Shown here one piece after another: positions 1 to 64,000 of a stretch of DNA of 64,000 nucleotides. The stretch lies in the IMG/VR virus record IMGVR_UViG_3300045988_183660. The stretch is one strand, 5' to 3'. The DNA comes from a virus. The notes beneath the pieces were generated by a model that ran no database searches, had not been told where the DNA came from, and was given only the letters and a program-made list of their open reading frames with translations. How positions within the stretch are numbered: position 1 is the stretch's first letter; every line of letters begins with the position of its first letter. The position numbers and the translations under genes were made by a program.

Positions 1-42
1 CTGATTCAAATAGATTTACACTTGTAACTCCAAAGCCTGAGA

Positions 43-441
43 ATGGTGTACGATTACAAGCTACACTTGGCAATCAGAACCCCACAGGCTTGCCTGTGGG
101 AGCAGTCAGAATATAAATACAAAAAGATGATGAGGCAAATAATTATGAATAAAGAAATACAGGCACAGTACAACAATGCTGTGAATGAGGTGAAAAAATA
201 CCGTGAGAAAATAGCGAAGCTTCCTAAAGGCAGTATTTCAATAAAGACAAGAGGTAATAATGCTTATCTATATCTGACTTATAGAAAAGATAATAAAATC
301 ATCAGTGAATATGTAGGAAATATAGAATCAGATAAAGCAATAGAAATTCTTGCTCAGATTAAGGAAAAAAAAGAATATGAAAAATTGCTTAAGCTTAATG
401 AAAATATAAAAAATAATATAGAAAACTATATAAAGGAGTAA
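43..441 (+). CDS. hypothetical protein (an alternative ATG at 127 is also possible)
   Basis: ORF track. Lys/Glu-rich and coiled-coil-like. No motif recognised. Confidence 0.35.
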   Translation: MVYDYKLHLAIRTPQACLWEQSEYKYKKMMRQIIMNKEIQAQYNNAVNEVKKYREKIAKLPKGSISIKTRGNNAYLYLTYRKDNKIISEYVGNIESDKAIEILAQIKEKKEYEKLLKLNENIKNNIENYIKE

Positions 442-446
442 TCAAT

Positions 447-1091
447 ATGAATGTGAATTTTTCAAAAGTATTCTATCATGGCAGTAGGGATGTAGTAACT
501 GAACCTGATTTAGAACATTCAAGAGTAGATATAGATTTTGGCATAGGATTTTACCTTACACAGGATGTTGTAATGGCAGAAAAATGGGCTTCTACTAAAA
601 ACAAAGCTATAATTAACTCATACAATTTTAATCCTGATGGTTTGAAAATATATGAGTTTAAATTAGATAAAGAATGGCTCGAATATATAAAAGCTAATAG
701 AAATTCTGATAATGAAGAACTATTAAACCAGTACAGGGATTATGATGTGCTAATAGGAGCTACCGCAGATGATAAATTATACGATACAATTAGTGATTAT
801 ATGGATGGGATTATAACGGCTAATGAAGCTATTAAATACTTAAATATAGCTAAATATAGTAATCAGGTTGTATTAAAAAGTCAAAAAGCAATTGAACAAT
901 GCAAGTTTGTTGAAGCCCGTACATTACCAGAAAAAGACGCTTTATTAATCAGGCAAATGGCATCCGAACAAAGAAAGAAAGTTGCTGCACAATTAAGAAT
1001 AATGAAACAGCAGGATAGAATTAAAAGAGAACAGTTAGAAATAATGGAAGCAAATAAAATAAAAAAAGAGAGGAATGAGTATGAAAGATAA
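447..1091 (+). CDS. DUF3990-like protein with a PARP/ART-like HGS...FG.GFY...A..WA motif
   Basis: N-terminal VFYHGSRDVV...DFGIGFYLTQ...AEKWA resembles the PARP catalytic His-Gly-Ser and the FGKGIYFA region. Starts 6 nt after the upstream stop. Confidence 0.5.
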   Translation: MNVNFSKVFYHGSRDVVTEPDLEHSRVDIDFGIGFYLTQDVVMAEKWASTKNKAIINSYNFNPDGLKIYEFKLDKEWLEYIKANRNSDNEELLNQYRDYDVLIGATADDKLYDTISDYMDGIITANEAIKYLNIAKYSNQVVLKSQKAIEQCKFVEARTLPEKDALLIRQMASEQRKKVAAQLRIMKQQDRIKREQLEIMEANKIKKERNEYER

Positions 1092-1575
1092 AGATATTTT
1101 TACCGAACGATACTATAATGGTGATGATTTCCTTATTTTGCATGGTAAATCATGTCCTGATGAAATAAAAAGACCTATAATAAAATCATTTGGAAGAGCC
1201 TGTCGTGCTGTAAATACCCGCTACAAGTTATCTATTATAGATTTCATATATGAATTTCTAAAGTCTGATATTGCTAAAACATATCAGTATGATTATACAT
1301 TGTATTCTCAGGGAGATAGGTGCATTGCCGGTAAGATTCTTGATGCTCTTAATAAAGATAATATAAAGCATGTAGATGATGATACAGCATTGGCAGATGA
1401 AGAAGTGGCTTACTGGCTTGGATATCTGATTATGTCGTGGATATATGAAGATGATTGTGAACCGGCGGATTTGCTTAAATATGACTGGGAGCGAATATAC
1501 TGGGGATATGATGTATTGCATACTACAAGCATTAAGTATACAATAGAAGCAATTAAAGATGATATGACAAAATAA
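1075..1575 (+). CDS. DUF3791-like protein (usual genomic partner of DUF3990)
   Basis: Overlaps the upstream stop. The C-terminal W..YDVLHT..I.Y.IEAI region resembles DUF3791 from memory. Confidence 0.35.
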   Translation: MSMKDKDIFTERYYNGDDFLILHGKSCPDEIKRPIIKSFGRACRAVNTRYKLSIIDFIYEFLKSDIAKTYQYDYTLYSQGDRCIAGKILDALNKDNIKHVDDDTALADEEVAYWLGYLIMSWIYEDDCEPADLLKYDWERIYWGYDVLHTTSIKYTIEAIKDDMTK

Positions 1576-1589
1576 GGGAGAGAAACATA

Positions 1590-1832
1590 ATGAAAAACAT
1601 TGATAAGATGAAAGAAGCCCTAATAAGTAAAATTAAAGATATGTCTATAGAAGAATATCAGAAAATAAATGATTTTTTAGGGGAACAATATGATTATGAC
1701 CCTGAATCAGTTGATAAAAACATGCTATTTAGCTGCAACGATTGTAAAAATATATTCGGTGACTGTCCTGATGACGAAAAACTCAGAGAGTGCCATCAAA
1801 GATTTGTCAGATATGCTAACAGCGAAAGTTAA
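1590..1832 (+). CDS. small Cys-rich hypothetical protein
   Basis: ORF with an RBS (GGGAGAG) and a CNDCKN...GDCPDD...CH cysteine pattern. Confidence 0.4.
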   Translation: MKNIDKMKEALISKIKDMSIEEYQKINDFLGEQYDYDPESVDKNMLFSCNDCKNIFGDCPDDEKLRECHQRFVRYANSES

Positions 1833-1863
1833 AAATAATAAAATATAATATAAAATAAAAAGT

Positions 1864-1900
1864 AAAAGTGGTGTGATTAATTTCATGCCACTTTTTTATT
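1864..1900 (+). terminator. rho-independent terminator
   Basis: GC stem AAGTGG...CCACTT followed by a T-run. Confidence 0.6.
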
Positions 1901-1991
1901 TTACAAATACTATAAAAAGTCCTTTTTACAACTTTTCGTGAATATGTATCTGTTAAAATTACGTTATCAAATCAAATAAGGAGTATTAACT

Positions 1992-2225
1992 ATGAGTAAA
2001 AGTAATGTAATTGAAATATGGCAGCCAAAGTATATGACAGATACATGTTTAATAGCAGCGTATAAGGTTAAGGAAGATAATATCATTGAATTTACAAAGG
2101 CAAAGCATTTAGAAGGTATGAAATTTGAAATAAGTGGTGATGATATCCGAAGCTGTGAAATTATCTCTAATGGTAAGATTGACTGCTATAACGTACCTAT
2201 GAGTATGCTAAAGAGAGTGGATTAA
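1992..2225 (+). CDS. hypothetical protein, first gene of a three-gene coupled operon
   Basis: ORF with an RBS (AGGAG). Its stop overlaps the start of the next gene. Confidence 0.4.
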   Translation: MSKSNVIEIWQPKYMTDTCLIAAYKVKEDNIIEFTKAKHLEGMKFEISGDDIRSCEIISNGKIDCYNVPMSMLKRVD

Positions 2226-3028
2226 TGCGTTGCGGAGTATGTGGCACAATTATACCTTTTACTGATATATTGTGCCTTAAATTTGGAAAAGTAAAAGACG
2301 GATACATCTGTAAATACTGTAAAGAAAAAACAGCAAAGATAATTCCATTTAATACTTTAAATTTATATGAGACTAAACAGCTTATTATTTATAACTTAAG
2401 TCTGGATGCAGAATTAAGTAAAAAGCCATTCAGGGTTACATCAAGCCTTGGAGGATTGAAACTGGATGAGATTAACAGATACTTAAAAGTGATTGAAAAC
2501 AGACATAAAGAAATGACTATAAGATTGGAAGACATTACTGATTTAGCACTCGATTTATCAAATCCAGTGGTAAAGGGAAGAAACATATCTGGTGATATAG
2601 TATTTTCTGTAAAACTTTATAACGGCTTAAACATCACTAAGCGGATTAATACAGGTGTAAGAATAGATTACAGTATTATAGGTAATAAAATCCAATATAA
2701 TGAGCCGGGTGAACTTATAGTTATGAAATGCCTTATAAGTCAGGTTTATGAAAATATGTCATCAGAGCTAAAGAAAAATATATATGAGTATAACATCTAT
2801 AAAGACAATGAAAACAATTCATTCACCACACAAGGCAGTATGGAACGGATAAAAGCATTAAGTCTTTTTGGACTGGATGATAAATATACCGCTGATGAAC
2901 TTAAAAGCAGATACAGATTACTTATGAAAATGTTTCATCCGGACAGTCAGACAGTTAATAACAGTATATTAACTGATTATACAGAAAGGATAAATGCAGC
3001 TTATGAACTGCTGAAAAATAGTTTATGA
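2225..3028 (+). CDS. zinc-ribbon protein with a C-terminal J-domain (DnaJ-like, HPD motif)
   Basis: N-terminal CGVCG...CKYCKE. The C-terminal LKSRYRLLMKMFHPD...INAAYELL matches the J-domain helix II-HPD-helix III pattern. Confidence 0.6.
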   Translation: MRCGVCGTIIPFTDILCLKFGKVKDGYICKYCKEKTAKIIPFNTLNLYETKQLIIYNLSLDAELSKKPFRVTSSLGGLKLDEINRYLKVIENRHKEMTIRLEDITDLALDLSNPVVKGRNISGDIVFSVKLYNGLNITKRINTGVRIDYSIIGNKIQYNEPGELIVMKCLISQVYENMSSELKKNIYEYNIYKDNENNSFTTQGSMERIKALSLFGLDDKYTADELKSRYRLLMKMFHPDSQTVNNSILTDYTERINAAYELLKNSL

Positions 3029-4137
3029 AAAAATATATAACAGGTCTTATTTTAAATATTCTTTTAATACTTATTCCTATAGGCTTATTAGCTGCCGCTG
3101 TAATGACAGGACAGAGTATATTCTATAAATTAGGAATCGTTTCCTGTGTGATAGCTTTTATGTTGATGAAACAGCTTGATTTTTTATTAGCTGAAGGCAG
3201 ACAGGAAGTAGAATATGATGAATTTGGAAGAAGTAAAAGAAAAAATATCAAAACTCTTTCAAGAAAAGAACAGGATGCAATAGATTTACAGAAATTAGCT
3301 GATATGGAAAGGATTCTTAGTACCAGCCAGCTAAAGAAAATGACCAAGCAGGGAAGTAAAAACCCTGATGAAGACTTAAAAAAGCTGACCGGATTATATC
3401 CTGTAAAACAGAAGGTAAAAGAAATAGAAGCAAGATATAAATTTGAACAGCTGCATGACAGACATAAAAAAATTCCGGCAACATGCAGACATATGGTATT
3501 TTATGGAAATCCGGGAACAGGTAAAACAACTGTTGCAAGGATAATAACCGGCATCCTGTATAAAAACAAAGCTATAAAGAAAAATCAATGTATTGAAGTA
3601 GATGGGAACTTCTTAAAAGCAGGTGAAGAAACAGCAACTAAGGTAAAGCTTCTTACCCAGTTATCATATGGTGGAGTGTTATTTATAGACGAAGCATACA
3701 CATTGGCAGATGGTTTATATGGAAGAGAAGCCGTAGCCACTCTTATAAAAGAAATGGAAGATAATAAGGAAAGATTTGTATGTATACTTGCAGGCTATAC
3801 AAAAGAAATGGATAAAATGCTTGACAGTAATACAGGTTTTAAGAGCCGTATTAAGGAATATATAAATTTTCCAGATTATACTACAGAAGAAATGAAAGCA
3901 ATCTTTGTCAATATGGCAAATGATATAGGTTTTATTGTAACTTCTGATGCACTTGATAATTTTGAAATACGTTTATCTAAAGAAAAACAGCTTAAAACAT
4001 ATGGTAATGCAAGAACTGCAAGGAATCTTTTAGATGAAGCAATTGATAAGCATACATTAAATTATGCTGAAGAAAAGATATCAGAAGAAGATAAATTCAA
4101 ATTGCTTGGTATTGACATCAATATCTTTACTTCGTAA
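3025..4137 (+). CDS. membrane-anchored AAA+ ATPase of the SpoVK/CbbX family
   Basis: ATGA overlap with the upstream gene. N-terminal TM helix. VFYGNPGTGKTTVARI (Walker A), LFIDEAYTL (Walker B) and the ILAGY...FPDY block typical of SpoVK/CbbX. Confidence 0.75.
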   Translation: MKKYITGLILNILLILIPIGLLAAAVMTGQSIFYKLGIVSCVIAFMLMKQLDFLLAEGRQEVEYDEFGRSKRKNIKTLSRKEQDAIDLQKLADMERILSTSQLKKMTKQGSKNPDEDLKKLTGLYPVKQKVKEIEARYKFEQLHDRHKKIPATCRHMVFYGNPGTGKTTVARIITGILYKNKAIKKNQCIEVDGNFLKAGEETATKVKLLTQLSYGGVLFIDEAYTLADGLYGREAVATLIKEMEDNKERFVCILAGYTKEMDKMLDSNTGFKSRIKEYINFPDYTTEEMKAIFVNMANDIGFIVTSDALDNFEIRLSKEKQLKTYGNARTARNLLDEAIDKHTLNYAEEKISEEDKFKLLGIDINIFTS

Positions 4138-4240
4138 AGCTGTACCAGTTTACTCTATGATGCTGCTTCGCATCCTAATAGAGTAAACTTAAAAATTCGG
4201 TAAATCTAATAAAACAAACTTCGCATCCTAATAAAATAAA
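4120..4240. repeat. intergenic two-hairpin repeat element, copy A (small hairpin CTTTACTTCGTAAAG + 10-bp stem AGTTTACTCT/AGAGTAAACT around loop TGATGCTGCTTCGCATCCTAAT + degenerate second module)
   Basis: Direct sequence comparison with copies at 4994-5052, 13105-13275 and 58273-58360, and an inverted copy at 55081-55240. Confidence 0.7.
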
Positions 4241-4299
4241 CTTAAAAACACTATAATTATAGAATCACTTTTTCAAAATATCTCTGTTAAAGCAGAGCA

Positions 4300-4950
4300 A
4301 TGTTTTTACACATAAATGAAAGGACATATATGAAAAAACAAAATGATACATTTTTAGCCACCTACAAAGCCTTGGAGAAAGAATTAACTGATACAGGGCT
4401 TAGTATAAAAGATTATGAAGACAGGCTTATTAATGAAGGAAACACGGACACGGCAGATAAATTAAGATTATGCCGTATGATAAGGAATTATCTATCGCAT
4501 CATGCTGATGGTGATGAACTTATCACTGCAAACAACAATTTAAGTACATTTATTAAGGAACAGATAACAATGATTAATAATACAAAGCTTAAGGCAAAGG
4601 ATTCATATGTACCGGTAAGCAGAAGTAAAAGACTTATAAGAAAGCCTGAAAGTGTCAGGAATGTTATAGATGAGTTTAATAAGCATCCAAAGGAAAATAT
4701 TCTTTATGTTATCAGTGATGATAATAAGCTTTTAGGACAGATAAACAGTACAGATGTATTAGGAGTTTTGTATTCCATAAGCAGGTTAAGTGATTTAAAG
4801 AAAACACCGGCTGACAAGCTGATTAAAAAAGCTAATGTTATAACAGTTGATAAAGATACTGTTTTATCAGATATAAAGGCAGACTATTGTATAGTGATGA
4901 AAAATAAAGATGAAATCCTTGGCGAAAAATGTCTTTGCACGACTTACTAA
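4300..4950 (+). CDS. hypothetical protein with a CBS-like C-terminal region (likely start ATG 4330)
   Basis: ORF. The YVISDDNKLLGQINSTDVLGVL segment is CBS-like. Its last 9 codons lie inside a repeated 3-prime module. Confidence 0.4.
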   Translation: MFLHINERTYMKKQNDTFLATYKALEKELTDTGLSIKDYEDRLINEGNTDTADKLRLCRMIRNYLSHHADGDELITANNNLSTFIKEQITMINNTKLKAKDSYVPVSRSKRLIRKPESVRNVIDEFNKHPKENILYVISDDNKLLGQINSTDVLGVLYSISRLSDLKKTPADKLIKKANVITVDKDTVLSDIKADYCIVMKNKDEILGEKCLCTTY

Positions 4951-5052
4951 TGTCTTATTGCATAAGACATGTAAGACGTTAGCAAAGCCATAACAGTTTG
5001 TTGTATGATGCTGTCACTACGCTCCATCCTAATACAGCAAACTTAAAACCAT
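4931..5052. repeat. 3-prime module (TTGCACGACTTACTAATGTCTTATTGCATAAGACA palindrome) fused to copy C of the two-hairpin repeat
   Basis: Shared with 15037-15082 and 54799-54855. Stem CAGTTTGTTGTA/TACAGCAAACTT carries one G-U wobble. Confidence 0.6.
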
Positions 5053-5147
5053 TATAATAAAATTACTTTTTAGAAACCAATGAGTTTATATTTTATTCAA
5101 TTTAAGAGAATTATCAATTATAAAAATAAAAAGGAGAAAAAAGAGAT

Positions 5148-5405
5148 ATGAGAATTGCAAAGAGAGATGGAATTACATTAGGAGAGATAAATAATATGTT
5201 TAAGTATGGTCAGATAATTAAGACTACACGGGCAGATGTTACCTATAATGGTAGAATAGTTGAAATATATCCACATGTACTTGTATGTGAATGTGAAGTG
5301 GTTGATTCGTTAATTGATACTGTTCATCTGGGTACAAAAAGAACTTTAACTGTCAATAAAATAAGCTTTATCGGTGATAAGGCTGATTCGTATTTCGCTT
5401 CTTAA
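5148..5405 (+). CDS. hypothetical protein
   Basis: ORF with a strong RBS (AAAGGAGAAAAAAG). Confidence 0.35.
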   Translation: MRIAKRDGITLGEINNMFKYGQIIKTTRADVTYNGRIVEIYPHVLVCECEVVDSLIDTVHLGTKRTLTVNKISFIGDKADSYFAS

Positions 5406-5430
5406 TTATAGTTTATTTTTACAATATTTG

Positions 5431-5460
5431 TTGACATTTTTAGTATACTATGATATATAT
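5431..5460 (+). promoter_or_regulatory. sigma-A-like promoter (TTGACA-N17-TATATA)
   Basis: Consensus -35 with 17-bp spacing upstream of the kinase gene. Confidence 0.4.
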
Positions 5461-5507
5461 AATATAGTAAAAAGATATAAATGATATAAAGGGAGAATAA
5501 ATAAAAA

Positions 5508-6119
5508 ATGTTGACGATATTAACAGGAAAAAGTGGAAGTGGAAAAGACAGATTAAAGAAAGAATTAGTAAAAAGGGATTATGAACCTGTATTAAGCCTG
5601 ACTACAAGGCAGCCAAGAGAAGGTGAAAAATACGGATTAGATTATATATACACAGTAAACGAATACTTTGAAAGTTTATTAGAGCAGGATAAATTATATG
5701 AAAGTAGAAAAGTCGGAAATATATATTATGGTACATTAAAATCAGACCTTGATATGGTAAAGCATAATCCTGAAAAAGATTATATAATGATAAAAGACCT
5801 TGAAGGTGCTGAAGATATAATTGACTATATAGGACAGAAAAATGTATTTGTAGCATACATAGATGTATCAGATGATATAAGAAAGAAAAGAGCATCTATA
5901 CGCAATGATTTTTCTGAAGAGAAATGGAATGAAAGGCTTGAATCGGATAATAAGCAGTTCACACATGAAAATATAGACAGAGTAGTTGATGTAATCTTTC
6001 ATAATGATAAGGATATAGATAGTCTTGTAAAGGATATAGATGAGACTATAAGCAGGATAAAGGTTAATATATCAGTACCAAAAGGAAGATTCAGAGATAC
6101 ATTTGACAGAGAACTATAG
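5508..6119 (+). CDS. guanylate kinase-like P-loop kinase
   Basis: GKSGSGKD P-loop, then SLTTRQPREGEKYGLDYIYTV and GNIYYGT blocks as in Gmk. Confidence 0.55.
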   Translation: MLTILTGKSGSGKDRLKKELVKRDYEPVLSLTTRQPREGEKYGLDYIYTVNEYFESLLEQDKLYESRKVGNIYYGTLKSDLDMVKHNPEKDYIMIKDLEGAEDIIDYIGQKNVFVAYIDVSDDIRKKRASIRNDFSEEKWNERLESDNKQFTHENIDRVVDVIFHNDKDIDSLVKDIDETISRIKVNISVPKGRFRDTFDREL

Positions 6120-6120
6120 G

Positions 6121-6150
6121 CAGCAGATTTTTTCTGCTGTCTTTTTACTT
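6121..6150 (+). terminator. rho-independent terminator
   Basis: CAGCAG...CTGCTG stem followed by a T-run. Confidence 0.55.
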
Positions 6151-6275
6151 AGAAGTAAAGGAATTTGAACCTCTCATGGCTAAAGCCACGAGATTCTTGG
6201 GAACTCCTTTCTATTGAAAAGATATTTACCAAGCTAACCCGATAGTTCCTACCGTTTTTATTTATTCATTTATGC
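6150..6275 (-). ncRNA. putative TnpB omega/right-end RNA scaffold (IS right end)
   Basis: Structured non-coding region immediately 3-prime of tnpB. Known biology of IS605 TnpB. Not folded here. Confidence 0.3.
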
Positions 6276-7373
6276 TATTTCTAATAGCCTCAATCCTTCA
6301 TTTAGAATATTGATAGCAGCATTTACATCTCTATCGTGGTGAGAATGACAACAAGGGCAATCCCATTCTCTTACTGAAAGATTTTTTGTATCCTTATTCA
6401 CATAACCACATACATTACAAGTTTGAGAACTTGCATAGAATTTATCTACTTTAATAACTTGTCTACCATACCAATTTGCTTTGTATTCAAGCTGTCTTAC
6501 AAATTCTGACCATGATACATCTGCAATAGACTGGGCAAGTTTATGATTCTTAATCATATTCTTTACTTGTAAATCCTCCAAGCAAACAACACCATTGTTT
6601 CTAATTATTTCAGTAGACAATTTCTGTAAAAAGTCTTTTCTCTGATTTGCGATATGTTCTTGAAGTCTTGCAACTTTTATTCTTGCCTTATTACGATTTG
6701 AACCACCTTTTGATTTTCGAGATAGTTCTCTTTGTAATTTTACAAGTTTATCCAATGACTTCTTTAAGTATTTTGGATTTTGAATCATTTCGCCATCAGA
6801 TGTAATACAAAATTCTTTAATTCCCAAATCAATCCCAACTGAATTGCTGGTTTTCTCAAATGGTTCAATATCCACATCAGTACAGCAAAGCGACACAAAA
6901 TATTTTCCACTTGGTTCTTGTGATACTGTTGCATTAAGAATCCTGCCTTGTGGTACTAACTTGTTTTTCGTCTTTACCATTCCAAGCTTAGGTAACTTAA
7001 TGTATTTATCACAGTATTGAATATTTCCATTTACGCATTTTGATTTATATGAAAATCTATGTGTTTTCTTTGACTTGAATTTAGGATAACCAGAATGTTC
7101 TTTTAAGAATTTCTGATAAGCTGAATCCAAATCTCTAAGTGAGGATTGAAGAGCAGTGGAATCGACTTCTTTTAACCACTCTAATTCTGATTTTAACTTC
7201 TTCATATCATTTGCACACTGAACATATGAGAATGTCTCTTTGTTTTGTTCATACATTTCAATTCTCTTGGCAAGATATTTGTTGTATACGAATCTGCAAC
7301 ATCCAAAAGTCTTAGAGATTATTTCTTGTTGTTTTTTGTTTGGATAAATGCGATATTTATAAGCCTTTTCCAC
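6270..7373 (-). CDS. tnpB: TnpB (OrfB, RuvC-like RNA-guided nuclease of IS605 family)
   Basis: 367 aa. C-terminal CNVCGY...[19 protein letters not shown] zinc finger and RuvC-III region. Confidence 0.85.
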
Positions 7374-7379
7374 TACTTT

Positions 7380-7784
7380 TTACCTCGCTTTTTTCTGATT
7401 TTGAATATACTTCCTTATTTGTTCTTCTGTATTTTCTGATACAGTCGCTACAAAATAGCTAGGATTCCACAAATGTCCACTCCATAATTTCCCTTTTAAT
7501 TCTTCTCCAAATTCTTTCATAAGTAATCTTGCTGATACACCTTTTAATGCTTTCACCATGTCAGGTATATAATGTTGTGGAGAACAATTTATAAGAAGAT
7601 GAATGTGGTCTTTATCTGTATTACATTCTAATATTTGAAATCCATTATCATCTGCTATTTTACTAAGTATATCTATTAATCTATTCTCTATTTGTTCCGT
7701 AATTATTTTGTGTCTGTATTTTACACACCAAACGATATGGTATTGTATTGAATATACATATCCACGTCCATGAGTTACTTCCAT
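7380..7784 (-). CDS. tnpA: IS200-type Y1 HUH transposase TnpA
   Basis: 134 aa. HIHLLI HUH motif and conserved Y near the C-terminus. Confidence 0.85.
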   Translation of the reverse strand: MEVTHGRGYVYSIQYHIVWCVKYRHKIITEQIENRLIDILSKIADDNGFQILECNTDKDHIHLLINCSPQHYIPDMVKALKGVSARLLMKEFGEELKGKLWSGHLWNPSYFVATVSENTEEQIRKYIQNQKKAR

Positions 7785-8018
7785 ATATTATCACCTCATA
7801 ATTATGATAACATATGTATATTACAAAATCTAGTATTTTCAATATATTACAATGTATTTTTATTTAACATATGTATATAAAAGAAATGCCGTAGAGCATG
7901 AACTCTAATCTATTATTTAAAATAAAAATTGAATACATAACTATAAAAAAGCCTTTTTACAATTTTTTGTAGAAGGGCTTTTATTATAATGTAAGCATAA
8001 AAAATAAAAGGAGTACTT

Positions 8019-8582
8019 ATGTATAAAAAGAAAATTGATAGAACAAAAGAAGAAAGAACAATGAACAATGGAATGAAGGCTGTTATTATAGCTTACAGAA
8101 ATGCTCTAGATATAGATGTTCAATTTGAAGATGGTACTATTGTAACAAATAAACAATATGAAAATTTTAACATTGGCAGTATTAGAAATCCCAATATAAA
8201 GAATCTCAATATAAAGAATCTTAAACTATTAAAGAATAGAAATAATAAGATGAAAGAAACCAGAGTTATGAACAATGGAATGAAGGCTACTATCATAGCT
8301 TATAGAAAAGCTATAGATATAGATGTTCAATTTGAAGATGGTACTGTTGTAACAAATACATACTACAGTCATTTTTTAAAAGGCAATATAAGAAATCCTA
8401 ATCTTCATAAAGGCGAAACTAATTTAATGAAATGTGGTCAGACTGCTATTATTACAGATTATAGAAGACCTAAAGATATTGATATACAATTTGAAGATGG
8501 TACAGAAGTTAAGCATACAAATTATGACCGCTTTAAAGCCGGCGTGATTAGAAATTCTAGATTATTAAAAAAAATAGAATGA
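8019..8582 (+). CDS. tandem-repeat protein (3 x about 60 aa NNGMKA.IIAYR...DIDVQFEDGT.V.N..Y..F..G.IRNPN)
   Basis: Internal protein and nucleotide repeats are visible. Function unknown. Confidence 0.45.
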   Translation: MYKKKIDRTKEERTMNNGMKAVIIAYRNALDIDVQFEDGTIVTNKQYENFNIGSIRNPNIKNLNIKNLKLLKNRNNKMKETRVMNNGMKATIIAYRKAIDIDVQFEDGTVVTNTYYSHFLKGNIRNPNLHKGETNLMKCGQTAIITDYRRPKDIDIQFEDGTEVKHTNYDRFKAGVIRNSRLLKKIE

Positions 8583-8604
8583 AAGATATTGAAAGGTAAA
8601 AGAA

Positions 8605-8967
8605 GTGCTTATGTTTGAAGTAATTAATGAAAAAGTAAGAATGAAATATGATAAAGTGTATCATGGTACAAGCATGGAAAGACTGGAAAAAATCAGAGAG
8701 ACCGAATATATAACAGCAATAGATGATGTATATGTTTCAAATGACATTAACATAGCTGCCAGATATAGTTGGCAAAAAATCAGTTTAAAAGAAATACCAG
8801 TCATTTTAGTTTTTGATATAGATACATTACTAAAAAATAATATTAATATATATAGTTTTGACGGTGTAGATTCAAATAAGTATTTAACTGATGATATTCC
8901 TGCTTATTGTATTTCTCAAATTATCACTCAGGATTCACCACAATACCCTTCAAAGTGGAAAGGTTAA
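8605..8967 (+). CDS. small ART/PARP-like (YHGTS ... GVYVS ... AARYS) protein, copy 1
   Basis: Motif arrangement parallels the DUF3990/PARP HGS...G.Y...S pattern. Has a paralog at 9846. Confidence 0.45.
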   Translation: MLMFEVINEKVRMKYDKVYHGTSMERLEKIRETEYITAIDDVYVSNDINIAARYSWQKISLKEIPVILVFDIDTLLKNNINIYSFDGVDSNKYLTDDIPAYCISQIITQDSPQYPSKWKG

Positions 8968-8985
8968 AATAAAGGAGATAAAAAC

Positions 8986-9207
8986 ATGGTATATTTTAAT
9001 GAAACTAATAAATATTTTAATGGAACTAATAAATTTAACAAAAAGACAGATGGGGATTATATAATAGCAAAAATGTCTGCTTTATCTGAATCATTAACAA
9101 AAACTGAAAAAGACCTGATAGCATTAAAAGAAGATATAACTAATGCACAAAATATTCTTTCAGATATGAAAAACAGGTATCAGAAAAATAGAAACACACT
9201 TTCGTAG
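8986..9207 (+). CDS. 73-aa coiled-coil partner protein, copy 1
   Basis: Lies 18 nt downstream of the ART-like gene. Has a paralog at 10221. Confidence 0.4.
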   Translation: MVYFNETNKYFNGTNKFNKKTDGDYIIAKMSALSESLTKTEKDLIALKEDITNAQNILSDMKNRYQKNRNTLS

Positions 9208-9211
9208 TGTA

Positions 9212-9541
9212 ATGTATAAAGGAGAAAAAATGTTAAATAAAGAAGTATTTGAAAAATTCGGAATGGAAAACTGGGTTATAGAAGAAAACTTATGTTACCT
9301 TTTACAGGAATATGCTGAAAGACTTGGAGTTCCAAATCCATATAGTCCTGTAGCGTTTGTAAAGGATTTCATGCAGGAAGAGACTTATGTAAATACTAAA
9401 TATGCTGAAATGAGTGCTGTTAATACAGCAAAGAAGAACATTGTAGCTGATTATGAAGAAGGAGAATATAAAGAAGTTCAACCGTCAGAAACAACAAATA
9501 AAAGCTTCAGGAGAGATTTTTATGCAGATAAAAGTAGATAA
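9212..9541 (+). CDS. hypothetical protein
   Basis: ORF with an RBS. Confidence 0.4.
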   Translation: MYKGEKMLNKEVFEKFGMENWVIEENLCYLLQEYAERLGVPNPYSPVAFVKDFMQEETYVNTKYAEMSAVNTAKKNIVADYEEGEYKEVQPSETTNKSFRRDFYADKSR

Positions 9542-9821
9542 AGAAGATATAATTAATATGATAAAAGGCGGCGGAACTCATGGCAGTTATTCATGGCTTA
9601 ACTGGCTTGAAAGTAACGGTTATGCCCGCTATTATGACCAGTACTGTAAAATGGACTGGAATGAGGAAAAACTTCGTAAGCTAAGTATTGAGGAATTATA
9701 TAAATTATATATAGATATGAAGACTAAGAGTAAGTGTGACAGACCTGTTTCTGTAAAGAAGGCAGATAAAACTGAAGGAATGGCAACAGCTGCACTTCTT
9801 CAATTATTAAATTCCAAATAA
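9522..9821 (+). CDS. hypothetical protein (start chosen at MQIKVDKED with an RBS, rather than the track start at 9453)
   Basis: GGAGAG RBS 8 nt upstream of ATG 9522. Confidence 0.4.
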   Translation: MQIKVDKEDIINMIKGGGTHGSYSWLNWLESNGYARYYDQYCKMDWNEEKLRKLSIEELYKLYIDMKTKSKCDRPVSVKKADKTEGMATAALLQLLNSK

Positions 9822-9845
9822 TACAAAATCAAAAAAGGAGAAAAT

Positions 9846-10202
9846 ATGTTCCAAAAAATAAATGAAAGTGTAAAAGAAAAGTATAGTAAAGTGTATCATG
9901 GTACAAGCATGGAAAGATTAGAAAAAATCAGAGAGACCGGATATATAACAGCAATAGATGATGTATATGTTTCAAATGACATTAACATAGCTGCCAGATA
10001 CAGTTGGAATAAAATTACTTTAAAAGAAACACCAGTTATTTTAGTTTTTGATATAGACACCTTATCAAAAAATAATATTAATATATACAGTTTTAATGGC
10101 GTAGATTCAAATAAATATATAACTGATGATATTCCTGCTCATTGTATTCTTGAAATCATCACTCAGGATTCATCACTTTATCCTTCAAAATGGAAAGTTT
10201 AA
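9846..10202 (+). CDS. small ART/PARP-like (YHGTS) protein, copy 2
   Basis: About 90% nucleotide identity to 8630-8967. Confidence 0.45.
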   Translation: MFQKINESVKEKYSKVYHGTSMERLEKIRETGYITAIDDVYVSNDINIAARYSWNKITLKETPVILVFDIDTLSKNNINIYSFNGVDSNKYITDDIPAHCILEIITQDSSLYPSKWKV

Positions 10203-10220
10203 AATAAAGGAGATAAAAAC

Positions 10221-10442
10221 ATGGCATATTTTAATGAAACTAATAAATATTTTAATGGAACTAATAAATTTAACAAAAAGACAGATGGGGATTATATAAT
10301 AGCAAAACTGTCTGCTTTAACTGAAGCATCAATAAAAGCTGAAAAAGACCTGATATCGTTAAAAGAAAATACAACTAACGTACAAAACACTCTTTCGGAT
10401 ATGAAAAACAAGTATCAGGAAGATAGTAACACACTTTCGTAG
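10221..10442 (+). CDS. 73-aa coiled-coil partner protein, copy 2
   Basis: About 90% nucleotide identity to 8986-9207. Confidence 0.4.
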   Translation: MAYFNETNKYFNGTNKFNKKTDGDYIIAKLSALTEASIKAEKDLISLKENTTNVQNTLSDMKNKYQEDSNTLS

Positions 10443-10599
10443 ATAAATAATATTATTTTTATTTCTAAATATTATAAAAAGGCTTTTTTACAATATAGGG
10501 CAAATAAGCATATGATAAACTAACATTAACAAAACAAAAAAGAAACAAAGAAAGGATTTTTTAAAGAGATATTTCTTTAAAAAGCAAGGTAAAAGAAAC

Positions 10600-12165
10600 A
10601 TGGAAATTGGAGTTATTATTGGAGTTGTAGTTGTTGCGTTAATTGCATTATTATTTGCAAGTTATATTAAAGCACCAACAGATAAGGCACTTATTGTATC
10701 AGGACTTAGAAAAACACCTAAGTATGTAATTGGAAGGTCATCACTTAAGATACCATTTTTACAGAGAGTAGATAAGCTTGATTTAAAGATGATAAGTGTT
10801 GATGTAAAGACTAAGGAATCAGTACCAACAAATGAGTATATCAATGTTAATATTGATTCAGCTGTTAAGATTAAGATTGGTTCTTCACCTGAAATGCTTG
10901 GTAAGGCTGCAAGCAACTTCCTTAATAAAAATTCAGATTATATCAGGGAATCTGTTGTAGATGTACTTGAAGGTAATGTCCGAGAAATTATAGGACAGAT
11001 GAAGCTTGAAGATATTGTACAGGACAGAAAGTTATTTGCAGAAAAGGTACAGGAAAATGCTGCACCTGATATGGAAAGAATGGGTCTTGAAATTGTAAGC
11101 TTTAATGTTCAGAATGTTACAGATGAAGGTAATGTTATTGAAAATCTTGGTATTGACAGAGTAGTAAGTATTTCTAAATCAGCACAGATATCAAGAGCAG
11201 AATCAGAAAGAGATATTGCAGTTGCCAAGGCTAATGCTGAAAAGCAGGCTAATGATGCAAGAATCGAAGCTGAGACTGCTATTGCAGAAAGAAATAATGA
11301 ACTTGAGATTAAGAAGCAGGAATTAAAGAGAGCAGCAGATGTTAAGAAGGCTGAAGCTGATGCAGCATATGAAATTCAGCAGCAGGAACAGAGAAAGACA
11401 ATTGAGATAACTACTGCTAATGCTAATATTGCAAAGCAGGAAAAGGAAATTGAGTTAAGAGAAAAGGAAATCACTGTTAAGGAAAAGACACTTGATGCTG
11501 ATATCCGTAAGCAGGCTGAAGCTGAAAAGTATGCAGCACAGCAGAAGGCAGATGCAGAACTTTATCAGAGACAGAAGGAAGCAGAAGCAAAACAGTTTGA
11601 AATCCAGAAGCAGGCTGAAGCTAAGAAGTCACAGGCAGAAGCAGACAGATTTGCTAAGGAACAGGAAGCCGAAGCAGTTAAGGCACAGGGCTTTGCTGAA
11701 GCAGAAAGCATTAAGGCAAAGGGTATTGCTGATGCTGAAAGTATTAAAGCTAAGGGATTAGCTGAAGCAGAAGCTATGGAGAAGAAAGCAGATGCCATGT
11801 CTAAGTATGGTAAGGCTGCCATGACTGAAATGATTATCAAGGTACTTCCAGAGATGGCAGGAGCTATTGCAAAACCATTAGAAGCTATTGATAAGGTAAC
11901 AATCATTGATGGTGGTAATGGTGAAACTGGTGTAGGTTCATTTAGCGGTAATGTACCATCAGTACTTGCAAAGACAATTGAATCTGTTAAGGAAACAACT
12001 GGCTTTGACCTTACAGAAGTAATGAAGGCAAATACATATGATGCTAAGACAACAAAGAATGTTAATTTTACAGGTATTCCGGAAGACACAGACCCGGAAA
12101 TTAAGGTGACTGTAAAGAATGTTCCTGAGAAAGTGTCTAAGTCAGAAAAGAACTCTGCTAAGTAA
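10600..12165 (+). CDS. flotillin-like SPFH/band-7 protein (FloT/YuaG-type)
   Basis: N-terminal TM helix, an SPFH region, then a long A/E/K-rich coiled coil. Visibly higher GC than its neighbours. Confidence 0.8.
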   Translation: MEIGVIIGVVVVALIALLFASYIKAPTDKALIVSGLRKTPKYVIGRSSLKIPFLQRVDKLDLKMISVDVKTKESVPTNEYINVNIDSAVKIKIGSSPEMLGKAASNFLNKNSDYIRESVVDVLEGNVREIIGQMKLEDIVQDRKLFAEKVQENAAPDMERMGLEIVSFNVQNVTDEGNVIENLGIDRVVSISKSAQISRAESERDIAVAKANAEKQANDARIEAETAIAERNNELEIKKQELKRAADVKKAEADAAYEIQQQEQRKTIEITTANANIAKQEKEIELREKEITVKEKTLDADIRKQAEAEKYAAQQKADAELYQRQKEAEAKQFEIQKQAEAKKSQAEADRFAKEQEAEAVKAQGFAEAESIKAKGIADAESIKAKGLAEAEAMEKKADAMSKYGKAAMTEMIIKVLPEMAGAIAKPLEAIDKVTIIDGGNGETGVGSFSGNVPSVLAKTIESVKETTGFDLTEVMKANTYDAKTTKNVNFTGIPEDTDPEIKVTVKNVPEKVSKSEKNSAK

Positions 12166-12183
12166 AAAGAAATAAATTTAAGG

Positions 12184-12218
12184 ACAGGTTGAGAAATAAT
12201 CAGCCTGTACTTTTTTAG
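12184..12218 (+). terminator. rho-independent terminator
   Basis: ACAGGTTGA...TCAGCCTGT stem followed by a T-run. Confidence 0.5.
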
Positions 12219-12282
12219 GCTTAATTATATAAATATGCCTTCTTGGATTTTGTATAATTAAATAAATCAAATATATAAGGAG

Positions 12283-13041
12283 ATGACGGATATGGTAGAA
12301 GTAATAAAAGAAGATTCATTTGCAAAGAGTGATATAAGATTATTAATGAATGATAAGAATATAAAGATAACCGAATTATGCAATCCTACAGGCAATAGAT
12401 TGACAAGAGAAAAAGAATATAAGGATTATTATAATAAGCATATAAAAGGCAAAGATGATACAGTATTTCTTACAAGAGCTTATATCTTAGAAGAAGAGTT
12501 CCCTAGAGATAAATGGTGCTTAGACTATGAAAAGCAGTATGAAAATAATAAAGATAAGAATGTAATTAATGACATAGAAATACTTACCAGAGAAAGTGAT
12601 ATGTTAAAAAGAGCAGGCTTTGTGGATATTAATGAATTATCAGATTTTGAATACAGCAGATTGTTTGTGTATCCAAATGAAGCCGGTAAGAAAGTAATTG
12701 ATAAAGTGTATGGTGATGATGAAAGAAAAAAACTATTTGCCATGATTGAAACGACAACTAAAAATGAGATACAGAAGATAATAATGGACTTTGATAATGG
12801 TATTATAGATATTAAAGAACCAAGAGATGAACAGGGTGAGCCGGACTATTACGGTGAGTTTGAACTTTCCCTTCCTAAAGGCTATAAAGAAACAGGACTT
12901 GAGATGTCTGTACTTATGTGGATGAATGATTATTGTGACTTTGAAACACTTTTAGAAAACTGTAAGGGATATGAAAATGACATAAATGAATCATTAAAGC
13001 AGAAAGTTATTAAGAAAAATTTAGAAGATAAAGAAAGATAA
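12283..13041 (+). CDS. hypothetical protein
   Basis: ORF with an RBS (AAGGAGATG). Confidence 0.4.
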   Translation: MTDMVEVIKEDSFAKSDIRLLMNDKNIKITELCNPTGNRLTREKEYKDYYNKHIKGKDDTVFLTRAYILEEEFPRDKWCLDYEKQYENNKDKNVINDIEILTRESDMLKRAGFVDINELSDFEYSRLFVYPNEAGKKVIDKVYGDDERKKLFAMIETTTKNEIQKIIMDFDNGIIDIKEPRDEQGEPDYYGEFELSLPKGYKETGLEMSVLMWMNDYCDFETLLENCKGYENDINESLKQKVIKKNLEDKER

Positions 13042-13104
13042 ATTATAAAAGGATAGGTATTAGAGCCTGTCCTTTTTATTTTTATTGCAAATTATACTCA
13101 AATA

Positions 13105-13275
13105 GGATACCTGTATCTACTTCGTAGCTACTTAAGTTTATTTTATGATACTAATATCTCTACTTTGTAGAGATATTCAAGTTTATTTATGATGCTGCTA
13201 CGCATCCTAATAAATAAACTTAATAAACTTCGGTAAATCTAATAAAACAAACTTAGTATCCTAATAATTCAATAA
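13105..13275. repeat. two-hairpin repeat element, copy B (tandem 1.5 units; stems TCTCTACTTTGTAGAGA and AGTTTATTTA/TAAATAAACT)
   Basis: Same loop TGATGCTGCTACGCATCCTAAT. The stem sequence differs from copy A but stays complementary. Confidence 0.7.
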
Positions 13276-13390
13276 CAAAGCAAACTTTATTGTATATTGT
13301 ACTCAAATAGGATATAATATAGTCATATAAGATGTAATCATAAAAAGAAAGGAACGTACTTTTGAAATATAAAGAAAGAAGGAAATAGAT

Positions 13391-13804
13391 ATGACAATAA
13401 GAGAATTAAGAAAATTAACAGGCATGTCACAGAGCCAGTTTGCAAAGAAATATGATATACCACTTAATACATTGCAGCATTGGGAAGGTGGCTATTCAGA
13501 ACCAGCAAGATACTTAGTAAAATTAATAGAAAGTACAATATGCAAAGATAGAAAAGTAATACAGGGAAATAATACTAAAGAAGGAACAATGTATTATTAT
13601 GATGAGCTTAATAAGCTTGTATATGATAATAAGGGCAATTGTTTAAGTCTTGAGATAGACCTTGATGCTACAAGTGAACATAATTTAGGTTTATATCTGG
13701 ATTTTATGTTTGAAGATTATTATAAAGCAAAAAAAAGTTTTGAAGCCCATCTTGATGCAGATAAAAAATCGGATGAAGATATTATATGGGAAAGATTATG
13801 GTAA
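13391..13804 (+). CDS. hipB: XRE-family HTH protein, HipB-like antitoxin
   Basis: N-terminal LRKLTGMSQSQFAKKYDIPLNTLQHWEGG HTH. Lies immediately upstream of hipA. Confidence 0.55.
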   Translation: MTIRELRKLTGMSQSQFAKKYDIPLNTLQHWEGGYSEPARYLVKLIESTICKDRKVIQGNNTKEGTMYYYDELNKLVYDNKGNCLSLEIDLDATSEHNLGLYLDFMFEDYYKAKKSFEAHLDADKKSDEDIIWERLW

Positions 13805-13817
13805 AGGATGTGATTAT

Positions 13818-15032
13818 ATGAGTAATGGAACATATTATTTAATGCATAAAGATATTCCAGTTGCTATTATGCAGCTTGAAGAAGATGATATTAATGCCAA
13901 GCCTTATAAAGTAACAATTAATGCTAAAAACATAGAACATCTTCCAATAGGTGCGAGAATGAATAACATGAAATTTATTGAGTGGTGGCAGGATAGAACT
14001 ATACCCAAAACGAGGCAGGGGGCTAAGAGTGCGTTAGAAAGGCTTGAATATAAGTCTGTTACCAATGCTATGATAGATAACCTTGCCTTAAGTCTTAATG
14101 ACTGTTATTGGATAAAACCATTGGATTCAGACCTTACATGGAAGGATGTTAATTTATTTTCCAATAAGTTTGAAGACAGATTTGGCGAATTAACTTTTAA
14201 TAAAGATTCCGGCTTGGATTTAAGAAATAAGACTAAATTTAAGTTTGCTGTATCTCAGGGAGAAGTACAGAAAAAATGGTGTATAGACAGTGAAAACAGA
14301 CGTTATATGGTAAAAGGCAATTATGGTACATCATATCAGCAGAGTATTAATGAAGTATTTGCGACTAAATTACACGAAGCTCAGGGCTTTGTGAATTTTA
14401 CACCATATTATTTCACTAAAATTGAACTGGAAAATAATATGACTGGACTTGGCTGTTTTTCTTATAATTTTTGCAATGAAAATATTGAAAGCATTTCGGC
14501 ATGGGAATTATTGCAGACTGTTAAAATAAAGCAGAATATGTCATTATATTATCCGTTTAAGCAGATATGCCTTGAGATGGGAATGAAAGAAGAAGACTTT
14601 GACTATTTCATGGATTATGAGATAATGACTGATTTTCTACTTACTAATACTGACAGACATATGAATAATATAAGTATATTAAGAAATCCTGATACACTTG
14701 AGTTCTTAGGCTTTGCTCCTATCTATGACAGTGGTAATTCAATGTTCTATTCAGTTCCTACTAATAAACTTAACAGTGTACATCTTGGTCAGGATAAGGT
14801 ACATTCATTTATTACATCACAGGAAAACAGACTATTATCATATGTAAAAGATAGAAATGTAGTAGACTTATCAAAATTTGATGATATATCTTTTTCGATA
14901 TATGAGAAAGATACTGAACCGAACAGAAGCATAATGCTTGAAGAAATGTTTTATAAGAAAGCTGAAGCTTTAAGAAGCTTTCAAAAAGGCAAAAACATAT
15001 GGAAACCTAAAACTGTACAGATTGAACATTAA
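13818..15032 (+). CDS. hipA: HipA-like Ser/Thr kinase toxin
   Basis: LLTNTDRHMNNISIL (HipA catalytic D.H..N) and APIYDSG motifs. Start at ATG 13818 with an RBS, 13 nt after the hipB stop. Confidence 0.65.
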   Translation: MSNGTYYLMHKDIPVAIMQLEEDDINAKPYKVTINAKNIEHLPIGARMNNMKFIEWWQDRTIPKTRQGAKSALERLEYKSVTNAMIDNLALSLNDCYWIKPLDSDLTWKDVNLFSNKFEDRFGELTFNKDSGLDLRNKTKFKFAVSQGEVQKKWCIDSENRRYMVKGNYGTSYQQSINEVFATKLHEAQGFVNFTPYYFTKIELENNMTGLGCFSYNFCNENIESISAWELLQTVKIKQNMSLYYPFKQICLEMGMKEEDFDYFMDYEIMTDFLLTNTDRHMNNISILRNPDTLEFLGFAPIYDSGNSMFYSVPTNKLNSVHLGQDKVHSFITSQENRLLSYVKDRNVVDLSKFDDISFSIYEKDTEPNRSIMLEEMFYKKAEALRSFQKGKNIWKPKTVQIEH

Positions 15033-15036
15033 AAAT

Positions 15037-15082
15037 GGCTTTGCACGACTTACTAATGTCTTATTACATAAGAATAAGTTTA
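15037..15082. repeat. 3-prime module copy (GGCTTTGCACGACTTACTAATGTCTTATTACATAAG)
   Basis: Near-identical to 4931-4965. Confidence 0.6.
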
Positions 15083-15211
15083 AATCAGCAAAAAATAATT
15101 GAAAAAATTATAATTTTTATCAAAATATATTAATTAGTCCTTTTTATAACTTTTTATTAAAGTTGAAATGCTAATATAAGTTTAATAAAAATACAGAAAG
15201 GACTAATAAAA

Positions 15212-15943
15212 ATGATTAAGAAAATATTAGCAGCAGCATTGGCAGCCGTATGCCTTATAGGTACAGGATGTGATTATTATAAGCAGATGCCTATTGAAAC
15301 AGACGAAACAAAAGCAATTACATTACAGGATAAGATTAAAGGAACATGGTATTATAAATCACAAAATGATGCCGGAGAAGATATACTTAATTTATTTAAG
15401 ATAAATGATAATGAGGTATATCTAATTATAAGTGGACAGATTTATACAAAGTACAGTTATAAGCTTCAGGATGATACTTTAATTATGTTTGCTGGTAATT
15501 TATTTGGGGGTTCAAGTTCATCAGCTATGAGAGTAGAAGATGTTAATTCTGCATCAATGACAGTTAAAATGGATAATGAGACAGTAACCCTTTCCAAAGC
15601 CACTAAAACGCCTGATATATTAAATGGCTTATATATAGCCTGTGAGGAAAGTGGTTCAGATATGGGTGCTTCTATACAGTTTTCATTTAATGATGATACC
15701 AAGACCGGCACAATTAATGAACTTGGTAACAGTCTTTTATTTACATATGAAGATGCAGGAGATACTTTAAAAATTGCATTTGATAAAGGCTCATTAGATA
15801 AAGATATTAAAAATATGGCAGAAATGCTTACAGGTATGCAGTACAATGGTGATAGTATTACCCTGAATAAAAAAATAACAGATAATCAGCTTATTCTTTC
15901 CAGTGAAACAGTAAAACTTATCTGTGATTATATTCCTTTCTAA
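15212..15943 (+). CDS. lipoprotein
   Basis: Signal peptide with an LIGTGC lipobox. Confidence 0.55.
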   Translation: MIKKILAAALAAVCLIGTGCDYYKQMPIETDETKAITLQDKIKGTWYYKSQNDAGEDILNLFKINDNEVYLIISGQIYTKYSYKLQDDTLIMFAGNLFGGSSSSAMRVEDVNSASMTVKMDNETVTLSKATKTPDILNGLYIACEESGSDMGASIQFSFNDDTKTGTINELGNSLLFTYEDAGDTLKIAFDKGSLDKDIKNMAEMLTGMQYNGDSITLNKKITDNQLILSSETVKLICDYIPF

Positions 15944-15950
15944 AATTATA

Positions 15951-15975
15951 ACAGCCTTCGGGCTGTTATTTTTCT
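15951..15975 (+). terminator. rho-independent terminator (ACAGCCTTCGGGCTGT + T-run)
   Basis: Perfect GC stem. The identical module recurs at 17077. Confidence 0.7.
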
Positions 15976-16079
15976 GTCAAAAGGCTTTATTGCAATTTTT
16001 TAGAAACTGAAAATTATATAATAGAAAAATAATATGCTAAAAAATATACTATAAAAATGAATAAAGAAAGGAATATTAT

Positions 16080-16817
16080 ATGGACAATTTTGAATATTTA
16101 TTAAAGACTAAGAAACTGTATGAGCTGGCAGAATCAATATTCCAAAATGATAAAAAGAAACGAAATATAACAGATGTTGCTATTTCTAAAATACCTTATG
16201 TATTATATCCTGAATTAAATTTGAATGAAGATTTGATAATACATGAATTTGCTGAGTTTTTATTAAAGCAATCTCAAACGAATAATAAAAATAATGAAAT
16301 AGCTATAACATATGATTTAAGCAATAAATTAGAAATAAAAGATGGCTTTTCTGAAATAATGAATAATTGTGGCATTTGTTATGGAAATGAAAATGAAATA
16401 GAATTATTTGCAGATACAAAAACTATGTCCGTAATATGCAGAGCAGAAGATATAGCAGTAGTTAATATACATAACCACCCAAGTTGTTCAACTTTTTCTG
16501 TTCAAGATATATCTTTCTTTTTATCTGAAACAGCGGTAAAATTAATGGTAGTAGTAGGAAATAATGGTGAATTGTACTATATGTCTAAAAATTCTGAAAA
16601 ATATAATTTTAAAGACGCAATAAAATATTTTGGTTCAATAGTTGAAAAGGTTCATCCTAATGCACCTGATACATATAAATGGACAGTTGATGAAATGCGG
16701 AGTGTTTCAGATGCTTTTTTAAAAAACAGTAATCAAATAGGTATCCAATATAAACATGTACTGGGAAATAATGTAAAATTAAAACAACAACGAAAGGAGA
16801 ACGATTATGAACGATAA
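16080..16817 (+). CDS. RadC-like JAB/MPN metalloprotease-domain protein
   Basis: VVNIHNHPSCSTFSVQDISF matches the JAMM HxH...S...D signature. Confidence 0.55.
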   Translation: MDNFEYLLKTKKLYELAESIFQNDKKKRNITDVAISKIPYVLYPELNLNEDLIIHEFAEFLLKQSQTNNKNNEIAITYDLSNKLEIKDGFSEIMNNCGICYGNENEIELFADTKTMSVICRAEDIAVVNIHNHPSCSTFSVQDISFFLSETAVKLMVVVGNNGELYYMSKNSEKYNFKDAIKYFGSIVEKVHPNAPDTYKWTVDEMRSVSDAFLKNSNQIGIQYKHVLGNNVKLKQQRKENDYER

Positions 16818-17064
16818 TATAATTTTATCTATGCCACTTAAAATACAAGTTAATATAGAAAAATTACAATCATTAGAAATTAACGGATGGTCTATAGAAT
16901 GGCAGAATTTAGCAAAGAATATATTATTACAGCTAAATACTATGAAAGACAACAAAGAAATTTCTATAAGTGATTATCAGTATATTCATAAAAAATATCT
17001 TCATTCTATTGGTTCATTATCTATAGGAAATTCAGATTTTATGAATTTTTTAATAAAAAAATAA
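16807..17064 (+). CDS. hypothetical small protein
   Basis: ORF overlapping the upstream stop. Confidence 0.3.
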   Translation: MNDNIILSMPLKIQVNIEKLQSLEINGWSIEWQNLAKNILLQLNTMKDNKEISISDYQYIHKKYLHSIGSLSIGNSDFMNFLIKK

Positions 17065-17076
17065 AACCATAAAAAT

Positions 17077-17100
17077 AACAGCCTTCGGGCTGTTATTTTT
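17077..17100 (+). terminator. rho-independent terminator (second copy of ACAGCCTTCGGGCTGT)
   Basis: Identical to 15951-15975. Confidence 0.7.
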
Positions 17101-17174
17101 ATGTCAAAAAGCTTTATTACAATATTTTATAAATTGAGAAATCATATAATAAAGAAAAAATACAGGAAGGAATT

Positions 17175-18125
17175 TTGATTATGATGAAATTATCAGAAAT
17201 ATTTGAATCATATGATTTGAATATAATGAAAGATACAAACGGAGACTATTATGTAAAGGATAATGCAGAAAGCTTTCATAGTCTTAAGGCATGGACATAT
17301 GCAGGAAATGACTTGCTTAGTGTAATTGATACAATTCCAGACAGCTTGATTCAATCTGAGATAGATGATATATTTGATGGTTTTTTATCCGGTGAAACAA
17401 TCAGAAACGCACTTAAAGTTAAGGGCGTACCTGAAACAGCAGAAGAGGCTGTGGAATTTCTTGAATTTATAGATGAAAATTCATATGAAAATGTAGAAGG
17501 TAAATTAAATCTGTTAAGAGCAATTGCAGACCCGGAAAAGTATGTAGAAGATGATATTGAGCAGCAGTTTATAACTAAAGAAGATTATGAAAAATATCCT
17601 GATTTTGGTTTTGATTTTACGGATATAGGACAGGGAGTTGGATATAAAGCAGATATATCAGGATATGATTGGAAAGATATACCTGATAATGCGATTCTTT
17701 ATATTTCAGACTGTTATGCCGGAACTTGGGGATGCAGGTATACTAAAGCAGATTTAGAATCATGGGTAAATGAAAGAGTAATGGATAAGGAACATTTTAT
17801 AGATGCTGAAACAATGCTTGATGAGCTGTCAGGGGAAACGCCGGAAGAATTTTTAAATATGCATGATTTTAATTATAAATATGTTAAAAAAGATATCAGT
17901 TTATATTTTAGTGTAGGAGATAAGTTATATTATAACCTTAATGAATTTGATAGTCCGGCTCAGTCACTCCTAGTTACGGTTACTGAAGTAAATGAAGACA
18001 ATATTGTCTGTAAGGACAGTACAGGAACATCATATATGTTTGATGAAGATATGCTTTATTTTCTTACAAATAATCCTATGTATCCGGTTAAAAAGAATCT
18101 CAAAATACATGATATGGAGAGATAG
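17175..18125 (+). CDS. acidic hypothetical protein
   Basis: ORF, D/E-rich. Confidence 0.4.
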   Translation: MIMMKLSEIFESYDLNIMKDTNGDYYVKDNAESFHSLKAWTYAGNDLLSVIDTIPDSLIQSEIDDIFDGFLSGETIRNALKVKGVPETAEEAVEFLEFIDENSYENVEGKLNLLRAIADPEKYVEDDIEQQFITKEDYEKYPDFGFDFTDIGQGVGYKADISGYDWKDIPDNAILYISDCYAGTWGCRYTKADLESWVNERVMDKEHFIDAETMLDELSGETPEEFLNMHDFNYKYVKKDISLYFSVGDKLYYNLNEFDSPAQSLLVTVTEVNEDNIVCKDSTGTSYMFDEDMLYFLTNNPMYPVKKNLKIHDMER

Positions 18126-18315
18126 TAAAAATATACTTTTGAGCCAAAGTGTAAAAAGTAAAAAATAATTATTAATTTAGAAAATAATATAAAGTCTGTT
18201 TTATAGTCTGAATCTTATAGATTATAAAACAGATTTTATTTTTTTATTTCACTTTAATTATAAAAAAGCCTTTTTATAGCAAATGCTGAATAACCAAAAT
18301 GTATTATAAGGATGT

Positions 18316-18385
18316 GGATTTGATTGATTTTGTTTTCAATTTTGAAAACATTAAGAAATCAATCAAATTGGTAACATATTAATAT
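18316..18385. promoter_or_regulatory. palindromic element GATTGATTTTGTTTTCAA/TTGAAAACATT..AATCAATC + CAAATTGGTAACATAT (copy 1)
   Basis: Imperfect inverted repeat. Related copy at 46741-46885. Confidence 0.5.
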
Positions 18386-18425
18386 TGAAAGATACTAAAT
18401 AACACAATAAAAGGAGATTAAAAGT

Positions 18426-19007
18426 ATGTATTTAAAGTTAATTAAGACACCAGTACAGGTAAAATCAGCAGAAAAATCAGCAGAATCAGCAGAAACAAAG
18501 AATAAGGAAATGGAAGCAGCAATCGAAGCTACATTAAATGAACTTAGCACTGATGAGCTTGTAGATTTAATAACATTTCTTGAATCACTTGATTGTGATG
18601 ATGACTGTGATGAATGTGATGGATGTTTAGATGACTGTGATATCTGTGATAAGTGTGATGCAGATAATGTAGATGCATTATATGCAGCATTAGAAGAGCA
18701 GAGACTTTTAGAAGAAAATGAACGTCTTAAGAGAGAACTTGAAGCAGCTAAGAAGCCTGTTGAAATTAAAAAGGTTATCTTCAATGCACCTTATACTACA
18801 ATCATCTGGAATGATGGTTCAAGAACAATTTCAAAGTGGTATGGAAAGGGCTTTAATAAGTTCTCAGGTTTTACAGCATGTGTAGCTAAGAAGTTCTTAG
18901 GTGGTGTGCAGTTTAAGAAGGAACTGGCTAAGTGGTGTAAGGAAGATACAAAGCCTGAAACAGTAGAAGATGAGAATGGTTTATCTGATTACTGGAAAGA
19001 AAATTAA
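18426..19007 (+). CDS. acidic Cys-rich hypothetical protein (DCDDDCDECDGCLDDCDICDKCD)
   Basis: ORF with an RBS (AAGGAG). Confidence 0.4.
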   Translation: MYLKLIKTPVQVKSAEKSAESAETKNKEMEAAIEATLNELSTDELVDLITFLESLDCDDDCDECDGCLDDCDICDKCDADNVDALYAALEEQRLLEENERLKRELEAAKKPVEIKKVIFNAPYTTIIWNDGSRTISKWYGKGFNKFSGFTACVAKKFLGGVQFKKELAKWCKEDTKPETVEDENGLSDYWKEN

Positions 19008-19022
19008 TCTTGGAAGTAGTTT

Positions 19023-19799
19023 ATGAAAATTAAAGCAAATTATTTAATATTAAAAATAACAGCCATTATTACAATGATTATCGGTGATTTAAGTTATTTA
19101 TTAATACATAGATTAAATGATTCTTGGATAATGGTTATGACAGCAATAGGAAATCTGTCATTTCCATTATTTGCTTTTTTGCTTACTGAAACTTTTTTGA
19201 AACAATCTGATAAAAATAATAAGTATAAGAATTATAAGTATAAATTAATTATGCTTTTATTACTTGCCTTTATAAGTGAAATACCATTCAATGTATTTTT
19301 GTCCGGCAGTATTAAATACCCATTAAAAAACAATGTATGTTTTACATTATTTTCAGGATTTTTAATGCTTATATTATTGGATAAAGATTATTATGGTTTC
19401 TTCTTTAATTACTATAAAGATAAAAAGGTCAGATTAGGATTTAAGAAATATAGTAAGAAAAAAAGTAGAAGATTCAATTTCTATGTAAAAACAATAATTA
19501 TAAGTGGATTCATGTTAGGTAATTATCTTATAGCTAATGATTATTCATATACAGGAATATTATTAATAGCTTTATTCTATCTGTTAAGAAATAAAAAGAA
19601 ATTAAGAGCTGTTATACCGATTATAATACTTATTTTATCTGAAGCTAATATTCTTTATATACCGGTACTTATTGATATAGCTTTAATTGCCTTATATGAC
19701 AATAAAAGAATGAATATATCCAAGCCTGTTAAATATGGTTTAAGAATAATATACCCGGTATTTATCAGTATAATGGCAATTTTAAGTTTGATTATATGA
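19023..19799 (+). CDS. polytopic membrane protein (possibly TraX-like)
   Basis: About 7 hydrophobic segments. The TraX assignment is weak. Confidence 0.3.
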   Translation: MKIKANYLILKITAIITMIIGDLSYLLIHRLNDSWIMVMTAIGNLSFPLFAFLLTETFLKQSDKNNKYKNYKYKLIMLLLLAFISEIPFNVFLSGSIKYPLKNNVCFTLFSGFLMLILLDKDYYGFFFNYYKDKKVRLGFKKYSKKKSRRFNFYVKTIIISGFMLGNYLIANDYSYTGILLIALFYLLRNKKKLRAVIPIIILILSEANILYIPVLIDIALIALYDNKRMNISKPVKYGLRIIYPVFISIMAILSLII

Positions 19800-19814
19800 T
19801 AGTTACTAAGTTAA

Positions 19815-20009
19815 ATGGAGAAAAATATGGAGAAAGAATTTTATTCAGTAAAGGAGCTACAGGAAGTCTTTGGCTGTGGCAGAAGTAAAATTTATAAAAT
19901 TATAGGATTAGATGGATTTCCTACTATAAGAATAGGTAAAAATATTTATATACCTATTAAAGAATTTAATGAATGGAAAAACAATCAGCTTAAAGGGGAA
20001 CAGATATGA
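19815..20009 (+). CDS. excisionase-family HTH DNA-binding protein (Xis/AlpA-like)
   Basis: YSVKELQEVFGCGRSKIYKIIGLDGFPTIRIGKNIYIPIKEFNEWK fits the HTH_17 pattern. Confidence 0.5.
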   Translation: MEKNMEKEFYSVKELQEVFGCGRSKIYKIIGLDGFPTIRIGKNIYIPIKEFNEWKNNQLKGEQI

Positions 20010-20332
20010 TTTTAGAAGAATATTGTAAAAGTTTACAGGAGCTTATTGATAAGCATGAAAACATATATACAAGAATAGCACCAACCTTTATATGGCTTTA
20101 TACCATGAACAGTAAGCCTGTAGGAGCAATTGAAGTAATGCCTTTTGGTGGTTCTAAAGGATTATCTTTTATTGATAAAGAAAATGGTGTAATGACCGGT
20201 TGTTGTGTTCCTGTTACATTTCCTTTAAATACTATAAAAGAAGAAAAAATAAAAGAAGTTTTTAAAAAGAAAATAATATCCGTAAATGGTGGAAGCAGAT
20301 TTGGCTTTTTAGAAATATATTTAGAGGATTGA
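20006..20332 (+). CDS. hypothetical protein
   Basis: ORF overlapping the upstream stop. Confidence 0.35.
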   Translation: MILEEYCKSLQELIDKHENIYTRIAPTFIWLYTMNSKPVGAIEVMPFGGSKGLSFIDKENGVMTGCCVPVTFPLNTIKEEKIKEVFKKKIISVNGGSRFGFLEIYLED

Positions 20333-20336
20333 TATT

Positions 20337-20894
20337 ATGGGAAAGTTAATTTCAATAGATGGAAGTACAACTAAAACAGGATATGCAGTATTTGATTTAG
20401 AAAATAAAATTTTAGAACAACATACTGTAATAGTACCTGAAAATATAAAAAAGTCTCTTTCTAAAAAAGATAAAAAAGGATTAACAAAAGCTCAATTAAA
20501 AAATAAGCAGAAACAGATAAAGAAAGAGAATATTGATTATCGTATATCTGAAATGATTAAGGAACTGGATAAGATATTTAATGAATATCATCCGGAAGTA
20601 ATCATCATGGAAGATACATATGGAAATAAAGATATGTATGCATATAAAAAACTATGTCATTTACAAGGTCTGGTTCTTAGTTATTGTATAACGAAAAAAG
20701 TAACATTCATATTAAAAGCCCCTCAGAGTTGGCGAAAAGACTTAGGCTTTGAAATTACTGAAAATGGTATGCAGCATACAAGAGAAGATTATAAGTCTAT
20801 GTCAATTAAATACATTAAGGATAAATATGGTATTAATGTTACTGATGATGAAGCTGATGCTATTTGCTTAGGCTTAAGTTTTTTTAATCATTAG
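20337..20894 (+). CDS. possible RuvC-like Holliday junction resolvase
   Basis: ISIDGSTTKTGYAVFD at the N-terminus, EDTY mid-protein, DEADAICLGLSFFNH at the C-terminus (RuvC-like acidic tetrad). Confidence 0.4.
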   Translation: MGKLISIDGSTTKTGYAVFDLENKILEQHTVIVPENIKKSLSKKDKKGLTKAQLKNKQKQIKKENIDYRISEMIKELDKIFNEYHPEVIIMEDTYGNKDMYAYKKLCHLQGLVLSYCITKKVTFILKAPQSWRKDLGFEITENGMQHTREDYKSMSIKYIKDKYGINVTDDEADAICLGLSFFNH

Positions 20895-21018
20895 ATAATA
20901 ATACCAATTTTAGTCAAGTATAACTTGATTAGAATTAGACTTATATACATTTATTCTTAATTTACTATTAGATTACATGATAAAAAAAGGAAACTAATTA
21001 TAATCAAAGGAGTAAAAA

Positions 21019-22281
21019 ATGTTTGGTAAGAAAAAAGAAAAAATAAAAAGCCCTTCAGAGCAGCAGACAGAATCAGTTCTTACTGAGAATAATGAAATAA
21101 GCACTGAAGTAAAAGAAGAAGTTAAAACAGAGAAAAAGAAAAAAGAAAGACCAATAGACACATCCCAGTTAAGTCTTGAAGAATTAATTGAAAGTATCAA
21201 AGATACATTATTTTCTGAAATCAATGATGAAATCAATGATGATAGTATTACAGATATTGAATGGGATGGAGATGGATTATGGCTTACTCAGTTAGGTAAA
21301 GGATGTTTTTTATCAGATAAGAAATTATCAGATGAATATATAGATAATTTATCTATAAGATTAAGTGACATTATGAAGGAAAACTTTAATCAGGCTAATC
21401 CTGTACTTGAAGCACATACAGAGACACTTCGAATTTCAATTATCCATGAAAGCAGAAGTACCAAAAAGTCAATTACAATACGAAAACTGCCATTAACCAT
21501 AAGATATACACATGAACAGTTAGTAGAAGCAAAAACACTTCCTGAGCCTATTCTTAACTTACTGGAAAATTGTATTATAGCCCATTGCAATGCTGTTATT
21601 GGTGGTAAGCCACATGCAGGTAAAACAGAGTTACTTAAATATCTTACAAGTTTTATTCCGGCAAATGAAAAGGTTATGACACTGGAAGATAATGCGGAAA
21701 TTCATTATAAGCAGTTACATCCAAATAAGAAGAGTACACCATTATATATTGATGAAGCATTTAATTATACGGCAGGTATCAGAGCATGTTTAAGACAGAA
21801 TGCGGACTGGTTATTATTATCTGAAGCCCGTGGTAATGAAGTTAGTGAGTTGCTTAATGCGTTAAGTACAGGTCTTTATTGTATGACAACATTACATACA
21901 GATTCAGTAGCAGATATGCCGGACAGATTATTTAATATGTTAAGTGACCAGAATAACAGCCGTTTTATTAATAATGTATATCGTTATGTAAAAGTTGGTC
22001 TTGTTATTTCAGCAGATAAAAAGGAACACAGAGAAGTAGAAGACTTTGGATTCTTTGAGCATGATATTGATGGTACTAACACTTTCATTCCTTTTTATAA
22101 TTCATTTGATGGTATTATTCCACCGGCTTCAGAACTGCCTAAGAGCATTAAAAAAGCATTAACCAAGGCAGGTATTACAGACCCATATAAAAGACCGGAA
22201 ATATATGAATCCGCAGTAGCACAGAAATATATTCCACCGGTAAGTACAGTAAAAACTGAAACAACAGAAGATGCTGTATAA
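21019..22281 (+). CDS. secretion/pilus-assembly ATPase (CpaF/TadA/VirB11 family)
   Basis: GGKPHAGKTELL Walker A, TLEDNAEIH, LLSEARGNE, TTLHTDS His-box. Confidence 0.65.
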   Translation: MFGKKKEKIKSPSEQQTESVLTENNEISTEVKEEVKTEKKKKERPIDTSQLSLEELIESIKDTLFSEINDEINDDSITDIEWDGDGLWLTQLGKGCFLSDKKLSDEYIDNLSIRLSDIMKENFNQANPVLEAHTETLRISIIHESRSTKKSITIRKLPLTIRYTHEQLVEAKTLPEPILNLLENCIIAHCNAVIGGKPHAGKTELLKYLTSFIPANEKVMTLEDNAEIHYKQLHPNKKSTPLYIDEAFNYTAGIRACLRQNADWLLLSEARGNEVSELLNALSTGLYCMTTLHTDSVADMPDRLFNMLSDQNNSRFINNVYRYVKVGLVISADKKEHREVEDFGFFEHDIDGTNTFIPFYNSFDGIIPPASELPKSIKKALTKAGITDPYKRPEIYESAVAQKYIPPVSTVKTETTEDAV

Positions 22282-22341
22282 AGGCTAAAAAAACTTATGT
22301 AAAAAATAAAATGTAATTAAACATTTAGGAAGGGAAAAATA

Positions 22342-23889
22342 ATGGCTGAGAAAAAATATGATAATGATAAAAAAGATAACTTTCTTGAGAAAAAAGTATC
22401 TGAAATGATGAGATATTTTTCATTTAAGCAAATGCAGAAGGATATCTATGATTATGGTTACAGTATATCACCTATAACATATGCATTTGGTATTATAGGC
22501 TGTATGATATTAGTAGCAGTATTTTGTATATTCAGTAAATTAAGTACGGTATATACAATTTTAGAGATAATTTTATTACTTGTATTAGTACCTGTATTTA
22601 TCAGGGCAAAGTTTAAAGGAATGTTTCAGGAACGAAGGTTTAATGAAGTTGATATATACTTGCATCAGATGGCATTTTCATTTCAGAAAAGACCTAAAGT
22701 ACTTACAGCCTTAGAAGATACAGAAAAGGTAAGTACAGGAAAATTAAAAGCAGTCATAAGGAAAGCAATTGTATATTTAAGAGAAACTTCTTCTGCTAAT
22801 GCATATGAAGAAGCTCTTGATATCATATATAAAGCATATCCAAATGACAGAGTAAAGAACTTAAATAAGTTTATGATACAGATTGAAAGACAGGGTGGAA
22901 GTTATGGAACATCCCTTGATATCTTACTTGGTGATATAGATAACTGGGTAAACCGTACATATACAGAACAGGCAACAGTAAAAAGTATTAAAATGAGTAT
23001 TATTATAGGTATGGTTATCAGTTTTATTATAGGTAGTGCAAGTATGGCAGTATCCATGATTATGAATGGTAGTGATGATATGTCAATTATGGGTTCAGGA
23101 AGACTTGAAGATATAGCATTATATCAGATAACAACAGCTATTTTTATAGCAGCTAATATGGTTTTCTTAGCATATGCTTTTACTAAGTATAATTATGACT
23201 GGATAACAAAGTCAGTTGATGAAAAGAGTGTTATGCGTAACTACAAAAATGCAACTGAATTTAATCCTACATTATTCAGAATAAAGAGTATACCACTTTA
23301 TATATTTTTTACCGCTTTAACTCTTTCAATATTCTTTATTAAGGCTATTCCTTATAATAAATATATTGCAGCATTTTTAGGTGTATTTACACTTTATCTT
23401 CTTATAAGCCCATCATTTACAAAAAAGAGTGCTTATAAAGTAACACAGAAAAACATACAGAACTCATTTTCAGAATGGTTAAGAGATATGTCAATTAATT
23501 TACAGAAAGAGCCATTAATTACAGCGGTAACAGACAGTTATGAAAACTGTCCGGTTGCAATTAAACCTGAGCTGGAAGTCTTCATAAGACGTATACAGGA
23601 AACACCGACAGCAGTTGAGCCATACTATGAGTTTTTAGCAAGATTTCATTTAACAGATGTATCAAGTGCCATTCGAAATCTTTATTCATTATCAGATATG
23701 GATGATAAGCGAAAGGAAGAGAATCTTGGACAGCTTACAAAGCGTAATTATGCAATCATTAACAATAATGAATTAAAAGTAATGGATGATGCAACAGCAG
23801 CCATGCGTTTTACTGAATACATGCCAATTTTTATTGCCTGTGGAAAGCTTGCATTTGATATTATCAATCTTTTGGATTGTATGTTATAA
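22342..23889 (+). CDS. polytopic membrane protein, putative pilus platform (GspF/TadB-like)
   Basis: Multiple TM segments. Lies immediately downstream of the ATPase. Confidence 0.35.
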   Translation: MAEKKYDNDKKDNFLEKKVSEMMRYFSFKQMQKDIYDYGYSISPITYAFGIIGCMILVAVFCIFSKLSTVYTILEIILLLVLVPVFIRAKFKGMFQERRFNEVDIYLHQMAFSFQKRPKVLTALEDTEKVSTGKLKAVIRKAIVYLRETSSANAYEEALDIIYKAYPNDRVKNLNKFMIQIERQGGSYGTSLDILLGDIDNWVNRTYTEQATVKSIKMSIIIGMVISFIIGSASMAVSMIMNGSDDMSIMGSGRLEDIALYQITTAIFIAANMVFLAYAFTKYNYDWITKSVDEKSVMRNYKNATEFNPTLFRIKSIPLYIFFTALTLSIFFIKAIPYNKYIAAFLGVFTLYLLISPSFTKKSAYKVTQKNIQNSFSEWLRDMSINLQKEPLITAVTDSYENCPVAIKPELEVFIRRIQETPTAVEPYYEFLARFHLTDVSSAIRNLYSLSDMDDKRKEENLGQLTKRNYAIINNNELKVMDDATAAMRFTEYMPIFIACGKLAFDIINLLDCML

Positions 23890-23964
23890 GAGTAAATAAT
23901 AAGGCTGAAGAATAACTTTAGCCTTATTATTAAAATAAAGGTATAAAAAGGGGAAGTGAAAGAA

Positions 23965-24069
23965 ATGCATAATATAATTGAAGAATATGGAGATTTAATA
24001 TTAGGACTTATAGGAATGATATTACCTATAAGCATTTTCAGTTTTATATTAATGAAGGTTTTAATGTAA
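23965..24069 (+). CDS. 34-aa hydrophobic peptide (possible pilin-like or membrane peptide)
   Basis: GGGAAGTGAAAG RBS. Not in the ORF track because it is under 60 aa. Confidence 0.2.
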   Translation: MHNIIEEYGDLILGLIGMILPISIFSFILMKVLM

Positions 24070-24087
24070 GAAAGAAGGCGAAAAGTT

Positions 24088-24225
24088 ATGGATAATTTTT
24101 TTGATACATATGCAGATTCAATAAAAGGATTTATAGGTATAGCAGTAGCAGGAGCTATATTAACATCTGTAGGATACTTATATGGACAGACTATAATTAA
24201 TGTTTTTAACGCATTATTAGGTTAA
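24088..24225 (+). CDS. 45-aa hydrophobic peptide (possible pilin-like)
   Basis: RBS GAAGGCG. One TM-like segment. Confidence 0.2.
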   Translation: MDNFFDTYADSIKGFIGIAVAGAILTSVGYLYGQTIINVFNALLG

Positions 24226-24246
24226 AAAGGAAAGGAAAAACAATAT

Positions 24247-24831
24247 ATGAAGACTGTATTAGAAACAAGTTTATATGCAATATTATTAGCAATCATATGT
24301 TTTATAAGTACGGATTTAATCATAATGAATATGAGAGTATCACAGGTTAATGAAGATACAAAATATATAGAAAGTTTCATAGAAGCCTATGGAAAAGGTG
24401 AAACAGATAACGGGCAGGTAATATATGCATGGTATCAGGTTGATGAAAATGGTGATATAGTATATGAAACAAAAAAAGTAAATGAAAAAGATGTAACTGT
24501 ACCTGTAACTGTATTTAAGAGTACAATATCAAATACAGCATATGAAAGTCAGTATAGAACATATTTAAACAATACAGTAAGTGATGCAGGAATAAGAAGT
24601 ACATTATCGACAAAAGGTACACCGGTATTAGATAGTGACCTGTTAGCATCCTTACAGGCAAAATTAAAGAAGAATGGAATAACATTAAATATAAAATATT
24701 TAGATGAAACAAGTAATTATACATATATAGAATATACAGCAAAATATAGATTAGCAGGTGGATTCATTAAATTTAAGAGTAATAAAACATATACAGGAAT
24801 AGCACGATTTATGCCTTTAGGGGGTGAATAA
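24247..24831 (+). CDS. putative minor pilin / TadE-like protein (N-terminal TM)
   Basis: N-terminal hydrophobic helix followed by a beta-rich domain. Confidence 0.3.
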   Translation: MKTVLETSLYAILLAIICFISTDLIIMNMRVSQVNEDTKYIESFIEAYGKGETDNGQVIYAWYQVDENGDIVYETKKVNEKDVTVPVTVFKSTISNTAYESQYRTYLNNTVSDAGIRSTLSTKGTPVLDSDLLASLQAKLKKNGITLNIKYLDETSNYTYIEYTAKYRLAGGFIKFKSNKTYTGIARFMPLGGE

Positions 24832-24834
24832 AAC

Positions 24835-25329
24835 ATGAGAGCAGTATTAACATCCAGTGGGCTTATAGTAAGTATAATGTTAATCATATTTATTCATCTT
24901 ACCGTTATATCTGATAATGTCATTGAAAATGAGACAAGTAATTCACTTGATTCAGCAATGGATTATGCCTATGATAAAATGATGGATAATTATGAAGATA
25001 TAAATTTTGTAGAATATTATAAATCGCCATGTTTCGTATGGTTTGATAATGATGGATATATTGAATATATATCTAAGGATAATAACTATAATGGTACATC
25101 AGGAATATATTATGAAACTGGTGAAGAAGTACTTACAGATGATTTAATGAAGAGATTCTGTGCAGTATTACAAAGCCGTATAAAGAGTTCTAATTCCAAA
25201 ATAACAACGCAGCTTATCTATAGGGATTTTGATACAGGTACAATGCAGATAAGAGTTATAGAAGAGTATTCAACACCGGCTCATGTAACTAAAAGCTGCT
25301 ACTTTGAAAAGACATATAGTTTAATATAA
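24835..25329 (+). CDS. putative minor pilin / TadE-like protein (N-terminal TM)
   Basis: As above. Lies 4 nt after the upstream stop. Confidence 0.3.
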   Translation: MRAVLTSSGLIVSIMLIIFIHLTVISDNVIENETSNSLDSAMDYAYDKMMDNYEDINFVEYYKSPCFVWFDNDGYIEYISKDNNYNGTSGIYYETGEEVLTDDLMKRFCAVLQSRIKSSNSKITTQLIYRDFDTGTMQIRVIEEYSTPAHVTKSCYFEKTYSLI

Positions 25330-25348
25330 TTTGATTTTTCAAAACATA

Positions 25349-25382
25349 AGGCTGTCTGATTATTTCAGGCAGTCTTTTTTTG
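25349..25382 (+). terminator. rho-independent terminator CTGTCTGA-loop-TCAGGCAG + T-run (module copy 1)
   Basis: Stem with one wobble pair. Module repeated at 26650 and 34066. Confidence 0.6.
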
Positions 25383-25654
25383 TCTTAATTATATAAATTA
25401 ATAATGTTAATTATTGTATAATTAATATTAAATCAGAAGTATAAGGATAATTTTGAATATGAAGAATAATATAAATAGAAACACATTGCCGGTCAGAATG
25501 ATATTACCTGTTATATCAGCAGAGAAGAGTGATACTTTTGTAAGACTGGCAAATAAGACAAGATTAAACAAAAATACTTTAAAAAAATGTGCAAATACAT
25601 TGAGTAAGTTCACCTATACAAAATAATATAATGCTGCCAGACAGGAGATAACAG

Positions 25655-26416
25655 ATGAAGGAAATAGAATTGAATGATTTTGCAAAGTATGTAAAAGAAG
25701 AATATAACTGTGATATTGAAATAAAAAAGAGTGATAAGCCTGATACATTTGATAACATTTTCAATGGCAGTTTTGTGAATGATTTGACTTATTATGGAAA
25801 GGAAGGCATAAATATGGATTTATCGGAAAGAGCAAAAATTAAACAGGATATTGTTAGAGAGACAGATTGTAAATCGGCTATATATGAGCCTGTAAAAACC
25901 ATATGTCAAGATAAATATTCAAAATTCTATATGGATAATAATGAATTAATGTTCACTACTACAATTCTTGATGAATTATCAGTGTATAAAATGTCAGGGC
26001 ATCCATATGAGCCGGTAATCATTCTGAATTGTTTATCAGATTCAAATAATTCTTTTCGAATTAATGGTGAGAAGTATTATCCGAATTACAATGACAATAT
26101 CAATGAATGGTTATCTTTTTGCAAATACATAAATAGCAGGATTCTTATAAATAAATATGCAGTTAATTATGATAAATATATTCCTGAACCTAATAAAAAA
26201 GCTGCTATAGAAAAGTCATACGGTTCTTGGTATCTATGCATATCAGACGAACACAATGTATTAGATGTATCCGGTTCATTTTCAAAGAATACAATGGCGT
26301 ATATACTGGCTGATAAGGAACAAAAAATATATTTTCAGAAATATAAATATAATGATATTGAAAAGGAAAAATACCTACATGTACATTTCACAAATTTAGC
26401 TGATATTAAAGATTAA
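25655..26416 (+). CDS. hypothetical protein
   Basis: ORF. Confidence 0.4.
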   Translation: MKEIELNDFAKYVKEEYNCDIEIKKSDKPDTFDNIFNGSFVNDLTYYGKEGINMDLSERAKIKQDIVRETDCKSAIYEPVKTICQDKYSKFYMDNNELMFTTTILDELSVYKMSGHPYEPVIILNCLSDSNNSFRINGEKYYPNYNDNINEWLSFCKYINSRILINKYAVNYDKYIPEPNKKAAIEKSYGSWYLCISDEHNVLDVSGSFSKNTMAYILADKEQKIYFQKYKYNDIEKEKYLHVHFTNLADIKD

Positions 26417-26613
26417 TGTTTACAAAGGAGAAGTTCATGTTAATAGAAAATACAAAGGAATCCAGAGAAATAAGAAATGTTGCAGCAACAATGGCTATTG
26501 AAAATATGTATTTAAGTGAATCATTTGTACAGGAATTAATAAAAGTGGCAAATAGAGAAAAAACATCAGAAGAACTTAGACAGGAAGTAATTAAGAAGTA
26601 CTATAAAGAATAA
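26416..26613 (+). CDS. hypothetical small protein
   Basis: ORF coupled to the upstream gene. Confidence 0.3.
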   Translation: MFTKEKFMLIENTKESREIRNVAATMAIENMYLSESFVQELIKVANREKTSEELRQEVIKKYYKE

Positions 26614-26649
26614 TGTTAAAAATTAAACAGGTTTACAATACACTTTAAG

Positions 26650-26690
26650 GCTGTCTGATTAATTTCAGACAGTCTTTTTTATTTTTATAC
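26650..26690 (+). terminator. rho-independent terminator CTGTCTGATTAATTTCAGACAG + T-run (module copy 2)
   Basis: Perfect 8-bp stem. Confidence 0.7.
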
Positions 26691-26932
26691 CTTGTATACA
26701 GTATACATAAATAATTCAGCACTTATAACTCCAAATTCATAACTAAAAGCAGTCCGGCAGCCAATACCCAACCGGCATCTGAAAAACGAAAGTTTTTCCC
26801 TAAAGGCAGATATATTGATAAAAATATAAAATGTATGATTCAATTATTGTAAAAAGGCTTAATTACATAAACTGCGATAACTATTTACTATAAAATACTA
26901 TAAAATAATATAAAGGAGATTTTTTTTAGAAA

Positions 26933-28432
26933 ATGAAAATAAATAAGAAAATAGCATCTGAGATAATTATAATGATAGGTATTATGGTACTTTCCATATT
27001 AGCCTGCTATAAATCAAAAGGTGTGGATACATATTATATAATAGTTAATGGTAAAAATGCATTGAAATACGGCTTACATACAAATGATTTACTTCTACAT
27101 TATCCTGACCTGTATTTTATTAATCAGCACTGGCTTACCAGTGTACTTTATGTATTCATAGATAAATTTAAAAACGGATTTGCCGTTTATAATATTTTCT
27201 GTACTTTTATTCTTAATTATGCACTTTATAAAGTTATGTGTAAGATTTCTAAAAATAATATTTTAAGTGGTATATTAATAGCTATAGCAAGTACTATTAT
27301 AACAATTGCATTTGAATATTATCAGAGACCTATGCTATTAACAGCCGGTATAATGCTTATATTTATATACTTTTTAGAAGATTATTATGAAACCGGAAAG
27401 AAAAAGTACTTTGTCATTCTTATGCTTTTAAGTATATTAGAAATTAATCTGCATTGTTCTATGTGGTGGATGCTGCCTATATGTATACTGCCATATATAT
27501 GCAATTTTCAAATTATAAACAAAAAAATTGTTTTTAATTTTATAAAAAGCCTTAAAATGTTAATTTTAGAGCTTTTTGTGCTATTTTCATCATTGATTAA
27601 TCCATATGGTATAGAAGCCCCGTTATATGTATTAAAGTCAGGAATAGATAAAAATGTAAAAGAATCCATTGGTGAATTATTGCCTATATATAAAGATACA
27701 CAATTCGGAAGAGTAGCTGTTATGTATATATTAATATTAATAGTAATTGTAAAAACTATTAAATATTATAAAAAGAATAAACAGTTAGATATGCGTTTCA
27801 TCTTTTTTAGCCTTGGAGGAATCCTGATAGCATTTAATGCCTGCCGTAACTATTTATTTACAATTATATTCTGCTTCATGTTGATTGCTTATGTATCCGA
27901 TTATAATTATATTGAAAGCATTAAAGAAGAAAAAAATAAAACAGATATTATAATGGCAGTTATAATAAGTATTTTTATAATATTATCAGGAATTTTACAG
28001 TTTTATTCATTAAATAAAACATATAAATTTAAAGAAACAGAAACAATAGGAACATATTTAGGAAAAGAAGCAGCATTATATTTAGATGATTATTGTGAAG
28101 AAAATAATCTCAATAAAGAAGATATACATATATATTCACATGAAAGTTTATCGAGTGCCTTAGAGTATTATGGATATAAGACTTACGGTGACTGCCGACC
28201 TGAAGCATTAAGAATAACAATGAATAAAAAGTATGATTACTGGCAGGAAGAACATGATTTCAGAAACGGCAGGACTGATTGTAAGGATTATTTGGAAAAA
28301 TATGATATACAGTTTATAACTGCAACCAAGGATTATATGAATTTAATCATAAACAGTAATCCTGAATGGTTTAACAGTCATTATGAACTTATACAAGAAT
28401 ATAAATATGGCAGCTTCTATAAAGCTAAATAA
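26933..28432 (+). CDS. polytopic membrane protein, paralog of the GtrC-like GT-C glycosyltransferase at 49629
   Basis: At least 10 TM segments. Shared LEINLH(C/A)SMW block with 49629-51194. Confidence 0.45.
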   Translation: MKINKKIASEIIIMIGIMVLSILACYKSKGVDTYYIIVNGKNALKYGLHTNDLLLHYPDLYFINQHWLTSVLYVFIDKFKNGFAVYNIFCTFILNYALYKVMCKISKNNILSGILIAIASTIITIAFEYYQRPMLLTAGIMLIFIYFLEDYYETGKKKYFVILMLLSILEINLHCSMWWMLPICILPYICNFQIINKKIVFNFIKSLKMLILELFVLFSSLINPYGIEAPLYVLKSGIDKNVKESIGELLPIYKDTQFGRVAVMYILILIVIVKTIKYYKKNKQLDMRFIFFSLGGILIAFNACRNYLFTIIFCFMLIAYVSDYNYIESIKEEKNKTDIIMAVIISIFIILSGILQFYSLNKTYKFKETETIGTYLGKEAALYLDDYCEENNLNKEDIHIYSHESLSSALEYYGYKTYGDCRPEALRITMNKKYDYWQEEHDFRNGRTDCKDYLEKYDIQFITATKDYMNLIINSNPEWFNSHYELIQEYKYGSFYKAK

Positions 28433-28542
28433 TTTCCTTATGTCGGCTTGCAATAATAATTAAGCTCTATTATAATTGATTAAGATAGGTATTGGGATAT
28501 AATTATATATTATATGTTTTTTCATTTTTTCTTGTTTTTTAG

Positions 28543-28580
28543 TTGACAAGTATCCTTAAAGGGTATATACTATAATTAAA
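28543..28580 (+). promoter_or_regulatory. promoter/operator unit TTGACA-N17(dyad)-TATACTATAATT (copy 1)
   Basis: Near-identical to units at 44155 and 58438. Confidence 0.55.
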
Positions 28581-28629
28581 GATAAAGGAAAAAACAAATA
28601 AAGTTTAGAATATAAGTGAGGTAATAAAT

Positions 28630-29685
28630 ATGAGAAAGACAAGATTATTAAGAACAACAGTAATAGCATTAGCAGTACTTACAGCAGCATTTGGTATGAC
28701 TGCATGTGGTAAGAAAAATAAGGTAACAGAAAATACAACTACAACAACTGAAAATGTAAGTGAAGCTGATAAGAATAATGAAAAGAAGCCTACTAAGGTT
28801 GTATTTGATTATACAGATACAGAAGGTAATACAGTTAAATTAGAAGGAAATGCAACTGTAGATGATAAGGGTGAAGCAACAATTGAAGTAGTTGACAGTA
28901 ATGGAAATAAGACAGTCTTTACAGGAAAAGCAAATACAGAAAATGGAAAGTTATCAGTAAATGATATTAAGGTAACAGAAGGTGGAACACTTGTAAAGAC
29001 AGATGGAACAGAGATTAAGGTAACAGAAGATGCGAAGATAGAAGATGCAACAGAAAGTACAGAAGAAACAAAGGCAGATGTAGCAGCTAAGGAAGAGCCA
29101 AAGGAAGATGTTATAGTAGCAGATGGTGGAAATACATCAGAAGGAACAGGAAATGAAAATGCAGGAGACAATGGAGCAGATAATGGAAATGTATCTGATA
29201 CACCAAGTAATGAGCCTGTAGATGTACCAAATACTCCAAGTGAGCCTGAGTATGTACCTGATGTTCCTGATGTACCTGATAATGGTAATGATAATGGTAG
29301 TGAAGATACTGGCAATACAGGTTCTAATACAGGTAACAGCTTCTATGATGATTTTATGAACGGTGGACATATGGAAGGTGATGAAGATTTAATTGATAAG
29401 GATTCAGACCCATCAAAACCTTGTCCATATCCATTAAATACACCTATTGAAGGTACATATACAGGAGTAAATGAAGATGGTGTGTATGGTACTTATCCAG
29501 TATATATTGTGTATAATCTTTGCTCAGAAGATGAAACTGGTGGATTTGCTGTTGAGCTTGTAAGAAATACATACTATGGTGGTAAGAGAAAAGTAAATGG
29601 CATAAGAATTGAAGCTTACATAAGTTTACCAATTGGTGAATACGACTGTGGATTAGTCAGAGCTACATATGTAAAGAGAGTATAA
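28630..29685 (+). CDS. surface lipoprotein with a T/G/N/D-rich low-complexity linker
   Basis: Signal peptide with a GMTAC lipobox. Confidence 0.55.
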   Translation: MRKTRLLRTTVIALAVLTAAFGMTACGKKNKVTENTTTTTENVSEADKNNEKKPTKVVFDYTDTEGNTVKLEGNATVDDKGEATIEVVDSNGNKTVFTGKANTENGKLSVNDIKVTEGGTLVKTDGTEIKVTEDAKIEDATESTEETKADVAAKEEPKEDVIVADGGNTSEGTGNENAGDNGADNGNVSDTPSNEPVDVPNTPSEPEYVPDVPDVPDNGNDNGSEDTGNTGSNTGNSFYDDFMNGGHMEGDEDLIDKDSDPSKPCPYPLNTPIEGTYTGVNEDGVYGTYPVYIVYNLCSEDETGGFAVELVRNTYYGGKRKVNGIRIEAYISLPIGEYDCGLVRATYVKRV

Positions 29686-29839
29686 TACTTTATAATAATA
29701 AACATTAATTAAGGGGTTATGACAATGATATTTAACATATCAGCATAGCCTCTTATTTTTATGTGATTTAATAAAAAACATTGTGATAAAAAAGTAACAT
29801 ATTTATATAAAATAATGAAAAAGGATATAATATATAAAT

Positions 29840-32800
29840 ATGACAAGAGATGAAGCTTTTAAAGAAATTAATAGCATACAAAATGATTATATTGATGAAT
29901 TAATAGGATTAATAAATAATCCAGATTATATTATTAATAAAACTATTAATTTTACATCTGCAACTGGTACAGGTAAAACTAAAATGATGAGTAAGTTAAT
30001 AAATAAACTACCAGACTATTTTTTCATTATAACAACATTATCTAAAGGGCAATTACATCTTCAAGTAAAAAATAGCTTAGAAAAAGATTGCGTCAATAAT
30101 AATTTTATTGTATATGGAAATGCTGATTATAAAATAAATAGTATTTTAAGAGCAGATGATATAATAAGAGTATTACCCAAAGATAAGCCTTGTATATGGC
30201 TTAGAGATGAAGGACATATCAGAACGAATAATTTTGAAGAATTATTAATGAATATATGTTATAAAGTAATAAATTTTTCAGCTACAAATACACATAGTGA
30301 TATAAAGTGTAAATTTTCACAAACTATGATGCTTAGAACGGTAAATCAAACAACTGGAACACCTGAAGAAGCTATAAATAAGTTATTAGAAGTAAAAAGG
30401 ATTCATAAAAATATACCTAAATATAATCCCTGTGCAATTTTTAGATGTGTAGGCGGTAATGGATATTTGTATAAATGGATTGTGCAACTTTGTGAAAAAA
30501 ACAATTTAAAATATATAGATATAACAAAAGATGAATATTTAATGTCAGAACTTTGTGAAGATGATAATGAATATGATGTTATAATAAATAAATTTAAAAT
30601 TACAGAAGGTATAGATATCCGGAGAGCGCATGTTTTGTATATGGATAATCAGCCATCTAATGCAGCAACAACTATACAGGCAATTGGAAGATGTCGCCGT
30701 AATGCACTTCTTTACAGAGATGATATTGATATATTTGCACCTGAGAATAAGGATTTATTAGAACAAACAAGAGAATGTTATGTATTTTATAATGTTTGTG
30801 AAATGAAAATAGATACCGATTCAGATGGTGAATTACAATTAGCCTTTTGTAATCATATAACCTGCGAAGAATTAAAAGCAGGAACAACTATAGAAGTTAT
30901 CAATGGACAGCTCCCTAATGGTTTATATGTTATTGAATTGGTAGGAAAAACGGGTAAATATAAAATAGTTAAAGATTCCACAACCGGTTTTAATGTAATT
31001 AAACCATTATCAAATTTTTATGATACCCAAATTAAACATTTTGATAATAATTATTTATACTATGATTCATATGCAAAATTACATATTAGTAATATTAATC
31101 AGTTTCCATTATTAACTACAAAAAAAGAGTTTGATTTTAGCATAGGTGAATATAGAGAGATGCAGGTAGAACCTTACTATGAAATATCAAAGGAAATTAT
31201 AAAGAATAATGTAGAATATAAATTTTCTCAGGATATATTAGATTTTTATAAAAATCAAGCAAAAAAATATATATTCGGTGAATACATTTATAATTTAATT
31301 AAAGAATATTCAGTAGAATTTTATATAAACAAAGATAATTTATATTCATATAAAGAAATTAATATAAATGTTGAAAAATATATATTAGACAATCAAAACA
31401 AAAACGGGCTTAAAATTTTTTGCCAATTTCTCAATGATTTCGAAAATAATATTGTTAATATATCCGGCTTTGAGTATAAGTTAAATGATGTATGTTCAAA
31501 AGATGAATTAATTTTATTGAAAGAAGCATGTATAAAGCAGAAAAATATGCGAAGAACTAATGATGATATAAAATTTTTTATAGATGAATATATAAAAATA
31601 AAGTCAGAATATAAACGCTATAAGCTTATTAGATATTATAAAAACCATGAATTTCTTAAAATATTTGACAATTTAAGTGCTGAAATTTTACCTAAAGATA
31701 ATTTGTGTGATTATATAAGAGAATTTGTTAAATCTTATATGAGTAGAATTGAATCAGATAATAACCTTCAAAACTTTTATATATTAATTCGGCAATTATA
31801 CACCGCACGAAATATAACAATTGATATTGTAAGCGAATTAGAAAAGTGCTGTGATATTTTTGAATTAGAAATGATAGCGTATTGCTGCATAAAAGAAAAA
31901 GAACTTGGATTGAAAGATGAGGAAATAATATTATATCTTGAAAAAATATTAAAAGAACGCCATAATTTTTATTTGAGTGAAAATACCAAAGAATATAATA
32001 ATATTACATATTTAATATTAAATGAAAATTTGTCAGGATTTTATTCACAAATTAATATCGAACCATTTTCAGTTAAAGTAGAATATACAGATGATATACA
32101 GGTACAAAAAAATGATATATCAAGATACTTTGAAAAAATAGATAATAAATTGAAATTATCAAATGATAAAAAAATGCATCTATATTTGTGTACAGAAGAT
32201 ATAAAACTTTGCACTAAAAAAGCGATTGCTTTTAATTATAAAAAAATGCTTGATGATACAATAGAAGAAGTTATTTATTCATATTCAACACTTTTTGAAG
32301 ATGTATCTTCAGATGAACATTATATGATTCGCAATAGATATATACCGGAAACTGGAAGATATGTTGAACAAAAGGATATTGAAAATTATAAATCATATGA
32401 GCCATATGATAAAATAGTAAATGATAAAGAGAGTGCAATTATAGGCGTTGATTTAATGAAACAAATAAAAGTGAATAATGAGCCAGTATGGAGCGAAGCA
32501 AAATCAGTAAGTCAAAAAGTAGGTAATTATAATAAATTAAATGTTTTTATAACGAATAAATATTCAGATGAATTAAAACAGGCATCTTCTCAATATATAA
32601 GAGGGAAAAATCATTTTGAACTTGATACGAAGTGTAATTCAATAATAGGTTATTGCGTTGAATATTATTCAAAATATTTAGTTTACGGAGATAAATATTT
32701 GCATGATTATATAATAAAAGCTCAAAGAGAATCTAATACTAACGTGTGTAACGAATATATTATAGTAAGAGCCTGCATGTTAAAACATAGAGAAATGATG

Positions 32801-33208
32801 ATTAGAAGTTTTGGAAAAGGAGTTGCCAAAGTAATAAAAAGTATTACAATTAAAGAACTTGTAAAAGAAAAGTATAAATATTTCGTCAAATTAGTGGTAG
32901 AATTAGCTGAGAAAACCGCAAGTTATGTAAAAAGAAGTTTATATGCAAATAGGATTCCTAAAGATAATATTGATACAGATTTATCTATAGAACATATAAA
33001 GGGATTAGCAGATTATATTACAGAAGATACGATTTTAGATGTTAAGGTTAGAAATAATATTGATGAAAAATGTATAAGACAAGTTCTTGCATATCATTAT
33101 TTATCTACAAAAAGGTCAGACTTGAATATAAAAAAAGTGATAGTATATGATGCTGTAAGTGATAAAGCTGTTGTGGTAAATATAAGTTCTGATAATATCA
33201 AAAAATAA
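29840..33208 (+). CDS. 1122-aa protein with a compact N-terminal SF2 helicase/ATPase core and a roughly 800-aa uncharacterised C-terminal region
   Basis: SATGTGKT (motif I), DEGH (II), FSATNT (III), QAIGRCRR (VI). Extremely AT-rich and K/N/I/Y-rich. Confidence 0.6.
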   Translation: MTRDEAFKEINSIQNDYIDELIGLINNPDYIINKTINFTSATGTGKTKMMSKLINKLPDYFFIITTLSKGQLHLQVKNSLEKDCVNNNFIVYGNADYKINSILRADDIIRVLPKDKPCIWLRDEGHIRTNNFEELLMNICYKVINFSATNTHSDIKCKFSQTMMLRTVNQTTGTPEEAINKLLEVKRIHKNIPKYNPCAIFRCVGGNGYLYKWIVQLCEKNNLKYIDITKDEYLMSELCEDDNEYDVIINKFKITEGIDIRRAHVLYMDNQPSNAATTIQAIGRCRRNALLYRDDIDIFAPENKDLLEQTRECYVFYNVCEMKIDTDSDGELQLAFCNHITCEELKAGTTIEVINGQLPNGLYVIELVGKTGKYKIVKDSTTGFNVIKPLSNFYDTQIKHFDNNYLYYDSYAKLHISNINQFPLLTTKKEFDFSIGEYREMQVEPYYEISKEIIKNNVEYKFSQDILDFYKNQAKKYIFGEYIYNLIKEYSVEFYINKDNLYSYKEININVEKYILDNQNKNGLKIFCQFLNDFENNIVNISGFEYKLNDVCSKDELILLKEACIKQKNMRRTNDDIKFFIDEYIKIKSEYKRYKLIRYYKNHEFLKIFDNLSAEILPKDNLCDYIREFVKSYMSRIESDNNLQNFYILIRQLYTARNITIDIVSELEKCCDIFELEMIAYCCIKEKELGLKDEEIILYLEKILKERHNFYLSENTKEYNNITYLILNENLSGFYSQINIEPFSVKVEYTDDIQVQKNDISRYFEKIDNKLKLSNDKKMHLYLCTEDIKLCTKKAIAFNYKKMLDDTIEEVIYSYSTLFEDVSSDEHYMIRNRYIPETGRYVEQKDIENYKSYEPYDKIVNDKESAIIGVDLMKQIKVNNEPVWSEAKSVSQKVGNYNKLNVFITNKYSDELKQASSQYIRGKNHFELDTKCNSIIGYCVEYYSKYLVYGDKYLHDYIIKAQRESNTNVCNEYIIVRACMLKHREMMIRSFGKGVAKVIKSITIKELVKEKYKYFVKLVVELAEKTASYVKRSLYANRIPKDNIDTDLSIEHIKGLADYITEDTILDVKVRNNIDEKCIRQVLAYHYLSTKRSDLNIKKVIVYDAVSDKAVVVNISSDNIKK

Positions 33209-33358
33209 TTAATAATAATACAATTTTGCTAGTGGTTTTTCTTGGCATTTCAACTATAATTTTAAATGTTTTAAGAATAATATTTTTCTAAAATGGAGGA
33301 AGGTAAATATATGGAAATATTAATAATCGGATTCTTTTCATTATTTTTCTTAATTAGT

Positions 33359-33396
33359 TTACACGGGTTTACAAAAGCATATAATTGTGTATAATA
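33359..33396 (+). promoter_or_regulatory. promoter of the toxIN module (TTTACA-N17-TGTGTATAAT)
   Basis: Extended -10 consensus TATAAT. Confidence 0.5.
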
Positions 33397-33404
33397 TAAG
33401 TAAG

Positions 33405-33496
33405 AAATCAAATGGATTTCAATAAGAATGTTACGAAGCATGTAAAAAAATCGTTTTAATAGATGTTACGAAGCATGTAAAAAATCGTTTTAATAG
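33405..33496 (+). ncRNA. toxI: ToxI-like type III antitoxin RNA: about 2.5 tandem repeats of 35-36 nt (AATGTTACGAAGCATGTAAAAAAATCGTTTTAATAG)
   Basis: Two near-perfect tandem repeats plus a partial one, placed between the promoter and a terminator directly upstream of a ToxN homolog. Confidence 0.6.
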
Positions 33497-33520
33497 GAGC
33501 TGTAAAATGCAGCTCCTTTT
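33497..33520 (+). terminator. rho-independent terminator separating toxI from toxN (GGAGCTG-TAAAA-TGCAGCTCC + T-run)
   Basis: Perfect stem. Arrangement typical of type III TA loci. Confidence 0.7.
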
Positions 33521-33538
33521 ATATTAGGGAGATATAAG

Positions 33539-34057
33539 ATGAAATAGATTCATGCAGATGAAAAATATTTGGATTATTTAAGAACAATTGAAAGAAGAAT
33601 ACCTAGAACAGACTATGGTTCTGACAAATATAAGCCTTTTTTTGGGGTTTTATTTGAGACAAATGATTTGTATTATATTACACAAGTTTCACATCCGCAG
33701 AAAAGACATGAAAAAATGAATGAGCAAAGGGATTTTTATAAATTATTCAATCCACGAAATCCAAAGGAATTAATAGCTGTAGTGAATCTTAATTATATGT
33801 TCCCTATACCTAAGAACTGTACATATAATTTTCAAAAAAATAATATGGAGTTATATAGAACTTTTAAATCAGATGAAGAAAAAAGCAGATATATAGATTT
33901 ATTAAACAAAGAACTAGAAGCTATAAATAAACTAAATTTAGATGAAAAAGCAAAATATATATATAATTTAAAATATAATAAACCGGATAATAATATTTCA
34001 AAAAGATGTATTGATTTTAAAGATTTAGAAAAATATGCAAAATTATATAAAAAATAA
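33539..34057 (+). CDS. toxN: ToxN/AbiQ-family type III toxin endoribonuclease; ATG-AAA-TAG: in-frame amber stop at codon 3
   Basis: AGGGAG RBS 7 nt upstream of ATG 33539. Downstream frame reads IHADEKYLDYLRTIERRIP...KPFFGVLFE...LIAVVNLNYMFPIP, which aligns with ToxN MKFYTISSKYIEYLK...KAFIGIVLE...LGLINLKFMIPI. The track ORF starts at TTG 33569. Confidence 0.65.
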
Positions 34058-34065
34058 GAATAAGA

Positions 34066-34100
34066 AATGCAACGACTGTCTGATTAATTTCAGGCAGTCT
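34066..34100 (+). terminator. rho-independent terminator CTGTCTGATTAATTTCAGGCAG + T-run (module copy 3)
   Basis: Same module as 25349 and 26650. Followed by a related 25-nt palindromic tail. Confidence 0.65.
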
Positions 34101-34585
34101 TTTTTATTACCATCACACCATGTATACAATATACAAGATAACAAAAAGTTAAAAATGGCGTCTTTTTAAAATAGTCGCCAAAATACAATTTCACAAACCC
34201 GCATAAACACTGGGATAGAAGCACGGTGGTCACAATGTTTCTACTTCGTAGAACCATGCTACTATGGGTGAGCAAGAGTTTGATTTGACCCCTCATATAT
34301 TAATGAATACGATTTTATTCTATATTTAAACATCATAATTAACTATTCGGATGTCCAATGTCTACAAGCAGCCATAAACCTTTCCATCTCCCAAAGCCTT
34401 ATTTTAATAAAAAATTTTATTCACTCTCATAATAAAGCCTTATTGTGAAAGTTTAATTTAATGAATTTAGTAACATAACTATATATGGAGAGTTGTTTAT
34501 TTTTTATTACTGTCCATAAAAATTAATCACTTTCCTGTACAGGCTTATATAAGCCTAGTAATGAGAGAAAGGAGAGCAAAATCTT

Positions 34586-37500
34586 ATGAAGAAAGGTTTA
34601 ATGAGTATGAGAAACAGATTTAAACGATTTTTTACTATGGTACTTGCTATTGTTACATTTTTTACTTCTATACCATTAAGTAATCTTACCTTTACCAAGG
34701 CTGATTCGGCAGTTGCTAATAATGGTGAAGAAGATGACTATTATATCAATGTAACTATTGACCTTGATGGCGGTACTGCTGATGATATCTATTATGAATC
34801 TCAGGTTGACAGAGATGGGGCTGGATACAGTGCAGGTCAGTGGGTAAGTAAATTTGGTGCTGGCAAAACATTTCTTGATAAGCATGGTAAAAAGCATACT
34901 GTAGCAGGCAGGGGAGCAGATGACCCATGTGAAGGCTCGTTTGTAGTCCGTGCTGATGCAATTGGTGTTACACCTCATGTTGTTATAGCAACTCCTACAA
35001 AAGAAGGTTATACATTTGCAGGATGGGATACTAATGCAAGTGTTAATAAATATGGCAGTGATGATGCATTTGATGTAGGATGCTGGAATCCGGGAAGCAT
35101 AACAATTACAGCTTTATGGAAAAGAGATACAGCCAACATGACAGTGTACTATGATTCAGGTGTAAAATATGTTGGTTCAGATGGCTATAGTGATGATTAT
35201 GATTTCACTTATAGCGGTCAAGACCATAATTTTCCATTAAATTCAACTTTACAGACTAATGTACATTTAAAAGATGGATTTAATATGGTAGGTTTTCAGG
35301 AAGATGCTGTTGCAGATGGTTTTGTCTGGAATGGCTGGAAGACTAATCCGGATTATCCTAATGTATATTTTGATTCATGGACAATGGATACGAACAGAAG
35401 TATAAAGGTAATTACTAATACCACATTAAGTTTTGAATATGATGAAGGCTTTGAAAATACTGCACATACTGAAACAGTACAGACAGATGATAAGTACTAT
35501 GATTATCCAAAGCTTAAGCAGAGTTATGAACTTGATTATGTAGAAGATTTGGATACCGAAGAAAAGTGGTATACATATGATGGCAGAAATAATAATGGTT
35601 CATATATATACTGGACAGCAAACCGTCCTAGAAGGGTAAAGTATCATTCAAAGCTAAAGGAAAGTGCAAAGAATACACTTAACTTAGACCAGAATGGTGC
35701 AACCACAAAGGGAACAGAAAGAGTAGACGTATATCAGGGTGTAAAGATAGATGATATCACAATACCTAAGAAAGAATATACAGCTACATTTTTTGACGGT
35801 AATAAGAAAGTACATGATGATATCATCAATAAGTTTAAATTCCTTGGATACTGGAATGATACTAAATATGTATGGGAAAAAGATACAACCGGATATGCTG
35901 ATTTCTTTGAAACTGGACTGCCAAACGATTCAGATACAGTAGATACTATTAATGGTAACTATGGAGATGCATATTATTTTGATTTATATAGTGAAATAAC
36001 CGGTACTGCCAGTACAGCTAATTTTACGGGGCGTTTAAATACATATAATAAGAATCTTAATACATGGATGAATTTTTCAATACGAAATACACCTAGTCAG
36101 AAAATAAGGGTATCCATGCATGTAAATGGTGTTGGTATAATTGAAACAGAAGATGGTACAAAATGCCGTCAGTATTCATTTGAATTATCAAGTAATGAAG
36201 AAGTTAATGTCTTTGTTGGTGGAAATGTAGAGATATATTTCTATAAAGAAACTTCTGGAAATGCAGAATTTTATATGGAGTTTCCACAGAAAAAAGAATT
36301 AACAACAGGCTACTGGTATGATGAAAATGGTAAAGGATTAATTGAATATCCATTATCAAGAAATCATACTATAACAGCTAAATGGAGTGGAGATAATATA
36401 ACTTTACCAGAAGCACCTGAAAAAGAAGGCTATACATTTGTCGGATGGCGTACTGAAGATGCTAAATTGATGACTTCTGAATGGGGTAATGATGATTCTG
36501 ATTATCTTGACTGTAAGAATAATTATGGTGGAGATGTAGCTAAATGGTTTAAAGCCAGTAGGGAAGGTAAAACTAACTATGATGTTAAACACATGTATTT
36601 AGTGCCAAATTCATATTATCTTAATGATGAAGTAATGCATTTTCAGTGGTATTACGTTTATTATGCCGGAGATGAAGTAGGACTTAGTAAAAACACAAAA
36701 TTTATCGCATGTTATGATGAGATTCCAAAGGTAACTGTTAAATTTGAATCAGGCAGTGATAATACATCTGAATATAATCAGAAGTATGATTTAACAGTAT
36801 ATGAAGGACAGTCATTAAAAATACCTGAAGAATCAGCAAGCTATTATAAAGGACGAAAATATGTAGTAAGCTTTGATAATAAAGGCATAGGCACAACACC
36901 TGACAGTATAAGTGGTAATGCACCATTTGATTACTGGAATGTAAGAAGTGGTATAGATGAAGATGCAGATGAATTTTTTGCAGGAGAGACAATACCAAAA
37001 GTAAATAAAAATGGTATCTTAAGTGCAATATATAAAGATGTTGAAATCAGCAATTTACCAATATTAAGTGCAGATGGCTATATATTTGAAGGCTGGTATG
37101 AAGATGCAGACTATACAATAAAAGCAGATAAAGTAAGTATAGACGGATATGGATATAACGCATTGGATGAGCCAGAGCTAATCACATTGTATGCGAAGTG
37201 GAAGAAAACAAGTGCCACATTGCGTACAGTAGGTGAAGAAGGAATAGCAGAAACGAACTATTCAGAAAGTACACAGATAGAAAAAGGCAGTATAGTACGA
37301 ATAGAAGCAAAGCTTAGTAAAGGATATGTATTTAAAGGCTGGTATAATGGAGATGTAATTATCAGTAATGATTTAAGTTTTGATTATACTATGCCGGATG
37401 AAGATACAGTTCTTACAGCTAAAGCAGAACCAAAATGGTATGTACTTACCTTTGACCCTAATGGTGGTATTTTAAAGAATCCGGGAGATAATTTATATCC

Positions 37501-40500
37501 ATTAGATAAAAGCAGAACTAATTATGTATATACTCAGTGGAATAAGAGCTTCTATGCTTATATGACCGGTGATATACCAACAAGAACAGGTTATAGATTT
37601 GCAGGCTGGTATTTAGGAAATGAAGCAGTATTTAGTAAAACCGGATATGCTTTATATAATACAAGTTTGTTTAGTTATGATACTGATTATCATTGGAGAT
37701 ATGACGGTAATGTAACTGTAAAGGCTGATTGGGAACATATTAAATATACTGTAAAATATGCAACAACATATGGTACAGGAAGTATACCTGATGAAGTATA
37801 TAATTATAGAGATGAATTTATATTAAAAGATGGAAATGCCTTTAAAAAGGATGGATATGAATTTGACCACTATTTTGTAAGACGTGAATCAGATAATAAA
37901 GTATATTGTGTAGATGGTGTATGGCATAGTACAGATGAAAGTGACAGTTATGGAAATAACAGTGCTAACTGGTATGACAGATATTATACCGGTAAGAAAT
38001 TCACAATGGATGCAGCATGGGTAAGAACAGATACAACAGAAGATGAAACATTTACATTCTGGGCTTTTCCAAAACCATGTAAATATACAGTTACATATTA
38101 TGCTAATGGTGGTAATCATTCAGATGGACAGACAAAATGGACAGATACAGCCACATATGATACAAAGTATGATACATGGCGTAATGGCTTGGTACGAAAC
38201 GGATATGAATTTATCGGTTGGAATACAAAAGCAAATGGAACTGGAACATGGTGGGCTACTAAGAATGAAAAAGGTACAAACTGGACACAGAAAACAGATG
38301 GTTTATGGTATTTTACAGGAATCTGGAATACAGATAATGGATGTCCTTTATCAGATATAGACCTGTATGCAGTATGGAAACCGGTTGAATACAGTATCAC
38401 TTATAACTTAGATGGTGGTATAGTAACTGTAAAGAATCCTATAAGTTATACAATAGAAACGAATACATTTACATTAAATAATCCTGTTAAAGCTGGATAT
38501 TCATTCGTTGGATGGACTGGCAGTAACGGAACAACACCACAGAAAACAGTAACAATATTAAAGGGAAGCATGGGTAATAAGACATATACCGCTAACTGGG
38601 TAAAAGATAAAACAATTAAGTTTAAATCGGTTGGACATGCAGGTGAAGAATATAATTCAAAACTGGATGTATCAGTTGCAGCAGGTAAGTCTTATAAAAT
38701 ACCTGAAGAATCAGTTAATTATTATAAAGGTAGAGGATATACTGTTAAATTTAATAACAATGGTATAGGTACAAAACCTGAAGATATAACCGGTAATGCT
38801 CCATTTGATTACTGGAATGTTGAAAGTGGTATAGATGAAGATGCAGATGGATTTTATGCAGGTGAAACAATACTAAAAGTAAACCGTGATGGTATATTAA
38901 GAGCTGAATTTAATGATATTAAATTTAGTGATGATGATTTACCAAAACTTACAGCAACAGGCTATATATTCAGAGGATGGTATACTGATGAAGGTTTAAA
39001 TCATAAAGCAAGTGACGGATATCTTATAGATGGTAACGGATATAATGTTTTAGATAAACCTGAAGAAGTAACACTTTATGCAAAATGGGAAGCTTCTGCA
39101 AACCAGTATACAGTAGAACATTATCTTATGAACTTTGATGGTAAATATGATGATGTAGCATCATATATAGATACATATGCAGCTAAAACAGCTGAAAGTG
39201 TAACACCACCAGTAAGAACATTTGAAGGTTTTACAAGCCCTGAAACACAGACTGTAACCGTAAAACCGGATGGCAGCACTGTAATAAAATATTACTATAC
39301 AAGAAATAAATATATATTGGATTTAAACTCTTGGATAGATAATACAAAATATAGTGATTTGCTTTATTACACAGAAGATGAAAATGGCAACAGAAATCAG
39401 TTTATAGCAGCGAAAGCTACTGTAAAGATAAATGGTGTTGAATATGCCAAGGATGTAACAGATTATGAAAGCAGGTATGTATTTTATGGCAGTGAAATTG
39501 AAATGATTATCACACCTGAAACAGGACACACCATAGTAAAAGATGAGACAGTAGATTATACATACAATGTATATGAAAATGTCGCAACTATTAAACTTAC
39601 AATGCCAGCTTCAGATAAGGAAGTTGCACCTGTATTGTTTACAGACAGTGTAAAGTATGTTGTAAATCATTATCTTATGAATCTTGATGGAAAGACATAT
39701 ACATTAACTGATACATATACAGGTAAGGCAAAAGCAAACCATTATGTAACACCGGCAGTAAATTCATATGAAGGCTTTACAAGTCCAAATACACAGAATG
39801 TAAGAATCAAAGCAGATGGAAGTACAGTAATAAATTATTATTATACAAGAAATCAGTATTATCTTAACTTAAATGGATATTTACAGTATAAAGATAGAAG
39901 TGAAGATTTTACAGAACTGGTAGAGACAGTAAAGAATCTTAATAATGAAGATGTACGGAATGAATTTGCTACAGCTATAGTTAAGGTTAATGGTGAAATA
40001 CATGAAAACGGAAATAATGTAACAGACTTTTATGAGAAAGTGTTATTTGGAAGTACTTATGAAGTAATTACAACTGCAAAGACTGGTTATACAGTTATAG
40101 ATAACACAGAAACACTTACAGGTGTAGTTGAAGCCATTGATACTGAAACAGGTAATGAAGTAAAACCACATGTTAAAGTAAACAGCTATACAATTAAATT
40201 TGAGCCTAATAAGCCAAGTAAAGCAACAGAAGATATAAGCAGTGTATTAACACAGGATGTATATTATAATCGTGAATATAATCTTAAAAAGAATGAATAT
40301 TCATATATAGGTTATGAATTTATCGGATGGAATACAAAGGCTGATGGAACTGGAACAGCTTATAAGGATGAAGCTGTTATAAAGAATTTAACAGATAAAG
40401 ATAATGATACTGTAACATTATATGCACAGTGGAAGATACATAAATGGAACATAAATGTATACGTCAAGAATGAAAAACCTGATGGAACATTTGAAAATGA

Positions 40501-43500
40501 GACATTATGGAAATCTGAAGAACTGGAATATAATACAGAGTATAATTATACAATCTATAAAAATGATAAGGCTTATGAAGATTTAAGCACAAATGGTACA
40601 ATGCCTGATAATAATGTTGATTTACATTTAACAGCATTAAGAAAACAGTATACTGTAACAGTAAACGGAGATAGTCATATCACAAATACAACAGGAAGCG
40701 GCAGATACAGATATGAATATGAACCTACAATAAGTGCCGAAGTAGAAGTTGGTTATCATTTCCTTAACTGGAATAATAACAGTTCTTTAAATAAAGAAGA
40801 AATGCAGATAAAGGTATTAGGAGATATCACATATACAGCTTATACAGCACCAAATACTGATACAAAATATACTGTAAAGCATTATCAGATGAATTTAGAC
40901 GGAACAACTTATACACTTGCTGATACAGAAAACTTTACAGGAGTAACAGATAAAGAAGTTACACCTAAAGTTAAAAAGTATGAAGGCTTCACAAGTCCTG
41001 AAGCACAGACAGTTACAATCAAGGGTGATGGCAGTACAGTTGTTGAGTATTATTATACAAGAAACAAACGTCATTTTAACATTAGGGGATATATCAATAA
41101 TGTATACAGAGATGAACTTGTTGATATAGTAACTAATCCTGTAACAGGAGAAGACGAAACTCATATAGCCGGTACAATGGTAGTAACCATTAACGGTGAA
41201 GTAAAAGCAAGAGATGTATTAAGCTTTGAACAGGATGTATATTATGGAAGCAAGATTAATATTGTTACAACGACAAAGGATGGCTATATAACACATAATG
41301 AAAATTTAGATATTATTATGCCAAAAAGTAACCATACACAAGTTATAATAATTGAATCAGACACCATAACATATACTGTAAGACACTGGAAAAAGAATGT
41401 TAATACAGATACTAACGTCTATGATGAAAATGTATTAGATGAAAAGAATTATTCTTTAGCTGATACAGAAGTTATATCTGGAAAAGCATACAGTTGGGTA
41501 ACACCAGTTATAAAGACATATGAAGGATTTACATATAAGGCTACACTTCCAAGTGAAGGAACAGCTTATATAAAGCCTGATGGAAGTACAGTAATTGATG
41601 TATATTACAGTAGAAATAAATATGTAATTGACCATACTGATGATTATTTAACAGATGTAGAATATGGTAATGGTATCAAAGATGTAAGTGGATTAAATAC
41701 TTATGAATATGAGCAGGAAGTCATGCTTACAGCTAATTTAAAAACCGGTTATCACTGGCATGATACAGATGACTGTATAAGCAGCATTAAGTATCCTACA
41801 GGCTGGTATAGTAGGGATAATTCAGGTGTTGAAGGAATCTTAAAAGATAACACAACATATGAATCACAGAGTATTAAATTTAATATGCCTGCAAGAGATG
41901 TAAAACTTGGTGTAAAAGCTACAAATAATTCTTATACAGTAGTATATAATGAAAATAGACCTACTGACCCTAGTTCACTTTATAATGTACAGGTTATAGA
42001 TGAAATTAAGCAGGAGTTTATTTATAATGAAAGTCAGAATATAGCTACAAATAAGTTTAATTTAGCAGGATATACAAGAAAGTTAGGCTGGATGACAAAA
42101 CCAAGTACAGATGGTAATGGAACAGCTGATTATGCTTATGGAGAGACAGTAATAAATCTTACTGATAAGAACTTGGATGTAATTAATCTTTATGCAATAT
42201 GGGAAGATAATGCACCTGAAATGCTTGATATAAGTAGTACAAATAATTTTGCAGACACACAGACAGTAACACTTTATGCAAGAGACTTAGGAAGTGGTGT
42301 AGCATATATAAGCTTCACAAAAGACACTGAAAAAGAATCTTATGAAAAGGTTACATGTAGTAATAATGGTGTAGTAACAGTTACAAAGACTATAAATGAT
42401 AATGGTACTTATGTATTAAGTGCTAAAGATAAAAATGGAAAAGTAAGTAAAACTACAATTACATTTTATAAGACAACATGGGATACAAATAAGAACCATA
42501 TCATAGCAGCGGATGGATTAAGTGTAGTAGAAGCTGATTTCACATCAGTTCCAACTGCTTTAAGTACCAAAACAAGTATAAATACAGCCGGAAGTATATT
42601 AAGACCTGTGACAAGCAGGGATGGTGTAGATTTCCTTGGCTGGAATACATCAGACACAGCATTAGCAGGAAATATGAGTATAACAGTAAACTCAGATGGA
42701 GCTTATTATGCAGTATGGATAGATAATGATGTACCTGTAGCAGTACTTGATAATATAACATCAGATATATCAGCAACCCAGACAATAACATTCAGTCTGT
42801 ATGATACAGCTGAAAAAAGAATTGATACTGGTTCAGATATAAAGGGATATTATATAGGTACAAATCCAAAAGCAAGATTAAATGAGTTTAAATCTGTAAC
42901 ATCAGGCAAAGACGGAAGCTTTAGTGGAAAAGAAACAGTTACACTTGATAAGGAGACAACATATTATATATTCCCGGTTGATAAAGCCGGTAATATAGGT
43001 GATACAATCAAATTAAATGGTGGAAATGGTTTATTATTCCATAGAGTAGACTTTGATGCGAATGGAACAGATGAAAGTCCGGCAACAGTAAATGTACCAT
43101 ATGCAGTAATACCACATGGAAGTACAATAACATTGCCAACAGCTTATAGATTAGGCTACCATGATGCGTCTGGAAATGAAGAACAGACAGAAGAAAATGA
43201 TGGAAAGACAGGTTACTGGGGAAACAGTAAAACTGCATCCGTTGGCTTTAATATACTTAAGGTTGATAAAGACTATACAGTATATGCATTATGGAAAGCA
43301 AATAAATATGCAATTATACTTTCAAGCAATAAGCCAATGATTAATAACGGATATAGAGCAAATTCTTTCTATAAACCAACTGGTGATAAAAAGATTATAG
43401 TAACATATGATGAAGAAATACCTTTTGAAAATGTAAATAATCCAAGTTTAACAGGATGGACATTTAAAGGATATGCAAATACCATATTAAGTACAGCTGA

Positions 43501-44101
43501 TAATAATGAAAGTAAAGAGCTTATAGATATAAGTGGACAGAAATTTAATCTTCAGTTTGTTAAAGACTGGTATGAAGCTAATAATAAAGAATTTAGTAAT
43601 ATAACAGATATAACACTTTATGCAGCATGGAGTGAAAATAAATATACAGTTAATTATGATACAGTAGGTGGTACAGCACTTAAAAACAGTAGAGTAACAC
43701 ACTGGTATGAAGAAAGTTTCACTCTTCCAAAAGCAACAGGTGATTATTATGATGGATATAAGCCTCTTGATACAGCAGGTAAAGCCATAACAACATACAG
43801 ACCCGGACATATCTTTATGAACTGGATATGTGATGGAACAGTATATGTAAATGGTGGAACAGCTGAAAGACTTATAGCTGATAATAATGGTGAATGTACT
43901 ATTAAGGCAGTCTGGAAAACTAAAAAAACAGTTACACTTAATATTACTTCCGATACTTTCAGAGAAAGTATGACTAATGATTATGCTGCTTTAATTGATA
44001 AAGTATGGGCTTCTAAAGGTACTGATTTCTTAAATAATGAACAGGAAACTATTAAAGAATATACCTTTACTAAATCAAGTGATATCGTTTCTACTAAATA
44101 A
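34586..44101 (+). CDS. 3171-aa secreted cell-surface repeat protein / adhesin (Listeria-Bacteroides Flg_new-type repeats + MucBP-like modules)
   Basis: Signal peptide. About 14 GY(T/I/E)F.GW...LYA.W repeats and 4 copies of V.HY.MN.DG..Y.L.DT..G....TP.V..YEGFTSP..Q.V.I..DGSTV..YYYTRNK. Internal 150-aa duplication (aa about 715-870 vs 1340-1500). No LPXTG motif. Confidence 0.8.
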   Translation: MKKGLMSMRNRFKRFFTMVLAIVTFFTSIPLSNLTFTKADSAVANNGEEDDYYINVTIDLDGGTADDIYYESQVDRDGAGYSAGQWVSKFGAGKTFLDKHGKKHTVAGRGADDPCEGSFVVRADAIGVTPHVVIATPTKEGYTFAGWDTNASVNKYGSDDAFDVGCWNPGSITITALWKRDTANMTVYYDSGVKYVGSDGYSDDYDFTYSGQDHNFPLNSTLQTNVHLKDGFNMVGFQEDAVADGFVWNGWKTNPDYPNVYFDSWTMDTNRSIKVITNTTLSFEYDEGFENTAHTETVQTDDKYYDYPKLKQSYELDYVEDLDTEEKWYTYDGRNNNGSYIYWTANRPRRVKYHSKLKESAKNTLNLDQNGATTKGTERVDVYQGVKIDDITIPKKEYTATFFDGNKKVHDDIINKFKFLGYWNDTKYVWEKDTTGYADFFETGLPNDSDTVDTINGNYGDAYYFDLYSEITGTASTANFTGRLNTYNKNLNTWMNFSIRNTPSQKIRVSMHVNGVGIIETEDGTKCRQYSFELSSNEEVNVFVGGNVEIYFYKETSGNAEFYMEFPQKKELTTGYWYDENGKGLIEYPLSRNHTITAKWSGDNITLPEAPEKEGYTFVGWRTEDAKLMTSEWGNDDSDYLDCKNNYGGDVAKWFKASREGKTNYDVKHMYLVPNSYYLNDEVMHFQWYYVYYAGDEVGLSKNTKFIACYDEIPKVTVKFESGSDNTSEYNQKYDLTVYEGQSLKIPEESASYYKGRKYVVSFDNKGIGTTPDSISGNAPFDYWNVRSGIDEDADEFFAGETIPKVNKNGILSAIYKDVEISNLPILSADGYIFEGWYEDADYTIKADKVSIDGYGYNALDEPELITLYAKWKKTSATLRTVGEEGIAETNYSESTQIEKGSIVRIEAKLSKGYVFKGWYNGDVIISNDLSFDYTMPDEDTVLTAKAEPKWYVLTFDPNGGILKNPGDNLYPLDKSRTNYVYTQWNKSFYAYMTGDIPTRTGYRFAGWYLGNEAVFSKTGYALYNTSLFSYDTDYHWRYDGNVTVKADWEHIKYTVKYATTYGTGSIPDEVYNYRDEFILKDGNAFKKDGYEFDHYFVRRESDNKVYCVDGVWHSTDESDSYGNNSANWYDRYYTGKKFTMDAAWVRTDTTEDETFTFWAFPKPCKYTVTYYANGGNHSDGQTKWTDTATYDTKYDTWRNGLVRNGYEFIGWNTKANGTGTWWATKNEKGTNWTQKTDGLWYFTGIWNTDNGCPLSDIDLYAVWKPVEYSITYNLDGGIVTVKNPISYTIETNTFTLNNPVKAGYSFVGWTGSNGTTPQKTVTILKGSMGNKTYTANWVKDKTIKFKSVGHAGEEYNSKLDVSVAAGKSYKIPEESVNYYKGRGYTVKFNNNGIGTKPEDITGNAPFDYWNVESGIDEDADGFYAGETILKVNRDGILRAEFNDIKFSDDDLPKLTATGYIFRGWYTDEGLNHKASDGYLIDGNGYNVLDKPEEVTLYAKWEASANQYTVEHYLMNFDGKYDDVASYIDTYAAKTAESVTPPVRTFEGFTSPETQTVTVKPDGSTVIKYYYTRNKYILDLNSWIDNTKYSDLLYYTEDENGNRNQFIAAKATVKINGVEYAKDVTDYESRYVFYGSEIEMIITPETGHTIVKDETVDYTYNVYENVATIKLTMPASDKEVAPVLFTDSVKYVVNHYLMNLDGKTYTLTDTYTGKAKANHYVTPAVNSYEGFTSPNTQNVRIKADGSTVINYYYTRNQYYLNLNGYLQYKDRSEDFTELVETVKNLNNEDVRNEFATAIVKVNGEIHENGNNVTDFYEKVLFGSTYEVITTAKTGYTVIDNTETLTGVVEAIDTETGNEVKPHVKVNSYTIKFEPNKPSKATEDISSVLTQDVYYNREYNLKKNEYSYIGYEFIGWNTKADGTGTAYKDEAVIKNLTDKDNDTVTLYAQWKIHKWNINVYVKNEKPDGTFENETLWKSEELEYNTEYNYTIYKNDKAYEDLSTNGTMPDNNVDLHLTALRKQYTVTVNGDSHITNTTGSGRYRYEYEPTISAEVEVGYHFLNWNNNSSLNKEEMQIKVLGDITYTAYTAPNTDTKYTVKHYQMNLDGTTYTLADTENFTGVTDKEVTPKVKKYEGFTSPEAQTVTIKGDGSTVVEYYYTRNKRHFNIRGYINNVYRDELVDIVTNPVTGEDETHIAGTMVVTINGEVKARDVLSFEQDVYYGSKINIVTTTKDGYITHNENLDIIMPKSNHTQVIIIESDTITYTVRHWKKNVNTDTNVYDENVLDEKNYSLADTEVISGKAYSWVTPVIKTYEGFTYKATLPSEGTAYIKPDGSTVIDVYYSRNKYVIDHTDDYLTDVEYGNGIKDVSGLNTYEYEQEVMLTANLKTGYHWHDTDDCISSIKYPTGWYSRDNSGVEGILKDNTTYESQSIKFNMPARDVKLGVKATNNSYTVVYNENRPTDPSSLYNVQVIDEIKQEFIYNESQNIATNKFNLAGYTRKLGWMTKPSTDGNGTADYAYGETVINLTDKNLDVINLYAIWEDNAPEMLDISSTNNFADTQTVTLYARDLGSGVAYISFTKDTEKESYEKVTCSNNGVVTVTKTINDNGTYVLSAKDKNGKVSKTTITFYKTTWDTNKNHIIAADGLSVVEADFTSVPTALSTKTSINTAGSILRPVTSRDGVDFLGWNTSDTALAGNMSITVNSDGAYYAVWIDNDVPVAVLDNITSDISATQTITFSLYDTAEKRIDTGSDIKGYYIGTNPKARLNEFKSVTSGKDGSFSGKETVTLDKETTYYIFPVDKAGNIGDTIKLNGGNGLLFHRVDFDANGTDESPATVNVPYAVIPHGSTITLPTAYRLGYHDASGNEEQTEENDGKTGYWGNSKTASVGFNILKVDKDYTVYALWKANKYAIILSSNKPMINNGYRANSFYKPTGDKKIIVTYDEEIPFENVNNPSLTGWTFKGYANTILSTADNNESKELIDISGQKFNLQFVKDWYEANNKEFSNITDITLYAAWSENKYTVNYDTVGGTALKNSRVTHWYEESFTLPKATGDYYDGYKPLDTAGKAITTYRPGHIFMNWICDGTVYVNGGTAERLIADNNGECTIKAVWKTKKTVTLNITSDTFRESMTNDYAALIDKVWASKGTDFLNNEQETIKEYTFTKSSDIVSTK

Positions 44102-44110
44102 GCTTTTAAG

Positions 44111-44140
44111 AGGGCAGATAAACCTGCCCTCTTTTTTTCT
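44111..44140 (+). terminator. rho-independent terminator (AGGGCAG...CTGCCCT + T-run)
   Basis: Perfect 7-bp GC-rich stem. Confidence 0.75.
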
Positions 44141-44154
44141 CCTTCTATTTTTTA

Positions 44155-44195
44155 TTGACATATACCCTAAAAGGATATATACTATAGATATAAAA
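44155..44195 (+). promoter_or_regulatory. promoter/operator unit TTGACA-N17(dyad ATATACCCTAAAAGGATATAT)-TATACTATAGAT (copy 2)
   Basis: Near-identical to units at 28543 and 58438. Confidence 0.55.
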
Positions 44196-44218
44196 ATAAA
44201 TAAAGGCAGGGAAGAAGC

Positions 44219-44473
44219 ATGAGTATAGAAACGACCAAAAAGGTAAAAGAGAAGATAGTAAAGAAAGAAATAAGTATAGAAAAGACTAATGAAGTGCAGT
44301 CAGTAAGGGTAAAAAGGATAAGAGGCATAACAGGGCTGACACAGAAGCAGTTTGCGGATAGATATAATATACCATATAAGACATTAGTTAAATGGGAACA
44401 GGATGTTATTATGTGTGCTGAATACACACTGGATTTACTGGAATTTAAGGTAAAGTACGATTATACAAAATAA
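44219..44473 (+). CDS. XRE-family HTH protein
   Basis: IRGITGLTQKQFADRYNIPYKTLVKWEQD is the same HTH subtype as the hipB N-terminus. Confidence 0.5.
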   Translation: MSIETTKKVKEKIVKKEISIEKTNEVQSVRVKRIRGITGLTQKQFADRYNIPYKTLVKWEQDVIMCAEYTLDLLEFKVKYDYTK

Positions 44474-44484
44474 GGAGTTTTGAT

Positions 44485-44931
44485 ATGGAAGAATTAACTG
44501 TAAAAGTAGGAGATAAGGTATTAGTATCGGGCAGGTATAAGGAAGATGATTATATAGCTAAAGTAGAAAAGGTAACACCTACAGGACGAATAAAGCTGTC
44601 CGGTGGAAATTCTGCTCAGTTTGATAAATACGGCAGACAGATGGGAGCTAATCTTTATTTTCCATATAGATTATCCATTCCTACTAAGGAAGATTATAAG
44701 CGTATAGAGAAAAATAAACTTGCAGGGAAAATTATATATAACATCAGGTCACTTAATACTGATAATCTTTACAATCTGGATATAACAACACTTACGGTTA
44801 TTAAAGCTGCACTGGACTGCATAGGTGTTGAAGATGAAAAGATAAAAGAAGGAAATCTTAAGCAGATTTTAGATACACTGGCTGCAAAAAATGATAATTG
44901 CAAAACCAAACATAAAGATATAGAAAGATAA
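44485..44931 (+). CDS. hypothetical protein
   Basis: ORF, 11 nt after the HTH gene. Confidence 0.4.
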   Translation: MEELTVKVGDKVLVSGRYKEDDYIAKVEKVTPTGRIKLSGGNSAQFDKYGRQMGANLYFPYRLSIPTKEDYKRIEKNKLAGKIIYNIRSLNTDNLYNLDITTLTVIKAALDCIGVEDEKIKEGNLKQILDTLAAKNDNCKTKHKDIER

Positions 44932-45141
44932 AATCATCCGGCAATAGTTGGCTGCTTCAAAATTAACCATATAAGCATTGTATAAGGCTTGAAACCTTAT
45001 ATGATGCTTTTTTTATGCTTAAAAATATCTTCAAAATCTATAAAAAGTCCTTTTTACAACTTTTTTGAAGTATGGGATTGTTACAATACATATAAATAAA
45101 AAATAAAAGTAGTCATAGGCTGCTTAGAATAGGAGAAATAT

Positions 45142-46080
45142 ATGAGAGACAATCTTTTAAAATTTACAGACAGTTTCAATGATATTAAATCAGAAGTAAC
45201 AGCAATTGCAGATACAGAAAACTCATATGAAGTAAGAAAAGCTACAGAAAGGCTTAATAGAGCTTCTAATTATTCACCATATGGGCTTATAAGCATGGGA
45301 AGACTGGTTAAGTTCCCACCTGATTTTGTAAAGACATTAGCTGACAGTGATGAAACACTATCAGAGCTAGTTATTGAGAACAGGATTAACAATTACTGTA
45401 AAAATGGCAGAAACTTCACTGTAAGGGAATATAACGGTCAGATTTGTGGTGCGGTAACAGATAAGTATGCATTTTTTGATGATAAGGAAGTAATTGATAT
45501 CGTAGAAAACAGCAGATTATCTGAAATGAAGTATCAGGCACAGGTAAGTCCTGAAAGATTACATATCCGAGCAATTGATGATGAAGAATTTTATATACCC
45601 GGAGATGAATCACCTTTAAGATTTATGTATTACATTGATAACAGTAATGTAGGCAGAAGCTCATTTAAGATTAATCTTGGCATCTACAGGCAGGTATGTA
45701 CAAACGGCATGATTGTAAGTCAGAAGGATTTTGTAATCTGTAAGCATATCCATAAAGGTTCAAAAGTATTTAGTACAGATGTTGACATGACTTTAAAGGC
45801 TATGGATGACAAAAAAGAAACCATTAAGATGCTTGTTATTAATTCAGCACTTAAGGATAGTTCCATAAATAAGATTAAGGAAGATTACAGACTTGAATAT
45901 CTTTCAAAGAAACTTAATCTTCCAAAGAAAGAAACCGGAAAGGTAATAAAGCTGTTTAATGAAACTTATGATGGAAAGACAAAGTGGGGGCTTACAAATG
46001 CCATAACAGAATATGCAAGAGATTTATCTGATATAGATAAACGTGAGTATCTTGAACGACAGGCATTTATAGTTGCTTAA
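45142..46080 (+). CDS. hypothetical protein (possibly DUF932-like, mobile-element associated)
   Basis: ORF. The family guess is weak. Confidence 0.3.
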   Translation: MRDNLLKFTDSFNDIKSEVTAIADTENSYEVRKATERLNRASNYSPYGLISMGRLVKFPPDFVKTLADSDETLSELVIENRINNYCKNGRNFTVREYNGQICGAVTDKYAFFDDKEVIDIVENSRLSEMKYQAQVSPERLHIRAIDDEEFYIPGDESPLRFMYYIDNSNVGRSSFKINLGIYRQVCTNGMIVSQKDFVICKHIHKGSKVFSTDVDMTLKAMDDKKETIKMLVINSALKDSSINKIKEDYRLEYLSKKLNLPKKETGKVIKLFNETYDGKTKWGLTNAITEYARDLSDIDKREYLERQAFIVA

Positions 46081-46103
46081 GATATCTGAAAGGCGGGTAA
46101 TTA

Positions 46104-46745
46104 GTGAAAAATAAATGTTTCATGCCGGTGGTTGTATTATTACTTGCACTGGCATATCCGGCAACTAAACAGACTGATAAAACAAATTGTATGGCAGCTG
46201 ATTTGGATAATTTTACATCAGCTAAAATAAATGAAGTAGAAACAGTTTATGTATCAGGTAATGAAAATTCTGAAGCAGTCGAGCCGGAAGAAGATACAGA
46301 AAATGAAGAAAATATATCAGATTCTATAGAGGCAGATATAAGTAATGAAATATCATCCATAGATATTGATATGGAAATATATAATGCAGTTGTAAAATAT
46401 GCAGCTGAGTATGAAATAGATGAAAAGCTTATATTGGCAGTAATAAAGACTGAAAGTGATTTTGACCAGTATGCTTTAAGTTATGCAGACTGTAAAGGAT
46501 TAATGCAGCTGAATGATATATTTTTCAAGGAAGAGATGAAAGAATTTGGAATAACAGATATATATGATATTGATAGTAATGTTCATCTTGGAACTTATTA
46601 TTTAAGAGATTGTATAAATAAGAGTAATGGTGATATAAAACTTGCTCTTATGATGTATAACGAAGGTTATTCCGGTGCATTAAAGACTTTTAATAATTAT
46701 GGCTATAGTAATTATGCTTATAAGGTATTTGATAATATTGATTGA
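46104..46745 (+). CDS. secreted lytic transglycosylase (SLT domain, VirB1-like)
   Basis: Signal peptide. IKTESDFDQYALS...GLMQL...YNEGYSG is the SLT catalytic signature. Confidence 0.65.
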   Translation: MKNKCFMPVVVLLLALAYPATKQTDKTNCMAADLDNFTSAKINEVETVYVSGNENSEAVEPEEDTENEENISDSIEADISNEISSIDIDMEIYNAVVKYAAEYEIDEKLILAVIKTESDFDQYALSYADCKGLMQLNDIFFKEEMKEFGITDIYDIDSNVHLGTYYLRDCINKSNGDIKLALMMYNEGYSGALKTFNNYGYSNYAYKVFDNID

Positions 46746-46885
46746 TTTCGTTTTCAAGTATGAAAACATTTAAAACAAATCAAATTACACAAGTATGTGT
46801 TATTAGGATGTGAAACAGCATCATAACACATACTTGGATTTGCTTCACTTTTTAGAAAGTGAAGCAAATTGGTAACATATTTATA
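46741..46885. promoter_or_regulatory. multi-hairpin element: TTGATTTCGTTTTCAA/TGAAAAC..AAATCAA palindrome, perfect 14-bp hairpin CAAGTATGTGTTAT/ATAACACATACTTG, hairpin TTGCTTCAC/GTGAAGCAA, then CAAATTGGTAACATAT (copy 2)
   Basis: Inverted repeats read directly. The 5-prime and 3-prime parts are homologous to 18316-18385. Confidence 0.55.
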
Positions 46886-46953
46886 ATGAAGAACAAAAAT
46901 TATTTTTTTTACTTATTAAAACAAAAAATATAGGGCAAAGGAAAAAAGAAAAT

Positions 46954-47148
46954 ATGAAGACAGATATTACAAACGGACTAAATAATTGTAAGGTATATGC
47001 ATATCTGCATGGCAGAAAGAGACTTGTGTATACAAACAGCATGGAAAACTGTGATAAGTATTGTGAAGAAAGAAATTATGAATTTATGGATAATGAAGGA
47101 AATACATGGCAGCTTCAGATAGATGATAGCGAATATTACGAGGATTAA
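46954..47148 (+). CDS. hypothetical small protein
   Basis: ORF. Its stop overlaps an open downstream frame. Confidence 0.3.
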   Translation: MKTDITNGLNNCKVYAYLHGRKRLVYTNSMENCDKYCEERNYEFMDNEGNTWQLQIDDSEYYED

Positions 47149-47654
47149 TTATAGATACTTCAATTATAGATAATCCTTTAAATGAAAGAGAAATAAAGCT
47201 TACAGAATCATCAATTAATAAACTGAAATATGTAAAAGATTTTCCTGATAAGCTTCATGGCTATGTATATGTTTGTGAGACAGACATTGGTATAGATAAC
47301 TGTATACATATAAAGATAGGATGTACCAGTAATATATATCAAAGAATCACATCATTAATAAATTCAAATTCAGGCGGCAATATAATAAAAACAGTATATT
47401 ATAGTCCTTCAACATCCATATACCGAACGATTGAATATTTAATGCATGAACATTTTAAAAAATATAATACCGTTAGTGAATGGTACTCAGGTATTACATA
47501 TAAAGAAGCATGTGAATATTTAGATGAATTATGTAACAGTCCGGGATTTGAAAGATGTTCAAAAGAACGTGACAGTCTTATAGAAGAAAGACGGTTACGG
47601 AAATTAAGAAATGAAAAAAATCAGAACAATAGTGATAGTTCACATAATGAATAA
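47130..47654 (+). pseudogene. T5orf172/GIY-YIG-like domain ORF lacking a canonical start codon (open frame from 47130; first ATG only at 47442)
   Basis: HGYVYVCETDIGIDNCIHIKIGCTSNIYQRITSL...SPSTSIYRTIEYLMHEHF...SEWYSGI matches the T5orf172 pattern. GAGGA + 6 nt precedes an ATA codon at 47151. Confidence 0.4.
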
Positions 47655-47676
47655 TTATAAAAAAGGAAGGTTAAAA

Positions 47677-48180
47677 ATGGCAGACATTAATATTTATGAA
47701 CAGATAGCAAAGAAAGTAAAAGAAACATCAAAGGTAACAGAGAGAATATCAGCAGTAATGGCAGTGATAAATGTATTCTTATTAATTTTTGGAATTTATA
47801 TGGCTTTTAATAGTACAAAAAGTACAGGTTATATTATTTTATGTATAGTATCAGCTATATTCTTAGCATTTTGGACGCTTGATATTATGATTACAAAAGA
47901 ATCTGATACAAGAACCATTGGAAAGATTTTTTATAATAAATCACAGCCTAGAAGTGCAAAGATTATAAATTTCAAAGATGAAGGTAATAACAGAATTGTA
48001 ATTGTTAATGATGGTATTAATGAAGATGATTATGAAATTAAAGTTAAGAAGTTAGATATTCCTGAAATTAAAGAAATGAAGATTGGTAATAAAGTAGAAG
48101 TTATATCTTATACAAGATTTCTTTATATGTCATCTAAGACAGTAAGAGAATTAATTATTAATGATAAAGTTTTAATGTAA
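47677..48180 (+). CDS. membrane protein (2 TM) with a C-terminal soluble domain
   Basis: AAAGGAAGG RBS before ATG 47677. The track start at 47611 lacks an RBS. Confidence 0.4.
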   Translation: MADINIYEQIAKKVKETSKVTERISAVMAVINVFLLIFGIYMAFNSTKSTGYIILCIVSAIFLAFWTLDIMITKESDTRTIGKIFYNKSQPRSAKIINFKDEGNNRIVIVNDGINEDDYEIKVKKLDIPEIKEMKIGNKVEVISYTRFLYMSSKTVRELIINDKVLM

Positions 48181-48204
48181 TAATGATTTTATAAGGAGCA
48201 GTTA

Positions 48205-48582
48205 ATGCAAAAAAATATATCAATTAAGGATATGCTTGAAATATCCATAGATGATTTATATGAATGGTATAGTGAAAATTTTATATTAGAGCTGCCAGAT
48301 GTAAAAGACTTAAATACACAGGCAGATTTAATAAATCATATGCTTACACATTTTGCCAATAGTTTTGTATATTTTGACTGTATGGCTAGTGTATTTGAAA
48401 GTATGGTAAGAGAAAAGAAACATATAAAAGCTGCATCATATGAAACAATGCAGTTAATAAGTAAAAGAGATGCACTTATACATTTTGCAGACCAGATGAA
48501 ATTCTGTTATACGGCATTAAGCAGGTCTTGCACAATCAGAGTTGAAAGTAATAAGGAACTTCAAATGTTAAATCATTCCTAA
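48205..48582 (+). CDS. hypothetical protein
   Basis: ORF with an RBS. Confidence 0.35.
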   Translation: MQKNISIKDMLEISIDDLYEWYSENFILELPDVKDLNTQADLINHMLTHFANSFVYFDCMASVFESMVREKKHIKAASYETMQLISKRDALIHFADQMKFCYTALSRSCTIRVESNKELQMLNHS

Positions 48583-48593
48583 AGGAGAAAAGT

Positions 48594-49598
48594 ATGACAA
48601 AAAGAATTGCAGTGCTAATCCCCTGTTATAATGAGGGATTAACAATCAGAAAAGTAGTAGAAGATTTCAAAACATATTTAGACGGCAGTAATGTAAAGAT
48701 ATATGTTTATGATAATAATTCATCTGATAATACGGTATCAGAAGCTAAAGAAGCCGGAGCAATAGTACGACATGAATATAAGCAGGGTAAAGGCAATGTC
48801 ATAAGACGTATGTTTCGTGAAATTGAAGCTGACTGTTATATTATGACAGATGGTGATGATACATATGATGTAAGTAACTGTATGGAAATGGTTAAGCTTG
48901 TTCTTGAGAAAAATGCTGATATGGTAATCGGTGACAGACTTACCGGTGGATATTTTGAAGAAAATAAACGACCATTTCATAATATGGGTAATACATTAGT
49001 AAGAAAGAGTATCAATAAGATATTTAAAAGTGATATAACTGATGTTATGACCGGTTATAGAGCTTTTAGTCGTAATTTTGTAAAGACATTTCCAGTTCTT
49101 TCAAGAGGTTTTGAAGTTGAAACAGAAATGACTATACATGCAATAGATAAAGGTATGCAGCTTGAGAGTATTACCGTCAATTATAAAGACAGAATTGAAG
49201 GCAGTGTAAGTAAGCTTAATACAATTCCTGATGGTATTAAAGTGTTAAAGACTATCAAGAATATGTTTATGACTTATAAGCCATTTACATTTTTTACAGT
49301 TATAGCAGCTTTTTTAAGCCTTATAAGTACAGGATTTTTAATACCTGTAGTTGTTGAATATGCTCATACAGGAGAAGTAGAAAAGTTTCCTACACTTATA
49401 GTCTGTATGGCAGTATATATGTTAGCAATGCTTATATTTATAGCAGGTATCATTTTACAGAATTTAAGACGTAAGGAATTAACTGATTTTGAATATACCT
49501 TAAACAATGTTTCTTGGCAGGGTAAAAATCCTTCAATTGATGCTATTCCTATGAATAGAGAAAAAATAGCAGTCAATAAAAAGGATAAAACAGCTTAA
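48594..49598 (+). CDS. GT2 glycosyltransferase with C-terminal TM helices (GtrB / polyprenyl-phosphate sugar transferase-like)
   Basis: IAVLIPCYNE, DNNSSDNT, TDGDDTYD (DXD) and two C-terminal TM segments. Confidence 0.7.
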   Translation: MTKRIAVLIPCYNEGLTIRKVVEDFKTYLDGSNVKIYVYDNNSSDNTVSEAKEAGAIVRHEYKQGKGNVIRRMFREIEADCYIMTDGDDTYDVSNCMEMVKLVLEKNADMVIGDRLTGGYFEENKRPFHNMGNTLVRKSINKIFKSDITDVMTGYRAFSRNFVKTFPVLSRGFEVETEMTIHAIDKGMQLESITVNYKDRIEGSVSKLNTIPDGIKVLKTIKNMFMTYKPFTFFTVIAAFLSLISTGFLIPVVVEYAHTGEVEKFPTLIVCMAVYMLAMLIFIAGIILQNLRRKELTDFEYTLNNVSWQGKNPSIDAIPMNREKIAVNKKDKTA

Positions 49599-49628
49599 AA
49601 ACTTATTATAATAAAAAAGGGAAATTTT

Positions 49629-51194
49629 ATGAAAGTTAATAAGAAAACATCTATAAAAAATAATAAAGTATCCACAACAGCCAGTACAAATCCTTTAAGT
49701 TGGAAAGAATCTTTATCCTTTTCACTTAAAGTTTCGGCTGTATTAGCATTAATAGCAATAGTTATTCTAATGGCAATGCAATGGCAGGATAATGACCTGT
49801 ATTGGATAATTGCAACCGGCAGGGAACAGTTAAAGAATGGTGTATTAAAAATAAATCCATTTTTTAACTGTGGTGATATAGGATTTATTGCACAGCAATG
49901 GTTATGGAATGATATAGCAGCTGTATTTGATAAGTTTAATATGCTTATACTTTTACAGTTATTACAGATAGCGTTATTTATATTTATATCAACAACCTTA
50001 CTTATTTTTGAAGGCATGAAAAAGTCATATGCATACATATTAAGTATATCAATTTTACCATTTTTATACTGTTTACATTTAAGACCTGAGCTTATAACAC
50101 AGATGTTATTAATAGGTCAGTGTATAATAACAGAATGGTATATAGAAGAACGACAGGAAGGTAAAAAAGTGCAGAATACCTATTTAGCTTTTTTAGGTAT
50201 AATGGCATTAGAAATTAATTTACATGCAAGTATGTGGATATTACACTTTGTTATGTTTTTACCTTATCTTGTTTCAATTGATTTCACAAAAGAATCTAAG
50301 AAAGCTATGTTTAAAGATATGGTTTTAACAGCCTTTAAGAGGATGAAAATATTTATCGTTCCGGCACTTCTTATGGTTATTGGTATGTTTACTAATCCTT
50401 ATGATATTAAGGGCATTACTTATCTGTTTGATAGTTTAAAAGCCGGTATAGTAACTAAATTAAATATCAGTGAACTTCAGAAACCGGATTTGTTCTCTAC
50501 ATATGGATTACAGCTTCTTATAACTCTTATAGTTTTAATAGTTGTTATAATATTAACAATATTAAAATATAAGAAAATAAATGAAGGAAAAGAAAAGAAG
50601 ACACCATTATATTTCACAGAACATATATGTATGATACTTGGATTATTATTTATGTGTCTGTTTAAAGTAAGATATATATATTTCTTCGGAGTAGTAGCAG
50701 TACATTTATTCTGTTTACTTAAGAATCTTCAGAATACAAAATATGAGAAAATATTCAATGTAATTATATGTATATTTGCGATTTTAGCATTTGCAGTTGC
50801 TTTTAATCATACATCAAAAATAAAGGACTTTAAGCATAATACAAATTATGAAGAAATAGTCCAGTATCTTGATGAACATGAAGAAAAGGATGTTAAGATA
50901 TTTACTGATTTTAATAGTGGTGGTTATTTTGAGTATAAAGGATATAAAACATTCTTTGATGCCAGACCGGAACTGTTTTCGAAAGTTATTAATGAAGAAT
51001 ATGATTATTTAGATGAATATGTTAAGTTTATGGATGCTACAGATTCAGAGTTTTGTAATAACTTTATTAATAAATATAATTTTAAATATTATATTGTAAG
51101 TAATGTTAATACCCGTATTAATACTTTCCTTTCTGATAATGACTGGACTTGCGTGGTTAAAACATCTTCAGCTTCACTTTATGTAAAAAAATAA
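49629..51194 (+). CDS. polytopic GT-C-type membrane glycosyltransferase (GtrC/YfhO-like)
   Basis: At least 10 TM segments. Lies directly downstream of the GtrB-like gene. Paralog at 26933. Confidence 0.45.
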   Translation: MKVNKKTSIKNNKVSTTASTNPLSWKESLSFSLKVSAVLALIAIVILMAMQWQDNDLYWIIATGREQLKNGVLKINPFFNCGDIGFIAQQWLWNDIAAVFDKFNMLILLQLLQIALFIFISTTLLIFEGMKKSYAYILSISILPFLYCLHLRPELITQMLLIGQCIITEWYIEERQEGKKVQNTYLAFLGIMALEINLHASMWILHFVMFLPYLVSIDFTKESKKAMFKDMVLTAFKRMKIFIVPALLMVIGMFTNPYDIKGITYLFDSLKAGIVTKLNISELQKPDLFSTYGLQLLITLIVLIVVIILTILKYKKINEGKEKKTPLYFTEHICMILGLLFMCLFKVRYIYFFGVVAVHLFCLLKNLQNTKYEKIFNVIICIFAILAFAVAFNHTSKIKDFKHNTNYEEIVQYLDEHEEKDVKIFTDFNSGGYFEYKGYKTFFDARPELFSKVINEEYDYLDEYVKFMDATDSEFCNNFINKYNFKYYIVSNVNTRINTFLSDNDWTCVVKTSSASLYVKK

Positions 51195-51206
51195 TCTGTA
51201 ATTAAT

Positions 51207-51238
51207 AAAAAGGACTTTTTAATATAAGTCCTTTTTTT
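51207..51238 (+). terminator. rho-independent terminator (AAAGGACTT...AAGTCCTTT + T-run)
   Basis: Inverted repeat with a T-run. Confidence 0.65.
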
Positions 51239-51308
51239 ATTTGTTTTAAAATATATTTGACACTAAAAAACACAAAAAGCTATAAAAAGGTATATAAAGG
51301 TATAAAAA

Positions 51309-53159
51309 ATGTCAGATAAAACAGTAGAAACAATAAAGAAAATAATGATAGATAATAACCTGTCAAGACAGGAATTTGCGAATAAAATAGGAGCAGCTGC
51401 GGGAACTGTAAAAAAATGGGAAAAAGGAAGAACACCATCCTTTGATAATATAAAAAGGATAGAAAATGTGTTCGGTATCAATGTAATGACCGGACATATA
51501 GTAAAACCGGTTAAAAAAGTAATTGATATGAGAAAATACACAGCGGATATAAAAACTGCATATAGCAGTAAACCATCCGTAGTGCAAAAACCAACCGGCA
51601 GCGACAAACCTGATTGCTCTCCTAAGCCTTCTTTTGTAGAACAGAAGAAAACAGATGCGGATACACTTAATATAGAGCAGTTTAAGATTTTTAATGAACT
51701 TGTAGCAGGAGAAAATATATTCCTTACTGGTAATGCAGGTACAGGTAAAAGTTATCTTGTAAATGCTTTTAGTGATTATTGTGATGATAACGGAATAAAC
51801 CTTGTTAAAACAGCTCCTACAGGTGTAGCTGCTTACGAAATAGGTGGTTCAACACTTCATTCTCAGTTTAAATTAGGACTTGGCATCTTAATTGAGAAAC
51901 CTAAGTGGAAGAGTATATATAACTTTTTACTTAATACTGACGTACTTCTTATTGATGAAATAAGTATGGTACGTCTGGATACATTTGATTATCTTGCACA
52001 GATACTTATACTTGCTAATAATAAAAGAAATGAAGAAAATAAAAAGAATATACAGCTTGTTTTTGTAGGAGACTTTTATCAGTTAGCACCGGTTATAAAT
52101 AAAAAAGCTGATGAAGATGTAATATTTGCTGACCATTATGGATGCAATATAGGTGACGGATATGCATTTCAGAGTAAATACTGGAAACTGTTTAAAGTTA
52201 AATTAAGATGTTTAACACAGATTATGAGACAGGATGATAAGGATTTCTGTAATGCTCTTGATAAGTGTAAAACAGGTGATAATACATGTTTACAGTATTT
52301 TATGACACATACATCAGCAAATGAAAATGAAGGTATATGGGTATGTGGAAAGAATGATACAGCACGAAAGAAAAATGAAGAAGGACTTGAAAAGATTAAT
52401 AATGAACTCTTAGTATCTGAAGCTGAATACAGTGGAGATGTATCAAAGGCAGATGGTCTTGCAGAAGATAAGTTTGTATACAAGGTTGGTGCAAGAGTAG
52501 TAATAACATGTAATGATAGTGCAGGAGAGTATAATAATGGCTCACTTGGTATTATTACAGATGTTAATGGTTTAAGTGGTGGATTATTTACCAGTATTAT
52601 TACAGTTAAACTGGATAACGGACATACAGTAATGATTGATAAAAAAGAATCTGATAAATATAAGTATGAAGTTATAGAAGAAGATAAAGAAGTTGAAGTG
52701 ATTAATGAAGATGGTACAGTCACCAAAAAAACTGTTAAGGAAAAGAAGCTTAAAAAGAAAAAGACTGGAAGTGTAACACAGTTTCCATTAAAGCTTGGAT
52801 ATGCAGTAACCATACATAAGTCACAGGGGCAGACGTATGATGCTATGAATTTAAAGCCTGAGATATTTGCAAATGGACAATTATATGTAGCTTTAAGCAG
52901 ATGTAAAAGTGCAGCCGGTATATATATAGAAGGGTATTTAAGTAAACGTATGGTAATGGCATCATCTGAAGTAATAACATATTATAATAATCCTGAAAAT
53001 TATAGCTTCTTTGATAAGGGTGAAGAAAAAATTGAAATTATTATACCACTTAAATATAAAGAAAAAATCGAACAGCTTATAAAGGAATGGGATAAAACCG
53101 ATAAAAATATTCCTGATAAAAATATCCAGACTATTAAACAACAATGGAATTTTGCGTGA
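51309..53159 (+). CDS. XRE-HTH::PIF1/RecD-family helicase fusion
   Basis: N-terminal LSRQEFANKIGAAAGTVKKWEKG HTH, then an S/P/K linker. Helicase motifs TGNAGTGKS, LLIDEISMV, VFVGDFYQLAPV, KSQGQTYD, ALSRCKS. Confidence 0.7.
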   Translation: MSDKTVETIKKIMIDNNLSRQEFANKIGAAAGTVKKWEKGRTPSFDNIKRIENVFGINVMTGHIVKPVKKVIDMRKYTADIKTAYSSKPSVVQKPTGSDKPDCSPKPSFVEQKKTDADTLNIEQFKIFNELVAGENIFLTGNAGTGKSYLVNAFSDYCDDNGINLVKTAPTGVAAYEIGGSTLHSQFKLGLGILIEKPKWKSIYNFLLNTDVLLIDEISMVRLDTFDYLAQILILANNKRNEENKKNIQLVFVGDFYQLAPVINKKADEDVIFADHYGCNIGDGYAFQSKYWKLFKVKLRCLTQIMRQDDKDFCNALDKCKTGDNTCLQYFMTHTSANENEGIWVCGKNDTARKKNEEGLEKINNELLVSEAEYSGDVSKADGLAEDKFVYKVGARVVITCNDSAGEYNNGSLGIITDVNGLSGGLFTSIITVKLDNGHTVMIDKKESDKYKYEVIEEDKEVEVINEDGTVTKKTVKEKKLKKKKTGSVTQFPLKLGYAVTIHKSQGQTYDAMNLKPEIFANGQLYVALSRCKSAAGIYIEGYLSKRMVMASSEVITYYNNPENYSFFDKGEEKIEIIIPLKYKEKIEQLIKEWDKTDKNIPDKNIQTIKQQWNFA

Positions 53160-53233
53160 ATCAGACTTAATTTTGCTTCACCTTTGAAACAATAGATATA
53201 TATGTTATAATGTATAAAAGGACGGTAATAATT

Positions 53234-54493
53234 ATGTATAAAATAAATGAACATATAAAGAGATATCTGCTTAATGAATATAAAGGTTCTGAGCAAAAAG
53301 ACACTATTATATTAAATGATGGCAATAAGTATTTATTAAAGAAGCCAGACCCGACCAGAGAAAAAAATAAAAGGGAATTGCTTTCATATATTAATAACGT
53401 GTATTCAGAATATATAGGCTGCAATATTGCAAAACTATTAGGCTTTGAAGTACAGGAAACAAAATTAGGTGAATATACAACTAAAAATAGATATGGTGAA
53501 GAAGTCACTAAAATTGTATGCTTATGTAAGGATGTAAGAGAAAAAAATGAAAAGATGCGTGAATTTGATACTATATCCTTAAGTTCTGATGTACCGACCA
53601 ATATTGTAACCTTTGATATAACAGAAAATATCATTTCAAATATTCAGGAAAGATTAAATCTATCAGATAATACAACACAGGAAATAAGAGAATTTTATTA
53701 TAAATTGTTTATTTTAGATGCTTTTATCGGAAATACGGACAGGCATAATGGAAATGTAGCTATATTATTAGATGAAAATGATGAACTTTCAAGAATTTCT
53801 CCAATATATGATTGTGGTTCATGTCTGCTGCCATTAGTTGATGATAAAGAGATAATCAATTGTAATTTTCAAAGTCTGGCATTATCCATAAATTCAGTAA
53901 TAAGGACAAATGATATTAAAACAATCAGGTATAATGATTTTTTAATTAATCATAGAGATGAAAACATAGATAATGCTTTATTGGAAATTATCTGCAATAT
54001 TAATCTTGCTGAAATAAATAAAATGATAGATAATACAGATTATATATCTGAGATAAGAAAAGACTTCTATAAAAACATTCTTGAGTTAAGATATAATAAA
54101 ATATTAATCCCTGCATTAGAACAGATTTTCCAAAAAGATAATATATATCTAAAACTCATTCCAGATAATATAGACCTGTATAAAATCTATCGGGATAATA
54201 TTAAGCTTATATCAGATTTAGCTTTCTTTGATAGGCACACTATTTCCTGTGGAAAGAAAAAAGTAGACATTATGAAAGTCAATAAAAAATATGCTCTATG
54301 TATTAAAGATGATAAATGCATAGGACTTATACCTATAAGGTCAAATAATAATGAAGTAAGAGATGCTATCAGATTCTTTAATAAGATTGGATTTGATATA
54401 ATAAATGATAAGATTCAAATTGTAGATTCATTAGTGTATAAACCTAAGCAGGAAAAGCCTAAAATAAAAAAAGACATAGATTTGGAAAGATAA
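53234..54493 (+). CDS. HipA-like kinase (HipA_C-type catalytic motifs), second copy in the window
   Basis: FIGNTDRHNGNVAIL and PIYDCGS motifs. AAAGGA RBS before ATG 53234. Confidence 0.5.
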   Translation: MYKINEHIKRYLLNEYKGSEQKDTIILNDGNKYLLKKPDPTREKNKRELLSYINNVYSEYIGCNIAKLLGFEVQETKLGEYTTKNRYGEEVTKIVCLCKDVREKNEKMREFDTISLSSDVPTNIVTFDITENIISNIQERLNLSDNTTQEIREFYYKLFILDAFIGNTDRHNGNVAILLDENDELSRISPIYDCGSCLLPLVDDKEIINCNFQSLALSINSVIRTNDIKTIRYNDFLINHRDENIDNALLEIICNINLAEINKMIDNTDYISEIRKDFYKNILELRYNKILIPALEQIFQKDNIYLKLIPDNIDLYKIYRDNIKLISDLAFFDRHTISCGKKKVDIMKVNKKYALCIKDDKCIGLIPIRSNNNEVRDAIRFFNKIGFDIINDKIQIVDSLVYKPKQEKPKIKKDIDLER

Positions 54494-54503
54494 GGTAAAT
54501 TAA

Positions 54504-54755
54504 ATGGATATAACAAATGTTTCTTATGACACAATCAGAGATTTTTTTGCTAATGACCCTCATGTTCTTGAACCACTTGAGGAGTTCAAAAAAGCTAAGG
54601 ATAAGTATTTAAAGACTAAGGATATACAGGATAAAATAGACCTTAAAATGAAATATGTTGATATATATGAAGAAATTAAGCTGGCATATTATTGTCATAG
54701 ATATTCTTGGGAGACATTTCTTGCTTTTAAGTCTTTTTTGCAAACTCTGGATTAA
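54504..54755 (+). CDS. hypothetical small protein
   Basis: ORF with an RBS. Confidence 0.3.
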   Translation: MDITNVSYDTIRDFFANDPHVLEPLEEFKKAKDKYLKTKDIQDKIDLKMKYVDIYEEIKLAYYCHRYSWETFLAFKSFLQTLD

Positions 54756-54798
54756 AAACAAAACAAATAAGTTTGCTCAAAGTTATTTATTAGTGCAG

Positions 54799-54855
54799 CT
54801 GCCAACATCTTACATGACTTATCAATGCCTTATTACATAAGTCATATAAGACACA
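54799..54855. repeat. 3-prime module copy (..GACTTATCAATGCCTTATTACATAAGTCATATAAGAC)
   Basis: Related to 4931-4978 and 15037-15082. Confidence 0.45.
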
Positions 54856-54877
54856 GGTAAGCCGTGCAAAAATATTT

Positions 54878-54912
54878 TACCCTCACAGTTTAGGCTGTGG
54901 GGGGTTTTTTTA
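54878..54912 (+). terminator. rho-independent terminator (CCCTCACAG...CTGTGGGGG + T-run)
   Basis: GC-rich stem with a T-run. Confidence 0.6.
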
Positions 54913-55080
54913 TGCACAATTTGTTTTACTTTTATTGCAGCTACACAGTAGATTGCAAGTAAAACAAATTTGTATCATTAAAAATATTTTTTCTTCTTTT
55001 TTATATAAAAAGTCCTTTTTATAGTAAATCTGATTTTTAAAAAATATAAAATGTAATCATAAAAAAAGAAAGTTTGTTTA

Positions 55081-55240
55081 TTAGGACGCAAAATTTGTTT
55101 TATTAGATTTGCCAAATTTTTAAGTTCACTTTATTAGATTTGCCAAAGGCAAATCTAATAAAATGAACTTGTACAGTTCTACGAAGTAGAAATGCTAGTA
55201 TCATAGAACAAATTTAAGCAGTTACGAAGTAAATGCAGGG
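55081..55240. repeat. inverted-orientation copy of the two-hairpin repeat family (GGCAAATCTAATAAA units, TTCTACGAAGTAGAA hairpin)
   Basis: The reverse complement matches CGGTAAATCTAATAAAACAAACTTCGCATCCTAA of copies A and B. Confidence 0.6.
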
Positions 55241-55495
55241 AAGGAGAGAGAAAAAATGAAGCTGACAAAAGAAGATGAAAAGACAATGATATTAATAATT
55301 AAAGCACTTACATTAGTGATTAATTTATCAACCTTATATAAGCTTTTAAAAATCTTAAAGAAATTAATTGCTATTAATCAGAAAATAGCTTCAATGGAAC
55401 AACTAAGAAAGGAATAAAATTATAAAAAATTAAAAAGAAGCAAACTTTCAGATTATATACACATCACTGCCTAACTAAGGAAGGAGAAAATAAGT

Positions 55496-55900
55496 ATGAG
55501 TACAGATTCATACATTGTAATTATTCTAATAATATTTTTTGTAGCTATGTTTCTAACTATGTTTAGATTGATACATTTAATATCCGGTCTTATTGCTTGT
55601 TTCGTTGCATTAATGGCAGCTACACCAGTAATGTCTTTTGATGTATATTCTCATACATCATCAGTGTCGCAAATCTCAATACAGGAAATAAATAAAATAA
55701 GTCCAAGGGATAATAGTGATACATTATTCAATGTCACATATACGGATGCAGAAGATATTAATAGAAAGATAACTGTTAAAGAAATAGTTTACGATTCGGA
55801 TACTACATATATTGAAAAGGCAAGAAAAACATTTTTGTTTCTTTATGAGGACAATTATGTGTTACATGAGCCGCAGGAATTTATAAATAATAATAATTAA
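55496..55900 (+). CDS. small membrane-anchored protein, paralog family A member 1
   Basis: TM helices plus the conserved C-terminal domain NVTYTD...K.TVKEI.YDSD.TYIEKARK.FLFLYED.YVLHEP. Confidence 0.45.
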   Translation: MSTDSYIVIILIIFFVAMFLTMFRLIHLISGLIACFVALMAATPVMSFDVYSHTSSVSQISIQEINKISPRDNSDTLFNVTYTDAEDINRKITVKEIVYDSDTTYIEKARKTFLFLYEDNYVLHEPQEFINNNN

Positions 55901-55915
55901 AGAAAGGAAGAATTT

Positions 55916-56314
55916 ATGAATATAAATTTGTTTATATTTATAGGAATTATATTTTGTTTTATTACAATGCTAAGTCTAATTTACTTTAATGGTATTATAG
56001 GAGTATTTTTAACTTTTTTGATTGCATGTTTAATTTATTTGCCAACAATAGCTCTTAATCATGCAAACTCAAATATTATATCACAAATTTCAGTACAAGA
56101 AATAAATAATATCGAAGCTAAAAATAACAGTGATACATTTTATAATGTTACATATACGGATACTGATGAAAATAGGAAAAAGGTAACTGTTAAAGAAATA
56201 GCTTACGATTCAGATATTACATATATAGAAAAGGCAAGAAAAGCATTTCTATTTCTTTATGAAGATAGCTATGTATTACATGAGCCACAGGGATTTATAA
56301 ATAATAATAATTAA
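55916..56314 (+). CDS. small membrane-anchored protein, family A member 2
   Basis: About 75% identical to member 1 in the C-terminal domain. Confidence 0.45.
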   Translation: MNINLFIFIGIIFCFITMLSLIYFNGIIGVFLTFLIACLIYLPTIALNHANSNIISQISVQEINNIEAKNNSDTFYNVTYTDTDENRKKVTVKEIAYDSDITYIEKARKAFLFLYEDSYVLHEPQGFINNNN

Positions 56315-56330
56315 AGGTAAGGAGAAAATT

Positions 56331-56738
56331 ATGAGATTGATATTAACCTTTGTCTTTTTAGGGGCATTGATTGCAGGAGTACTTACAATAACAGGAATTG
56401 CAACAATACTTATTAGTGATTCAAAGAATATTAAAAAAGAAGTTGTTTTAACAAGCGTGTATTTATTGGCTTTTATAATTCTTACATTAGGATACACACT
56501 GCCTGTAAATCATTATAAGACAGCAATAAAGAACAGTATAAAAGCTGAGTATGGAAATGTATATGAGTATGACTATTGTTATCTTTTAGATACAGGCAGC
56601 TTTACATATGATAATAATTACTATGATATTGAAACAACTAAGGATATTGATAATAACACATATGTTAAAGTAACAAAGGAAAATAATAATAGTAATGCAG
56701 AAAAAGAAAGCTTGAATCTGCCAATAAAGAAAAATTAG
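56331..56738 (+). CDS. small membrane protein (2 TM) with an unrelated C-terminal domain
   Basis: ORF with an RBS (AAGGAGAAAATT). Confidence 0.4.
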   Translation: MRLILTFVFLGALIAGVLTITGIATILISDSKNIKKEVVLTSVYLLAFIILTLGYTLPVNHYKTAIKNSIKAEYGNVYEYDYCYLLDTGSFTYDNNYYDIETTKDIDNNTYVKVTKENNNSNAEKESLNLPIKKN

Positions 56739-56751
56739 AAAGGCTTATGAT

Positions 56752-57111
56752 ATGACATTAATTGAGTATGAACAGTTTTTAAAGGATTTTGATATTCATT
56801 ATAAGGAAGCAGATTTTGGAATAGATGATACATTTTCAAACTGTCTTTTAAAACAGACTTCAAAAAGCCATATAAGTCAATTTTATAAGAAGCGTCACGA
56901 TTTGATAAATCATATAAATGACACTACTGATGTTGTTGCATATGTTAAATTTAAAAATATATACAGAAATAGAAATGACTGTATCAAAAATATAAGCATT
57001 GAAAATAAAATTGTAGCTGATTATAAGGTACTGATTTGGAAAGCCTTATTGCATATTAAAACTACTGAATCAGGCTTTGATGTTCACAGAATAAAATATA
57101 AATCTTCCTGA
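56752..57111 (+). CDS. hypothetical protein
   Basis: ORF. Confidence 0.35.
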   Translation: MTLIEYEQFLKDFDIHYKEADFGIDDTFSNCLLKQTSKSHISQFYKKRHDLINHINDTTDVVAYVKFKNIYRNRNDCIKNISIENKIVADYKVLIWKALLHIKTTESGFDVHRIKYKSS

Positions 57112-57146
57112 GCAACGAGAATAGAGAGTAAAAAGGAGAAAATATT

Positions 57147-57566
57147 ATGGATGTTAATGTATTTATAATACTTTTTATAATTATTATGTCAGGCATTTTC
57201 TGGATGGCACTTTTATGTACTGATATATTAAGAGCAAAAGCTAAAACAAGTGCCTTGATTCTGGTAGCTATTATGTGTATAACAGGTGCTATTATAGACT
57301 TATTGGATAATAAAGTTACAAAAAGTAATAATATTGTTTCATATACAATTTCGGTAACAGCAATAGAAGAATATAATAAAATGTTAAGAACAAATACATC
57401 AGTAATAAAATATAAGGATGATACAGGAAAAACAGATGAAATAACCATAGACGATATTAAATATGATTCAGATTCAACATTCATAGAAATAAAAAAGCGT
57501 AGATGGGGATTTTTGTATGGTACAGAGAATATCATTCATTTTCAAAACAGTTCAAATATTAACTAA
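57147..57566 (+). CDS. small membrane-anchored protein, family A member 3 (divergent)
   Basis: C-terminal domain YKDDTGKTDEITIDDIKYDSDSTFIEIKKRRWGFLYGTENIIHF. Confidence 0.45.
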   Translation: MDVNVFIILFIIIMSGIFWMALLCTDILRAKAKTSALILVAIMCITGAIIDLLDNKVTKSNNIVSYTISVTAIEEYNKMLRTNTSVIKYKDDTGKTDEITIDDIKYDSDSTFIEIKKRRWGFLYGTENIIHFQNSSNIN

Positions 57567-57698
57567 AAATTACTATATAGATTAACTTTATGCACCATGC
57601 AGTTTTGTGTGGTGCATTTATTATAATTAAGCCTTTTTATGTAAATTTGCAGGTACACATATTATAAAATAAAGACATAAAAATAAAAGGAGTTCGCT

Positions 57699-58259
57699 AT
57701 GATTGATATTAAAGAAACTATTAAAGGTACAAAATTATGGTTTTATAGAGACAAAGCAAACAAAGTAGTATATGGAATTGTAGATTGTTGCTATCGAAAC
57801 AAATATTTTAGTGACGAATATCTTATACAGGTTACAGGTAATTCAAATGATTTAGACAGCTTTGTAGGTACTAAAATTTTAAACATCAGACATTTTTATA
57901 ATACGAAGGAAGAGTGTGAATCAGAACATAATAATAAATCAAATGAAACTTATGAAATCTATAAAGGATGGATTAAAGATGTAAATAGTCTTTTCTATTT
58001 TCCATTAAAAAGGGATTTATCTCCGGAATCTAATTTTAGTAGTAAGTATGAATATGTGAAAGCTTATGAAACCAGAGCAAAAGAATTTGGATTTAATATA
58101 AAAACATACTGGTTTGATTATTATATTAAAGACCTTATCTTACAGGCTTATTGTATATTAAGGGATATTAATAATTCATTTGCTGTTCCTAAGCCTAAAA
58201 CAGCCGAATTATTTAAAGATGCACATGCTGATATAAAAGCCTACAAATGTCTCTACTAA
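57699..58259 (+). CDS. hypothetical protein
   Basis: ORF with an RBS (AAAGGAG). Confidence 0.4.
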   Translation: MIDIKETIKGTKLWFYRDKANKVVYGIVDCCYRNKYFSDEYLIQVTGNSNDLDSFVGTKILNIRHFYNTKEECESEHNNKSNETYEIYKGWIKDVNSLFYFPLKRDLSPESNFSSKYEYVKAYETRAKEFGFNIKTYWFDYYIKDLILQAYCILRDINNSFAVPKPKTAELFKDAHADIKAYKCLY

Positions 58260-58272
58260 CGTAGAGCAATGT

Positions 58273-58360
58273 CTCTATTTCATAGAGCCATGTCAGTTTG
58301 CCTTATGATGCCGTCATTACATTCCGCCCTAATAGGGCAAACTTAAAATCACTATAACAA
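58273..58360. repeat. two-hairpin repeat element, copy D (CTCTATTTCATAGAG + AGTTTGCCTTA/TAGGGCAAACT stem)
   Basis: Same architecture as copies A-C, with a different stem sequence. Confidence 0.65.
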
Positions 58361-58437
58361 TAGAATTATTTCTGAAAGAGTAAAAGATTATATTTTGCTT
58401 ATAGCAAATTCAAAAAAATATATAAATTAAAACATCA

Positions 58438-58478
58438 TTGACAACTATCCTCATAGGGTATATACTATAGTTATAAAA
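58438..58478 (+). promoter_or_regulatory. promoter/operator unit TTGACA-N17-TATACTATAGTT (copy 3)
   Basis: Near-identical to units at 28543 and 44155. Confidence 0.55.
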
Positions 58479-58500
58479 AAAGATATAAGGAGCAGAATAT

Positions 58501-59244
58501 ATGAGAAGTATAAGCAGGAAAAAATCATTTTGGAAAGAATTTTATGAATATTATGAAGATGGTATAAAGATAGCAGGATTTATACTGGCAATTATTGCAT
58601 CAGTAGCATTTTTAGGAATTAGTTCTTTTTTATTAAATTATTTTCATCTGACTGATGTAATTTTTAATGAAAACACAGACTGGTATGACAAACTTTTTAT
58701 TACCATGTTTTTTGAGATTATGGCAATATTAAGTCTTGTGATGATAGTTCTTATTATATATTCAGCAATAAAGTTCCTGATTCTTTTTATATCAAAGACA
58801 AGAGCAATTAAAAGATATACATATCTTCCTTTAACTGCTGATGAAGTAAGATTTATGATTGGTGAAGGAATTATAACAACTGATAGGGATTATACATATT
58901 ATCTTACTGACCAGCTTTTGTTTAAAGATGAAAATGGTGTAGATTGTTTGGATTTTACAGATGATGATATGGAAAAGCTTATAGATACATATGAAGAAGT
59001 ATTTAATAAGCCGCTTATCCTTGATAAAGAGTATTTTAAGAAATATGCAGCATCATGGTGTTCAGGTAAGTATATAACTAAAGATAGCCCTAATATTGTT
59101 CTCCGTGAGGTGATTTATCCTTTTAACTATAAGTACAAGGTTCAACTCATAAGTTATGAAAAAGGCACTAATCCTGTTGTATTTGCTCATAAAAATAATT
59201 CTTTTAAAAAAATAGAAAATGCTAATTATATTTATATAAAGTAA
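58501..59244 (+). CDS. membrane protein (N-terminal 2-3 TM) with a C-terminal soluble domain
   Basis: ORF with an RBS (TAAGGAGCAG). Confidence 0.4.
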   Translation: MRSISRKKSFWKEFYEYYEDGIKIAGFILAIIASVAFLGISSFLLNYFHLTDVIFNENTDWYDKLFITMFFEIMAILSLVMIVLIIYSAIKFLILFISKTRAIKRYTYLPLTADEVRFMIGEGIITTDRDYTYYLTDQLLFKDENGVDCLDFTDDDMEKLIDTYEEVFNKPLILDKEYFKKYAASWCSGKYITKDSPNIVLREVIYPFNYKYKVQLISYEKGTNPVVFAHKNNSFKKIENANYIYIK

Positions 59245-59255
59245 GGAGAATAGAT

Positions 59256-59651
59256 ATGGATATTTATACTTTTTCTTTAATTTTAGACGTTGTTTTTTTA
59301 ATAAGTATTGCAATTATGATATTTCTTTCAAATGAAAATCATAATAAAGCAGCTTTAATAGTATTTATTGCTGATATTATCATATTGATTTTTTCAGTAA
59401 TAGCTTCAGGCAGAATAAAAAGAGGAAATAACTTTGAAGCCTATACAATTCCGGTAACACATATACAGGAAACGGAAAGAGAAGAATGGGGTGATAAAGT
59501 AATAAAGATTACAGATGATACAGGCAGTGAAAAAGAAGTTGCAATAAATGAGACAAAGTATGATGCAGATACTACATATGTGGAGATGAAGAGATACAAG
59601 TTTTGGTTTATTTATAAGGATAAAAATATACTGCATATCAAAGCAAATTAA
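59256..59651 (+). CDS. small membrane-anchored protein, family A member 4
   Basis: C-terminal domain KITDDTGSEKEVAINETKYDADTTYVEMKRYKFWFIYKDKNILHIK. Confidence 0.45.
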   Translation: MDIYTFSLILDVVFLISIAIMIFLSNENHNKAALIVFIADIIILIFSVIASGRIKRGNNFEAYTIPVTHIQETEREEWGDKVIKITDDTGSEKEVAINETKYDADTTYVEMKRYKFWFIYKDKNILHIKAN

Positions 59652-59669
59652 GGGGAGAAAATATAAGTT

Positions 59670-60089
59670 ATGAATATTAATGTGTTTTTTATACTAATGA
59701 TTATTTTAATAGGAATTGTAGGAATTGTAACGTCACTTTTATGTACATCAAAAAGAACAGAAAATATGTTTTTACCAGCTATTATATCATTTGGTCTTTT
59801 TAGTATTATCGTTATAAGTTTTATGATAATATCTGTCATTCAACTATATAAAGATAAAAATACTAATACATATAATATTGAAGTAGTACGAGTACAAGAT
59901 ACAGATAAACAGAATTGGAGTGGCAAAGCAATTAAATATACAGATATTGCAGGCAATGAAAATGAAGCTGTAATTAGTGATACAAAGTATGATACAGATT
60001 CAACATATATAGAAATGAAAAGATATAAGTGGTGGTTCTTATATGAAGATAATAACGTATTACATATTAAGTTAAATCAGAAGAAATAA
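59670..60089 (+). CDS. small membrane-anchored protein, family A member 5
   Basis: C-terminal domain KYTDIAGNENEAVISDTKYDTDSTYIEMKRYKWWFLYEDNNVLHIK. Confidence 0.45.
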   Translation: MNINVFFILMIILIGIVGIVTSLLCTSKRTENMFLPAIISFGLFSIIVISFMIISVIQLYKDKNTNTYNIEVVRVQDTDKQNWSGKAIKYTDIAGNENEAVISDTKYDTDSTYIEMKRYKWWFLYEDNNVLHIKLNQKK

Positions 60090-60236
60090 GATATGCCGAT
60101 AGAAGTCAGTTATATTATTGCATTTGTGATATTTGAATACTTAGCATGTAAATTATCGAAAAATAGCAAGAAAACTCCATCCGACTAATGTCGGTTGTGA
60201 GTAGTTCATCCTACAATAGAAAACAAGGAGATTATT

Positions 60237-60431
60237 ATGGAAGATAAAAAATACAGATACAGTGTTTGTTTAATGGCTGAAGAATATTCAACAGGATATG
60301 TGGAGCTTACTAAAAAGGAAGCTGAAATTGTCGAATATGCAACTAATACATCTAACTGGAAAGACAAAGAAATTGAACCTTATAGCGGATTTTTTGGCAT
60401 AGATACAGAGCATCCTGAAGAAATTAAATAG
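60237..60431 (+). CDS. hypothetical small protein
   Basis: ORF with an RBS. Confidence 0.3.
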   Translation: MEDKKYRYSVCLMAEEYSTGYVELTKKEAEIVEYATNTSNWKDKEIEPYSGFFGIDTEHPEEIK

Positions 60432-60440
60432 GAGATTATT

Positions 60441-60731
60441 ATGGAAAAGATTATTAATGAAGAATATGAAATATTCTTAAAGAACATGGAAACCGGAGTA
60501 ACTTTTAACAGATTTCTTATTGTAGATAATTATGAAGGTGAATACTCACATAATGAGATTAGAAATGCAATGGGAATGTTATCGTACCTTATGAAGAAAT
60601 GGCTGCATGAAAATAAGCCGGGGAAGTACATAGTATCAGTATCGCCTGACTACTGTATATTCGTTATGACTGTTAAAGAAGCTCAGATGCGTAATGTAAG
60701 TACATATACATTACTTAGTGTTGTTAAGTGA
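60441..60731 (+). CDS. hypothetical protein
   Basis: ORF with an RBS (AGGAG). Confidence 0.35.
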   Translation: MEKIINEEYEIFLKNMETGVTFNRFLIVDNYEGEYSHNEIRNAMGMLSYLMKKWLHENKPGKYIVSVSPDYCIFVMTVKEAQMRNVSTYTLLSVVK

Positions 60732-61270
60732 AAGGAGAACACATGAGTATAGAAGTGATAAGTTTTATATTATTAAGAATAATGCCTGTTATTTTTATAA
60801 TTTGCTTTGCATCCTATCTGGCAAATGCATTAAAATTTCGTAGTATTGCATTCAGGTATCCGCTTGATACAAACTGGATTCCTTATGAATGTAAGGCGAG
60901 CATATGTTTAGCTGAAGTAATTCTATTAATGTGTGTGGATTTATTGAAGATAAAGAATTTAGCTATTCTTATAGTGATATTGGTTTTTGCAATTATATTA
61001 CTTGTATGGATTATATTTACCAATATTTTTTATAAGCAGGAAGAAAAGAACAGACTATATAGGGAACTAATATATGTCTGGAATCAGGAAGATTTAACAG
61101 ACTTCCAAAAGCATATGAGCCGTGAAGAACAGATTGCATTCTTAAAATCCATTAAGAAGACACAGACCGTCAGCATAAATGGAAAGGAAGAAGAGATATA
61201 TGAAGAAATACATTTAATTGCTGATGATGCACAGTTAAAACTTTTTGAACCAATTCTTAGAAAAAAATAA
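60728..61270 (+). CDS. membrane protein
   Basis: ORF overlapping the upstream stop. 3-4 TM segments. Confidence 0.4.
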   Translation: MKGEHMSIEVISFILLRIMPVIFIICFASYLANALKFRSIAFRYPLDTNWIPYECKASICLAEVILLMCVDLLKIKNLAILIVILVFAIILLVWIIFTNIFYKQEEKNRLYRELIYVWNQEDLTDFQKHMSREEQIAFLKSIKKTQTVSINGKEEEIYEEIHLIADDAQLKLFEPILRKK

Positions 61271-61287
61271 GGTATGGAGAATTTGTT

Positions 61288-61461
61288 ATGAAACTTACAG
61301 GAAGTGATGCTGTTGATTTTCTTGAATCAATGCAGCACCCAGACGAAAAACAGCAGGCAAAATTAAAAGAAATATCTAAGAATATAACCTTAAGGAATAT
61401 TTCTAATGGGTATGAAGCTGATATAAAGAATTTGTATATGTCTTTTTTAGGAGAAAAATAA
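61288..61461 (+). CDS. 57-aa hypothetical protein
   Basis: ATG with an RBS (GGAGAAT). TAATG overlap with the next gene. Confidence 0.25.
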   Translation: MKLTGSDAVDFLESMQHPDEKQQAKLKEISKNITLRNISNGYEADIKNLYMSFLGEK

Positions 61462-61721
61462 TGACATTTAAAGAAGCAAGGAAAGAAGCAAGAGAAATAG
61501 CACAGCGAACCGGATATTGGGGATATATTTTTAAGGATAAATCCGGGGAATGGTTTACATCAGATTGTAATAATTTTAATTCTGATAATTCATTTTATGT
61601 AAATAAGGATGGCAGGATTCTTAATATGCAGAAGTATGAAAAAATAGAAAAGAAACTTGATAAGCAGGGAATAAGAGGACTGAGTTTATTTTCGCCTGAA
61701 TTAATGAAATATATGAAATAG
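61461..61721 (+). CDS. hypothetical protein
   Basis: ORF. Confidence 0.35.
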   Translation: MTFKEARKEAREIAQRTGYWGYIFKDKSGEWFTSDCNNFNSDNSFYVNKDGRILNMQKYEKIEKKLDKQGIRGLSLFSPELMKYMK

Positions 61722-62080
61722 TATAACGCATAAAAAAATATTAATAAGAGGATAATTATGAGAACATATTTAAAAATTTTTTCAATTACTGTTGGAATTC
61801 AAATATTTGGCTTTTTAATATGTTATTTGCTTGATTCTATATTTAAAATTAAATCATCAAGTACTATGTTCCCTTTGTATATTGGAATTTTTTTATATTA
61901 ATTTCTATGATATTAGGGATTATTCTTCCTATTTGCTGGTGTAATACTTTATTAAAGAAAATAATAATTATTTTACTTCTGCCAACAAATTATACTCCTT
62001 TATTATGTATTTTATTTGTTATAAAATTTATTACTAATATAGGAAATATTTTAAATAATCTTCCAATTAATTTTGGATGA

Positions 62081-62275
62081 TATTTTAATGATGGGAATAA
62101 AAGAACTGCCACTATATTCGCCAATATGTATATGATACAGATGGGGCAGGGGATATTATCCATTCCGGTTGATAAAAAGTTAGAGTTTTATAATGCATTA
62201 ACTTCATTCTATGAAGGTGATAATAACAAAGATATTCTTAAAACATTCTTAAAAACATATTGTATCACTGTCTAA
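62081..62275 (+). pseudogene. Fic/Doc-family gene fragment (C-terminal part; core motif region degraded)
   Basis: YFNDGNKRTATIFANMYMIQMGQGILSIPVDKKLEFYNAL... matches the Fic/Doc HPFx[DN]GNKR motif plus following helices. An upstream in-frame TGA and a frame-shifted LPINFG remnant are present. Confidence 0.5.
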
Positions 62276-62289
62276 TACAATTCTTACCA

Positions 62290-62327
62290 GACACCTGTTT
62301 TTTAGCAGGTGTCTTTTTTTGTATCTA
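62290..62327 (+). terminator. rho-independent terminator (AGACACCTG...CAGGTGTCT + T-run)
   Basis: Perfect 9-bp stem. Confidence 0.7.
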
Positions 62328-62446
62328 AAAAATTATTTATTTTTTATTTCAAAAAACTATAAAAAGGACTTTTTATAATATTTGAAAATGATAAAGCTGA
62401 TAAACTATATACATAAAAGAAATAAATAAAAAGGAGAACAAATAGT

Positions 62447-62854
62447 ATGGAAATATTATCAATAATTTTATTGGTATTAGGGGCTGTAGAAGTTATCGGA
62501 GGATTTATAGTATTGTGGAGCGAATTTTCAGAATCAGGAACTTTTATTATTTTCGTTGGATGGGGATGTATGTTGATTGGAGCGTTAGTCGCACCATCAG
62601 CAAAAAATGAGAATAATCCTACAATCGAAATCAGCACTGAAGTAGAAACTGTTACGGAATCACAATCAGTAAAATCAAGTTCTATTAAAGTAGTGATTTT
62701 AAATAAATATAACGGTGCTGAGATTATAAGTGATGGAAAATTAGGTAAAGGCTATTTTATATATGAACAGGAAAAATATAGTTATGAATTAGATGATAAC
62801 ATCTTATTCATTAGCAAAGATAATAAAGTTATAGATTATTTATATGTAAATTAG
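62447..62854 (+). CDS. small membrane-anchored protein, paralog family B member 1
   Basis: 2 TM helices plus the conserved TEVETVTE...AEIISD...IYLN C-terminal domain. Confidence 0.45.
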   Translation: MEILSIILLVLGAVEVIGGFIVLWSEFSESGTFIIFVGWGCMLIGALVAPSAKNENNPTIEISTEVETVTESQSVKSSSIKVVILNKYNGAEIISDGKLGKGYFIYEQEKYSYELDDNILFISKDNKVIDYLYVN

Positions 62855-62864
62855 AAAGGAAAGT

Positions 62865-63284
62865 GTGTATATGGAAATATTTATGTTTATGTTAGGTATT
62901 ACAGTAGTTATCGGAGGAATTATATTAATTTTTTCTGATACAGATGGTTCATCTGGTACAGATGGTGTTGTAATTACTTTATTTGGTCTTTTATTTATAA
63001 CGAGTGCCATTTTTATAAAAGAAATTAATACAAATAAAATTAATACTGAAGTAGAAACCGTTACCGAAACAGAAAAGGAAGAAATATCTGATTCAGCAAA
63101 GAATAGCAATATTAAAATTGCATTGATACAAAACTATCCTGAAGCTGAAATAATCAGTGATGAAAATGATTTACAGCAGGGCATTTTTATTTACAATAAC
63201 GAAACTTATAATTTTGAAGTGGAAGATAATGTCCTGTTTATAAAACAAGATAAGAAGCTTGTTAAATACATCTATTTGAATTAA
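62865..63284 (+). CDS. small membrane-anchored protein, family B member 2
   Basis: Paralog of 62447 with the same architecture. Confidence 0.45.
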   Translation: MYMEIFMFMLGITVVIGGIILIFSDTDGSSGTDGVVITLFGLLFITSAIFIKEINTNKINTEVETVTETEKEEISDSAKNSNIKIALIQNYPEAEIISDENDLQQGIFIYNNETYNFEVEDNVLFIKQDKKLVKYIYLN

Positions 63285-63294
63285 AGGAGAAATT

Positions 63295-63573
63295 ATGAAT
63301 ACAGTAGGAATTATGTTATTAGGTGCATTTATTTGCATGGGAAGTACAATTGCTTTATATGTGATTAATGTAATTAATTTAAAAGACAAGCTGATACCAA
63401 CATCTTTGCTAAAGCAAAGTTGTTTACTAAGCAATGTAGTCTTAACGATAATTTTAGTTTCCAGTTTAATTTTTTCTGTATCAGGCTGCTTTAAAGTGAT
63501 TAAAGAAAGAATTGATTATGCAGAATTTTATAATTCGGTATGTCTAACTACTGAAGAAATGGAAAGGAAATAA
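63295..63573 (+). CDS. small membrane protein
   Basis: ORF, 2 TM segments. Confidence 0.35.
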   Translation: MNTVGIMLLGAFICMGSTIALYVINVINLKDKLIPTSLLKQSCLLSNVVLTIILVSSLIFSVSGCFKVIKERIDYAEFYNSVCLTTEEMERK

Positions 63574-63586
63574 ATATATGAAGTTT

Positions 63587-64000
63587 ACTACATATTCAGA
63601 AAACTATTTAAAGGGATTAAAGAAAGATGATTTGATAGCTTTATACAGGCAGCTTGAAGATAATTTAAAATCTGAAATAGCAGAAAATGAAATGACAATG
63701 AATTATGTAAGAGCTGCCAATATAAAAGTATCCGAACAGCACAAAAAAGACCTTATAAAGGCAAAAAAAGACGCTGTAGAAGAGTTTGTTAATTTAGTAA
63801 AGGAACAGATGCCTATGGATATATGCAGTGGCATGGAAGCCTGTGAAGAGATAAACAGACTGTATGAACTGTTTTTATTTAAAAATTTAAAAGCAAACAG
63901 ACTTAAGACTAATGCAGATAAAATCCGCAGCTTATCAGATGAAGAATTAGCAGATTTTATAAACACTATAGCAAGTGAATCTATGGCAACAATAAGTTAT
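63587..64000 (+). CDS. hypothetical protein, 3-prime partial at the window end
   Basis: Open frame MKFTTYSENYLKGLKKDDL... runs to the window end with an RBS upstream. Confidence 0.35.

Follow-up and report, generated by a model that had tools for sequence, protein, structure and literature searches.

What is encoded by a pair of small genes that occurs twice, in tandem, in the DNA of IMG/VR virus record IMGVR_UViG_3300045988_183660? A preliminary description of this DNA (the window, a stretch of 64,000 nucleotides) had read the pair as a small PARP-like protein and its partner. Here, we propose that the larger gene is probably a stand-alone paralogue of the NAD+ lobe of Tpt1/KptA that lacks the N lobe, an explanation that we consider the best overall and hold with rather more confidence than doubt.

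The preliminary description had reported two direct repeats of about 90% identity, each with the gene pair, and this is borne out: 8611-9207 can be aligned, with no gap in 597 nt and with 89.1% identity, to 9846-10442, which lies 1235 nt further on. From the ATG of the first gene to the stop codon of the second the arms are similar, and the flanks of the two arms are unrelated to each other. In each arm, an ORF of 118 aa precedes one of 73 aa. Between copies A and B, the 118-aa proteins are 84% and the 73-aa proteins 78% identical, and the 18 nt between the two genes, ribosome-binding site included, do not differ. Copy A is 118 aa long from the ATG at 8611, which is the start called in related contigs, and would be 120 aa if GTG 8605 were the start. 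The features of the region are as follows.

8611..9207, no strand: first arm of the direct repeat (597 nt), 89.1% identical to the second, gap-free
8611..8967, plus strand: copy A, stand-alone Tpt1/KptA NAD+-lobe-like (ART-fold) gene, 118 aa (ORF and C-lobe-only model matches)
8986..9207, plus strand: partner A, 73 aa, disordered N-terminus with two YFNxTNK units, then a long helix (ORF)
8985..9070, no strand: gene-conversion patch in copy A, at the 5' end of partner A, with 21-nt tandem units at 8991-9034 (contig comparison)
9212..9541, plus strand: intervening gene, 109 aa (ORF), which belongs to the element's conserved backbone
9522..9821, plus strand: intervening gene, probably 99 aa, with the start as in related contigs (the mechanical ORF, 9453-9821, has 122 aa)
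9846..10442, no strand: second arm of the direct repeat (597 nt), partner of the first
9846..10202, plus strand: copy B, stand-alone Tpt1/KptA NAD+-lobe-like (ART-fold) gene, 118 aa
10221..10442, plus strand: partner B, 73-aa helical protein (single helix by AlphaFold2)

The two ORFs between the arms (9212-9541 and 9453-9821) are unrelated to the cassette, as had also been described. The 109-aa product has no match in Pfam, PHROG or PDB, and a homologue of it, 65% identical over 63 residues, is present in a related contig, L010, downstream of the ART-like gene and the adjoining ADP-ribosylglycohydrolase gene; the product of 9522..9821 has chance-level matches only. Both copies of the cassette are embedded in one long co-directional gene string, within which no terminator was found, the promoter and terminator scan returning sites no more often than in shuffled sequence. 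No Rfam family was found in 6000-13000.

To which lineage do the 118-aa proteins belong? In models of RNA 2'-phosphotransferases, copy A aligns with the C-terminal half alone (Pfam PF01885, E 0.009; PHROG 5470, E 9e-5; NCBIfam NF002013, E 1e-4), from about position 92 to 181 of 183. Both copies score 16.5 bits with PF01885, short of its gathering threshold of 26 bits, and PF01885 is the match common to the members of the family (7/7; best member E 9e-5). Searched against PDB, the family profile has Tpt1 structures as all of its best 10 matches (7kw8, E 7e-9), and an HMM made from the C lobes of full-length Tpt1 finds the two window genes at E 1.7e-10 and 3.9e-9, the latter being copy A. The AlphaFold2 model (pLDDT 90.9, pTM 0.86) has the split beta-sheet core of the ART superfamily, with the NAD-binding His predicted on the first strand; its top 17 Foldseek matches are all Tpt1/KptA, and DarT and Tre-type toxins come next. 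The 118-aa protein is thus predicted to fold like the Tpt1 NAD+ lobe. We conclude that these proteins have an ADP-ribosyltransferase-superfamily fold of the Tpt1/KptA lineage, not of PARP or DUF3990. Of the earlier reading, then, the ART-like fold stands, on the AlphaFold2 and Foldseek results and on HGT being an NAD-binding motif, whereas PARP and DUF3990 are rejected as the specific affiliation: hhalign gives 4.6% probability against the DUF3990 protein of the window, neither copy has a PF13151 match, and, going by sequence alignment, the 118-aa proteins and their relatives appear to have no conserved catalytic Glu or equivalent triad.

Tpt1/KptA is a two-lobe enzyme, and its NAD+ lobe is the smallest ADP-ribosyltransferase fold. 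Which of its residues have been kept? The Y-H-G-T-S, YVS and AARYS motifs already pointed out are present as KVYHGTS, DDVYVS and IAARYS. With Runella Tpt1 as the reference for mapping by sequence alignment, H99 and T101 correspond to H18 and T20, G113 to G32, S125 to S43, and D127 to D45. The HGT adenosine-ribose motif is invariant, as is T-D-D-[IV]-P, which is specific to the short family. In Tpt1, both riboses of NAD+ are secured by the HGT motif together with this Ser and Asp. There, NAD+ contacts the C lobe only, via the residues kept here, and the affinity for NAD+ is mainly due to the ADP moiety (PMC8464070).

The catalytic residues have fared differently. The Arg-His-Arg-Arg tetrad of Tpt1 (R16, H17, R64, and R119 in Runella) is essential in vivo and in vitro (PMC8464070, PMC12678800). 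Its first three residues belong to the missing lobe, and the fourth, R119, is replaced by Ile37 in the two window copies and, throughout the short family, by I, K or E. An HMM of 19 Tpt1 N lobes, run against all six-frame ORFs of the 64 kb, gave a best E of 0.37. With the N lobe and the fourth catalytic Arg absent, the 118-aa proteins cannot be bona fide Tpt1 enzymes; having no RNA lobe (Arg-His-Arg) and Ile37 in place of Arg, they can perform neither 2'-phosphate nor 5'-phosphate transfer of the Tpt1 kind. The H-H-h motif, which is His-His-Val in Tpt1 (PMC10415124), aligns with H18-Y41-K90 in the window proteins and with H-S-V, H-W-N, H-W-S or H-W-A in their relatives, and this variation at the second and third positions within the short family argues against a shared catalytic centre. 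The yeast NAD+ lobe alone has been crystallised with intact NAD+ bound and does not turn NAD+ over, and yeast Tpt1 R138A does not bind NAD+ (PMC10415124). Since the C-lobe Arg needed in yeast is missing here, affinity for NAD+ may be low, or the ligand may be a different one.

Nonetheless, these are not decaying genes. Between the two ART-like copies, dN/dS is 0.29, and the ART-like gene is under purifying selection; together with the conserved length and the high-confidence fold prediction, this rules out a pseudogene. Both copies of the cassette are kept in 5/5 related contigs long enough to tell, and the 118-aa protein of copy A is identical in five related contigs. In the window and in contig L003, 8985-9070 is copy-B-type sequence, identical to copy B of L001. 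From this stretch, copy A of L001, L002, L004, and L007 differs by 5 substitutions, a 1-nt indel, and one 21-nt unit fewer, and with that unit missing the partner A allele of these contigs is 66 aa. The tandem duplication of the gene pair predates the split of the sampled elements, and the copies still exchange sequence through gene conversion. The instability expected of direct repeats is therefore seen in the conversion patch and the polymorphism of the 21-nt unit; it is not seen in copy number, which is constant in the five spanning contigs. For the partners, A vs B, dN/dS is close to 1 (0.96, from only 20 substitutions).

In the 73-aa protein, about 18 aa at the N-terminus are predicted to be disordered, with a single helix of 54 residues after them; in the AlphaFold2 model of partner B, this is a single helix at residues 19-72, with pLDDT above 90. 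The term “coiled coil” is plausible for it, going by a fair heptad pattern read by eye. Partner A is basic (pI 9.2). No match to the 73-aa protein was found in Pfam, PHROG, NCBIfam, PADLOC or PDB, and its sole relative is one 99%-identical cluster. Contrary to what a cognate pair would lead one to expect, the partner is not conserved with the ART-like gene at the level of the family, an outcome that the preliminary description had itself named as speaking against its reading: the 73-aa gene is confined to the lineage of the window, and other clades have different downstream genes (a 138-aa protein in L012-L015, small ORFs in L016).

The short Tpt1-lobe family as a whole consists of about 9 clusters among 5.8 billion proteins. 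Its members are all stand-alone, lie on related elements of gut Clostridia, and keep a length of 99-130 aa over four subgroups; no relatives were found in phage and plasmid collections (megablast, tblastn), in GTDB species genomes or in IMG/VR. One sister clade, whose proteins are only 44-47% identical to those of the window, provides a functional context. In 4/4 of its contigs (L010, which is syntenic with the window, L011, L067, and L069), the ART-like gene lies 25 nt upstream of a gene for an ADP-ribosylglycohydrolase (ARH; PF03747, E 2e-36) that is apparently intact, with GDxxG, TDDT and DxDT motifs, and an HAD-like phosphatase gene usually lies upstream. ARH-type enzymes strip the ADP-ribose that Tpt1/KptA-like transferases add to the phosphate ends of nucleic acids (PMC11833690). 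The ARH immediately downstream in all four contigs ties the family to an ADP-ribosylation cycle. No hydrolase adjoins either copy in the window.

The carrier of the cassette is a mobile element of gut Clostridia, of conjugative type. The window encodes a T2SSE/T2SSF-like ATPase and platform, TraX, DUF932, a transglycosylase, a Pif1/Dda-like helicase, and a 3171-aa repeat adhesin, with HipA-like kinases and other conflict genes near the cassette. A phage origin is rejected as unlikely, there being no structural-protein matches. The DUF3990 gene of the window (447-1091) also matches ART-PolyVal (E 9e-5), and DUF3990 genes occur near the sister-clade genes as well, e.g. in L067. Between the 166-aa gene that follows the DUF3990 gene in the window (1075-1575) and the 164-aa HAD-like gene upstream in the sister clade, no kinship was found.

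In light of these findings, what might the 118-aa protein do? Given the ARH always downstream and the HAD-like phosphatase usually upstream in the sister clade, we infer that its ligand is NAD+ or a compound that contains ADP-ribose, and that it joins an ADP-ribosylation cycle. The mechanism that we tentatively prefer, at somewhat less than even confidence, is that the protein serves the element as a minimal mono-ADP-ribosyltransferase or as an NAD+-consuming effector. Its action would be reversed by the ARH in the sister clade; in the window, the 73-aa helical protein, being co-transcribed, would restrain or target it. Several points count against our overall explanation. The acidic pI of the window proteins (4.9-5.6) is unlike that of nucleic-acid-modifying enzymes, the putative link between the ARH and the window copies runs through homology to the sister clade only, and the partner has a dN/dS near 1 and no detectable relatives.

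Almost as likely as a transferase or NAD+-consuming effector, though itself doubtful, is a protein that binds its ligand and does not catalyse: a sensor, sponge or decoy for NAD+, ADP-ribose, a derived molecule or ADP-ribosylated ends, which would blunt an NAD+/ADP-ribose-based host defence. Conservation is limited to the contacts on the adenosine side (HGT, Gly32) and to the Ser/Asp of the riboses, and the nicotinamide-side and catalytic positions drift. This would fit an affinity that in Tpt1 comes mainly from the ADP moiety and a yeast NAD+ lobe that, on its own, keeps NAD+ uncleaved. A duplication raises gene dosage, as would suit a stoichiometric binder; the proteins are small, acidic, and of abundant type; and the accessory region of the mobile element has the DUF3990 gene, another of the ART superfamily. 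However, binding should weaken once the pyrophosphate-contacting Arg is lost, no known sponge resembles these proteins, an enzyme pathway would account at least equally for the ARH and HAD neighbours of the sister clade, and the case for a binder is purely inferential.

The DarG macrodomain counters the toxin DarT, and the ARH-type Tri1 counters Tre1. A toxin with a cognate antitoxin or immunity protein, as proposed in the preliminary description, is a possible reading here too, one that we regard as unlikely. A toxic 118-aa mini-ART would be bound and neutralised by the 73-aa helix, the ARH of the sister clade would be an enzymatic antitoxin, and the two copies would represent two specificities. 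The order of the genes (toxin first), the 18-nt spacer, and the separate ribosome-binding site are as expected, DarT and Tre-type toxins directly follow Tpt1 in the fold ranking, and the HipA-like kinases and other conflict genes are close by. The ARH of the sister clade lies immediately downstream, and the gene in the downstream slot differs by clade, as is often so with immunity genes. In the partner helix, 6/16 differences fall at putative core positions of the heptads read by eye (30, 37, 40, 51, 54, and 68). Nevertheless, neither PADLOC nor any toxin-antitoxin model gives a match; the partner has no DNA-binding domain, no relatives, and no conservation throughout the family; catalytic residues beyond the NAD-binding His are not conserved; and the copies are part of a long co-directional string and do not form an autonomous two-gene operon.

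More speculatively, the stand-alone NAD+ lobe could represent an undescribed class of small mobile-element effectors that has discarded the catalytic half of Tpt1. We think this improbable, in either of its forms: a sponge or decoy that binds ADP-ribose-derived molecules or ADP-ribosylated ends stoichiometrically, or a mini-ART with T-D-D as its catalytic acid and interchangeable neutralisers (an ARH or the 73-aa coiled coil), as in DarTG. Lastly, a split or degenerate Tpt1, i.e. the remnant of an RNA-repair 2'-phosphotransferase with its N lobe in trans or in decay, would agree with the JGI pipeline name of the protein (TPT1/KptA) and with the Thg1 and RLIG1-like RNA ligase genes a few kb from the ART-like gene in L010, but is very improbable and largely refuted by the absence of an N lobe from every frame of the window, the loss of the fourth tetrad Arg in all members, the stand-alone length kept across the four subgroups, and the sub-threshold PF01885 score.

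A conserved family, maintained by selection, with the NAD+ lobe only and none of the catalytic Arg residues left would demonstrate that the lobe is reusable by itself. As a transferase, a binder or a toxin, it could also enlarge the set of tools with which mobile elements engage in NAD+/ADP-ribose conflict. Its practical importance is modest, as the family is very rare and comes so far from gut metagenomes only.

How do the window proteins compare with known systems? With DUF952 (CC0527; PDB 2o0q/2jqn) and other stand-alone ART-fold proteins of about 100-160 aa in phages (e.g. gp336 of Bacillus phage G), there is no sequence kinship, and the scores are much below those of Tpt1. DUF3990 (PF13151) is of the same superfamily and has the H-G-[ST] and G-x-Y-x-[ST] pattern in common with the window proteins, but it is another family, its member in the window being 214 aa long. 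DarT-DarG and Tre1-Tri1 have a small ART-fold gene directly upstream of a neutralising or reversing gene, a place that in the sister clade is taken by an ARH, like Tri1. In contrast to these systems, the window copies have no adjoining macrodomain or ARH and no DarT catalytic motif, and, unlike Tre toxins, no secretion or Rhs carrier. From Tpt1/KptA/TRPT1 (PF01885), the window proteins differ in lacking the winged-helix RNA N lobe and all four residues of the tetrad, in having H-Y-K for H-H-h and a T-D-D-[IV]-P of their own family, and in scoring below the Pfam threshold, and their genes are duplicated and carried by a mobile element. [quoted passage not shown]

The two 118-aa proteins are stand-alone homologues of the NAD+ lobe of Tpt1/KptA, with an ADP-ribosyltransferase (ART) fold. 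This is based on weak, consistent matches in three independent profile libraries, each to the C-terminal half of Tpt1/KptA only: Pfam PF01885 (E 0.009, model positions 98-167 of 177), PHROG 5470 (E 2e-6, 94-178 of 183) and NCBIfam NF002013 (E 8e-6, 92-180 of 183). When a profile of the short family (stand-alone proteins without the N lobe) was compared with PDB sequences, the best ten matches were all Tpt1, always over the C lobe, among them Runella 7kw8 (E 7e-9), Clostridium thermocellum 6e3a (2e-7) and Aeropyrum 1wfx (5e-5). A C-lobe HMM made from 19 full-length Tpt1 proteins and no short-family sequence found both window genes (E 1.7e-10 and 3.9e-9). The name 'TPT1/KptA family' is already given to the protein by a public pipeline. 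The preliminary description, which saw a PARP/DUF3990-like ART, was thus right on the superfamily and wrong on the branch; compared directly by profile, they match the DUF3990 protein of the window (447-1091) with a probability of 4.6%.

Only 14 proteins reached E 1e-3 or better when 1.84 billion cluster representatives were scanned exhaustively with HMMER. Among 5.8 billion sequences, a word-indexed search by profile gave nine short clusters (99-130 aa, E 1e-34 to 1e-47), followed after a wide gap by ordinary full-length PF01885 proteins (E 9e-11 and weaker). The closest clade to the window proteins (P0004, P0017, P0018 and P0019) shows 44-47% identity by tblastn. Two sister-clade forms are truncated or chimeric (P0005, 138 aa, and P0011, 78 aa), one being a C-terminal half fused to unrelated sequence and the other the N-terminal ~50 residues only, which points to the gene decaying now and then in some of the elements.

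Tpt1 activity needs an Arg-His-Arg-Arg tetrad (R16, H17, R64 and R119 in Runella; PMC8464070), and the Thermococcus mutants R17A, H98A and R118A are dead (PMC12678800). The N-terminal RNA lobe, site of three tetrad residues, is absent from the 118-aa proteins. The fourth tetrad Arg, kept in 19/19 full-length relatives of the alignment, is Ile37 in either copy; all short-family members have I, K or E there. The positions of the Tpt1 H-H-V motif (PMC10415124) are H18-Y41-K90 in the window proteins and H-S-V, H-W-N, H-W-S or H-W-A in other subgroups. The proteins lack everything that Tpt1 phosphate transfer requires.

The residues that hold NAD+ are another matter. H99 and T101 of Runella Tpt1, at the adenosine ribose, are kept as H18 and T20, G113 as G32, and S125 and D127, on the nicotinamide-ribose side, as S43 and D45; the C-terminal 'D-x-V-P' strand is also kept, as an invariant T-D-D-[IV]-P in the short family. 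NMR on Tpt1 found that NAD+ touches the C lobe only and that the ADP part contributes most of the affinity (PMC8464070). Crystals of a yeast NAD+ lobe obtained by proteolysis held intact NAD+ (PMC10415124), hence the lobe on its own is stable, binds nucleotide and does not turn over NAD+ by itself. Since the yeast mutant of the C-lobe Arg, R138A, loses NAD+ binding (PMC10415124), the ligand of the window proteins, or its affinity, may by analogy differ from that of Tpt1.

In the closest clade, a 302-305-aa ADP-ribosylglycohydrolase (ARH) gene lies 25 nt downstream of the ART-like gene in 4/4 contigs that reach far enough (L010, L011, L067 and L069). This ARH matches PF03747 (E 2e-36) and has the metal-site motifs GDxxG, TDDT and DxDT. 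The upstream gene usually encodes a protein of 164 aa that has a DxDxT motif and matches HAD weakly, and this HAD-like, ART-like, ARH string recurs in the sister clade (L010 5498-7300; also L011, L017, L018, L067, L068 and L069). In L010, the string is preceded at a few kb by Thg1 and an RLIG1-like RNA ligase; in L067, a DUF3990 gene follows the ART-like/ARH pair at a distance of ~1 kb. Elsewhere, the ART-like gene of the P0006 clade lies between an RNase H-like gene on its upstream side and a 138-aa gene on its downstream side, and the P0009 contig has only small ORFs after the ART-like gene.

ARH-type and macrodomain hydrolases strip ADP-ribose put on nucleic-acid phosphate ends by Tpt1/KptA-like transferases (PMC11833690). 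The conserved pairing thus connects the family with a cycle of ADP-ribosylation, without indicating the small protein's role there. The 118-aa proteins would bind NAD+ or an ADP-ribose-containing ligand and act in the element's ADP-ribosylation cycle. Our tentative preference is for a minimal transferase, or an effector that uses NAD+, reversed or restrained by the downstream gene product. Close behind comes a non-catalytic binder or sponge, for which the kept NAD+ residues and the yeast lobe speak; the sister-clade ARH suits an enzyme at least equally.

The duplicated two-gene cassette of the preliminary description is real: its arms, 8611-9207 and 9846-10442, align over 597 nt gap-free at 89.1% identity (ORF list, repeat finder and pairwise alignment). 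Similarity runs from the ATG of the first gene to the stop codon of the second, with unrelated flanks. Each arm holds a 118-aa ORF (120 aa in copy A only with GTG at 8605 as start), then a 73-aa ORF, separated by the same 18-nt spacer with a ribosome-binding site (AATAAAGGAGATAAAAAC). Two ORFs from the ORF list intervene:

9212-9541, 109 aa
9453-9821, 99 aa in related contigs (= 9522-9821)

Just upstream of copy A, a 187-aa protein (8019-8582) has three internal repeats of about 55-69 aa each (NNGMKAxIIAYRxxxDIDVQFEDGTxVTN…IRNPN; DNA repeat family D2) and weak matches to DUF5780 and PHROG 7955. The genes of 8019-10442 are all co-directional and 4-25 nt apart or overlapping, and a promoter/terminator scan found no terminator-like site among them; they are therefore probably a single transcription unit.

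The 73-aa partner is predicted to have a disordered N-terminus with a repeated YFNxTNK unit, then one 54-residue helix whose heptad pattern appears reasonable by eye. Partner A has a basic pI (9.2), the ART-like proteins an acidic one (4.9-5.6). The partner has no match in Pfam, PHROG, NCBIfam, PADLOC or the PDB, and no relatives were found outside the window's lineage; it is thus not conserved with the ART-like gene at the family level, where other downstream genes take its place. A strict toxin-antitoxin version is unlikely.

Between copies, the ART-like gene is under purifying selection (dS 0.34, dN 0.098, ratio 0.29). A split or degenerate Tpt1 is highly improbable; an HMM search found the N lobe in no frame of the 64-kb window (best E 0.37). 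The partner gene, with only 20 substitutions, has dS 0.10, dN 0.097 and ratio 0.96. In two sequences, the window and L003, partner A begins with ~85 nt that match copy-B-type sequence and are identical to copy B of L001; in L001, L002, L004 and L007, partner A differs by five substitutions and a 1-nt indel upstream and is shorter by one 21-nt unit, so that its product has 66 aa, not 73. Position 2 has its Val/Ala codon exchanged between copies in the two haplotypes. This pattern is a signature of gene conversion between the arms, which accounts for the partner's low dS.

An identical copy-A protein occurs in nine metagenome contigs, all with the window's gene order as far as each reaches. Copy number, suspected to vary, did not: 5/5 contigs spanning both copies (L001-L004 and L007) carry both. 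The more distant L010 is syntenic with the window (109-aa gene 65% identity, HipA-like kinase 37%, 245-aa gene 46%), and since its single ART-like gene lies at copy A's position, copy A is probably the ancestral site.

Features of the surrounding element include:

447-1091, DUF3990 protein (E 1e-39; also ART-PolyVal, E 9e-5)
6270-7784, minus strand, IS200/IS605 element (tnpA 134 aa, tnpB 367 aa)
13710-15032, HipA_C-like kinase, preceded by HTH gene 13391-13804
34586-44101, 3171-aa repeat protein with multiple Listeria-Bacteroides repeat domains (Flg_new, E 3e-46)
53210-54493, second HipA_C-like kinase

With the DUF3990 gene, 7.5 kb upstream of the cassette, the element has a second ART-superfamily gene, an unrelated one. 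The IS200/IS605 element, present in the window, L002, L003, L004 and L006 but absent from L001 and L005, where a 78-aa ORF takes the position, is a recent insertion polymorphism. The HTH gene and first kinase resemble a HipBA-like pair, and the 3171-aa protein probably serves the element as a surface adhesin. An array of small paralogues (131-139 aa; 55496-60089 and 62447-63284) has at least eight members, each with an N-terminal membrane anchor; they look like a family of surface or exclusion-type proteins that is diversifying. Six have the C-terminal motif …EI.YDSD.TY[IV]E.K…F[LI]Y.D…[VI]LH in common, and the pair at 62447-63284 has a separate one. Other genes encode an AAA ATPase, guanylate kinase, flotillin-like protein, TraX, RuvC-like resolvase, T2SSE/T2SSF-type ATPase and platform, DUF932, transglycosylase, glycosyltransferase and Pif1/Dda-type helicase. 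No phage structural proteins or tRNAs were found in the window, nor close relatives among sequenced phages or plasmids; its TnpB has its nearest relatives in Clostridia MAGs (Christensenella, Clostridiaceae, Lachnospiraceae). We infer a large conjugative-type element of gut Clostridia.

Three features are not described in the papers PMC9503650, PMC8464070, PMC10415124, PMC12678800 and PMC11833690: the N-lobe-less, Arg-less architecture, the pairing with either an ARH or a protein that is helical, and the duplication in tandem.

Follow-up and report, generated by a model that had tools for sequence, protein, structure and literature searches.

A solitary, uncharacterised helicase-nuclease family found among bacterial immune genes

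The window, a 64,000-nucleotide stretch of DNA, carries a gene for a 1122-aa protein in which an SF2 motor, a hypervariable middle module and a RecB/Cas4-type nuclease are joined in one polypeptide (Table 1). The protein is one of a small, uncharacterised family whose members occur singly among bacterial immune genes. It is probably a self-contained immune effector that degrades nucleic acid on behalf of the host or of a mobile element, and it is plausible that the family is a new single-gene kind of helicase-nuclease defence, comparable to Hna, DdmD and DruE.

Motor, middle module and nuclease

The protein falls into three parts. The N-module consists of two RecA-like lobes (residues ~30–320) followed by a conserved beta-rich extension (residues ~320–395). 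Motifs I, II (DExH), III and VI occur in order within the lobes, as expected of superfamily 2; the first-pass annotation had pointed to these ordered motifs near the N-terminus, and they are indeed present in the translation and invariant among 89 homologs. RadD, Mfd, UvrB and RecG are among the top matches to the motor, and HsdR, RadD and Snf2 proteins all outscore Res. The ATPase motor is intact and of the dsDNA-translocase (HsdR/RadD/Snf2-like) type, with a dN/dS of 0.05.

The remaining ~800 residues had been described as lacking any recognisable motif. This does not apply to the last ~270 residues, which contain both a conserved PD-(D/E)xK signature (GLADYI...ILDVKV...QVLAY) and a match to the nuclease fold. 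In the predicted model, D1067 and K1069 lie on a strand (1064–1069), and the helix that follows motif III (1076–1089) carries a QxxxY motif of which Q1081 and Y1085 (Q1081-V-L-A-Y1085) are kept in at least 90% of sequences, while Y1087 is invariant. At the domain level, the C-module is thus a member of the RecB/Cas4 clade of PD-(D/E)xK nucleases. Its top matches are Dna2, AdnAB, AddA and RecBCD, and distant family members match PD-(D/E)xK and Cas4 profiles. E941 is a candidate for the motif-I acidic residue and may be catalytic. A C...CxxC...C pattern is absent from the C-module, where the only conserved cysteines are C932, C939 and C979; the four-cysteine Fe-S cluster is a trait of the Cas4/AddB/Dna2/Exo5 subset only. 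The nuclease is intact, with every catalytic-type residue conserved and a dN/dS of 0.09. Because the C-terminus is a Cas4/RecB-type nuclease, the protein is a helicase-nuclease fusion, which is a recognised kind of enzyme, and the earlier impression of an unassignable architecture no longer stands.

The middle module is confidently folded in the predicted model (pLDDT mostly >85), which divides it into beta-rich, long helical and alpha/beta subdomains, and yet it is hypervariable. Across the family its mean identity is 20–28%, its length ranges from 240 to 490 aa, and the median pairwise effective identity is 7%. Its dN/dS is 0.18–0.21, compared to 0.05 and 0.09 for the N- and C-modules, so that it evolves several-fold faster, and it is reshuffled by recombination: a mosaic breakpoint lies near residue ~480 in one pair (L015/L016). 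Recombination between family members is seen in the mosaic of R. flavefaciens FD-1 and Ruminococcus sp. YRD2003, close homologs with 99% identical motors. Positive selection on the module was not demonstrated, the region-wide omega of ~0.2 being that of relaxed purifying selection. The module had no match in Pfam and none among PDB sequences when searched as a profile.

Table 1. Features of the helicase-nuclease gene and the neighbouring toxIN module, in window coordinates.
Feature	Position	Strand	Basis or remark
Helicase-nuclease fusion gene, complete, stop codon included	29840..33208	+	ORF list
N-module, aa 1–395	29840..31024	+	SF2 ATPase/translocase core and beta-rich extension
Motif I (Walker A), SATGTGKT (K46)	29957..29980	+	Translation check; T42-G-T-G-K-T47 invariant in 89 sequences
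Motif II (Walker B), DEGH (D123, E124)	30206..30217	+	Translation check; invariant in 89 sequences
Motif III, SAT	30278..30286	+	Translation check; S147 and T149 invariant in 89 sequences
Motif VI, QAIGRCRR, arginine finger region	30677..30700	+	Q280, G283, R284, R286 and R287 invariant in 89 sequences
Middle module, aa 396–850, hypervariable	31025..32389	+	Fold family unassigned
C-module, aa 851–1122	32390..33205	+	RecB/Cas4-clade PD-(D/E)xK nuclease domain with helical insertion
Helix YCVEYYSKY with invariant E941	32651..32677	+	Alignment of 89 sequences; model helix 930–949
Nuclease motifs II and III, GLADYI (D1058) and TILDVKV (D1067, K1069)	33002..33049	+	Invariant in 89 sequences
QxxxY motif (Q1081...Y1085, Y1087), helix after motif III	33080..33100	+	RecB/Cas4-clade type
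toxIN/AbiQ-like type III toxin-antitoxin, not part of the helicase-nuclease unit	33358..34099	+	
Promoter-like elements of toxIN	33358–33395	+	11/12 matches
toxI repeats	33428–33496	+	2.0 copies of a 34-nt repeat
Hairpin and T-run between toxI repeats and toxN	33495–33527	+	
toxN	33569–34057	+	ToxN_toxin E 4e-41; AbiQ E 2e-20
Terminator after toxN	34074–34099	+	

Distribution and genomic neighbourhoods

The family is small, with about 140 representatives in 1.84 billion proteins and ~370 members. An identical protein (P0001) is present on the source contig, and 18 homologs can be aligned to the window protein over its full length at 45–53% identity. The hosts are rumen and gut anaerobes, including Firmicutes, and the patchy distribution across phyla indicates that the family is horizontally mobile. 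The base composition of the gene, on the other hand, is a weak sign of recent acquisition and was rejected as such: the gene had been called markedly more AT-rich than its neighbours, and its GC content is indeed lower (24.5%, compared to a gene mean of 29.1 ± 3.3%), but it is no outlier (z = −1.4, sixth lowest of 48 genes).

The initial description of a large helicase-fused protein has held up, and none of the curated families or defence libraries (Pfam, NCBIfam, PADLOC) accounts for it. Against Pfam, NCBIfam, PHROGs and PADLOC, the protein matched nothing beyond helicase fragments below threshold, and searches of PDB sequences with the single sequence or with profiles of the full length, the C-module or the middle module gave nothing meaningful. 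An exhaustive search of a representative library with the C-module profile returned 140 matches, which comprised only this family and fragments, and did not find the nuclease in other architectures. The PADLOC candidate system PDC-S61 was considered and set aside: the match covers only the nuclease motif segment of the 253-position model, and therefore reflects a shared domain rather than family membership. The literature was also searched for a solitary "HsdR-like" PICI defence gene, with no usable result.

At 22 distinct loci, the only gene cluster in common is the helicase-nuclease gene itself; it has no obligatory partner. Restriction, TIR/SIR2, DUF4238 or toxin-antitoxin (TA) genes are present in 7–8 of 10 annotated contexts, a descriptive count made without a background control. 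These contexts include GmrSD with a type II restriction-modification pair; a TIR gene 15 bp upstream of the helicase-nuclease, plus SIR2; GmrSD-HNH with an EcoRI-type methylase; Mrr/HNH; an SMC/AAA_15-type ATPase with HNH and an SF1 helicase; and ParE/Phd with ArdC. DUF4238 genes also occur among the neighbours, and the 148 flanking ORFs include PDC-S01, C5-methyltransferases and pVip-like proteins. Some homologs occupy cargo positions in mobile elements, and two contexts look purely housekeeping or unclear. The first-pass annotation had named two findings that would speak against a defence role, a cognate Mod nearby and a consistent absence from defence islands. At about 30 loci the gene has no Mod methyltransferase beside it, Pfam annotation of neighbours revealed no adjacent N6/N4 Mod-type gene, and the methylases that do occur near homologs are all type II C5 or EcoRI-type enzymes, each with its own nuclease; defence-island contexts recur among the homolog loci.

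The window itself is plasmid- or ICE-like. Apart from the helicase-nuclease, none of its proteins had a BLAST match in any other locus, and a backbone common to this element and the P0074 elements, which have similar 108- and 185-aa genes, was ruled out.

Function and alternative readings

What does such a protein do? In the proposed mechanism, the motor would load on the DNA of an invading phage or plasmid, or else on ends or structures in DNA that arise during infection, and ATP-driven translocation would feed the DNA into the C-terminal nuclease for degradation. The variable middle module might set recognition, or might control release from an autoinhibited resting state like that of the Hna, DdmD and DruE dimers.

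Hna from Sinorhizobium meliloti may be the best functional analogy. It is a helicase-nuclease that forms an autoinhibited, ATP-bound dimer, in which the nuclease is restrained until a phage cue, the phage SSB, releases it and triggers abortive infection (PMC13381803). Like Hna, the window protein is a single polypeptide with N-terminal SF2 lobes and a C-terminal PD-(D/E)XK domain, both conserved, and no partner gene. Hna has a DinG/XPD-like motor with a reduced Arch domain (PMC13381803), however, and homology to it was not found. DdmD, from the Vibrio cholerae anti-plasmid system DdmDE (PDB 8u0w), has a similar size and order (~1100–1200 aa, SF2 helicase followed by C-terminal PD-(D/E)xK nuclease), an autoinhibited resting state and a part in the degradation of invading DNA. 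Unlike DdmD, the present family has no conserved neighbour, no Piwi/Argonaute protein (the DdmE pAgo) among its annotated neighbours, and no sequence similarity to DdmD that we could find. DruE of Druantia, a DUF1998 helicase that forms an autoinhibited dimer and degrades DNA once licensed, and HmaA of the Hma system, a Swi2/Snf2 enzyme with nickase activity, are likewise defence helicases with PD-(D/E)xK-type nuclease activity, but they belong to multi-gene systems (DruH-DruE; HmaABC), whereas this family has no conserved partner. PADLOC gave no DruE or Hma match; the only Druantia match was a weak one to DruK, a generic PD-(D/E)XK protein, in one distant member.

There are also observations that run counter to a defence role. 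Repair and recombination also use helicase-nuclease fusions (Dna2, AddAB and AdnAB, the top nuclease matches), and no sequence-detectable homology to validated defence proteins was found.

A tentative extension of the defence reading, possible though doubtful, is that the middle module serves as an exchangeable cassette for specificity or sensing in a new type of stand-alone immune helicase-nuclease, re-assorted by recombination against a conserved motor and nuclease. If so, one effector chassis could be retargeted to different phages, plasmids or DNA modifications, and in some lineages would additionally be wired to TIR, DUF4238 or radical-SAM partners.

The middle module could instead be the target-recognition domain of an ATP-dependent restriction endonuclease, either type IV-like (modification-dependent) or specific for a sequence or structure, and would itself bind foreign or modified DNA. 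The motor would then travel along dsDNA and the PD-(D/E)xK domain would cleave it without the need for a methyltransferase; the protein would still serve defence, restricting directly rather than upon infection-triggered release from autoinhibition. We consider this unlikely. Pfam and PDB profile searches of the middle region gave no sign of a modified-base reader such as SRA or DUF3427, and RecB/Cas4-clade nucleases are mostly helicase-fed ssDNA nucleases or exonucleases, not dsDNA endonucleases. The type IV enzyme SauUSI, with its N-terminal PLD nuclease and a DUF3427 domain at the C-terminus that reads modified cytosine, shares only the motor with this family, which matches neither PLD nor DUF3427. 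In the type I enzyme HsdR, the PD-(D/E)xK domain is N-terminal rather than C-terminal, and HsdM/S are required. HsdR, Res and SauUSI all lack both the RecB/Cas4-type QxxxY nuclease and the hypervariable central module.

Rather improbable is a role in DNA processing for the host or a mobile element, whether in end resection, recombination and repair (AddAB/AdnAB/Dna2-like) or in conjugative transfer and establishment. Repair and recombination helicase-nucleases are the top matches to the nuclease, RadD, Mfd, UvrB and RecG are among those to the motor, one homolog comes immediately downstream of a T4SS coupling protein and has a topoisomerase in its vicinity, another sits between aspS and housekeeping genes, and the window is itself plasmid- or ICE-like. 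The C-module has its fold and D...(D/E)xK...QxxxY signature in common with Dna2, AddAB, AdnAB, RecBCD and Cas4. Cas4 stands alone; in the others a helicase motor feeds the nuclease, but that motor is SF1, not SF2, and the 4-Cys Fe-S cluster carried by Dna2, AddB and Cas4 is not evident here. The repair nucleases and Cas4 serve core or CRISPR-associated roles and have conserved partners, which this family lacks. Furthermore, the gene has no fixed place in any element backbone, and backbone genes never co-occur with it. It is rare and patchy across phyla, unlike core repair functions, and neither of the curated collections PLSDB (72,556 sequenced plasmids) and INPHARED (50,697 phage records) contains a homolog. 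A hypervariable central module would be unusual in a housekeeping enzyme, and most of the genes around it have to do with restriction or defence.

An orphan or degenerate type III Res subunit, with its Mod partner elsewhere or lost, would likewise have a C-terminal PD-(D/E)xK endonuclease behind a ResIII-type SF2 motor, but this explanation is very improbable: Res (EcoP15I) needs Mod and no Mod adjoins the gene at any locus, the motor is closer to HsdR, RadD and Snf2, a variable insert of 240–490 aa is foreign to Res, and strong purifying selection acts on every catalytic motif (omega 0.05–0.1), so the gene is not decaying.

The position of the gene directly before toxIN had suggested a functional pairing, for example one composite system in which the helicase-nuclease senses and toxIN executes abortive infection. 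The module is a genuine type III TA, with a ToxN-family endoribonuclease behind tandem antitoxin RNA repeats and a terminator, although the toxI RNA has no Rfam match. Read-through into it is possible, since the two lie on the same strand, with 360 bp from the stop codon to toxN and no terminator-like hairpin between that stop and the toxI promoter-like element. However, a pairing should be conserved, and a tblastn search of 29 loci placed ToxN next to the helicase-nuclease in the contig of the window alone, with no match at the 28 other fetched loci (about 21 distinct). toxIN is equipped with a promoter-like element and terminators of its own, type III TA modules are autonomous Abi systems, other lineages have different genes (TIR, DUF4238, radical-SAM) tightly apposed to the helicase-nuclease, and no neighbour of any kind is conserved. 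A coupled system is thus highly unlikely; the juxtaposition is coincidental, and toxIN is presumably a separate, independently transcribed defence module within the same cargo region.

Implications

Rather than a new composite system, the plasmid- or ICE-like element in the window would carry the helicase-nuclease and toxIN as two defence-type cargo genes that are independent of each other. Should a role in defence be confirmed, the growing class of Hna, DdmD, DruE and HmaA would gain a new single-gene family, and a gap in the annotation libraries would be filled, since PADLOC, Pfam and NCBIfam currently yield only sub-threshold helicase matches. The family comes from Firmicutes of the rumen and gut, a habitat poorly represented among experimentally validated defence systems. 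Its layout is unusually clear, the motor and the nuclease being conserved and the module between them hypervariable. Natural near-isogenic variants differ for the most part in the middle module, which could be swapped, and this makes the family a tractable model for how helicase-nucleases are targeted or licensed.

A motor and a nuclease in a single chain

The helicase-nuclease chain combines an intact SF2 motor with an intact RecB/Cas4-type nuclease, both under strong purifying selection. Gene calling on the source contig, an ENA metagenome scaffold of 114,678 bp, gives the identical protein. The four SF2 motifs lie where the first-pass annotation placed them, and none of their key residues varies in the alignments, one of 19 and one of 89 homologs. 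The AlphaFold2 model (89 sequences) is confident over the full length (mean pLDDT 88.8, pTM 0.75). The gene had also been described as markedly AT-rich; its GC content is indeed below that of its neighbors, but only modestly: it is 24.5%, where genes average 29.1 ± 3.3% (z = −1.4), and ranks sixth from the bottom among 48 genes. At least seven cysteines of the motor module are invariant in the 89 homologs (C118, C140, C157, C198, C239, C285 and C313), and C84, C203, C337 and C342 are kept in at least 90%; they may form a structural metal site.

No curated library identifies the protein. The Pfam matches were confined to Helicase_C and ResIII fragments below threshold; PADLOC gave only a DrmA fragment, PHROGs only a generic helicase and NCBIfam no match. 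Neither the single sequence nor the family profile had a meaningful match among PDB sequences. The C-module matches Dna2 (7.3), AdnA (7.0), Cas4-Cas1 (6.8), Cas4 SSO0001 (6.6), MGME1 (6.4) and RecC (6.4). Independent sequence-profile support for its predicted nuclease identity comes from distant family members, in which the homologous segment matches PADLOC PDC-S61 (3e-7), an RT-associated PDDEXK model (1e-6), three Cas4 models (down to 2e-4), DruK and Pfam PDDEXK_3. At the domain level the protein falls within SF2 and, through its C-module, within the RecB/Cas4 clade of PD-(D/E)xK nucleases. The C-module is a divergent, family-specific nuclease, since an exhaustive search of 1.84 billion representatives with its profile recovered 140 proteins, all from the same family or its fragments. 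In some members the nuclease directly follows the motor (~aa 405–720) and precedes a different C-terminal extension.

Coordinates of features in the window, in the helicase-nuclease protein (aa) and in fetched loci carrying family members (L handles)
Feature	Position	Strand	Remarks
Helicase-nuclease gene	29840..33208	+	ATG-to-stop ORF, 1122 aa
N-module	aa 1-395		mean identity to window protein 69% (89 sequences)
Middle module	aa 396-850		mean identity 20-28% (89 sequences); length 240 to 490 aa
C-module	aa 851-1122		mean identity 60% (89 sequences)
SATGTGKT	aa 40-47		SF2 motif
DEGH	aa 123-126		SF2 motif
SAT	aa 147-149		SF2 motif
QAIGRCRR	aa 280-287		SF2 motif
Cysteine-bearing motor-module segment	29840-31024		aa 84-342
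toxIN/AbiQ-like type III TA, complete	33358-34099		promoter-like elements, repeats, hairpin + T-run, toxN
toxI repeats	33428-33496		2.0 copies of a 34-nt (34-35-nt) repeat
toxN	33569..34057		ToxN/AbiQ toxin; Pfam E 4e-41, PADLOC AbiQ E 2e-20
Shine-Dalgarno-like AGGGAG	33526-33531		~37 nt from TTG start of toxN ORF (33569)
In-frame ATT	33548		better spacing to AGGGAG than TTG
IS200/IS605 element	6270-7784	-	367-aa ORF 71% identical to annotated Clostridioides tnpB
Duplicated ORFs	8605-8967; 9846-10202		118-120 aa, 85% identical, ~0.9 kb between
HipA_C-like kinase gene	13710-15032		below Pfam cut-off
HipA_C-like kinase gene	53210-54493		above Pfam cut-off
HTH-PIF1 helicase fusion	51309-53159		precedes second HipA_C-like gene
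Two-gene pair	25655-26613		253 aa + 65 aa, ATGA start/stop overlap
Polytopic membrane proteins	26933-28432; 49629-51194		~500 aa, 26% identity, weak EpsG-like match
Family-2 glycosyltransferase	48594-49598		adjoins second membrane protein
Paralogous small-ORF arrays	55496-57566; 59256-60089; 62447-63284		131-139 aa, mutually 23-56% identical
Mosaic pair	L015 10001-13327; L016 1739-5065		R. flavefaciens FD-1; Ruminococcus sp. YRD2003
DUF4238 gene	L025 9075-10001		overlaps helicase-nuclease start
Radical-SAM/pVip-like genes	L026 329-1648; L027 1488-2768		directly upstream
303-aa unknown ORF	L035 7112-8023		overlaps helicase-nuclease start

A fast-evolving, recombining middle module

The module between motor and nuclease evolves fast and recombines. 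It folds confidently in the AlphaFold2 model, with beta-rich, long helical and alpha/beta subdomains, and it has no Pfam match and no PDB match by sequence. Median pairwise effective identity is 7% in the middle versus 68% in the N-module and 58% in the C-module, and in some homolog pairs the motors are 82–85% identical while the middles are practically unalignable. Among three close homologs dN/dS is 0.05–0.06 in the N-module, 0.18–0.21 in the middle and 0.08–0.10 in the C-module; purifying selection is therefore 3–4 times weaker on the middle module. In the R. flavefaciens FD-1 and Ruminococcus sp. YRD2003 genes, dS is ~0 over residues ~60–480 and 0.5–1.5 in the remainder, with identities of 99% (motor), 76% (middle) and 92% (nuclease). 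This break in dS places recombination near the motor/middle junction, and the clear mosaic pattern is evidence of a recent exchange inside the gene.

Distribution, carriers and neighbors

Among 5.8 billion protein clusters the protein has over 366 relatives, almost all of them metagenome proteins without a name. The family is rare (~140 representatives at 50% identity), uncharacterized and outside current defense libraries. Its members come from Lachnospiraceae, Ruminococcus, Oscillospiraceae and Mageeibacillus, and sporadically from Acholeplasmatales, Erysipelotrichaceae, Bacteroidales, Sodaliphilus and Treponema, a horizontally mobile distribution. None was found among PLSDB plasmids or GenBank phages. 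Three very large IMG/VR contigs classified as viral (394, 230 and 150 kb) carry members; these are candidate jumbo phages, phage-plasmids or misclassified plasmids.

The window itself is a plasmid- or ICE-like element, with a T2SS/Tad-type ATPase and platform protein, TraX, DUF932, an SLT transglycosylase and a ProQ-like protein. Almost all its genes lie on one strand, the IS200/IS605 ORFs being the only sizeable minus-strand genes. The hip and IS605 loci reported earlier are present, as two HipA-like genes and a tnpB; the 134-aa ORF beside the latter is presumably tnpA. The paralogous membrane proteins may modify the cell surface or a neighboring 3171-aa surface protein. The 253-aa/65-aa pair, possibly a small two-gene module, gave no confident family match; the 65-aa member shows weak fragments of DUF3870 and PIN-like families.

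The helicase-nuclease has no obligatory partner gene. It is itself the one cluster that all 22 distinct loci share, and no homolog of any other window protein lies within 8–10 kb of it in any other locus. What recurs is the kind of neighborhood, which is of defense type: restriction, defense or TA genes occur in ~7–8 of 10 annotated contexts, a descriptive count without matched background. The Pseudobutyrivibrio sp. C4 locus has GmrSD and an NgoFVII-type type II R-M pair, and on 21 contigs SIR2 accompanies a TIR gene that lies 15 bp upstream. Other neighborhoods carry GmrSD-HNH with an EcoRI-type methylase and IS605 OrfB; Mrr and HNH genes in otherwise chromosomal surroundings; an SMC/AAA_15-type ATPase with an HNH gene and a 1239-aa SF1 helicase; or ParE/Phd with ArdC and RadC. 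DUF4238 is a further neighbor, as is a set of GIY-YIG nuclease, D5 primase and DUF2971 genes, and 148 flanking ORFs from 18 further loci yielded PDC-S01 (4e-95), C5-methyltransferases (1e-114) and pVip-like radical-SAM proteins (8e-23). One homolog directly follows a T4SS coupling protein gene, one lies between aspS and housekeeping genes, and one further context is uninformative. The first-pass proposal of a candidate novel defense gene is reasonable.

The genes that abut it upstream, overlapping it or ending no more than 15 bp away, differ greatly between lineages; at L010, L011, L012 and L013 it is the TIR gene that ends 15 bp 5' of the helicase-nuclease gene. Such apposition could reflect lineage-specific two-gene systems or merely dense packing of defense cargo.

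How might the helicase-nuclease act?

Candidate helicase-nuclease defense genes are common in defense islands. Hna, DdmD, DruE, HmaA and Res likewise join an SF2 motor to a PD-(D/E)xK nuclease, and the architecture is of an already known kind; what is distinctive is the hypervariable central module. The protein belongs to none of these families. DdmD is ruled out by the absence of a pAgo partner, DruE and HmaA by partners and profiles, and SauUSI by nuclease type and reader domain.

Taking all versions together, the helicase-nuclease is probably a defense protein, and we lean towards a single-gene immune effector released by an infection cue. The motor would translocate on the DNA of an invader, or on ends or structures that arise in DNA during infection, and hand the DNA to the C-terminal nuclease, while the middle module, by analogy, would set recognition or keep the enzyme autoinhibited. 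Autoinhibition is suggested by precedent: phage SSB releases the Hna dimer from autoinhibition by ATP (PMC13381803); DdmE opens the autoinhibited DdmD dimer; and DruE is an autoinhibited dimer that DruH remodels on forked DNA.

The structural relatives suggest two possible sub-mechanisms. The motor is closest to dsDNA translocases from restriction enzymes, suggesting that dsDNA cleavage is coupled to translocation; this is the reading of direct, type IV-like restriction, which is unlikely. The nuclease is closest to helicase-fed ssDNA nucleases and exonucleases, pointing to processive degradation from ends or nicks. A role in repair or MGE processing is quite improbable. No Mod-type methyltransferase lies beside the gene at any locus; this absence rules out type III Res membership and makes an orphan Res very improbable.

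Coupling to toxIN in one system is equally hard to credit. The first-pass annotation was right that toxIN lies 3' of the gene, as profile matches, repeats and a hairpin with T-run between toxI and toxN attest, but the functional pairing is unsupported: ToxN adjoins a family member only in the window's own contig. With no terminator after the helicase-nuclease gene, read-through into toxIN is possible, though nothing requires it. From its sequence, toxIN appears autonomous: two overlapping TTTACA-N16-TATAAT promoter-like elements, which match best in the region (11/12), stand immediately 5' of the repeats, and the region has just two terminator-like hairpins, one after the repeats and one after toxN. 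Rfam has no family match for the repeats. As the Pfam alignment starts only at position 12 of the profile, the true toxN start is uncertain; AGGGAG is the only good Shine-Dalgarno-like sequence.

Tentatively, and with some doubt, the family may share one conserved chassis of motor and nuclease whose targets change as middle cassettes are exchanged, in some cases with functional links to TIR, DUF4238 or radical-SAM partners. Its three-part layout and natural mosaics make the family readily testable.

Follow-up and report, generated by a model that had tools for sequence, protein, structure and literature searches.

The toxIN cassette and its toxin frame

Between positions 33358 and 34105, on the plus strand of the window (the whole 64-kb stretch of DNA that was analysed), lies a compact cassette in which promoter-like sequence, tandem repeats, a terminator and a toxin gene follow one another, and in which the third codon of the toxin gene, toxN, is an amber stop. 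Its features are as follows, with the toxN start, its Shine-Dalgarno sequence, the linker-like motif and the 9-codon ORF being read directly from the sequence.

33358-33395, plus strand: promoter-like region, TTTACA-16 nt-TATAAT twice, overlapping and 10 nt apart (33358-85 and 33368-95)
33404-33420, plus strand: hairpin of the toxI 5′ leader, GAAAUC-AAAUG-GAUUUC (-4.9 kcal/mol, z -3.25)
33421-33427, plus strand: linker-like motif AAUAAGA, 5′ of unit 1, a candidate 5′ processing site
33428-33462, plus strand: toxI unit 1, 35 nt, with an A7 run
33463-33496, plus strand: toxI unit 2, 34 nt, with putative pseudoknot stems S2 (AUG/CAU) and S1 (ACGA/UCGU)
33495-33522, plus strand: Rho-independent terminator between toxI and toxN, a 10-bp GC-rich stem and U tract (TTTTAT)
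33526-33531, plus strand: Shine-Dalgarno sequence AGGGAG, 7 nt 5′ of the ATG
33539-33547, plus strand: start of toxN, ATG-AAA-TAG, with the amber codon at 33545-47 as codon 3
33548-34057, plus strand: rest of the toxN frame, 169 codons and TAA (34055-57), otherwise intact
33552-33581, plus strand: out-of-frame 9-codon ORF (ATG CAG ATG ... TAA)
33569-33571, plus strand: TTG (codon 11), the first in-frame canonical restart codon, lacking a Shine-Dalgarno sequence; the start chosen by gene callers for a 162-aa product
33945-33955, plus strand: (AT)5A tract inside toxN, site of two independent frameshifts in sister strains
34074-34105, plus strand: terminator 3′ of toxN (hairpin 34074-34099, z = -7.3)

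Beyond the amber codon the frame encodes a ToxN/AbiQ protein, as the initial annotation had proposed from residue-by-residue likeness, and the Pfam search that it suggested bears the homology out: the translation of 33548-34054 matches PF13958 (ToxN_toxin) with an E value of 3e-43, positions 6-159 of the 159 in the profile being covered, and the PADLOC AbiQ model at 3.8e-22. Profile matches among solved structures are to PDB entries 2xd0, 7d8o, 4ato and 4glk, and the structure model of a 73%-identical homologue (pLDDT 89.8) superimposes on ToxN (2xd0, 7d8o, 4ato) and AbiQ (4glk) with TM scores of 0.72-0.82. Ser51, the equivalent of the catalytic serine of AbiQ, is present and invariant, and outside codon 3 the gene differs from the intact allele by a single conservative change, Ile37Val. 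Close homologues carry the NCBI name ‘type III toxin-antitoxin system ToxN/AbiQ family toxin’. Phage and plasmid collections yielded no near match, just one 68%-identical toxN on a Clostridium perfringens plasmid.

Upstream, the TTTACA and TATAAT boxes first recognized are there, but not with the 17-nt spacing and TGn element then ascribed to them: the spacing is 16 nt, the pair is doubled, and TGTG directly adjoins the second -10 box, so that a canonical TGn extension is absent. Each of the two matches agrees with 11 of 12 consensus positions. Sites of this kind are at near-chance density in such AT-rich DNA (16 in the scan, with 12.5 expected); from 33354 onward the promoter-like region is 100% identical in relatives. 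The hairpin that had been taken for a terminator between repeats and toxN has a 10-bp stem (33495-33517, -15.1 kcal/mol, z = -5.1) and stands immediately 5′ of the toxin gene, and the AGGGAG and ATG-AAA-TAG described earlier are where they were said to be (33526-31 and 33539-47). The order repeat RNA, terminator, toxin of type III toxin-antitoxin systems is accordingly present, in support of a toxIN/AbiQ module. At the far end of the cassette, the region of the 3′ terminator (34065-34135) has copies, 85-97% similar, after two other genes of the window (26651-26707 and 25352-25380), and is a small repeated intergenic terminator element.

The published description of toxIN loci gives repeats of 31-62 nt in 1.9-5.6 copies and a mean toxin length of 168 aa (PMC3401426), and the locus sits comfortably inside these ranges. 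The description also prefers, without strictly requiring, a single promoter 5′ of the array, where the window has the two promoter-like matches. Of the other properties by which it recognizes such loci, a homologous toxin, an adjoining terminator, a tandem array 5′ of the terminator and a unit predicted to fold as a pseudoknot are all found here, while an intact, translatable toxin ORF is missing owing to the TAG at codon 3. Since the codon is TAG here and the gene is intact in 11 sister loci, the window copy is to be regarded as a member of the family by descent and probably not as a working toxin-antitoxin pair.

The antitoxin array

The repeats had been counted at first as 2.5 tandem copies of 35-36 nt from 33405 to 33496. 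They are tandem repeats, but Tandem Repeats Finder gives 2.0 copies of a 34-35-nt unit over 33428-33496, the two being exact 34-nt copies, far beyond chance, and what precedes them (33400-33427) is not a strict half repeat but the conserved 5′ hairpin plus the AAUAAGA motif. Equivalent GAAATC...GATTTC leader hairpins with different loops are found in two more distant loci, L019 and L075. The array of 35 + 34 nt is identical to that of two sister loci with intact toxN (L118 and L122), and the notion that a two-unit array is a degenerate antitoxin accompanying toxin loss was rejected for that reason. Other sister strains have three units, and one of them, L001, has one unit more than the window, although the number (two or three) varies among assemblies, to which short-read assembly may contribute. 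Upstream sequence is long enough in 119 related loci, and in 112 of these toxN is preceded by an array of 31-35-nt units in about 2-4 copies whose end is about 40-50 nt from the gene, so that the repeats are conserved in related genomes, the absence of which had been named at the outset as an argument against the module.

Covariation was assessed with 63 distinct units from 52 distinct arrays, 61 units being aligned. The pseudoknot places stem S2 at alignment columns 1-3/12-14 and S1 at columns 5-9/24-28; S2 is NGG/CCN′ or AUG/CAU, and S1 is (U)ACGA/UCGU(A), across the 61 distinct units. In these, 93.9% of the pseudoknot cells are paired, as against 82.9% in shuffles, and both sides have changed in 56 cells, as against 13.9 in shuffles; none of 500 shuffles reached such values, and slid controls were 17-60% paired. 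Compensatory types of S1, namely ACGA/UCGU, ACAG/CUGU and AUAG/CUAU, coexist within many arrays of mixed units (L019 1340-1465 and other loci). As the partners of ACAG-CUGU and of AUAG-CUAU are always in one genomic unit, each unit is taken to contain its own pseudoknot, the A-run lying in a loop of it. Each toxI repeat RNA is thus predicted to fold as a pseudoknot, on the strength of covariation rather than of structure determination.

The AAUAAGA of the leader is similar to the inter-unit UUAAUAG(A), and the leaders of other loci end in UUAG or AUUAG. Because the leader mimics the linker in this way and the motif also closes the array just before the terminator, the invariant UUAAUAG is a likely processing site of a large gut subfamily. 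The known cut sites of ToxN and AbiQ are A-rich (PMC5086642) and so differ from the linker proposed here.

A search of the ToxI unit against the type III antitoxin families of Rfam, suggested as a check, matched no family, ToxI included: with release 15 (all 4227 families) the whole window gave nothing at gathering score, and 33340-33560 searched with E values up to 10 gave just chance-level matches to unrelated families (E at least 1.4). As ToxI sequences diverge widely between loci (PMC3401426), this is not counted against the toxIN reading. A second copy of the toxI unit was looked for elsewhere in the window and none was found. The thought that orphan toxI arrays might act as phage decoys was dropped, as the four matches on viral contigs are on contigs that also carry toxN.

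Origin and consequence of the amber codon

In a 99%-identical locus from a human-gut Clostridia MAG (L001) toxN begins ATG AAA TGG. The cassettes of the window and of L001 have three differences, the G>A at codon 3, the Ile/Val change and the extra repeat unit in L001. Ten further loci, mostly from other samples of one cohort, encode the intact 172-aa protein, all with TGG, and in the 11 together (L001 and L115-L124) toxN is about 99.6% identical, with TGG at codon 3 in 11 of 11. Trp3 is at least 90% conserved, and nearly invariant, in two alignments (27 homologues, 58-79% identity), and its aligned counterpart in ToxN and AbiQ proteins of solved structure is Phe3. There are 116 single-base routes to a stop codon in toxN, seven of them transitions, and since two of those seven are at codon 3, an early Trp-to-stop change is the likeliest product of ordinary mutation. 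By this comparison the amber codon arose from a conserved Trp codon through a plain nonsense point mutation, a TGG-to-TAG transition. Two ENA contigs have the shortened 162-aa ORF on record, and two JGI/IMG contigs have the identical sequence with a literal Leu start, though the ENA and JGI contigs with the amber codon are not necessarily independent assemblies or samples.

Judged from the family, an intact locus of this type would have one promoter, from which a transcript with the 5′ hairpin and two pseudoknotted 34-35-nt ToxI units is made, most transcripts ending at the hairpin terminator; those that read through would carry toxN, encoding the ToxN/AbiQ endoribonuclease, which would cleave the array RNA into its units and stay inactivated by these until a phage infects. 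For the window copy we infer that the array is likewise transcribed and its RNA processed. There, the TGG-to-TAG change at the nearly invariant Trp3 would halt translation after Met-Lys, and consequently the locus should still make antitoxin RNA and essentially no functional toxin. The rest of the cassette is undecayed, for which reason the loss of function is called recent. The reading that we hold with good confidence is that of a canonical toxIN/AbiQ locus, probably chromosomal, of uncultured human-gut Clostridia in which toxN was recently pseudogenised by a nonsense mutation.

Decoding of TAG as an amino acid, by a suppressor tRNA, as pyrrolysine or by a phage-type reassignment, is largely refuted and hardly credible here. 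Nothing specific speaks for it, save that a related lineage gene-called in code 4 at first resembled recoding. Long plus-strand ORFs of the window end in TAA (43), TGA (7) or TAG (7). The gmk-like gene (5508-6119) was rightly cited early on as having a genuine TAG stop, for it ends in TAG after a complete Guanylate_kin match; with it TAG closes five credible long ORFs, to which read-through would add a mere 0-27 codons. There is no TAG inside the ORFs of 3171 and 1122 codons that flank the cassette, no tRNA gene was found within the 64-kb window, and sister strains encode the Trp by TGG. A scan of the window for in-frame stops splitting long ORFs, which would be a sign of recoding or of poor assembly, gave no other convincing case.

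The code-4 case is a toxN of 67% identity (L019 1501-2049; also L111-L114), a very widespread gut allele with TGA both at Trp3 and at codon 122 and with its three-unit antitoxin array intact. Recoding of TGA as Trp, or attenuation by a leaky opal codon, was at first entertained for it (L019/P0039) because the source protein shows Trp twice, and was rejected, since codon 122 normally encodes a Leu that is nearly invariant and since the adjacent genes, with TGG in use and no TGA inside them, indicate the standard code. Only contigs shorter than 5 kb, gene-called in code 4, have the 182-aa ‘W’ protein (P0039) on record. By these signs the allele is a double-nonsense pseudogene misread by code-4 gene calling, and the ‘W’ protein is spurious.

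The initial annotation had left it open whether the toxin is inactivated, attenuated through a restart at TTG 33569, or made by read-through. That the amber codon is kept because it lowers the output of a still functional ToxN, whether through the TTG restart (a protein without residues 1-10) or through near-cognate read-through of UAG with Gln, Tyr or Lys at position 3, is unlikely. It would fit an ORF that is fully intact past the amber codon save for a single conservative change, and a promoter, array, terminator and Shine-Dalgarno sequence that are unaltered, as a low-expressed functional allele would look alike; a ribonuclease toxin may also act at low dose. An allele with a 7-nt deletion (L003, P0127), occurring as two slightly different sequences, likewise swaps the N-terminus only, via a new in-frame ATG. 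Residual amber read-through would be very infrequent and would give a protein with a different residue 3. The TTG has no Shine-Dalgarno sequence, however, and between it and the stop codon are the out-of-frame ATGs at 33552 and 33558; the 9-codon ORF that they open runs across the TTG and would presumably compete for re-initiating ribosomes. In the homologue model residues 2-6 form beta1 and 8-17 form alpha1 (pLDDT about 92 there), and in E. coli ToxN the conserved Phe3 and Tyr10 are reported to stabilise the fold (PMC8860590). As the restart product is without beta1, Trp3 and the invariant Tyr10 (the equivalents of Phe3 and Tyr10), it would be unlikely to fold, if made at all. A literature search for data on N-terminally truncated ToxN brought nothing directly usable. 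All other strains with the cassette have TGG, and further alleles of the lineage are plain C-terminal frameshifts, which argues for general loss of function rather than tuning. Inactivation is consequently favoured over restart and read-through, on the grounds of the TGG in near-identical strains, the termination of other genes at TAG, the tRNA-free window and a restart without beta1.

That the A at 33546 might be a consensus error, or belong to a sub-population while the dominant strain has TGG, is quite unlikely. The TGG in 11 of 11 relatives and the short-read metagenome assembly from which the sequence comes would suit an error, as would a repeat count (two or three units) that differs among assemblies and is perhaps affected by them. 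Single-base consensus errors are rare outside homopolymers in Illumina assemblies, which counts against it, and the 162-aa ORF is in the two ENA and two JGI/IMG contigs (possibly not independent), as the neighbouring 1122-aa protein is also 100% identical in ENA and JGI. Genuine disrupting alleles are, besides, common in the lineage. We infer that the A is real and that toxin activity is lost, in keeping with recent pseudogenisation.

The recorded alleles of the 90%-identity cluster to which the window toxN belongs are these.

Intact 172-aa allele: 22 contigs
Amber allele (the window): 2 ENA and 2 JGI contigs
7-nt deletion in codons 7-9: 2 variants (L003, P0127), the canonical frame broken and a new ATG giving MDSCR...
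8-nt insertion: 2 (L125/L126), in the (AT)5 tract, codons 139-142
2-nt deletion: 2 (L127/L128), in the (AT)5 tract, codons 139-142

The cluster thus holds at least three independent toxin-disrupting alleles other than that of the window. The (AT)5A tract is a slippage hot spot, the toxin being cut to 146 or 141 aa. In the wider family there are an ochre codon at Gln49 (Q49>TAA, L047) and frameshifts in L053 and L075. Complete antitoxin arrays with partial toxins were noted already in 2012 (PMC3401426).

Could such loss be advantageous? It is very unlikely that a toxin-null or attenuated toxIN with a fully expressed ToxI array is a selected state in gut Clostridia and not mere decay. If it were, the benefit might be immunity to an incoming cognate ToxN (anti-addiction or anti-Abi), or low-dose toxin through read-through or restart, and the repeated N-terminal lesions and the (AT)5 slippage tract might serve as an on/off switch. 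In one lineage of gut Clostridia about one third of the recorded contigs have independent toxin knock-outs with the RNA antitoxin intact, which illustrates cleanly, from nature, how toxin-antitoxin and abortive-infection modules are expected to decay in one direction, the toxin having to be lost first. A toxIN locus with a knocked-out toxin is an ordinary, known kind of system, and current understanding is unchallenged by it. The case is chiefly of use in annotation and quality control, where the locus should be given as a type III toxIN/AbiQ with a disrupted toxin and not as a 162-aa, TTG-started ‘AbiQ’. Covariation in the heterogeneous arrays gives the pseudoknot phase and the likely UUAAUAG processing motif for an uncharacterised gut subfamily; that phase and motif, the frequent one-way loss of toxin and the code-4 mis-call are minor additions.

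Related systems and neighbouring genes

The locus is laid out like AbiQ/antiQ of the Lactococcus lactis plasmid pSRQ900, with promoter, repeats, terminator and toxin. antiQ consists of 2.8 repeats, each 35 nt long (PMC5086642), and the window has two full units of 34-35 nt plus leader. The invariant Ser51 of the window toxN is aligned with Ser51 of AbiQ, the catalytic residue, and the folds agree with TM scores of 0.73-0.78 (homologue model), whereas identity is only about 20%, the repeat sequence is unrelated and, in contrast to the plasmid system, the locus is probably chromosomal, from gut Clostridia, and has its toxin ORF broken at codon 3.

The best matches among solved structures are ToxIN of the Pectobacterium atrosepticum plasmid pECA1039 (2XD0/2XDB/2XDD) and of E. 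coli (7D8O), with a profile E value of 1.6e-10 and TM scores of 0.75-0.82 (2XD0, 7D8O). These toxins and the window toxN have in common an MK-aromatic N-terminal motif, in which Phe3/Tyr10 correspond to Trp3/Tyr10, and an antitoxin that is a pseudoknot RNA from tandem repeats, but theirs has 36-nt units in 5.5 copies, and the window 34-35-nt units in two. Where they have Thr52-Ser53-...Lys55 as the catalytic triplet, the window protein, aligned by eye, has Ser51-His52-...Gln54. As the stable pseudoknot helix encloses the A-run, the processing site of the window locus may differ from the AA/AU of the pECA1039 and E. coli systems.

Closest in setting are the catalogued toxIN loci of gut Clostridiales (Ruminococcus torques ATCC 27756, Lachnospiraceae and Roseburia; PMC3401426), which share family, host group, repeat ranges and, probably, chromosomal site with the window locus but not its nonsense allele. 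The partial-toxin type III loci of the same catalogue are like it in having full repeats and terminator with a shortened toxin ORF; they are mostly cptIN/tenpIN with remnants of 45-101 aa, and the toxicity of such partial proteins was called unclear (PMC3401426). The lesion in the window, by contrast, is a single early nonsense codon for which an intact ancestral allele is known.

Sister strains have the cassette flanked by a gene for a 334-351-aa protein and one for a Flg_new-repeat surface protein, and because a gyrA-like gene and argH are within 4 kb a chromosomal location is probable. In the window 3.6 kb of DNA (29760-33353, GC about 24.5%) stand in place of the approximately 95-nt spacer that all sister strains have between the terminator of the upstream gene and the toxIN promoter. 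Nothing was found that would tie this insertion to the amber codon. The segment encodes a 1122-aa helicase-like protein of a widespread, uncharacterised family, whose own weak matches are N-terminal and all below the Pfam gathering score (ResIII E 0.014, Helicase_C E 0.00087). Among gut Lachnospiraceae its homologues are widespread; about 1000-1100 aa long, they are conserved over the N-terminal 40% and vary at the C-terminus. The gene may be a candidate for a single-gene defence adjoining toxIN. A 33-codon ORF (33293-33394) starts in the inserted segment and ends within the toxIN promoter; it has a strong Shine-Dalgarno sequence, GGAGGAAGG, 5′ of its second ATG (33311) and a very hydrophobic peptide, MEILIIGFFSLFFLISLHGF..., and may encode a small membrane peptide or else be a chimera formed by chance.

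On the 3′ side of toxIN the Flg_new-repeat protein (34586-44101) shows large length polymorphism, with 3171 aa here and in L125, and 951 aa in sister strains (1081, 711 and 623 aa on cut contigs). Two genes for HipA_C-like kinases (13710-15032 and 53210-54493) match the PADLOC candidate system PDC-M03A at 2.1e-16 and 2.9e-23, and together with an HTH-PIF1/RecD-like helicase (51309-53159) are further defence- or TA-like genes of the window. Apart from an IS605-family OrfB/TnpB gene (6270-7373, minus strand), with OrfB_IS605 and a Cas12f1-like TNB domain, the window, otherwise plus-strand, has no sizeable block on the minus strand.

Follow-up and report, generated by a model that had tools for sequence, protein, structure and literature searches.

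Five small genes in the window, as we call the whole 64-kb stretch of DNA analysed here, are ancient paralogs of a single lineage-restricted family whose shared C-terminal domain was previously undescribed and is new relative to Pfam, NCBIfam, PHROGs, PADLOC, and the PDB. That these genes are real and conserved and show no toxin link in the loci examined is secure; as to what they do, our best guess, made tentatively, is a putative exclusion-type envelope barrier against incoming DNA. An earlier note on this DNA had described a diversified array of paralogous small membrane-anchored proteins, a pattern it called characteristic of immunity-protein or superinfection-exclusion islands, for example those downstream of polymorphic toxins. 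The array, on a mobile element, stands, while the link to polymorphic toxins is unsupported.

The five paralogs and their shared domain

The earlier note had placed five genes of 131 to 139 aa here, and all five open-reading frames (W1 to W5) were found on the + strand (Table 1), with no sixth copy of the family within the 64-kb window. The alignment of the five proteins over their whole length contained 12 invariant columns, and that of their C-terminal ~80 residues contained nine (D, YD.D.T, E, F.Y, and H), which bears out a shared C-terminal domain of ~75 aa. BLASTP of the window copies against non-orthologous copies in independent loci returned E values of 1e-6 to 1e-35, and by these sequence comparisons homology among the copies is far above chance. 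Pairwise identity, previously put at 35–75%, is 23–56% over the full length and 29–69% over the domain relative to W1, and orthologs in different variants of the element are 75–94% identical. W1 and W2 also share a DNA repeat, D1, of 203 nt at 84%. When clustered at 90% identity, the family formed 228 clusters, all of 103–146 aa; at 50% identity, only 30 clusters were found among 1.84e9 representatives, ~25 of them true members. Single clusters of family genes are represented on as many as 69 contigs, and 72 of the best 120 database matches were closest to W4. The family signature is D...YD.D.TY.E...F.Y...LH, and polar residues are invariant across 38 diverse members.

The domain, which the earlier note did not recognise, was likewise unrecognised by every library tried. 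There was no above-threshold match in Pfam or NCBIfam, no match in the PDB, nothing at E <= 0.001 in BFVD, a single sub-threshold PHROGs match (E 1.3e-4) to a function-unknown family, and in PADLOC a very weak, sub-threshold, and compositional match of W1 to a '2TM effector' model (E 0.009), with none for the other paralogs; no housekeeping family was matched in these searches. The AlphaFold model of W5 has helices at residues 3–25 and 28–59 followed by six strands, with a pLDDT of 82 overall and 81 within the domain. The predicted build has two parts, a membrane hairpin of two helices at the N-terminus and, after it, a compact all-beta domain of ~75 residues with six strands. Where one to two transmembrane (TM) helices had been claimed, the W5 model has two, and a residue-composition scan counted two uncharged stretches in W1, W2, W3, and W5; in W4 it counted one, since an Asp interrupts the other of the two hydrophobic segments that can be read in that sequence. 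The N-terminal tails are short and acidic (mean 0.08 K/R and 1.12 D/E), and this charge bias, the only guide to topology, suggests an N-out/C-out arrangement that would place the beta domain on the cell-wall side; the basic stretch that W4 carries after TM2 counts against it. Bacterial PH domain proteins (bPH_2, two TM helices plus a PH domain) were considered and rejected, judged by their hallmarks, a PF03703 match and a beta sandwich with a C-terminal helical cap.

Between the window and locus L009, dN/dS over the domain was 0.10–0.37 for W1, W2, and W4 (0.10 in W1) and was looser over the TM segments (0.5–0.76), with the exception of W2, which had zero nonsynonymous changes there; by this codon comparison, the orthologs are under purifying selection. 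The region is AT-rich (27% GC locally) and holds many chance ORFs, a setting in which spurious or non-functional ORFs could pass for genes. For this family, that explanation is refuted and has practically no chance of being right, given domain dN/dS well below 1, the invariant polar residues, the confident AlphaFold models, the recurrence across contigs, and a ribosome-binding site visible upstream of W1.

Table 1 Features of the array region, in window coordinates
Feature	Position	Strand	Remark
Terminator-like hairpin closing upstream HipA-like unit	54880..54903	+	10-bp stem, 6 GC pairs, T tract
Intergenic palindrome TATAAAAAGTCCTTTTTATAGT	55004..55025	.	22 nt, 100% complementary
Operator-like unit, TTATTAGATTTGCC 2x direct + 1x inverted	55100..55161	.	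Upstream of operon 1
53-aa ORF with hydrophobic stretch, operon 1 first gene	55256..55417	+	Called as gene in L001-L005
W1, paralog 1, 134 aa	55496..55900	+	Predicted 2-TM hairpin + beta domain
W2, paralog 2, 132 aa	55916..56314	+	W1 tandem duplicate, 56% identity
m135, small membrane protein, separate orphan family	56331..56738	+	Syntenic in relatives
o119, soluble 119-aa protein	56752..57111	+	ORF
W3, paralog 3, 139 aa	57147..57566	+	ORF, alignment
Terminator-like hairpin closing operon 1	57590..57617	+	12-bp stem, -16.9 kcal/mol, unique in window
o186, 186-aa protein	57699..58259	+	Homolog at different position in relatives
Operon 2 sigma-70-like promoter, TTGACA-17-TATACT	58438..58466	+	11/12 consensus matches, region's best
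m247, 2-TM + ~150-aa C-terminal domain (probably cytoplasmic)	58501..59244	+	Recurrent immediate neighbour of domain gene
W4, paralog 4, 131 aa	59256..59651	+	Most widespread type
W5, paralog 5, 139 aa	59670..60089	+	Copy chosen for structure prediction
m180, 3-TM protein	60728..61270	+	Homolog near distant family member (L026 253-795, E 4e-7)
Terminator-like hairpin closing operon 2	62289..62314	+	Hairpin scan

Organisation of the locus and of its host element

The hairpin and the promoter/operator unit previously reported in the array region were both found, along with a palindrome, TATAAAAAGTCCTTTTTATAGT, which has a second perfect copy at 62356–62377; the two copies bracket the array region, and the window holds five matches against 0.01 expected. 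The operator-like TTATTAGATTTGCC unit recurs upstream of two other sets of genes, near 4.2 kb and 13.2 kb. The unrelated small ORFs said to lie among the paralogs are m135, o119, o186, and m247. No relation of m135 to the domain was found by hhalign, and a weak, sub-threshold Pfam match of o119 to ToxN went unsupported in BLASTP against the window's ToxN. The m247 type, an orphan family of 12 clusters, adjoins a member of the domain family in the window, in L007, L009/L010, and L028, and in the deep-branching L023–L025.

We compared ~eight distinct locus architectures (L001–L028), judging neighbours from precomputed Pfam lists; the sampling of loci is biased because they were fetched via family members. 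Synteny of the array holds from one element variant to the next, with gene order conserved and no shuffling seen in these loci, and its size, which the earlier note had proposed to compare, varies from one to five copies per element. A W1 ortholog and W4 were present in all array loci fetched, W2 is missing from L007 and L012–L021, the W3-position copy is frameshifted in L008–L011 and intact in L028, and an HNH gene occupies the place of two genes of sister loci.

Members of the family occur only on one lineage of extrachromosomal or integrative elements that recur in human gut metagenomes. The elements are very large (at least 244 kb) and low in GC, almost all of their genes share one strand, and GTDB species representatives, PLSDB, and INPHARED yielded none of them. 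Element genes encode a CpaF/VirB11-like ATPase (T2SSE), a TadB/C-like platform protein (T2SSF), TraX, an SLT hydrolase, DUF932, and a giant secreted repeat protein; the window also encodes a ProQ_C-like protein, and L020 a Tn916-type Xis/Int. The tested ORFs of the 64-kb window included no relaxase, VirB4, VirD4, or recognisable VirB6, and the searches of the window turned up no structural genes of phages. The element is possibly conjugative or pilus-bearing. The cassette sits in an accessory region. In the window, 35 kb separate it from the ATPase and platform genes, and in a 244-kb contig its distance to the ATPase is ~160 kb. In compact relatives it begins ~2 kb downstream of the SLT hydrolase, an order that loosely resembles ICEBs1, where yddJ is located downstream of cwlT.

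Giant plasmid-like extrachromosomal elements of oral Streptococcus, called Inocle, have been reported with VirB4 and VirD4 (PMC12340149). Compared by organisation alone, and as regards the host element and not the array genes, the two are alike in their hundreds of kb, long co-oriented gene stretches, IS elements, RecD-like helicases, and many function-unknown cell-wall or membrane proteins, and both were missed by reference databases. They differ in source, oral Streptococcus versus gut metagenomes, and in having VirB4/VirD4 versus the CpaF/T2SSF-type system of the window.

Alternative readings: toxin immunity, defence, and element machinery

The earlier note had likened the array to immunity-protein or superinfection-exclusion islands, such as those downstream of polymorphic toxins. 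On the immunity reading, the paralogs would be an orphan set that protects from a polymorphic or contact-dependent toxin, and toxin-linked orphan immunity arrays (CdiI, Rhs-I, EsaG/DUF600) likewise consist of tandem, diverged paralogs with strain-variable copy number. They differ from the present array, which has no adjacent toxin gene or fragment, conserved synteny, and purifying selection on its orthologs. No LXG, WXG100, Rhs, Ntox, or other toxin domain was listed for the neighbours in the ~eight architectures, and with no toxin gene beside the array in the examined loci, the association is unsupported. The giant surface protein 11 kb upstream, formerly named as a candidate cognate toxin, has a signal peptide and Flg_new repeats without a toxin domain, and its repeat-like sequence runs on close to the C-terminus. 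The window's only recognised toxin is ToxN, of the RNA-antitoxin system ToxIN, 21 kb from the array. Invariant arrays unlinked to toxin loci were what the earlier note had set against its own reading; toxin linkage was indeed absent from the loci compared, whereas the arrays vary in copy number, with gene order conserved and orthologs 75–94% identical under purifying selection. Context largely refutes the immunity reading, and we consider it highly improbable.

A membrane-acting abortive infection or defence function, in which the extracellular domain would sense phage and the TM hairpin or m247 would collapse the membrane, draws on the neighbourhood in the window, where the array comes after a defence-like insertion with a HipA-like kinase (PADLOC candidate PDC-M03A, 2.9e-23) and an HTH-PIF1/RecD-like helicase. 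ToxIN on the same element and the PADLOC match of W1 point the same way, but that match is compositional, sub-threshold, and confined to one paralog. Compact relatives keep the array without the insertion, so the linkage to defence is not conserved, and we regard such a function as quite improbable.

The paralogs could also be specialised subunits of the element's own machinery, forming a membrane complex with m247 and m180 for a pilus, a mating channel, the giant adhesin, or maintenance. This is consistent with W1-type and W4-type copies in all array loci fetched, with the strongly conserved polar motif and constrained domain, with m247-family adjacency even in the deepest branch, with the abundance of other small membrane proteins in the region, and with the operator-like unit that operon 1 has in common with other modules. 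Arguing against it are copies that vary in number and are lost or frameshifted while the element persists, and the distance of the array from the ATPase and platform genes. A pilin-type signal peptide is also absent, and there are two TM helices in place of one. Membership among type IV pilins or pseudopilins (ComG, TadE/F-like) was rejected on these grounds and on N-termini (MNIN/MDIY/MSTD) that carry no G/F-x-x-x-E motif. Overall, a role as machinery subunits seems to us somewhat unlikely.

A possible role in entry exclusion

The reading that we tentatively prefer, a barrier to incoming DNA and hence a possible superinfection- or entry-exclusion role, draws on several observations. The family is lineage-restricted, as is typical of exclusion or immunity factors, and it behaves as an accessory one (one to five copies, one of them frameshifted, and the HNH replacement). 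Its genes are real and under constraint, with m247 adjacency kept across deep divergence; operon 1 has an operator-like unit common to two other element promoters, and operon 2 a near-consensus promoter; and TraX, SLT, T2SSE, T2SSF, and DUF932 genes lie on the same possibly conjugative or pilus-bearing element. Like exclusion proteins, the products are predicted to be small membrane proteins of the envelope, with two TM helices and a 75-aa domain. Against this, no homology to a known exclusion or Sie protein was found in Pfam, NCBIfam, PHROGs, or PADLOC, and, to our knowledge, known exclusion systems have one gene per element, not five.

In such a barrier, the beta domain would face the cell-wall side, and the proteins would work from the envelope of the cell that carries the element. 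They would bind part of a DNA-delivery machine coming in from outside, which could be a phage or the mating apparatus of a related element. A common metal-binding or scaffold site would be formed by the conserved acidic/His cluster, m247 may be the membrane partner, and the diverged paralogs would supply several specificities. The specific proposal that each paralog blocks a different delivery variant of a sister element or phage, with m247 as membrane partner, is distinctly unlikely. The strongly conserved polar motif and the purifying selection on the domain can be explained at least equally well by one biochemical or structural function common to the paralogs as by diversified specificity.

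Among known systems, YddJ of ICEBs1 from Bacillus subtilis is a small recipient exclusion protein whose target is a putative extracellular loop of the donor VirB6-like protein ConG (10.1101/2021.01.25.428195). YddJ and the array proteins are alike in being of ~130 aa, in the envelope, encoded by a mobile element, lineage-specific, and without wider homologs. However, they have no sequence or family match, YddJ is a single-copy lipoprotein and not a two-TM hairpin, and it acts on VirB6-like ConG, whereas here there are one to five paralogs and no recognisable VirB6 in the window. Eex of SXT/R391 and TraS of F-like plasmids are small multi-TM inner-membrane exclusion proteins whose sequence variants define specificity groups; they are Gram-negative, with one gene per element, and Eex specificity lies in cytoplasmic regions. 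The likeness is to small multi-TM membrane proteins of conjugative elements; there is no homology, and the array family has a discrete beta domain. Phage superinfection-exclusion proteins of the lactococcal Sie2009 type and T4 Imm and Sp combine a small membrane anchor with a small extracytoplasmic part and block incoming DNA, and they resemble the array proteins in this build, as predicted for the latter, and in being encoded by mobile elements. Membership in that group (Sie2009, Ltp, Imm, Sp) was rejected, as PHROGs and BFVD gave no significant match and the genes lie in a paralog array outside a prophage lysogeny module.

The immediate value of these results is modest, a new and clearly bounded DUF whose motif can be tested and a clear negative on toxin immunity. 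If the proteins are structural, the array and m247 would mark a new envelope complex. If multi-specificity exclusion is true, this would be the first exclusion system to consist of a paralog array and only the second of any kind known from a Gram-positive-type element, with a new small beta fold that carries a conserved acidic/His site. If the proteins are exclusion or barrier factors, their paralog repertoire would offer a means to type incompatibility or exclusion groups, and they would show how giant elements police the entry of relatives or phages.

An orphan domain shared by five small membrane proteins

An array of five ORFs coding for small, membrane-anchored paralogs had been claimed in the earlier note, and all five, designated W1–W5, are present in the window at the positions claimed for them (see table). 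End-to-end alignment of the five proteins produced 12 invariant columns, and alignment of the last ~80 residues produced nine (D, YD.D.T, E, F.Y, and H), bearing out the shared C-terminal domain. The pairwise identity estimated for it was somewhat too high, as the measured values range from 23 to 56% over the full length and, for domain identity to the first copy, from 29 to 69%. Each window copy matched non-orthologous copies in independent metagenomic loci by BLASTP with E values of 1e-6 to 1e-35, indicating true paralogy rather than an effect of composition. Scanning the 64-kb window with an HMM of the domain found exactly five copies and none on the opposite strand.

AlphaFold2, run on an alignment of 27 sequences, predicts for W5 a hairpin of two helices (residues 3-25 and 28-59) and, after it, six beta strands (mean pLDDT 82). 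The domain alone, modelled on a 38-sequence alignment that included the most distant members, produced the same six strands (pLDDT 81). Family members have a short, acidic N-terminal tail with, on average, 1.12 D/E and 0.08 K/R, and K/R residues are found in the loop between the helices. Under the positive-inside rule, this charge bias favours an N-out/C-out topology, which would place the domain outside the membrane, although W4 has a basic stretch after the second transmembrane (TM) helix that runs counter to this topology. In the 38 aligned members, D32, D48, D50, T52, Y53, E55, F63, Y65, L71, and H72 (domain numbering) are nearly invariant, and a group of acidic residues with the histidine, within the strand 4-5 loop or close to it, looks like a putative metal- or ligand-binding site. 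Readings of the W proteins as pseudopilins or as bPH proteins were ruled out on features of sequence and model.

The domain, which the earlier note did not recognise, is indeed new at the sequence level. Nothing in Pfam was over threshold even at E ≤ 1, NCBIfam gave no match, PADLOC gave only a compositional 2TM match for W1 (E 0.009), and the single match in PHROGs was sub-threshold and to a family of unknown function. A sequence-profile search of the PDB found none below E 0.35, and a Foldseek search of BFVD found none at E ≤ 0.001.

A profile search covering 5.8 billion 90%-identity clusters matched 228 proteins. Among the matches listed (120 of the 228), all are 103-146 aa long and named nothing beyond "hypothetical protein", and single clusters occur on up to 69 contigs; these 120 and the five window copies fall into eight clusters at 60% identity. 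The names of two records with family members give human gut metagenome as the source. An exhaustive HMMER search of 1.84 billion representatives at 50% identity (cut-off E ≤ 1e-3) returned 30 proteins, about 25 of them true members, full-length or fragments, and every full-length true member has the 2-TM-plus-domain build. The giant VCBS/cadherin-type repeat proteins P0122, P0135, P0136, P0139, P0141, and P0144-P0146 were rejected as non-members with a generic T-Y-T-A-T-D-G hairpin. These proteins reach 1e-32 against the domain profile because up to 20 partial matches of ~40 positions each to this generic beta-hairpin motif are summed over the repeats, a trap in automated family building. The domain profile matched no GTDB species representative, tblastn of W5 against PLSDB and INPHARED found no annotated plasmid or phage with a relative, and DNA near-identical to the window is absent from both of these collections.

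Organization of the locus and its neighbours

The window is ~29% G+C, and nearly all of its genes lie on the plus strand. The array is divided between two operons, and both the promoter/operator unit and the interspersed, unrelated small ORFs of the earlier note were located in the locus, the small membrane proteins that were tested being unrelated by hhalign. As relatives of the domain, m135 (hhalign probability 1.8%) and the pair at 62447/62865 (32%) were rejected, as was the interleaved gene o119 as a relative of ToxN. The two proteins of this pair are 44% identical, and a third copy, 30% identical, lies at 18640-19047 of the related locus L001, further downstream on the same element.

Features of the window (positions in nt; single positions as given)
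Feature	Position	Strand	Remark
DUF3990 protein	447-1091	+	E 1e-39; secondary match ART-PolyVal, ADP-ribosyltransferase of polyvalent proteins
Palindrome motif	1911-1930, 18259-18278, 45039-45058, 55004-55023, 62358-62377		intergenic
Common promoter/operator unit	4138-4300, 13160-13391, 55060-55257		intergenic
IS200/IS605 element	6270-7784	-	TnpA (Y1_Tnp, E 1e-42); TnpB (OrfB_IS605 + Cas12f-like TNB domain)
HTH gene and second HipA_C-like kinase	13391-13804 and 13710-15032	+	shared promoter/operator unit before kinase
34-nt tandem repeat, two copies	33428-33496	+	97% matching; 5' of ToxN
ToxN	33569-34057	+	Pfam match E 3.8e-41; half of ToxIN-like type III toxin-antitoxin pair
HipA_C-like kinase	53210-54493	+	directly upstream of array; PADLOC candidate defence family PDC-M03A, E 2.9e-23
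Terminator-like hairpin	54880-54903		closes unit upstream of array
22-nt palindrome	55004-55025		between terminator-like hairpin and operator-like triple
Operator-like triple of TTATTAGATTTGCC	55100-55161		3' of 22-nt palindrome
Operon 1			53-aa ORF, W1, W2, m135 (56331), o119 (56752), W3
W1	55496-55900	+	ORF, 134 aa
W2	55916-56314	+	ORF, 132 aa
W3	57147-57566	+	ORF, 139 aa
Hairpin ending operon 1	57590-57617
o186	57699		small gene between operons 1 and 2
Operon 2 promoter	58438-58466		near-consensus, 11/12 matches
Operon 2			m247 (58501), W4, W5, then run of small genes including 3-TM m180 (60728)
W4	59256-59651	+	ORF, 131 aa
W5	59670-60089	+	ORF, 139 aa
Terminator of operon 2	62289
Second perfect palindrome copy	62356-62377		with 55004-55025 copy brackets array region
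Second small membrane-anchored paralog family	62447-62854, 62865-63284	+	TM region + ~60-aa beta-rich C-terminal part

The intergenic palindrome TATAAAAAG-NN-CTTTTTATA has five matches in the window against 0.01 expected and could mark a module boundary, bind a protein, or act as a bidirectional terminator. The promoter/operator unit of the array, centred on GG(T/C)AAATCTAATAAAA..AACTT, also precedes genes near 4.2 kb and 13.2 kb, and the half-site TTATTAGATTTGCC has 6 matches in the window against 1.8 expected. The occurrence of a common unit in three intergenic regions implies that several modules of the element would be under one element-encoded regulator. Control of the W genes is split between this element-wide operator and a strong promoter independent of it.

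The m247 family is the one neighbour kept into the deepest branch, directly adjoining a W-family gene in the window, L007, L009/L010, L028, and L023-L025 (the L023 protein matches that of the window at E 8e-20). It is an orphan family of 12 clusters, and m247 had no match in Pfam or the PDB. A homolog of m180 occurs near a distant W-family member in L026.

Copy number, constraint, and possible function

Comparison with the related metagenomic loci confirmed the array as genuine and of old origin, and showed that it is under constraint and differs in size between elements. The cassette is syntenic, with the order W1, (W2), m135, o119, (W3), W4, m247-type, (W5), and orthologs are 75-94% identical compared to 23-56% for paralogs, indicating that the duplications are older than the divergence of the sampled elements. 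Array size between variants, a comparison proposed in the earlier note, differs from one copy in the deep branches (L023-L026) to two in L012-L021, three in L007, four in L008 and L011, and five in the window, L009, and L010. The W3-position copy is frameshift-split in L008-L011 and intact in L028, and at 10766-12028 L008 and L011 have a gene for a 420-aa RRXRR-HNH endonuclease where L009 and L010 have m265 and W5-type genes, which suggests a homing-type replacement within the array. The upstream backbone also varies: compact relatives have SLT, three small genes, and DUF5052, then the array, whereas the window has an insertion of GT2, 521-aa, PIF1, and HipA genes in between.

Between the window and L009, dN/dS (Nei-Gojobori) was 0.10 in the domain and 0.70 in the TM part of W1, 0.37 and 0.51 in W4, and 0.85 (on very few substitutions) and 0.76 in W5; in W2 it was 0.34 in the domain, with no nonsynonymous change in the TM part. 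By these ratios, the domain is under purifying selection, not arms-race hypervariability. The earlier note had likened the array to immunity-protein or superinfection-exclusion islands, with the giant surface protein and the Fic fragment as the nearest candidates for a toxin. The toxin-immunity reading fails on context, since no toxin-domain gene lies beside the array in any locus architecture examined, the giant protein is repeat adhesin-like without a toxin domain, and the array is syntenic and constrained; we now regard toxin immunity as very improbable.

The W proteins are lineage-specific and membrane-anchored, with a small domain that is probably surface-exposed. Their genes vary in copy number, lie in the accessory part of a giant element, and are coupled to the gene of another orphan membrane protein, that of the m247 family. 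The main rival reading, favoured by the invariant polar motif and by the finding of W1- and W4-type copies in all fetched array loci, makes the proteins structural or accessory components of an envelope complex with m247; we consider it doubtful. That the proteins form a membrane abortive-infection module seems quite unlikely. The best functional analogy, a tentative one, would be an exclusion-type barrier, in which the paralogs would supply several specificities.

The element carrying the array

The window encodes a CpaF/VirB11-family ATPase with a T2SSF-type platform protein, a 3171-aa signal-peptide-bearing Flg_new repeat protein, flotillin, two HipA-like kinases, TraX, a RuvC-like protein, a ProQ_C-like protein, DUF932, an SLT hydrolase, a GT2 glycosyltransferase, and an HTH-PIF1/RecD-like helicase. 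TnpA and TnpB are its only annotated minus-strand genes and coincide with its only GC-skew reversal. The repeat pair 5' of ToxN probably encodes a ToxI-like RNA antitoxin. In the downstream continuation of the element, from 19635 of L001 onward, an RtcB RNA ligase gene is split by an intein that gives weak matches to PT-HINT and Intein_splicing.

The nearest annotated relatives of the ATPase are CpaF/VirB11 genes (~28% identity) on Bacillus, Paraclostridium, and Lactococcus plasmids. The window's element is found near-unchanged on contigs up to 115 kb, and a 244-kb IMG/VR contig (IMGVR_UViG_3300045988_184161; L007, L027) contains the array and the ATPase ~160 kb apart. Family members occur on contigs up to 731 kb among the matches listed, one copy lies mid-way in a 647-kb scaffold (L019), and a deep-branching member is accompanied by RecJ, LigA, and RuvA on a 213-kb contig, where all called genes of the fetched stretch are on one strand. 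In L020 only, a Tn916-type Xis and tyrosine integrase (17008-18766) end the accessory region and could have come from a nested Tn916-like insertion or be the integration module of the element itself. On this evidence, the family is carried by very large elements, plasmid-like or integrative, the probable host being a Firmicute. Searches of PLSDB, INPHARED, and GTDB species representatives found no such host element, and a GTDB scan with its DUF932 backbone protein gave no match.

A jumbo-phage identity was rejected: the 244-kb relative is filed as viral by IMG/VR, but no phage structural genes were detected in the 64-kb window, which has pilus- or transfer-type genes. The giant element is provisionally treated as plasmid- or ICE-like and may be transmissible. 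In organization it recalls the Inocles of oral streptococci (PMC12340149), a likeness to be taken only as a lead. The host-element lineage is very large and low in GC, with genes co-oriented over long stretches, and is found in the human gut. The W family is a new orphan family within a familiar class, the small accessory membrane proteins of mobile elements, and the giant gut element carrying the array is arguably a more interesting object than the genes themselves.
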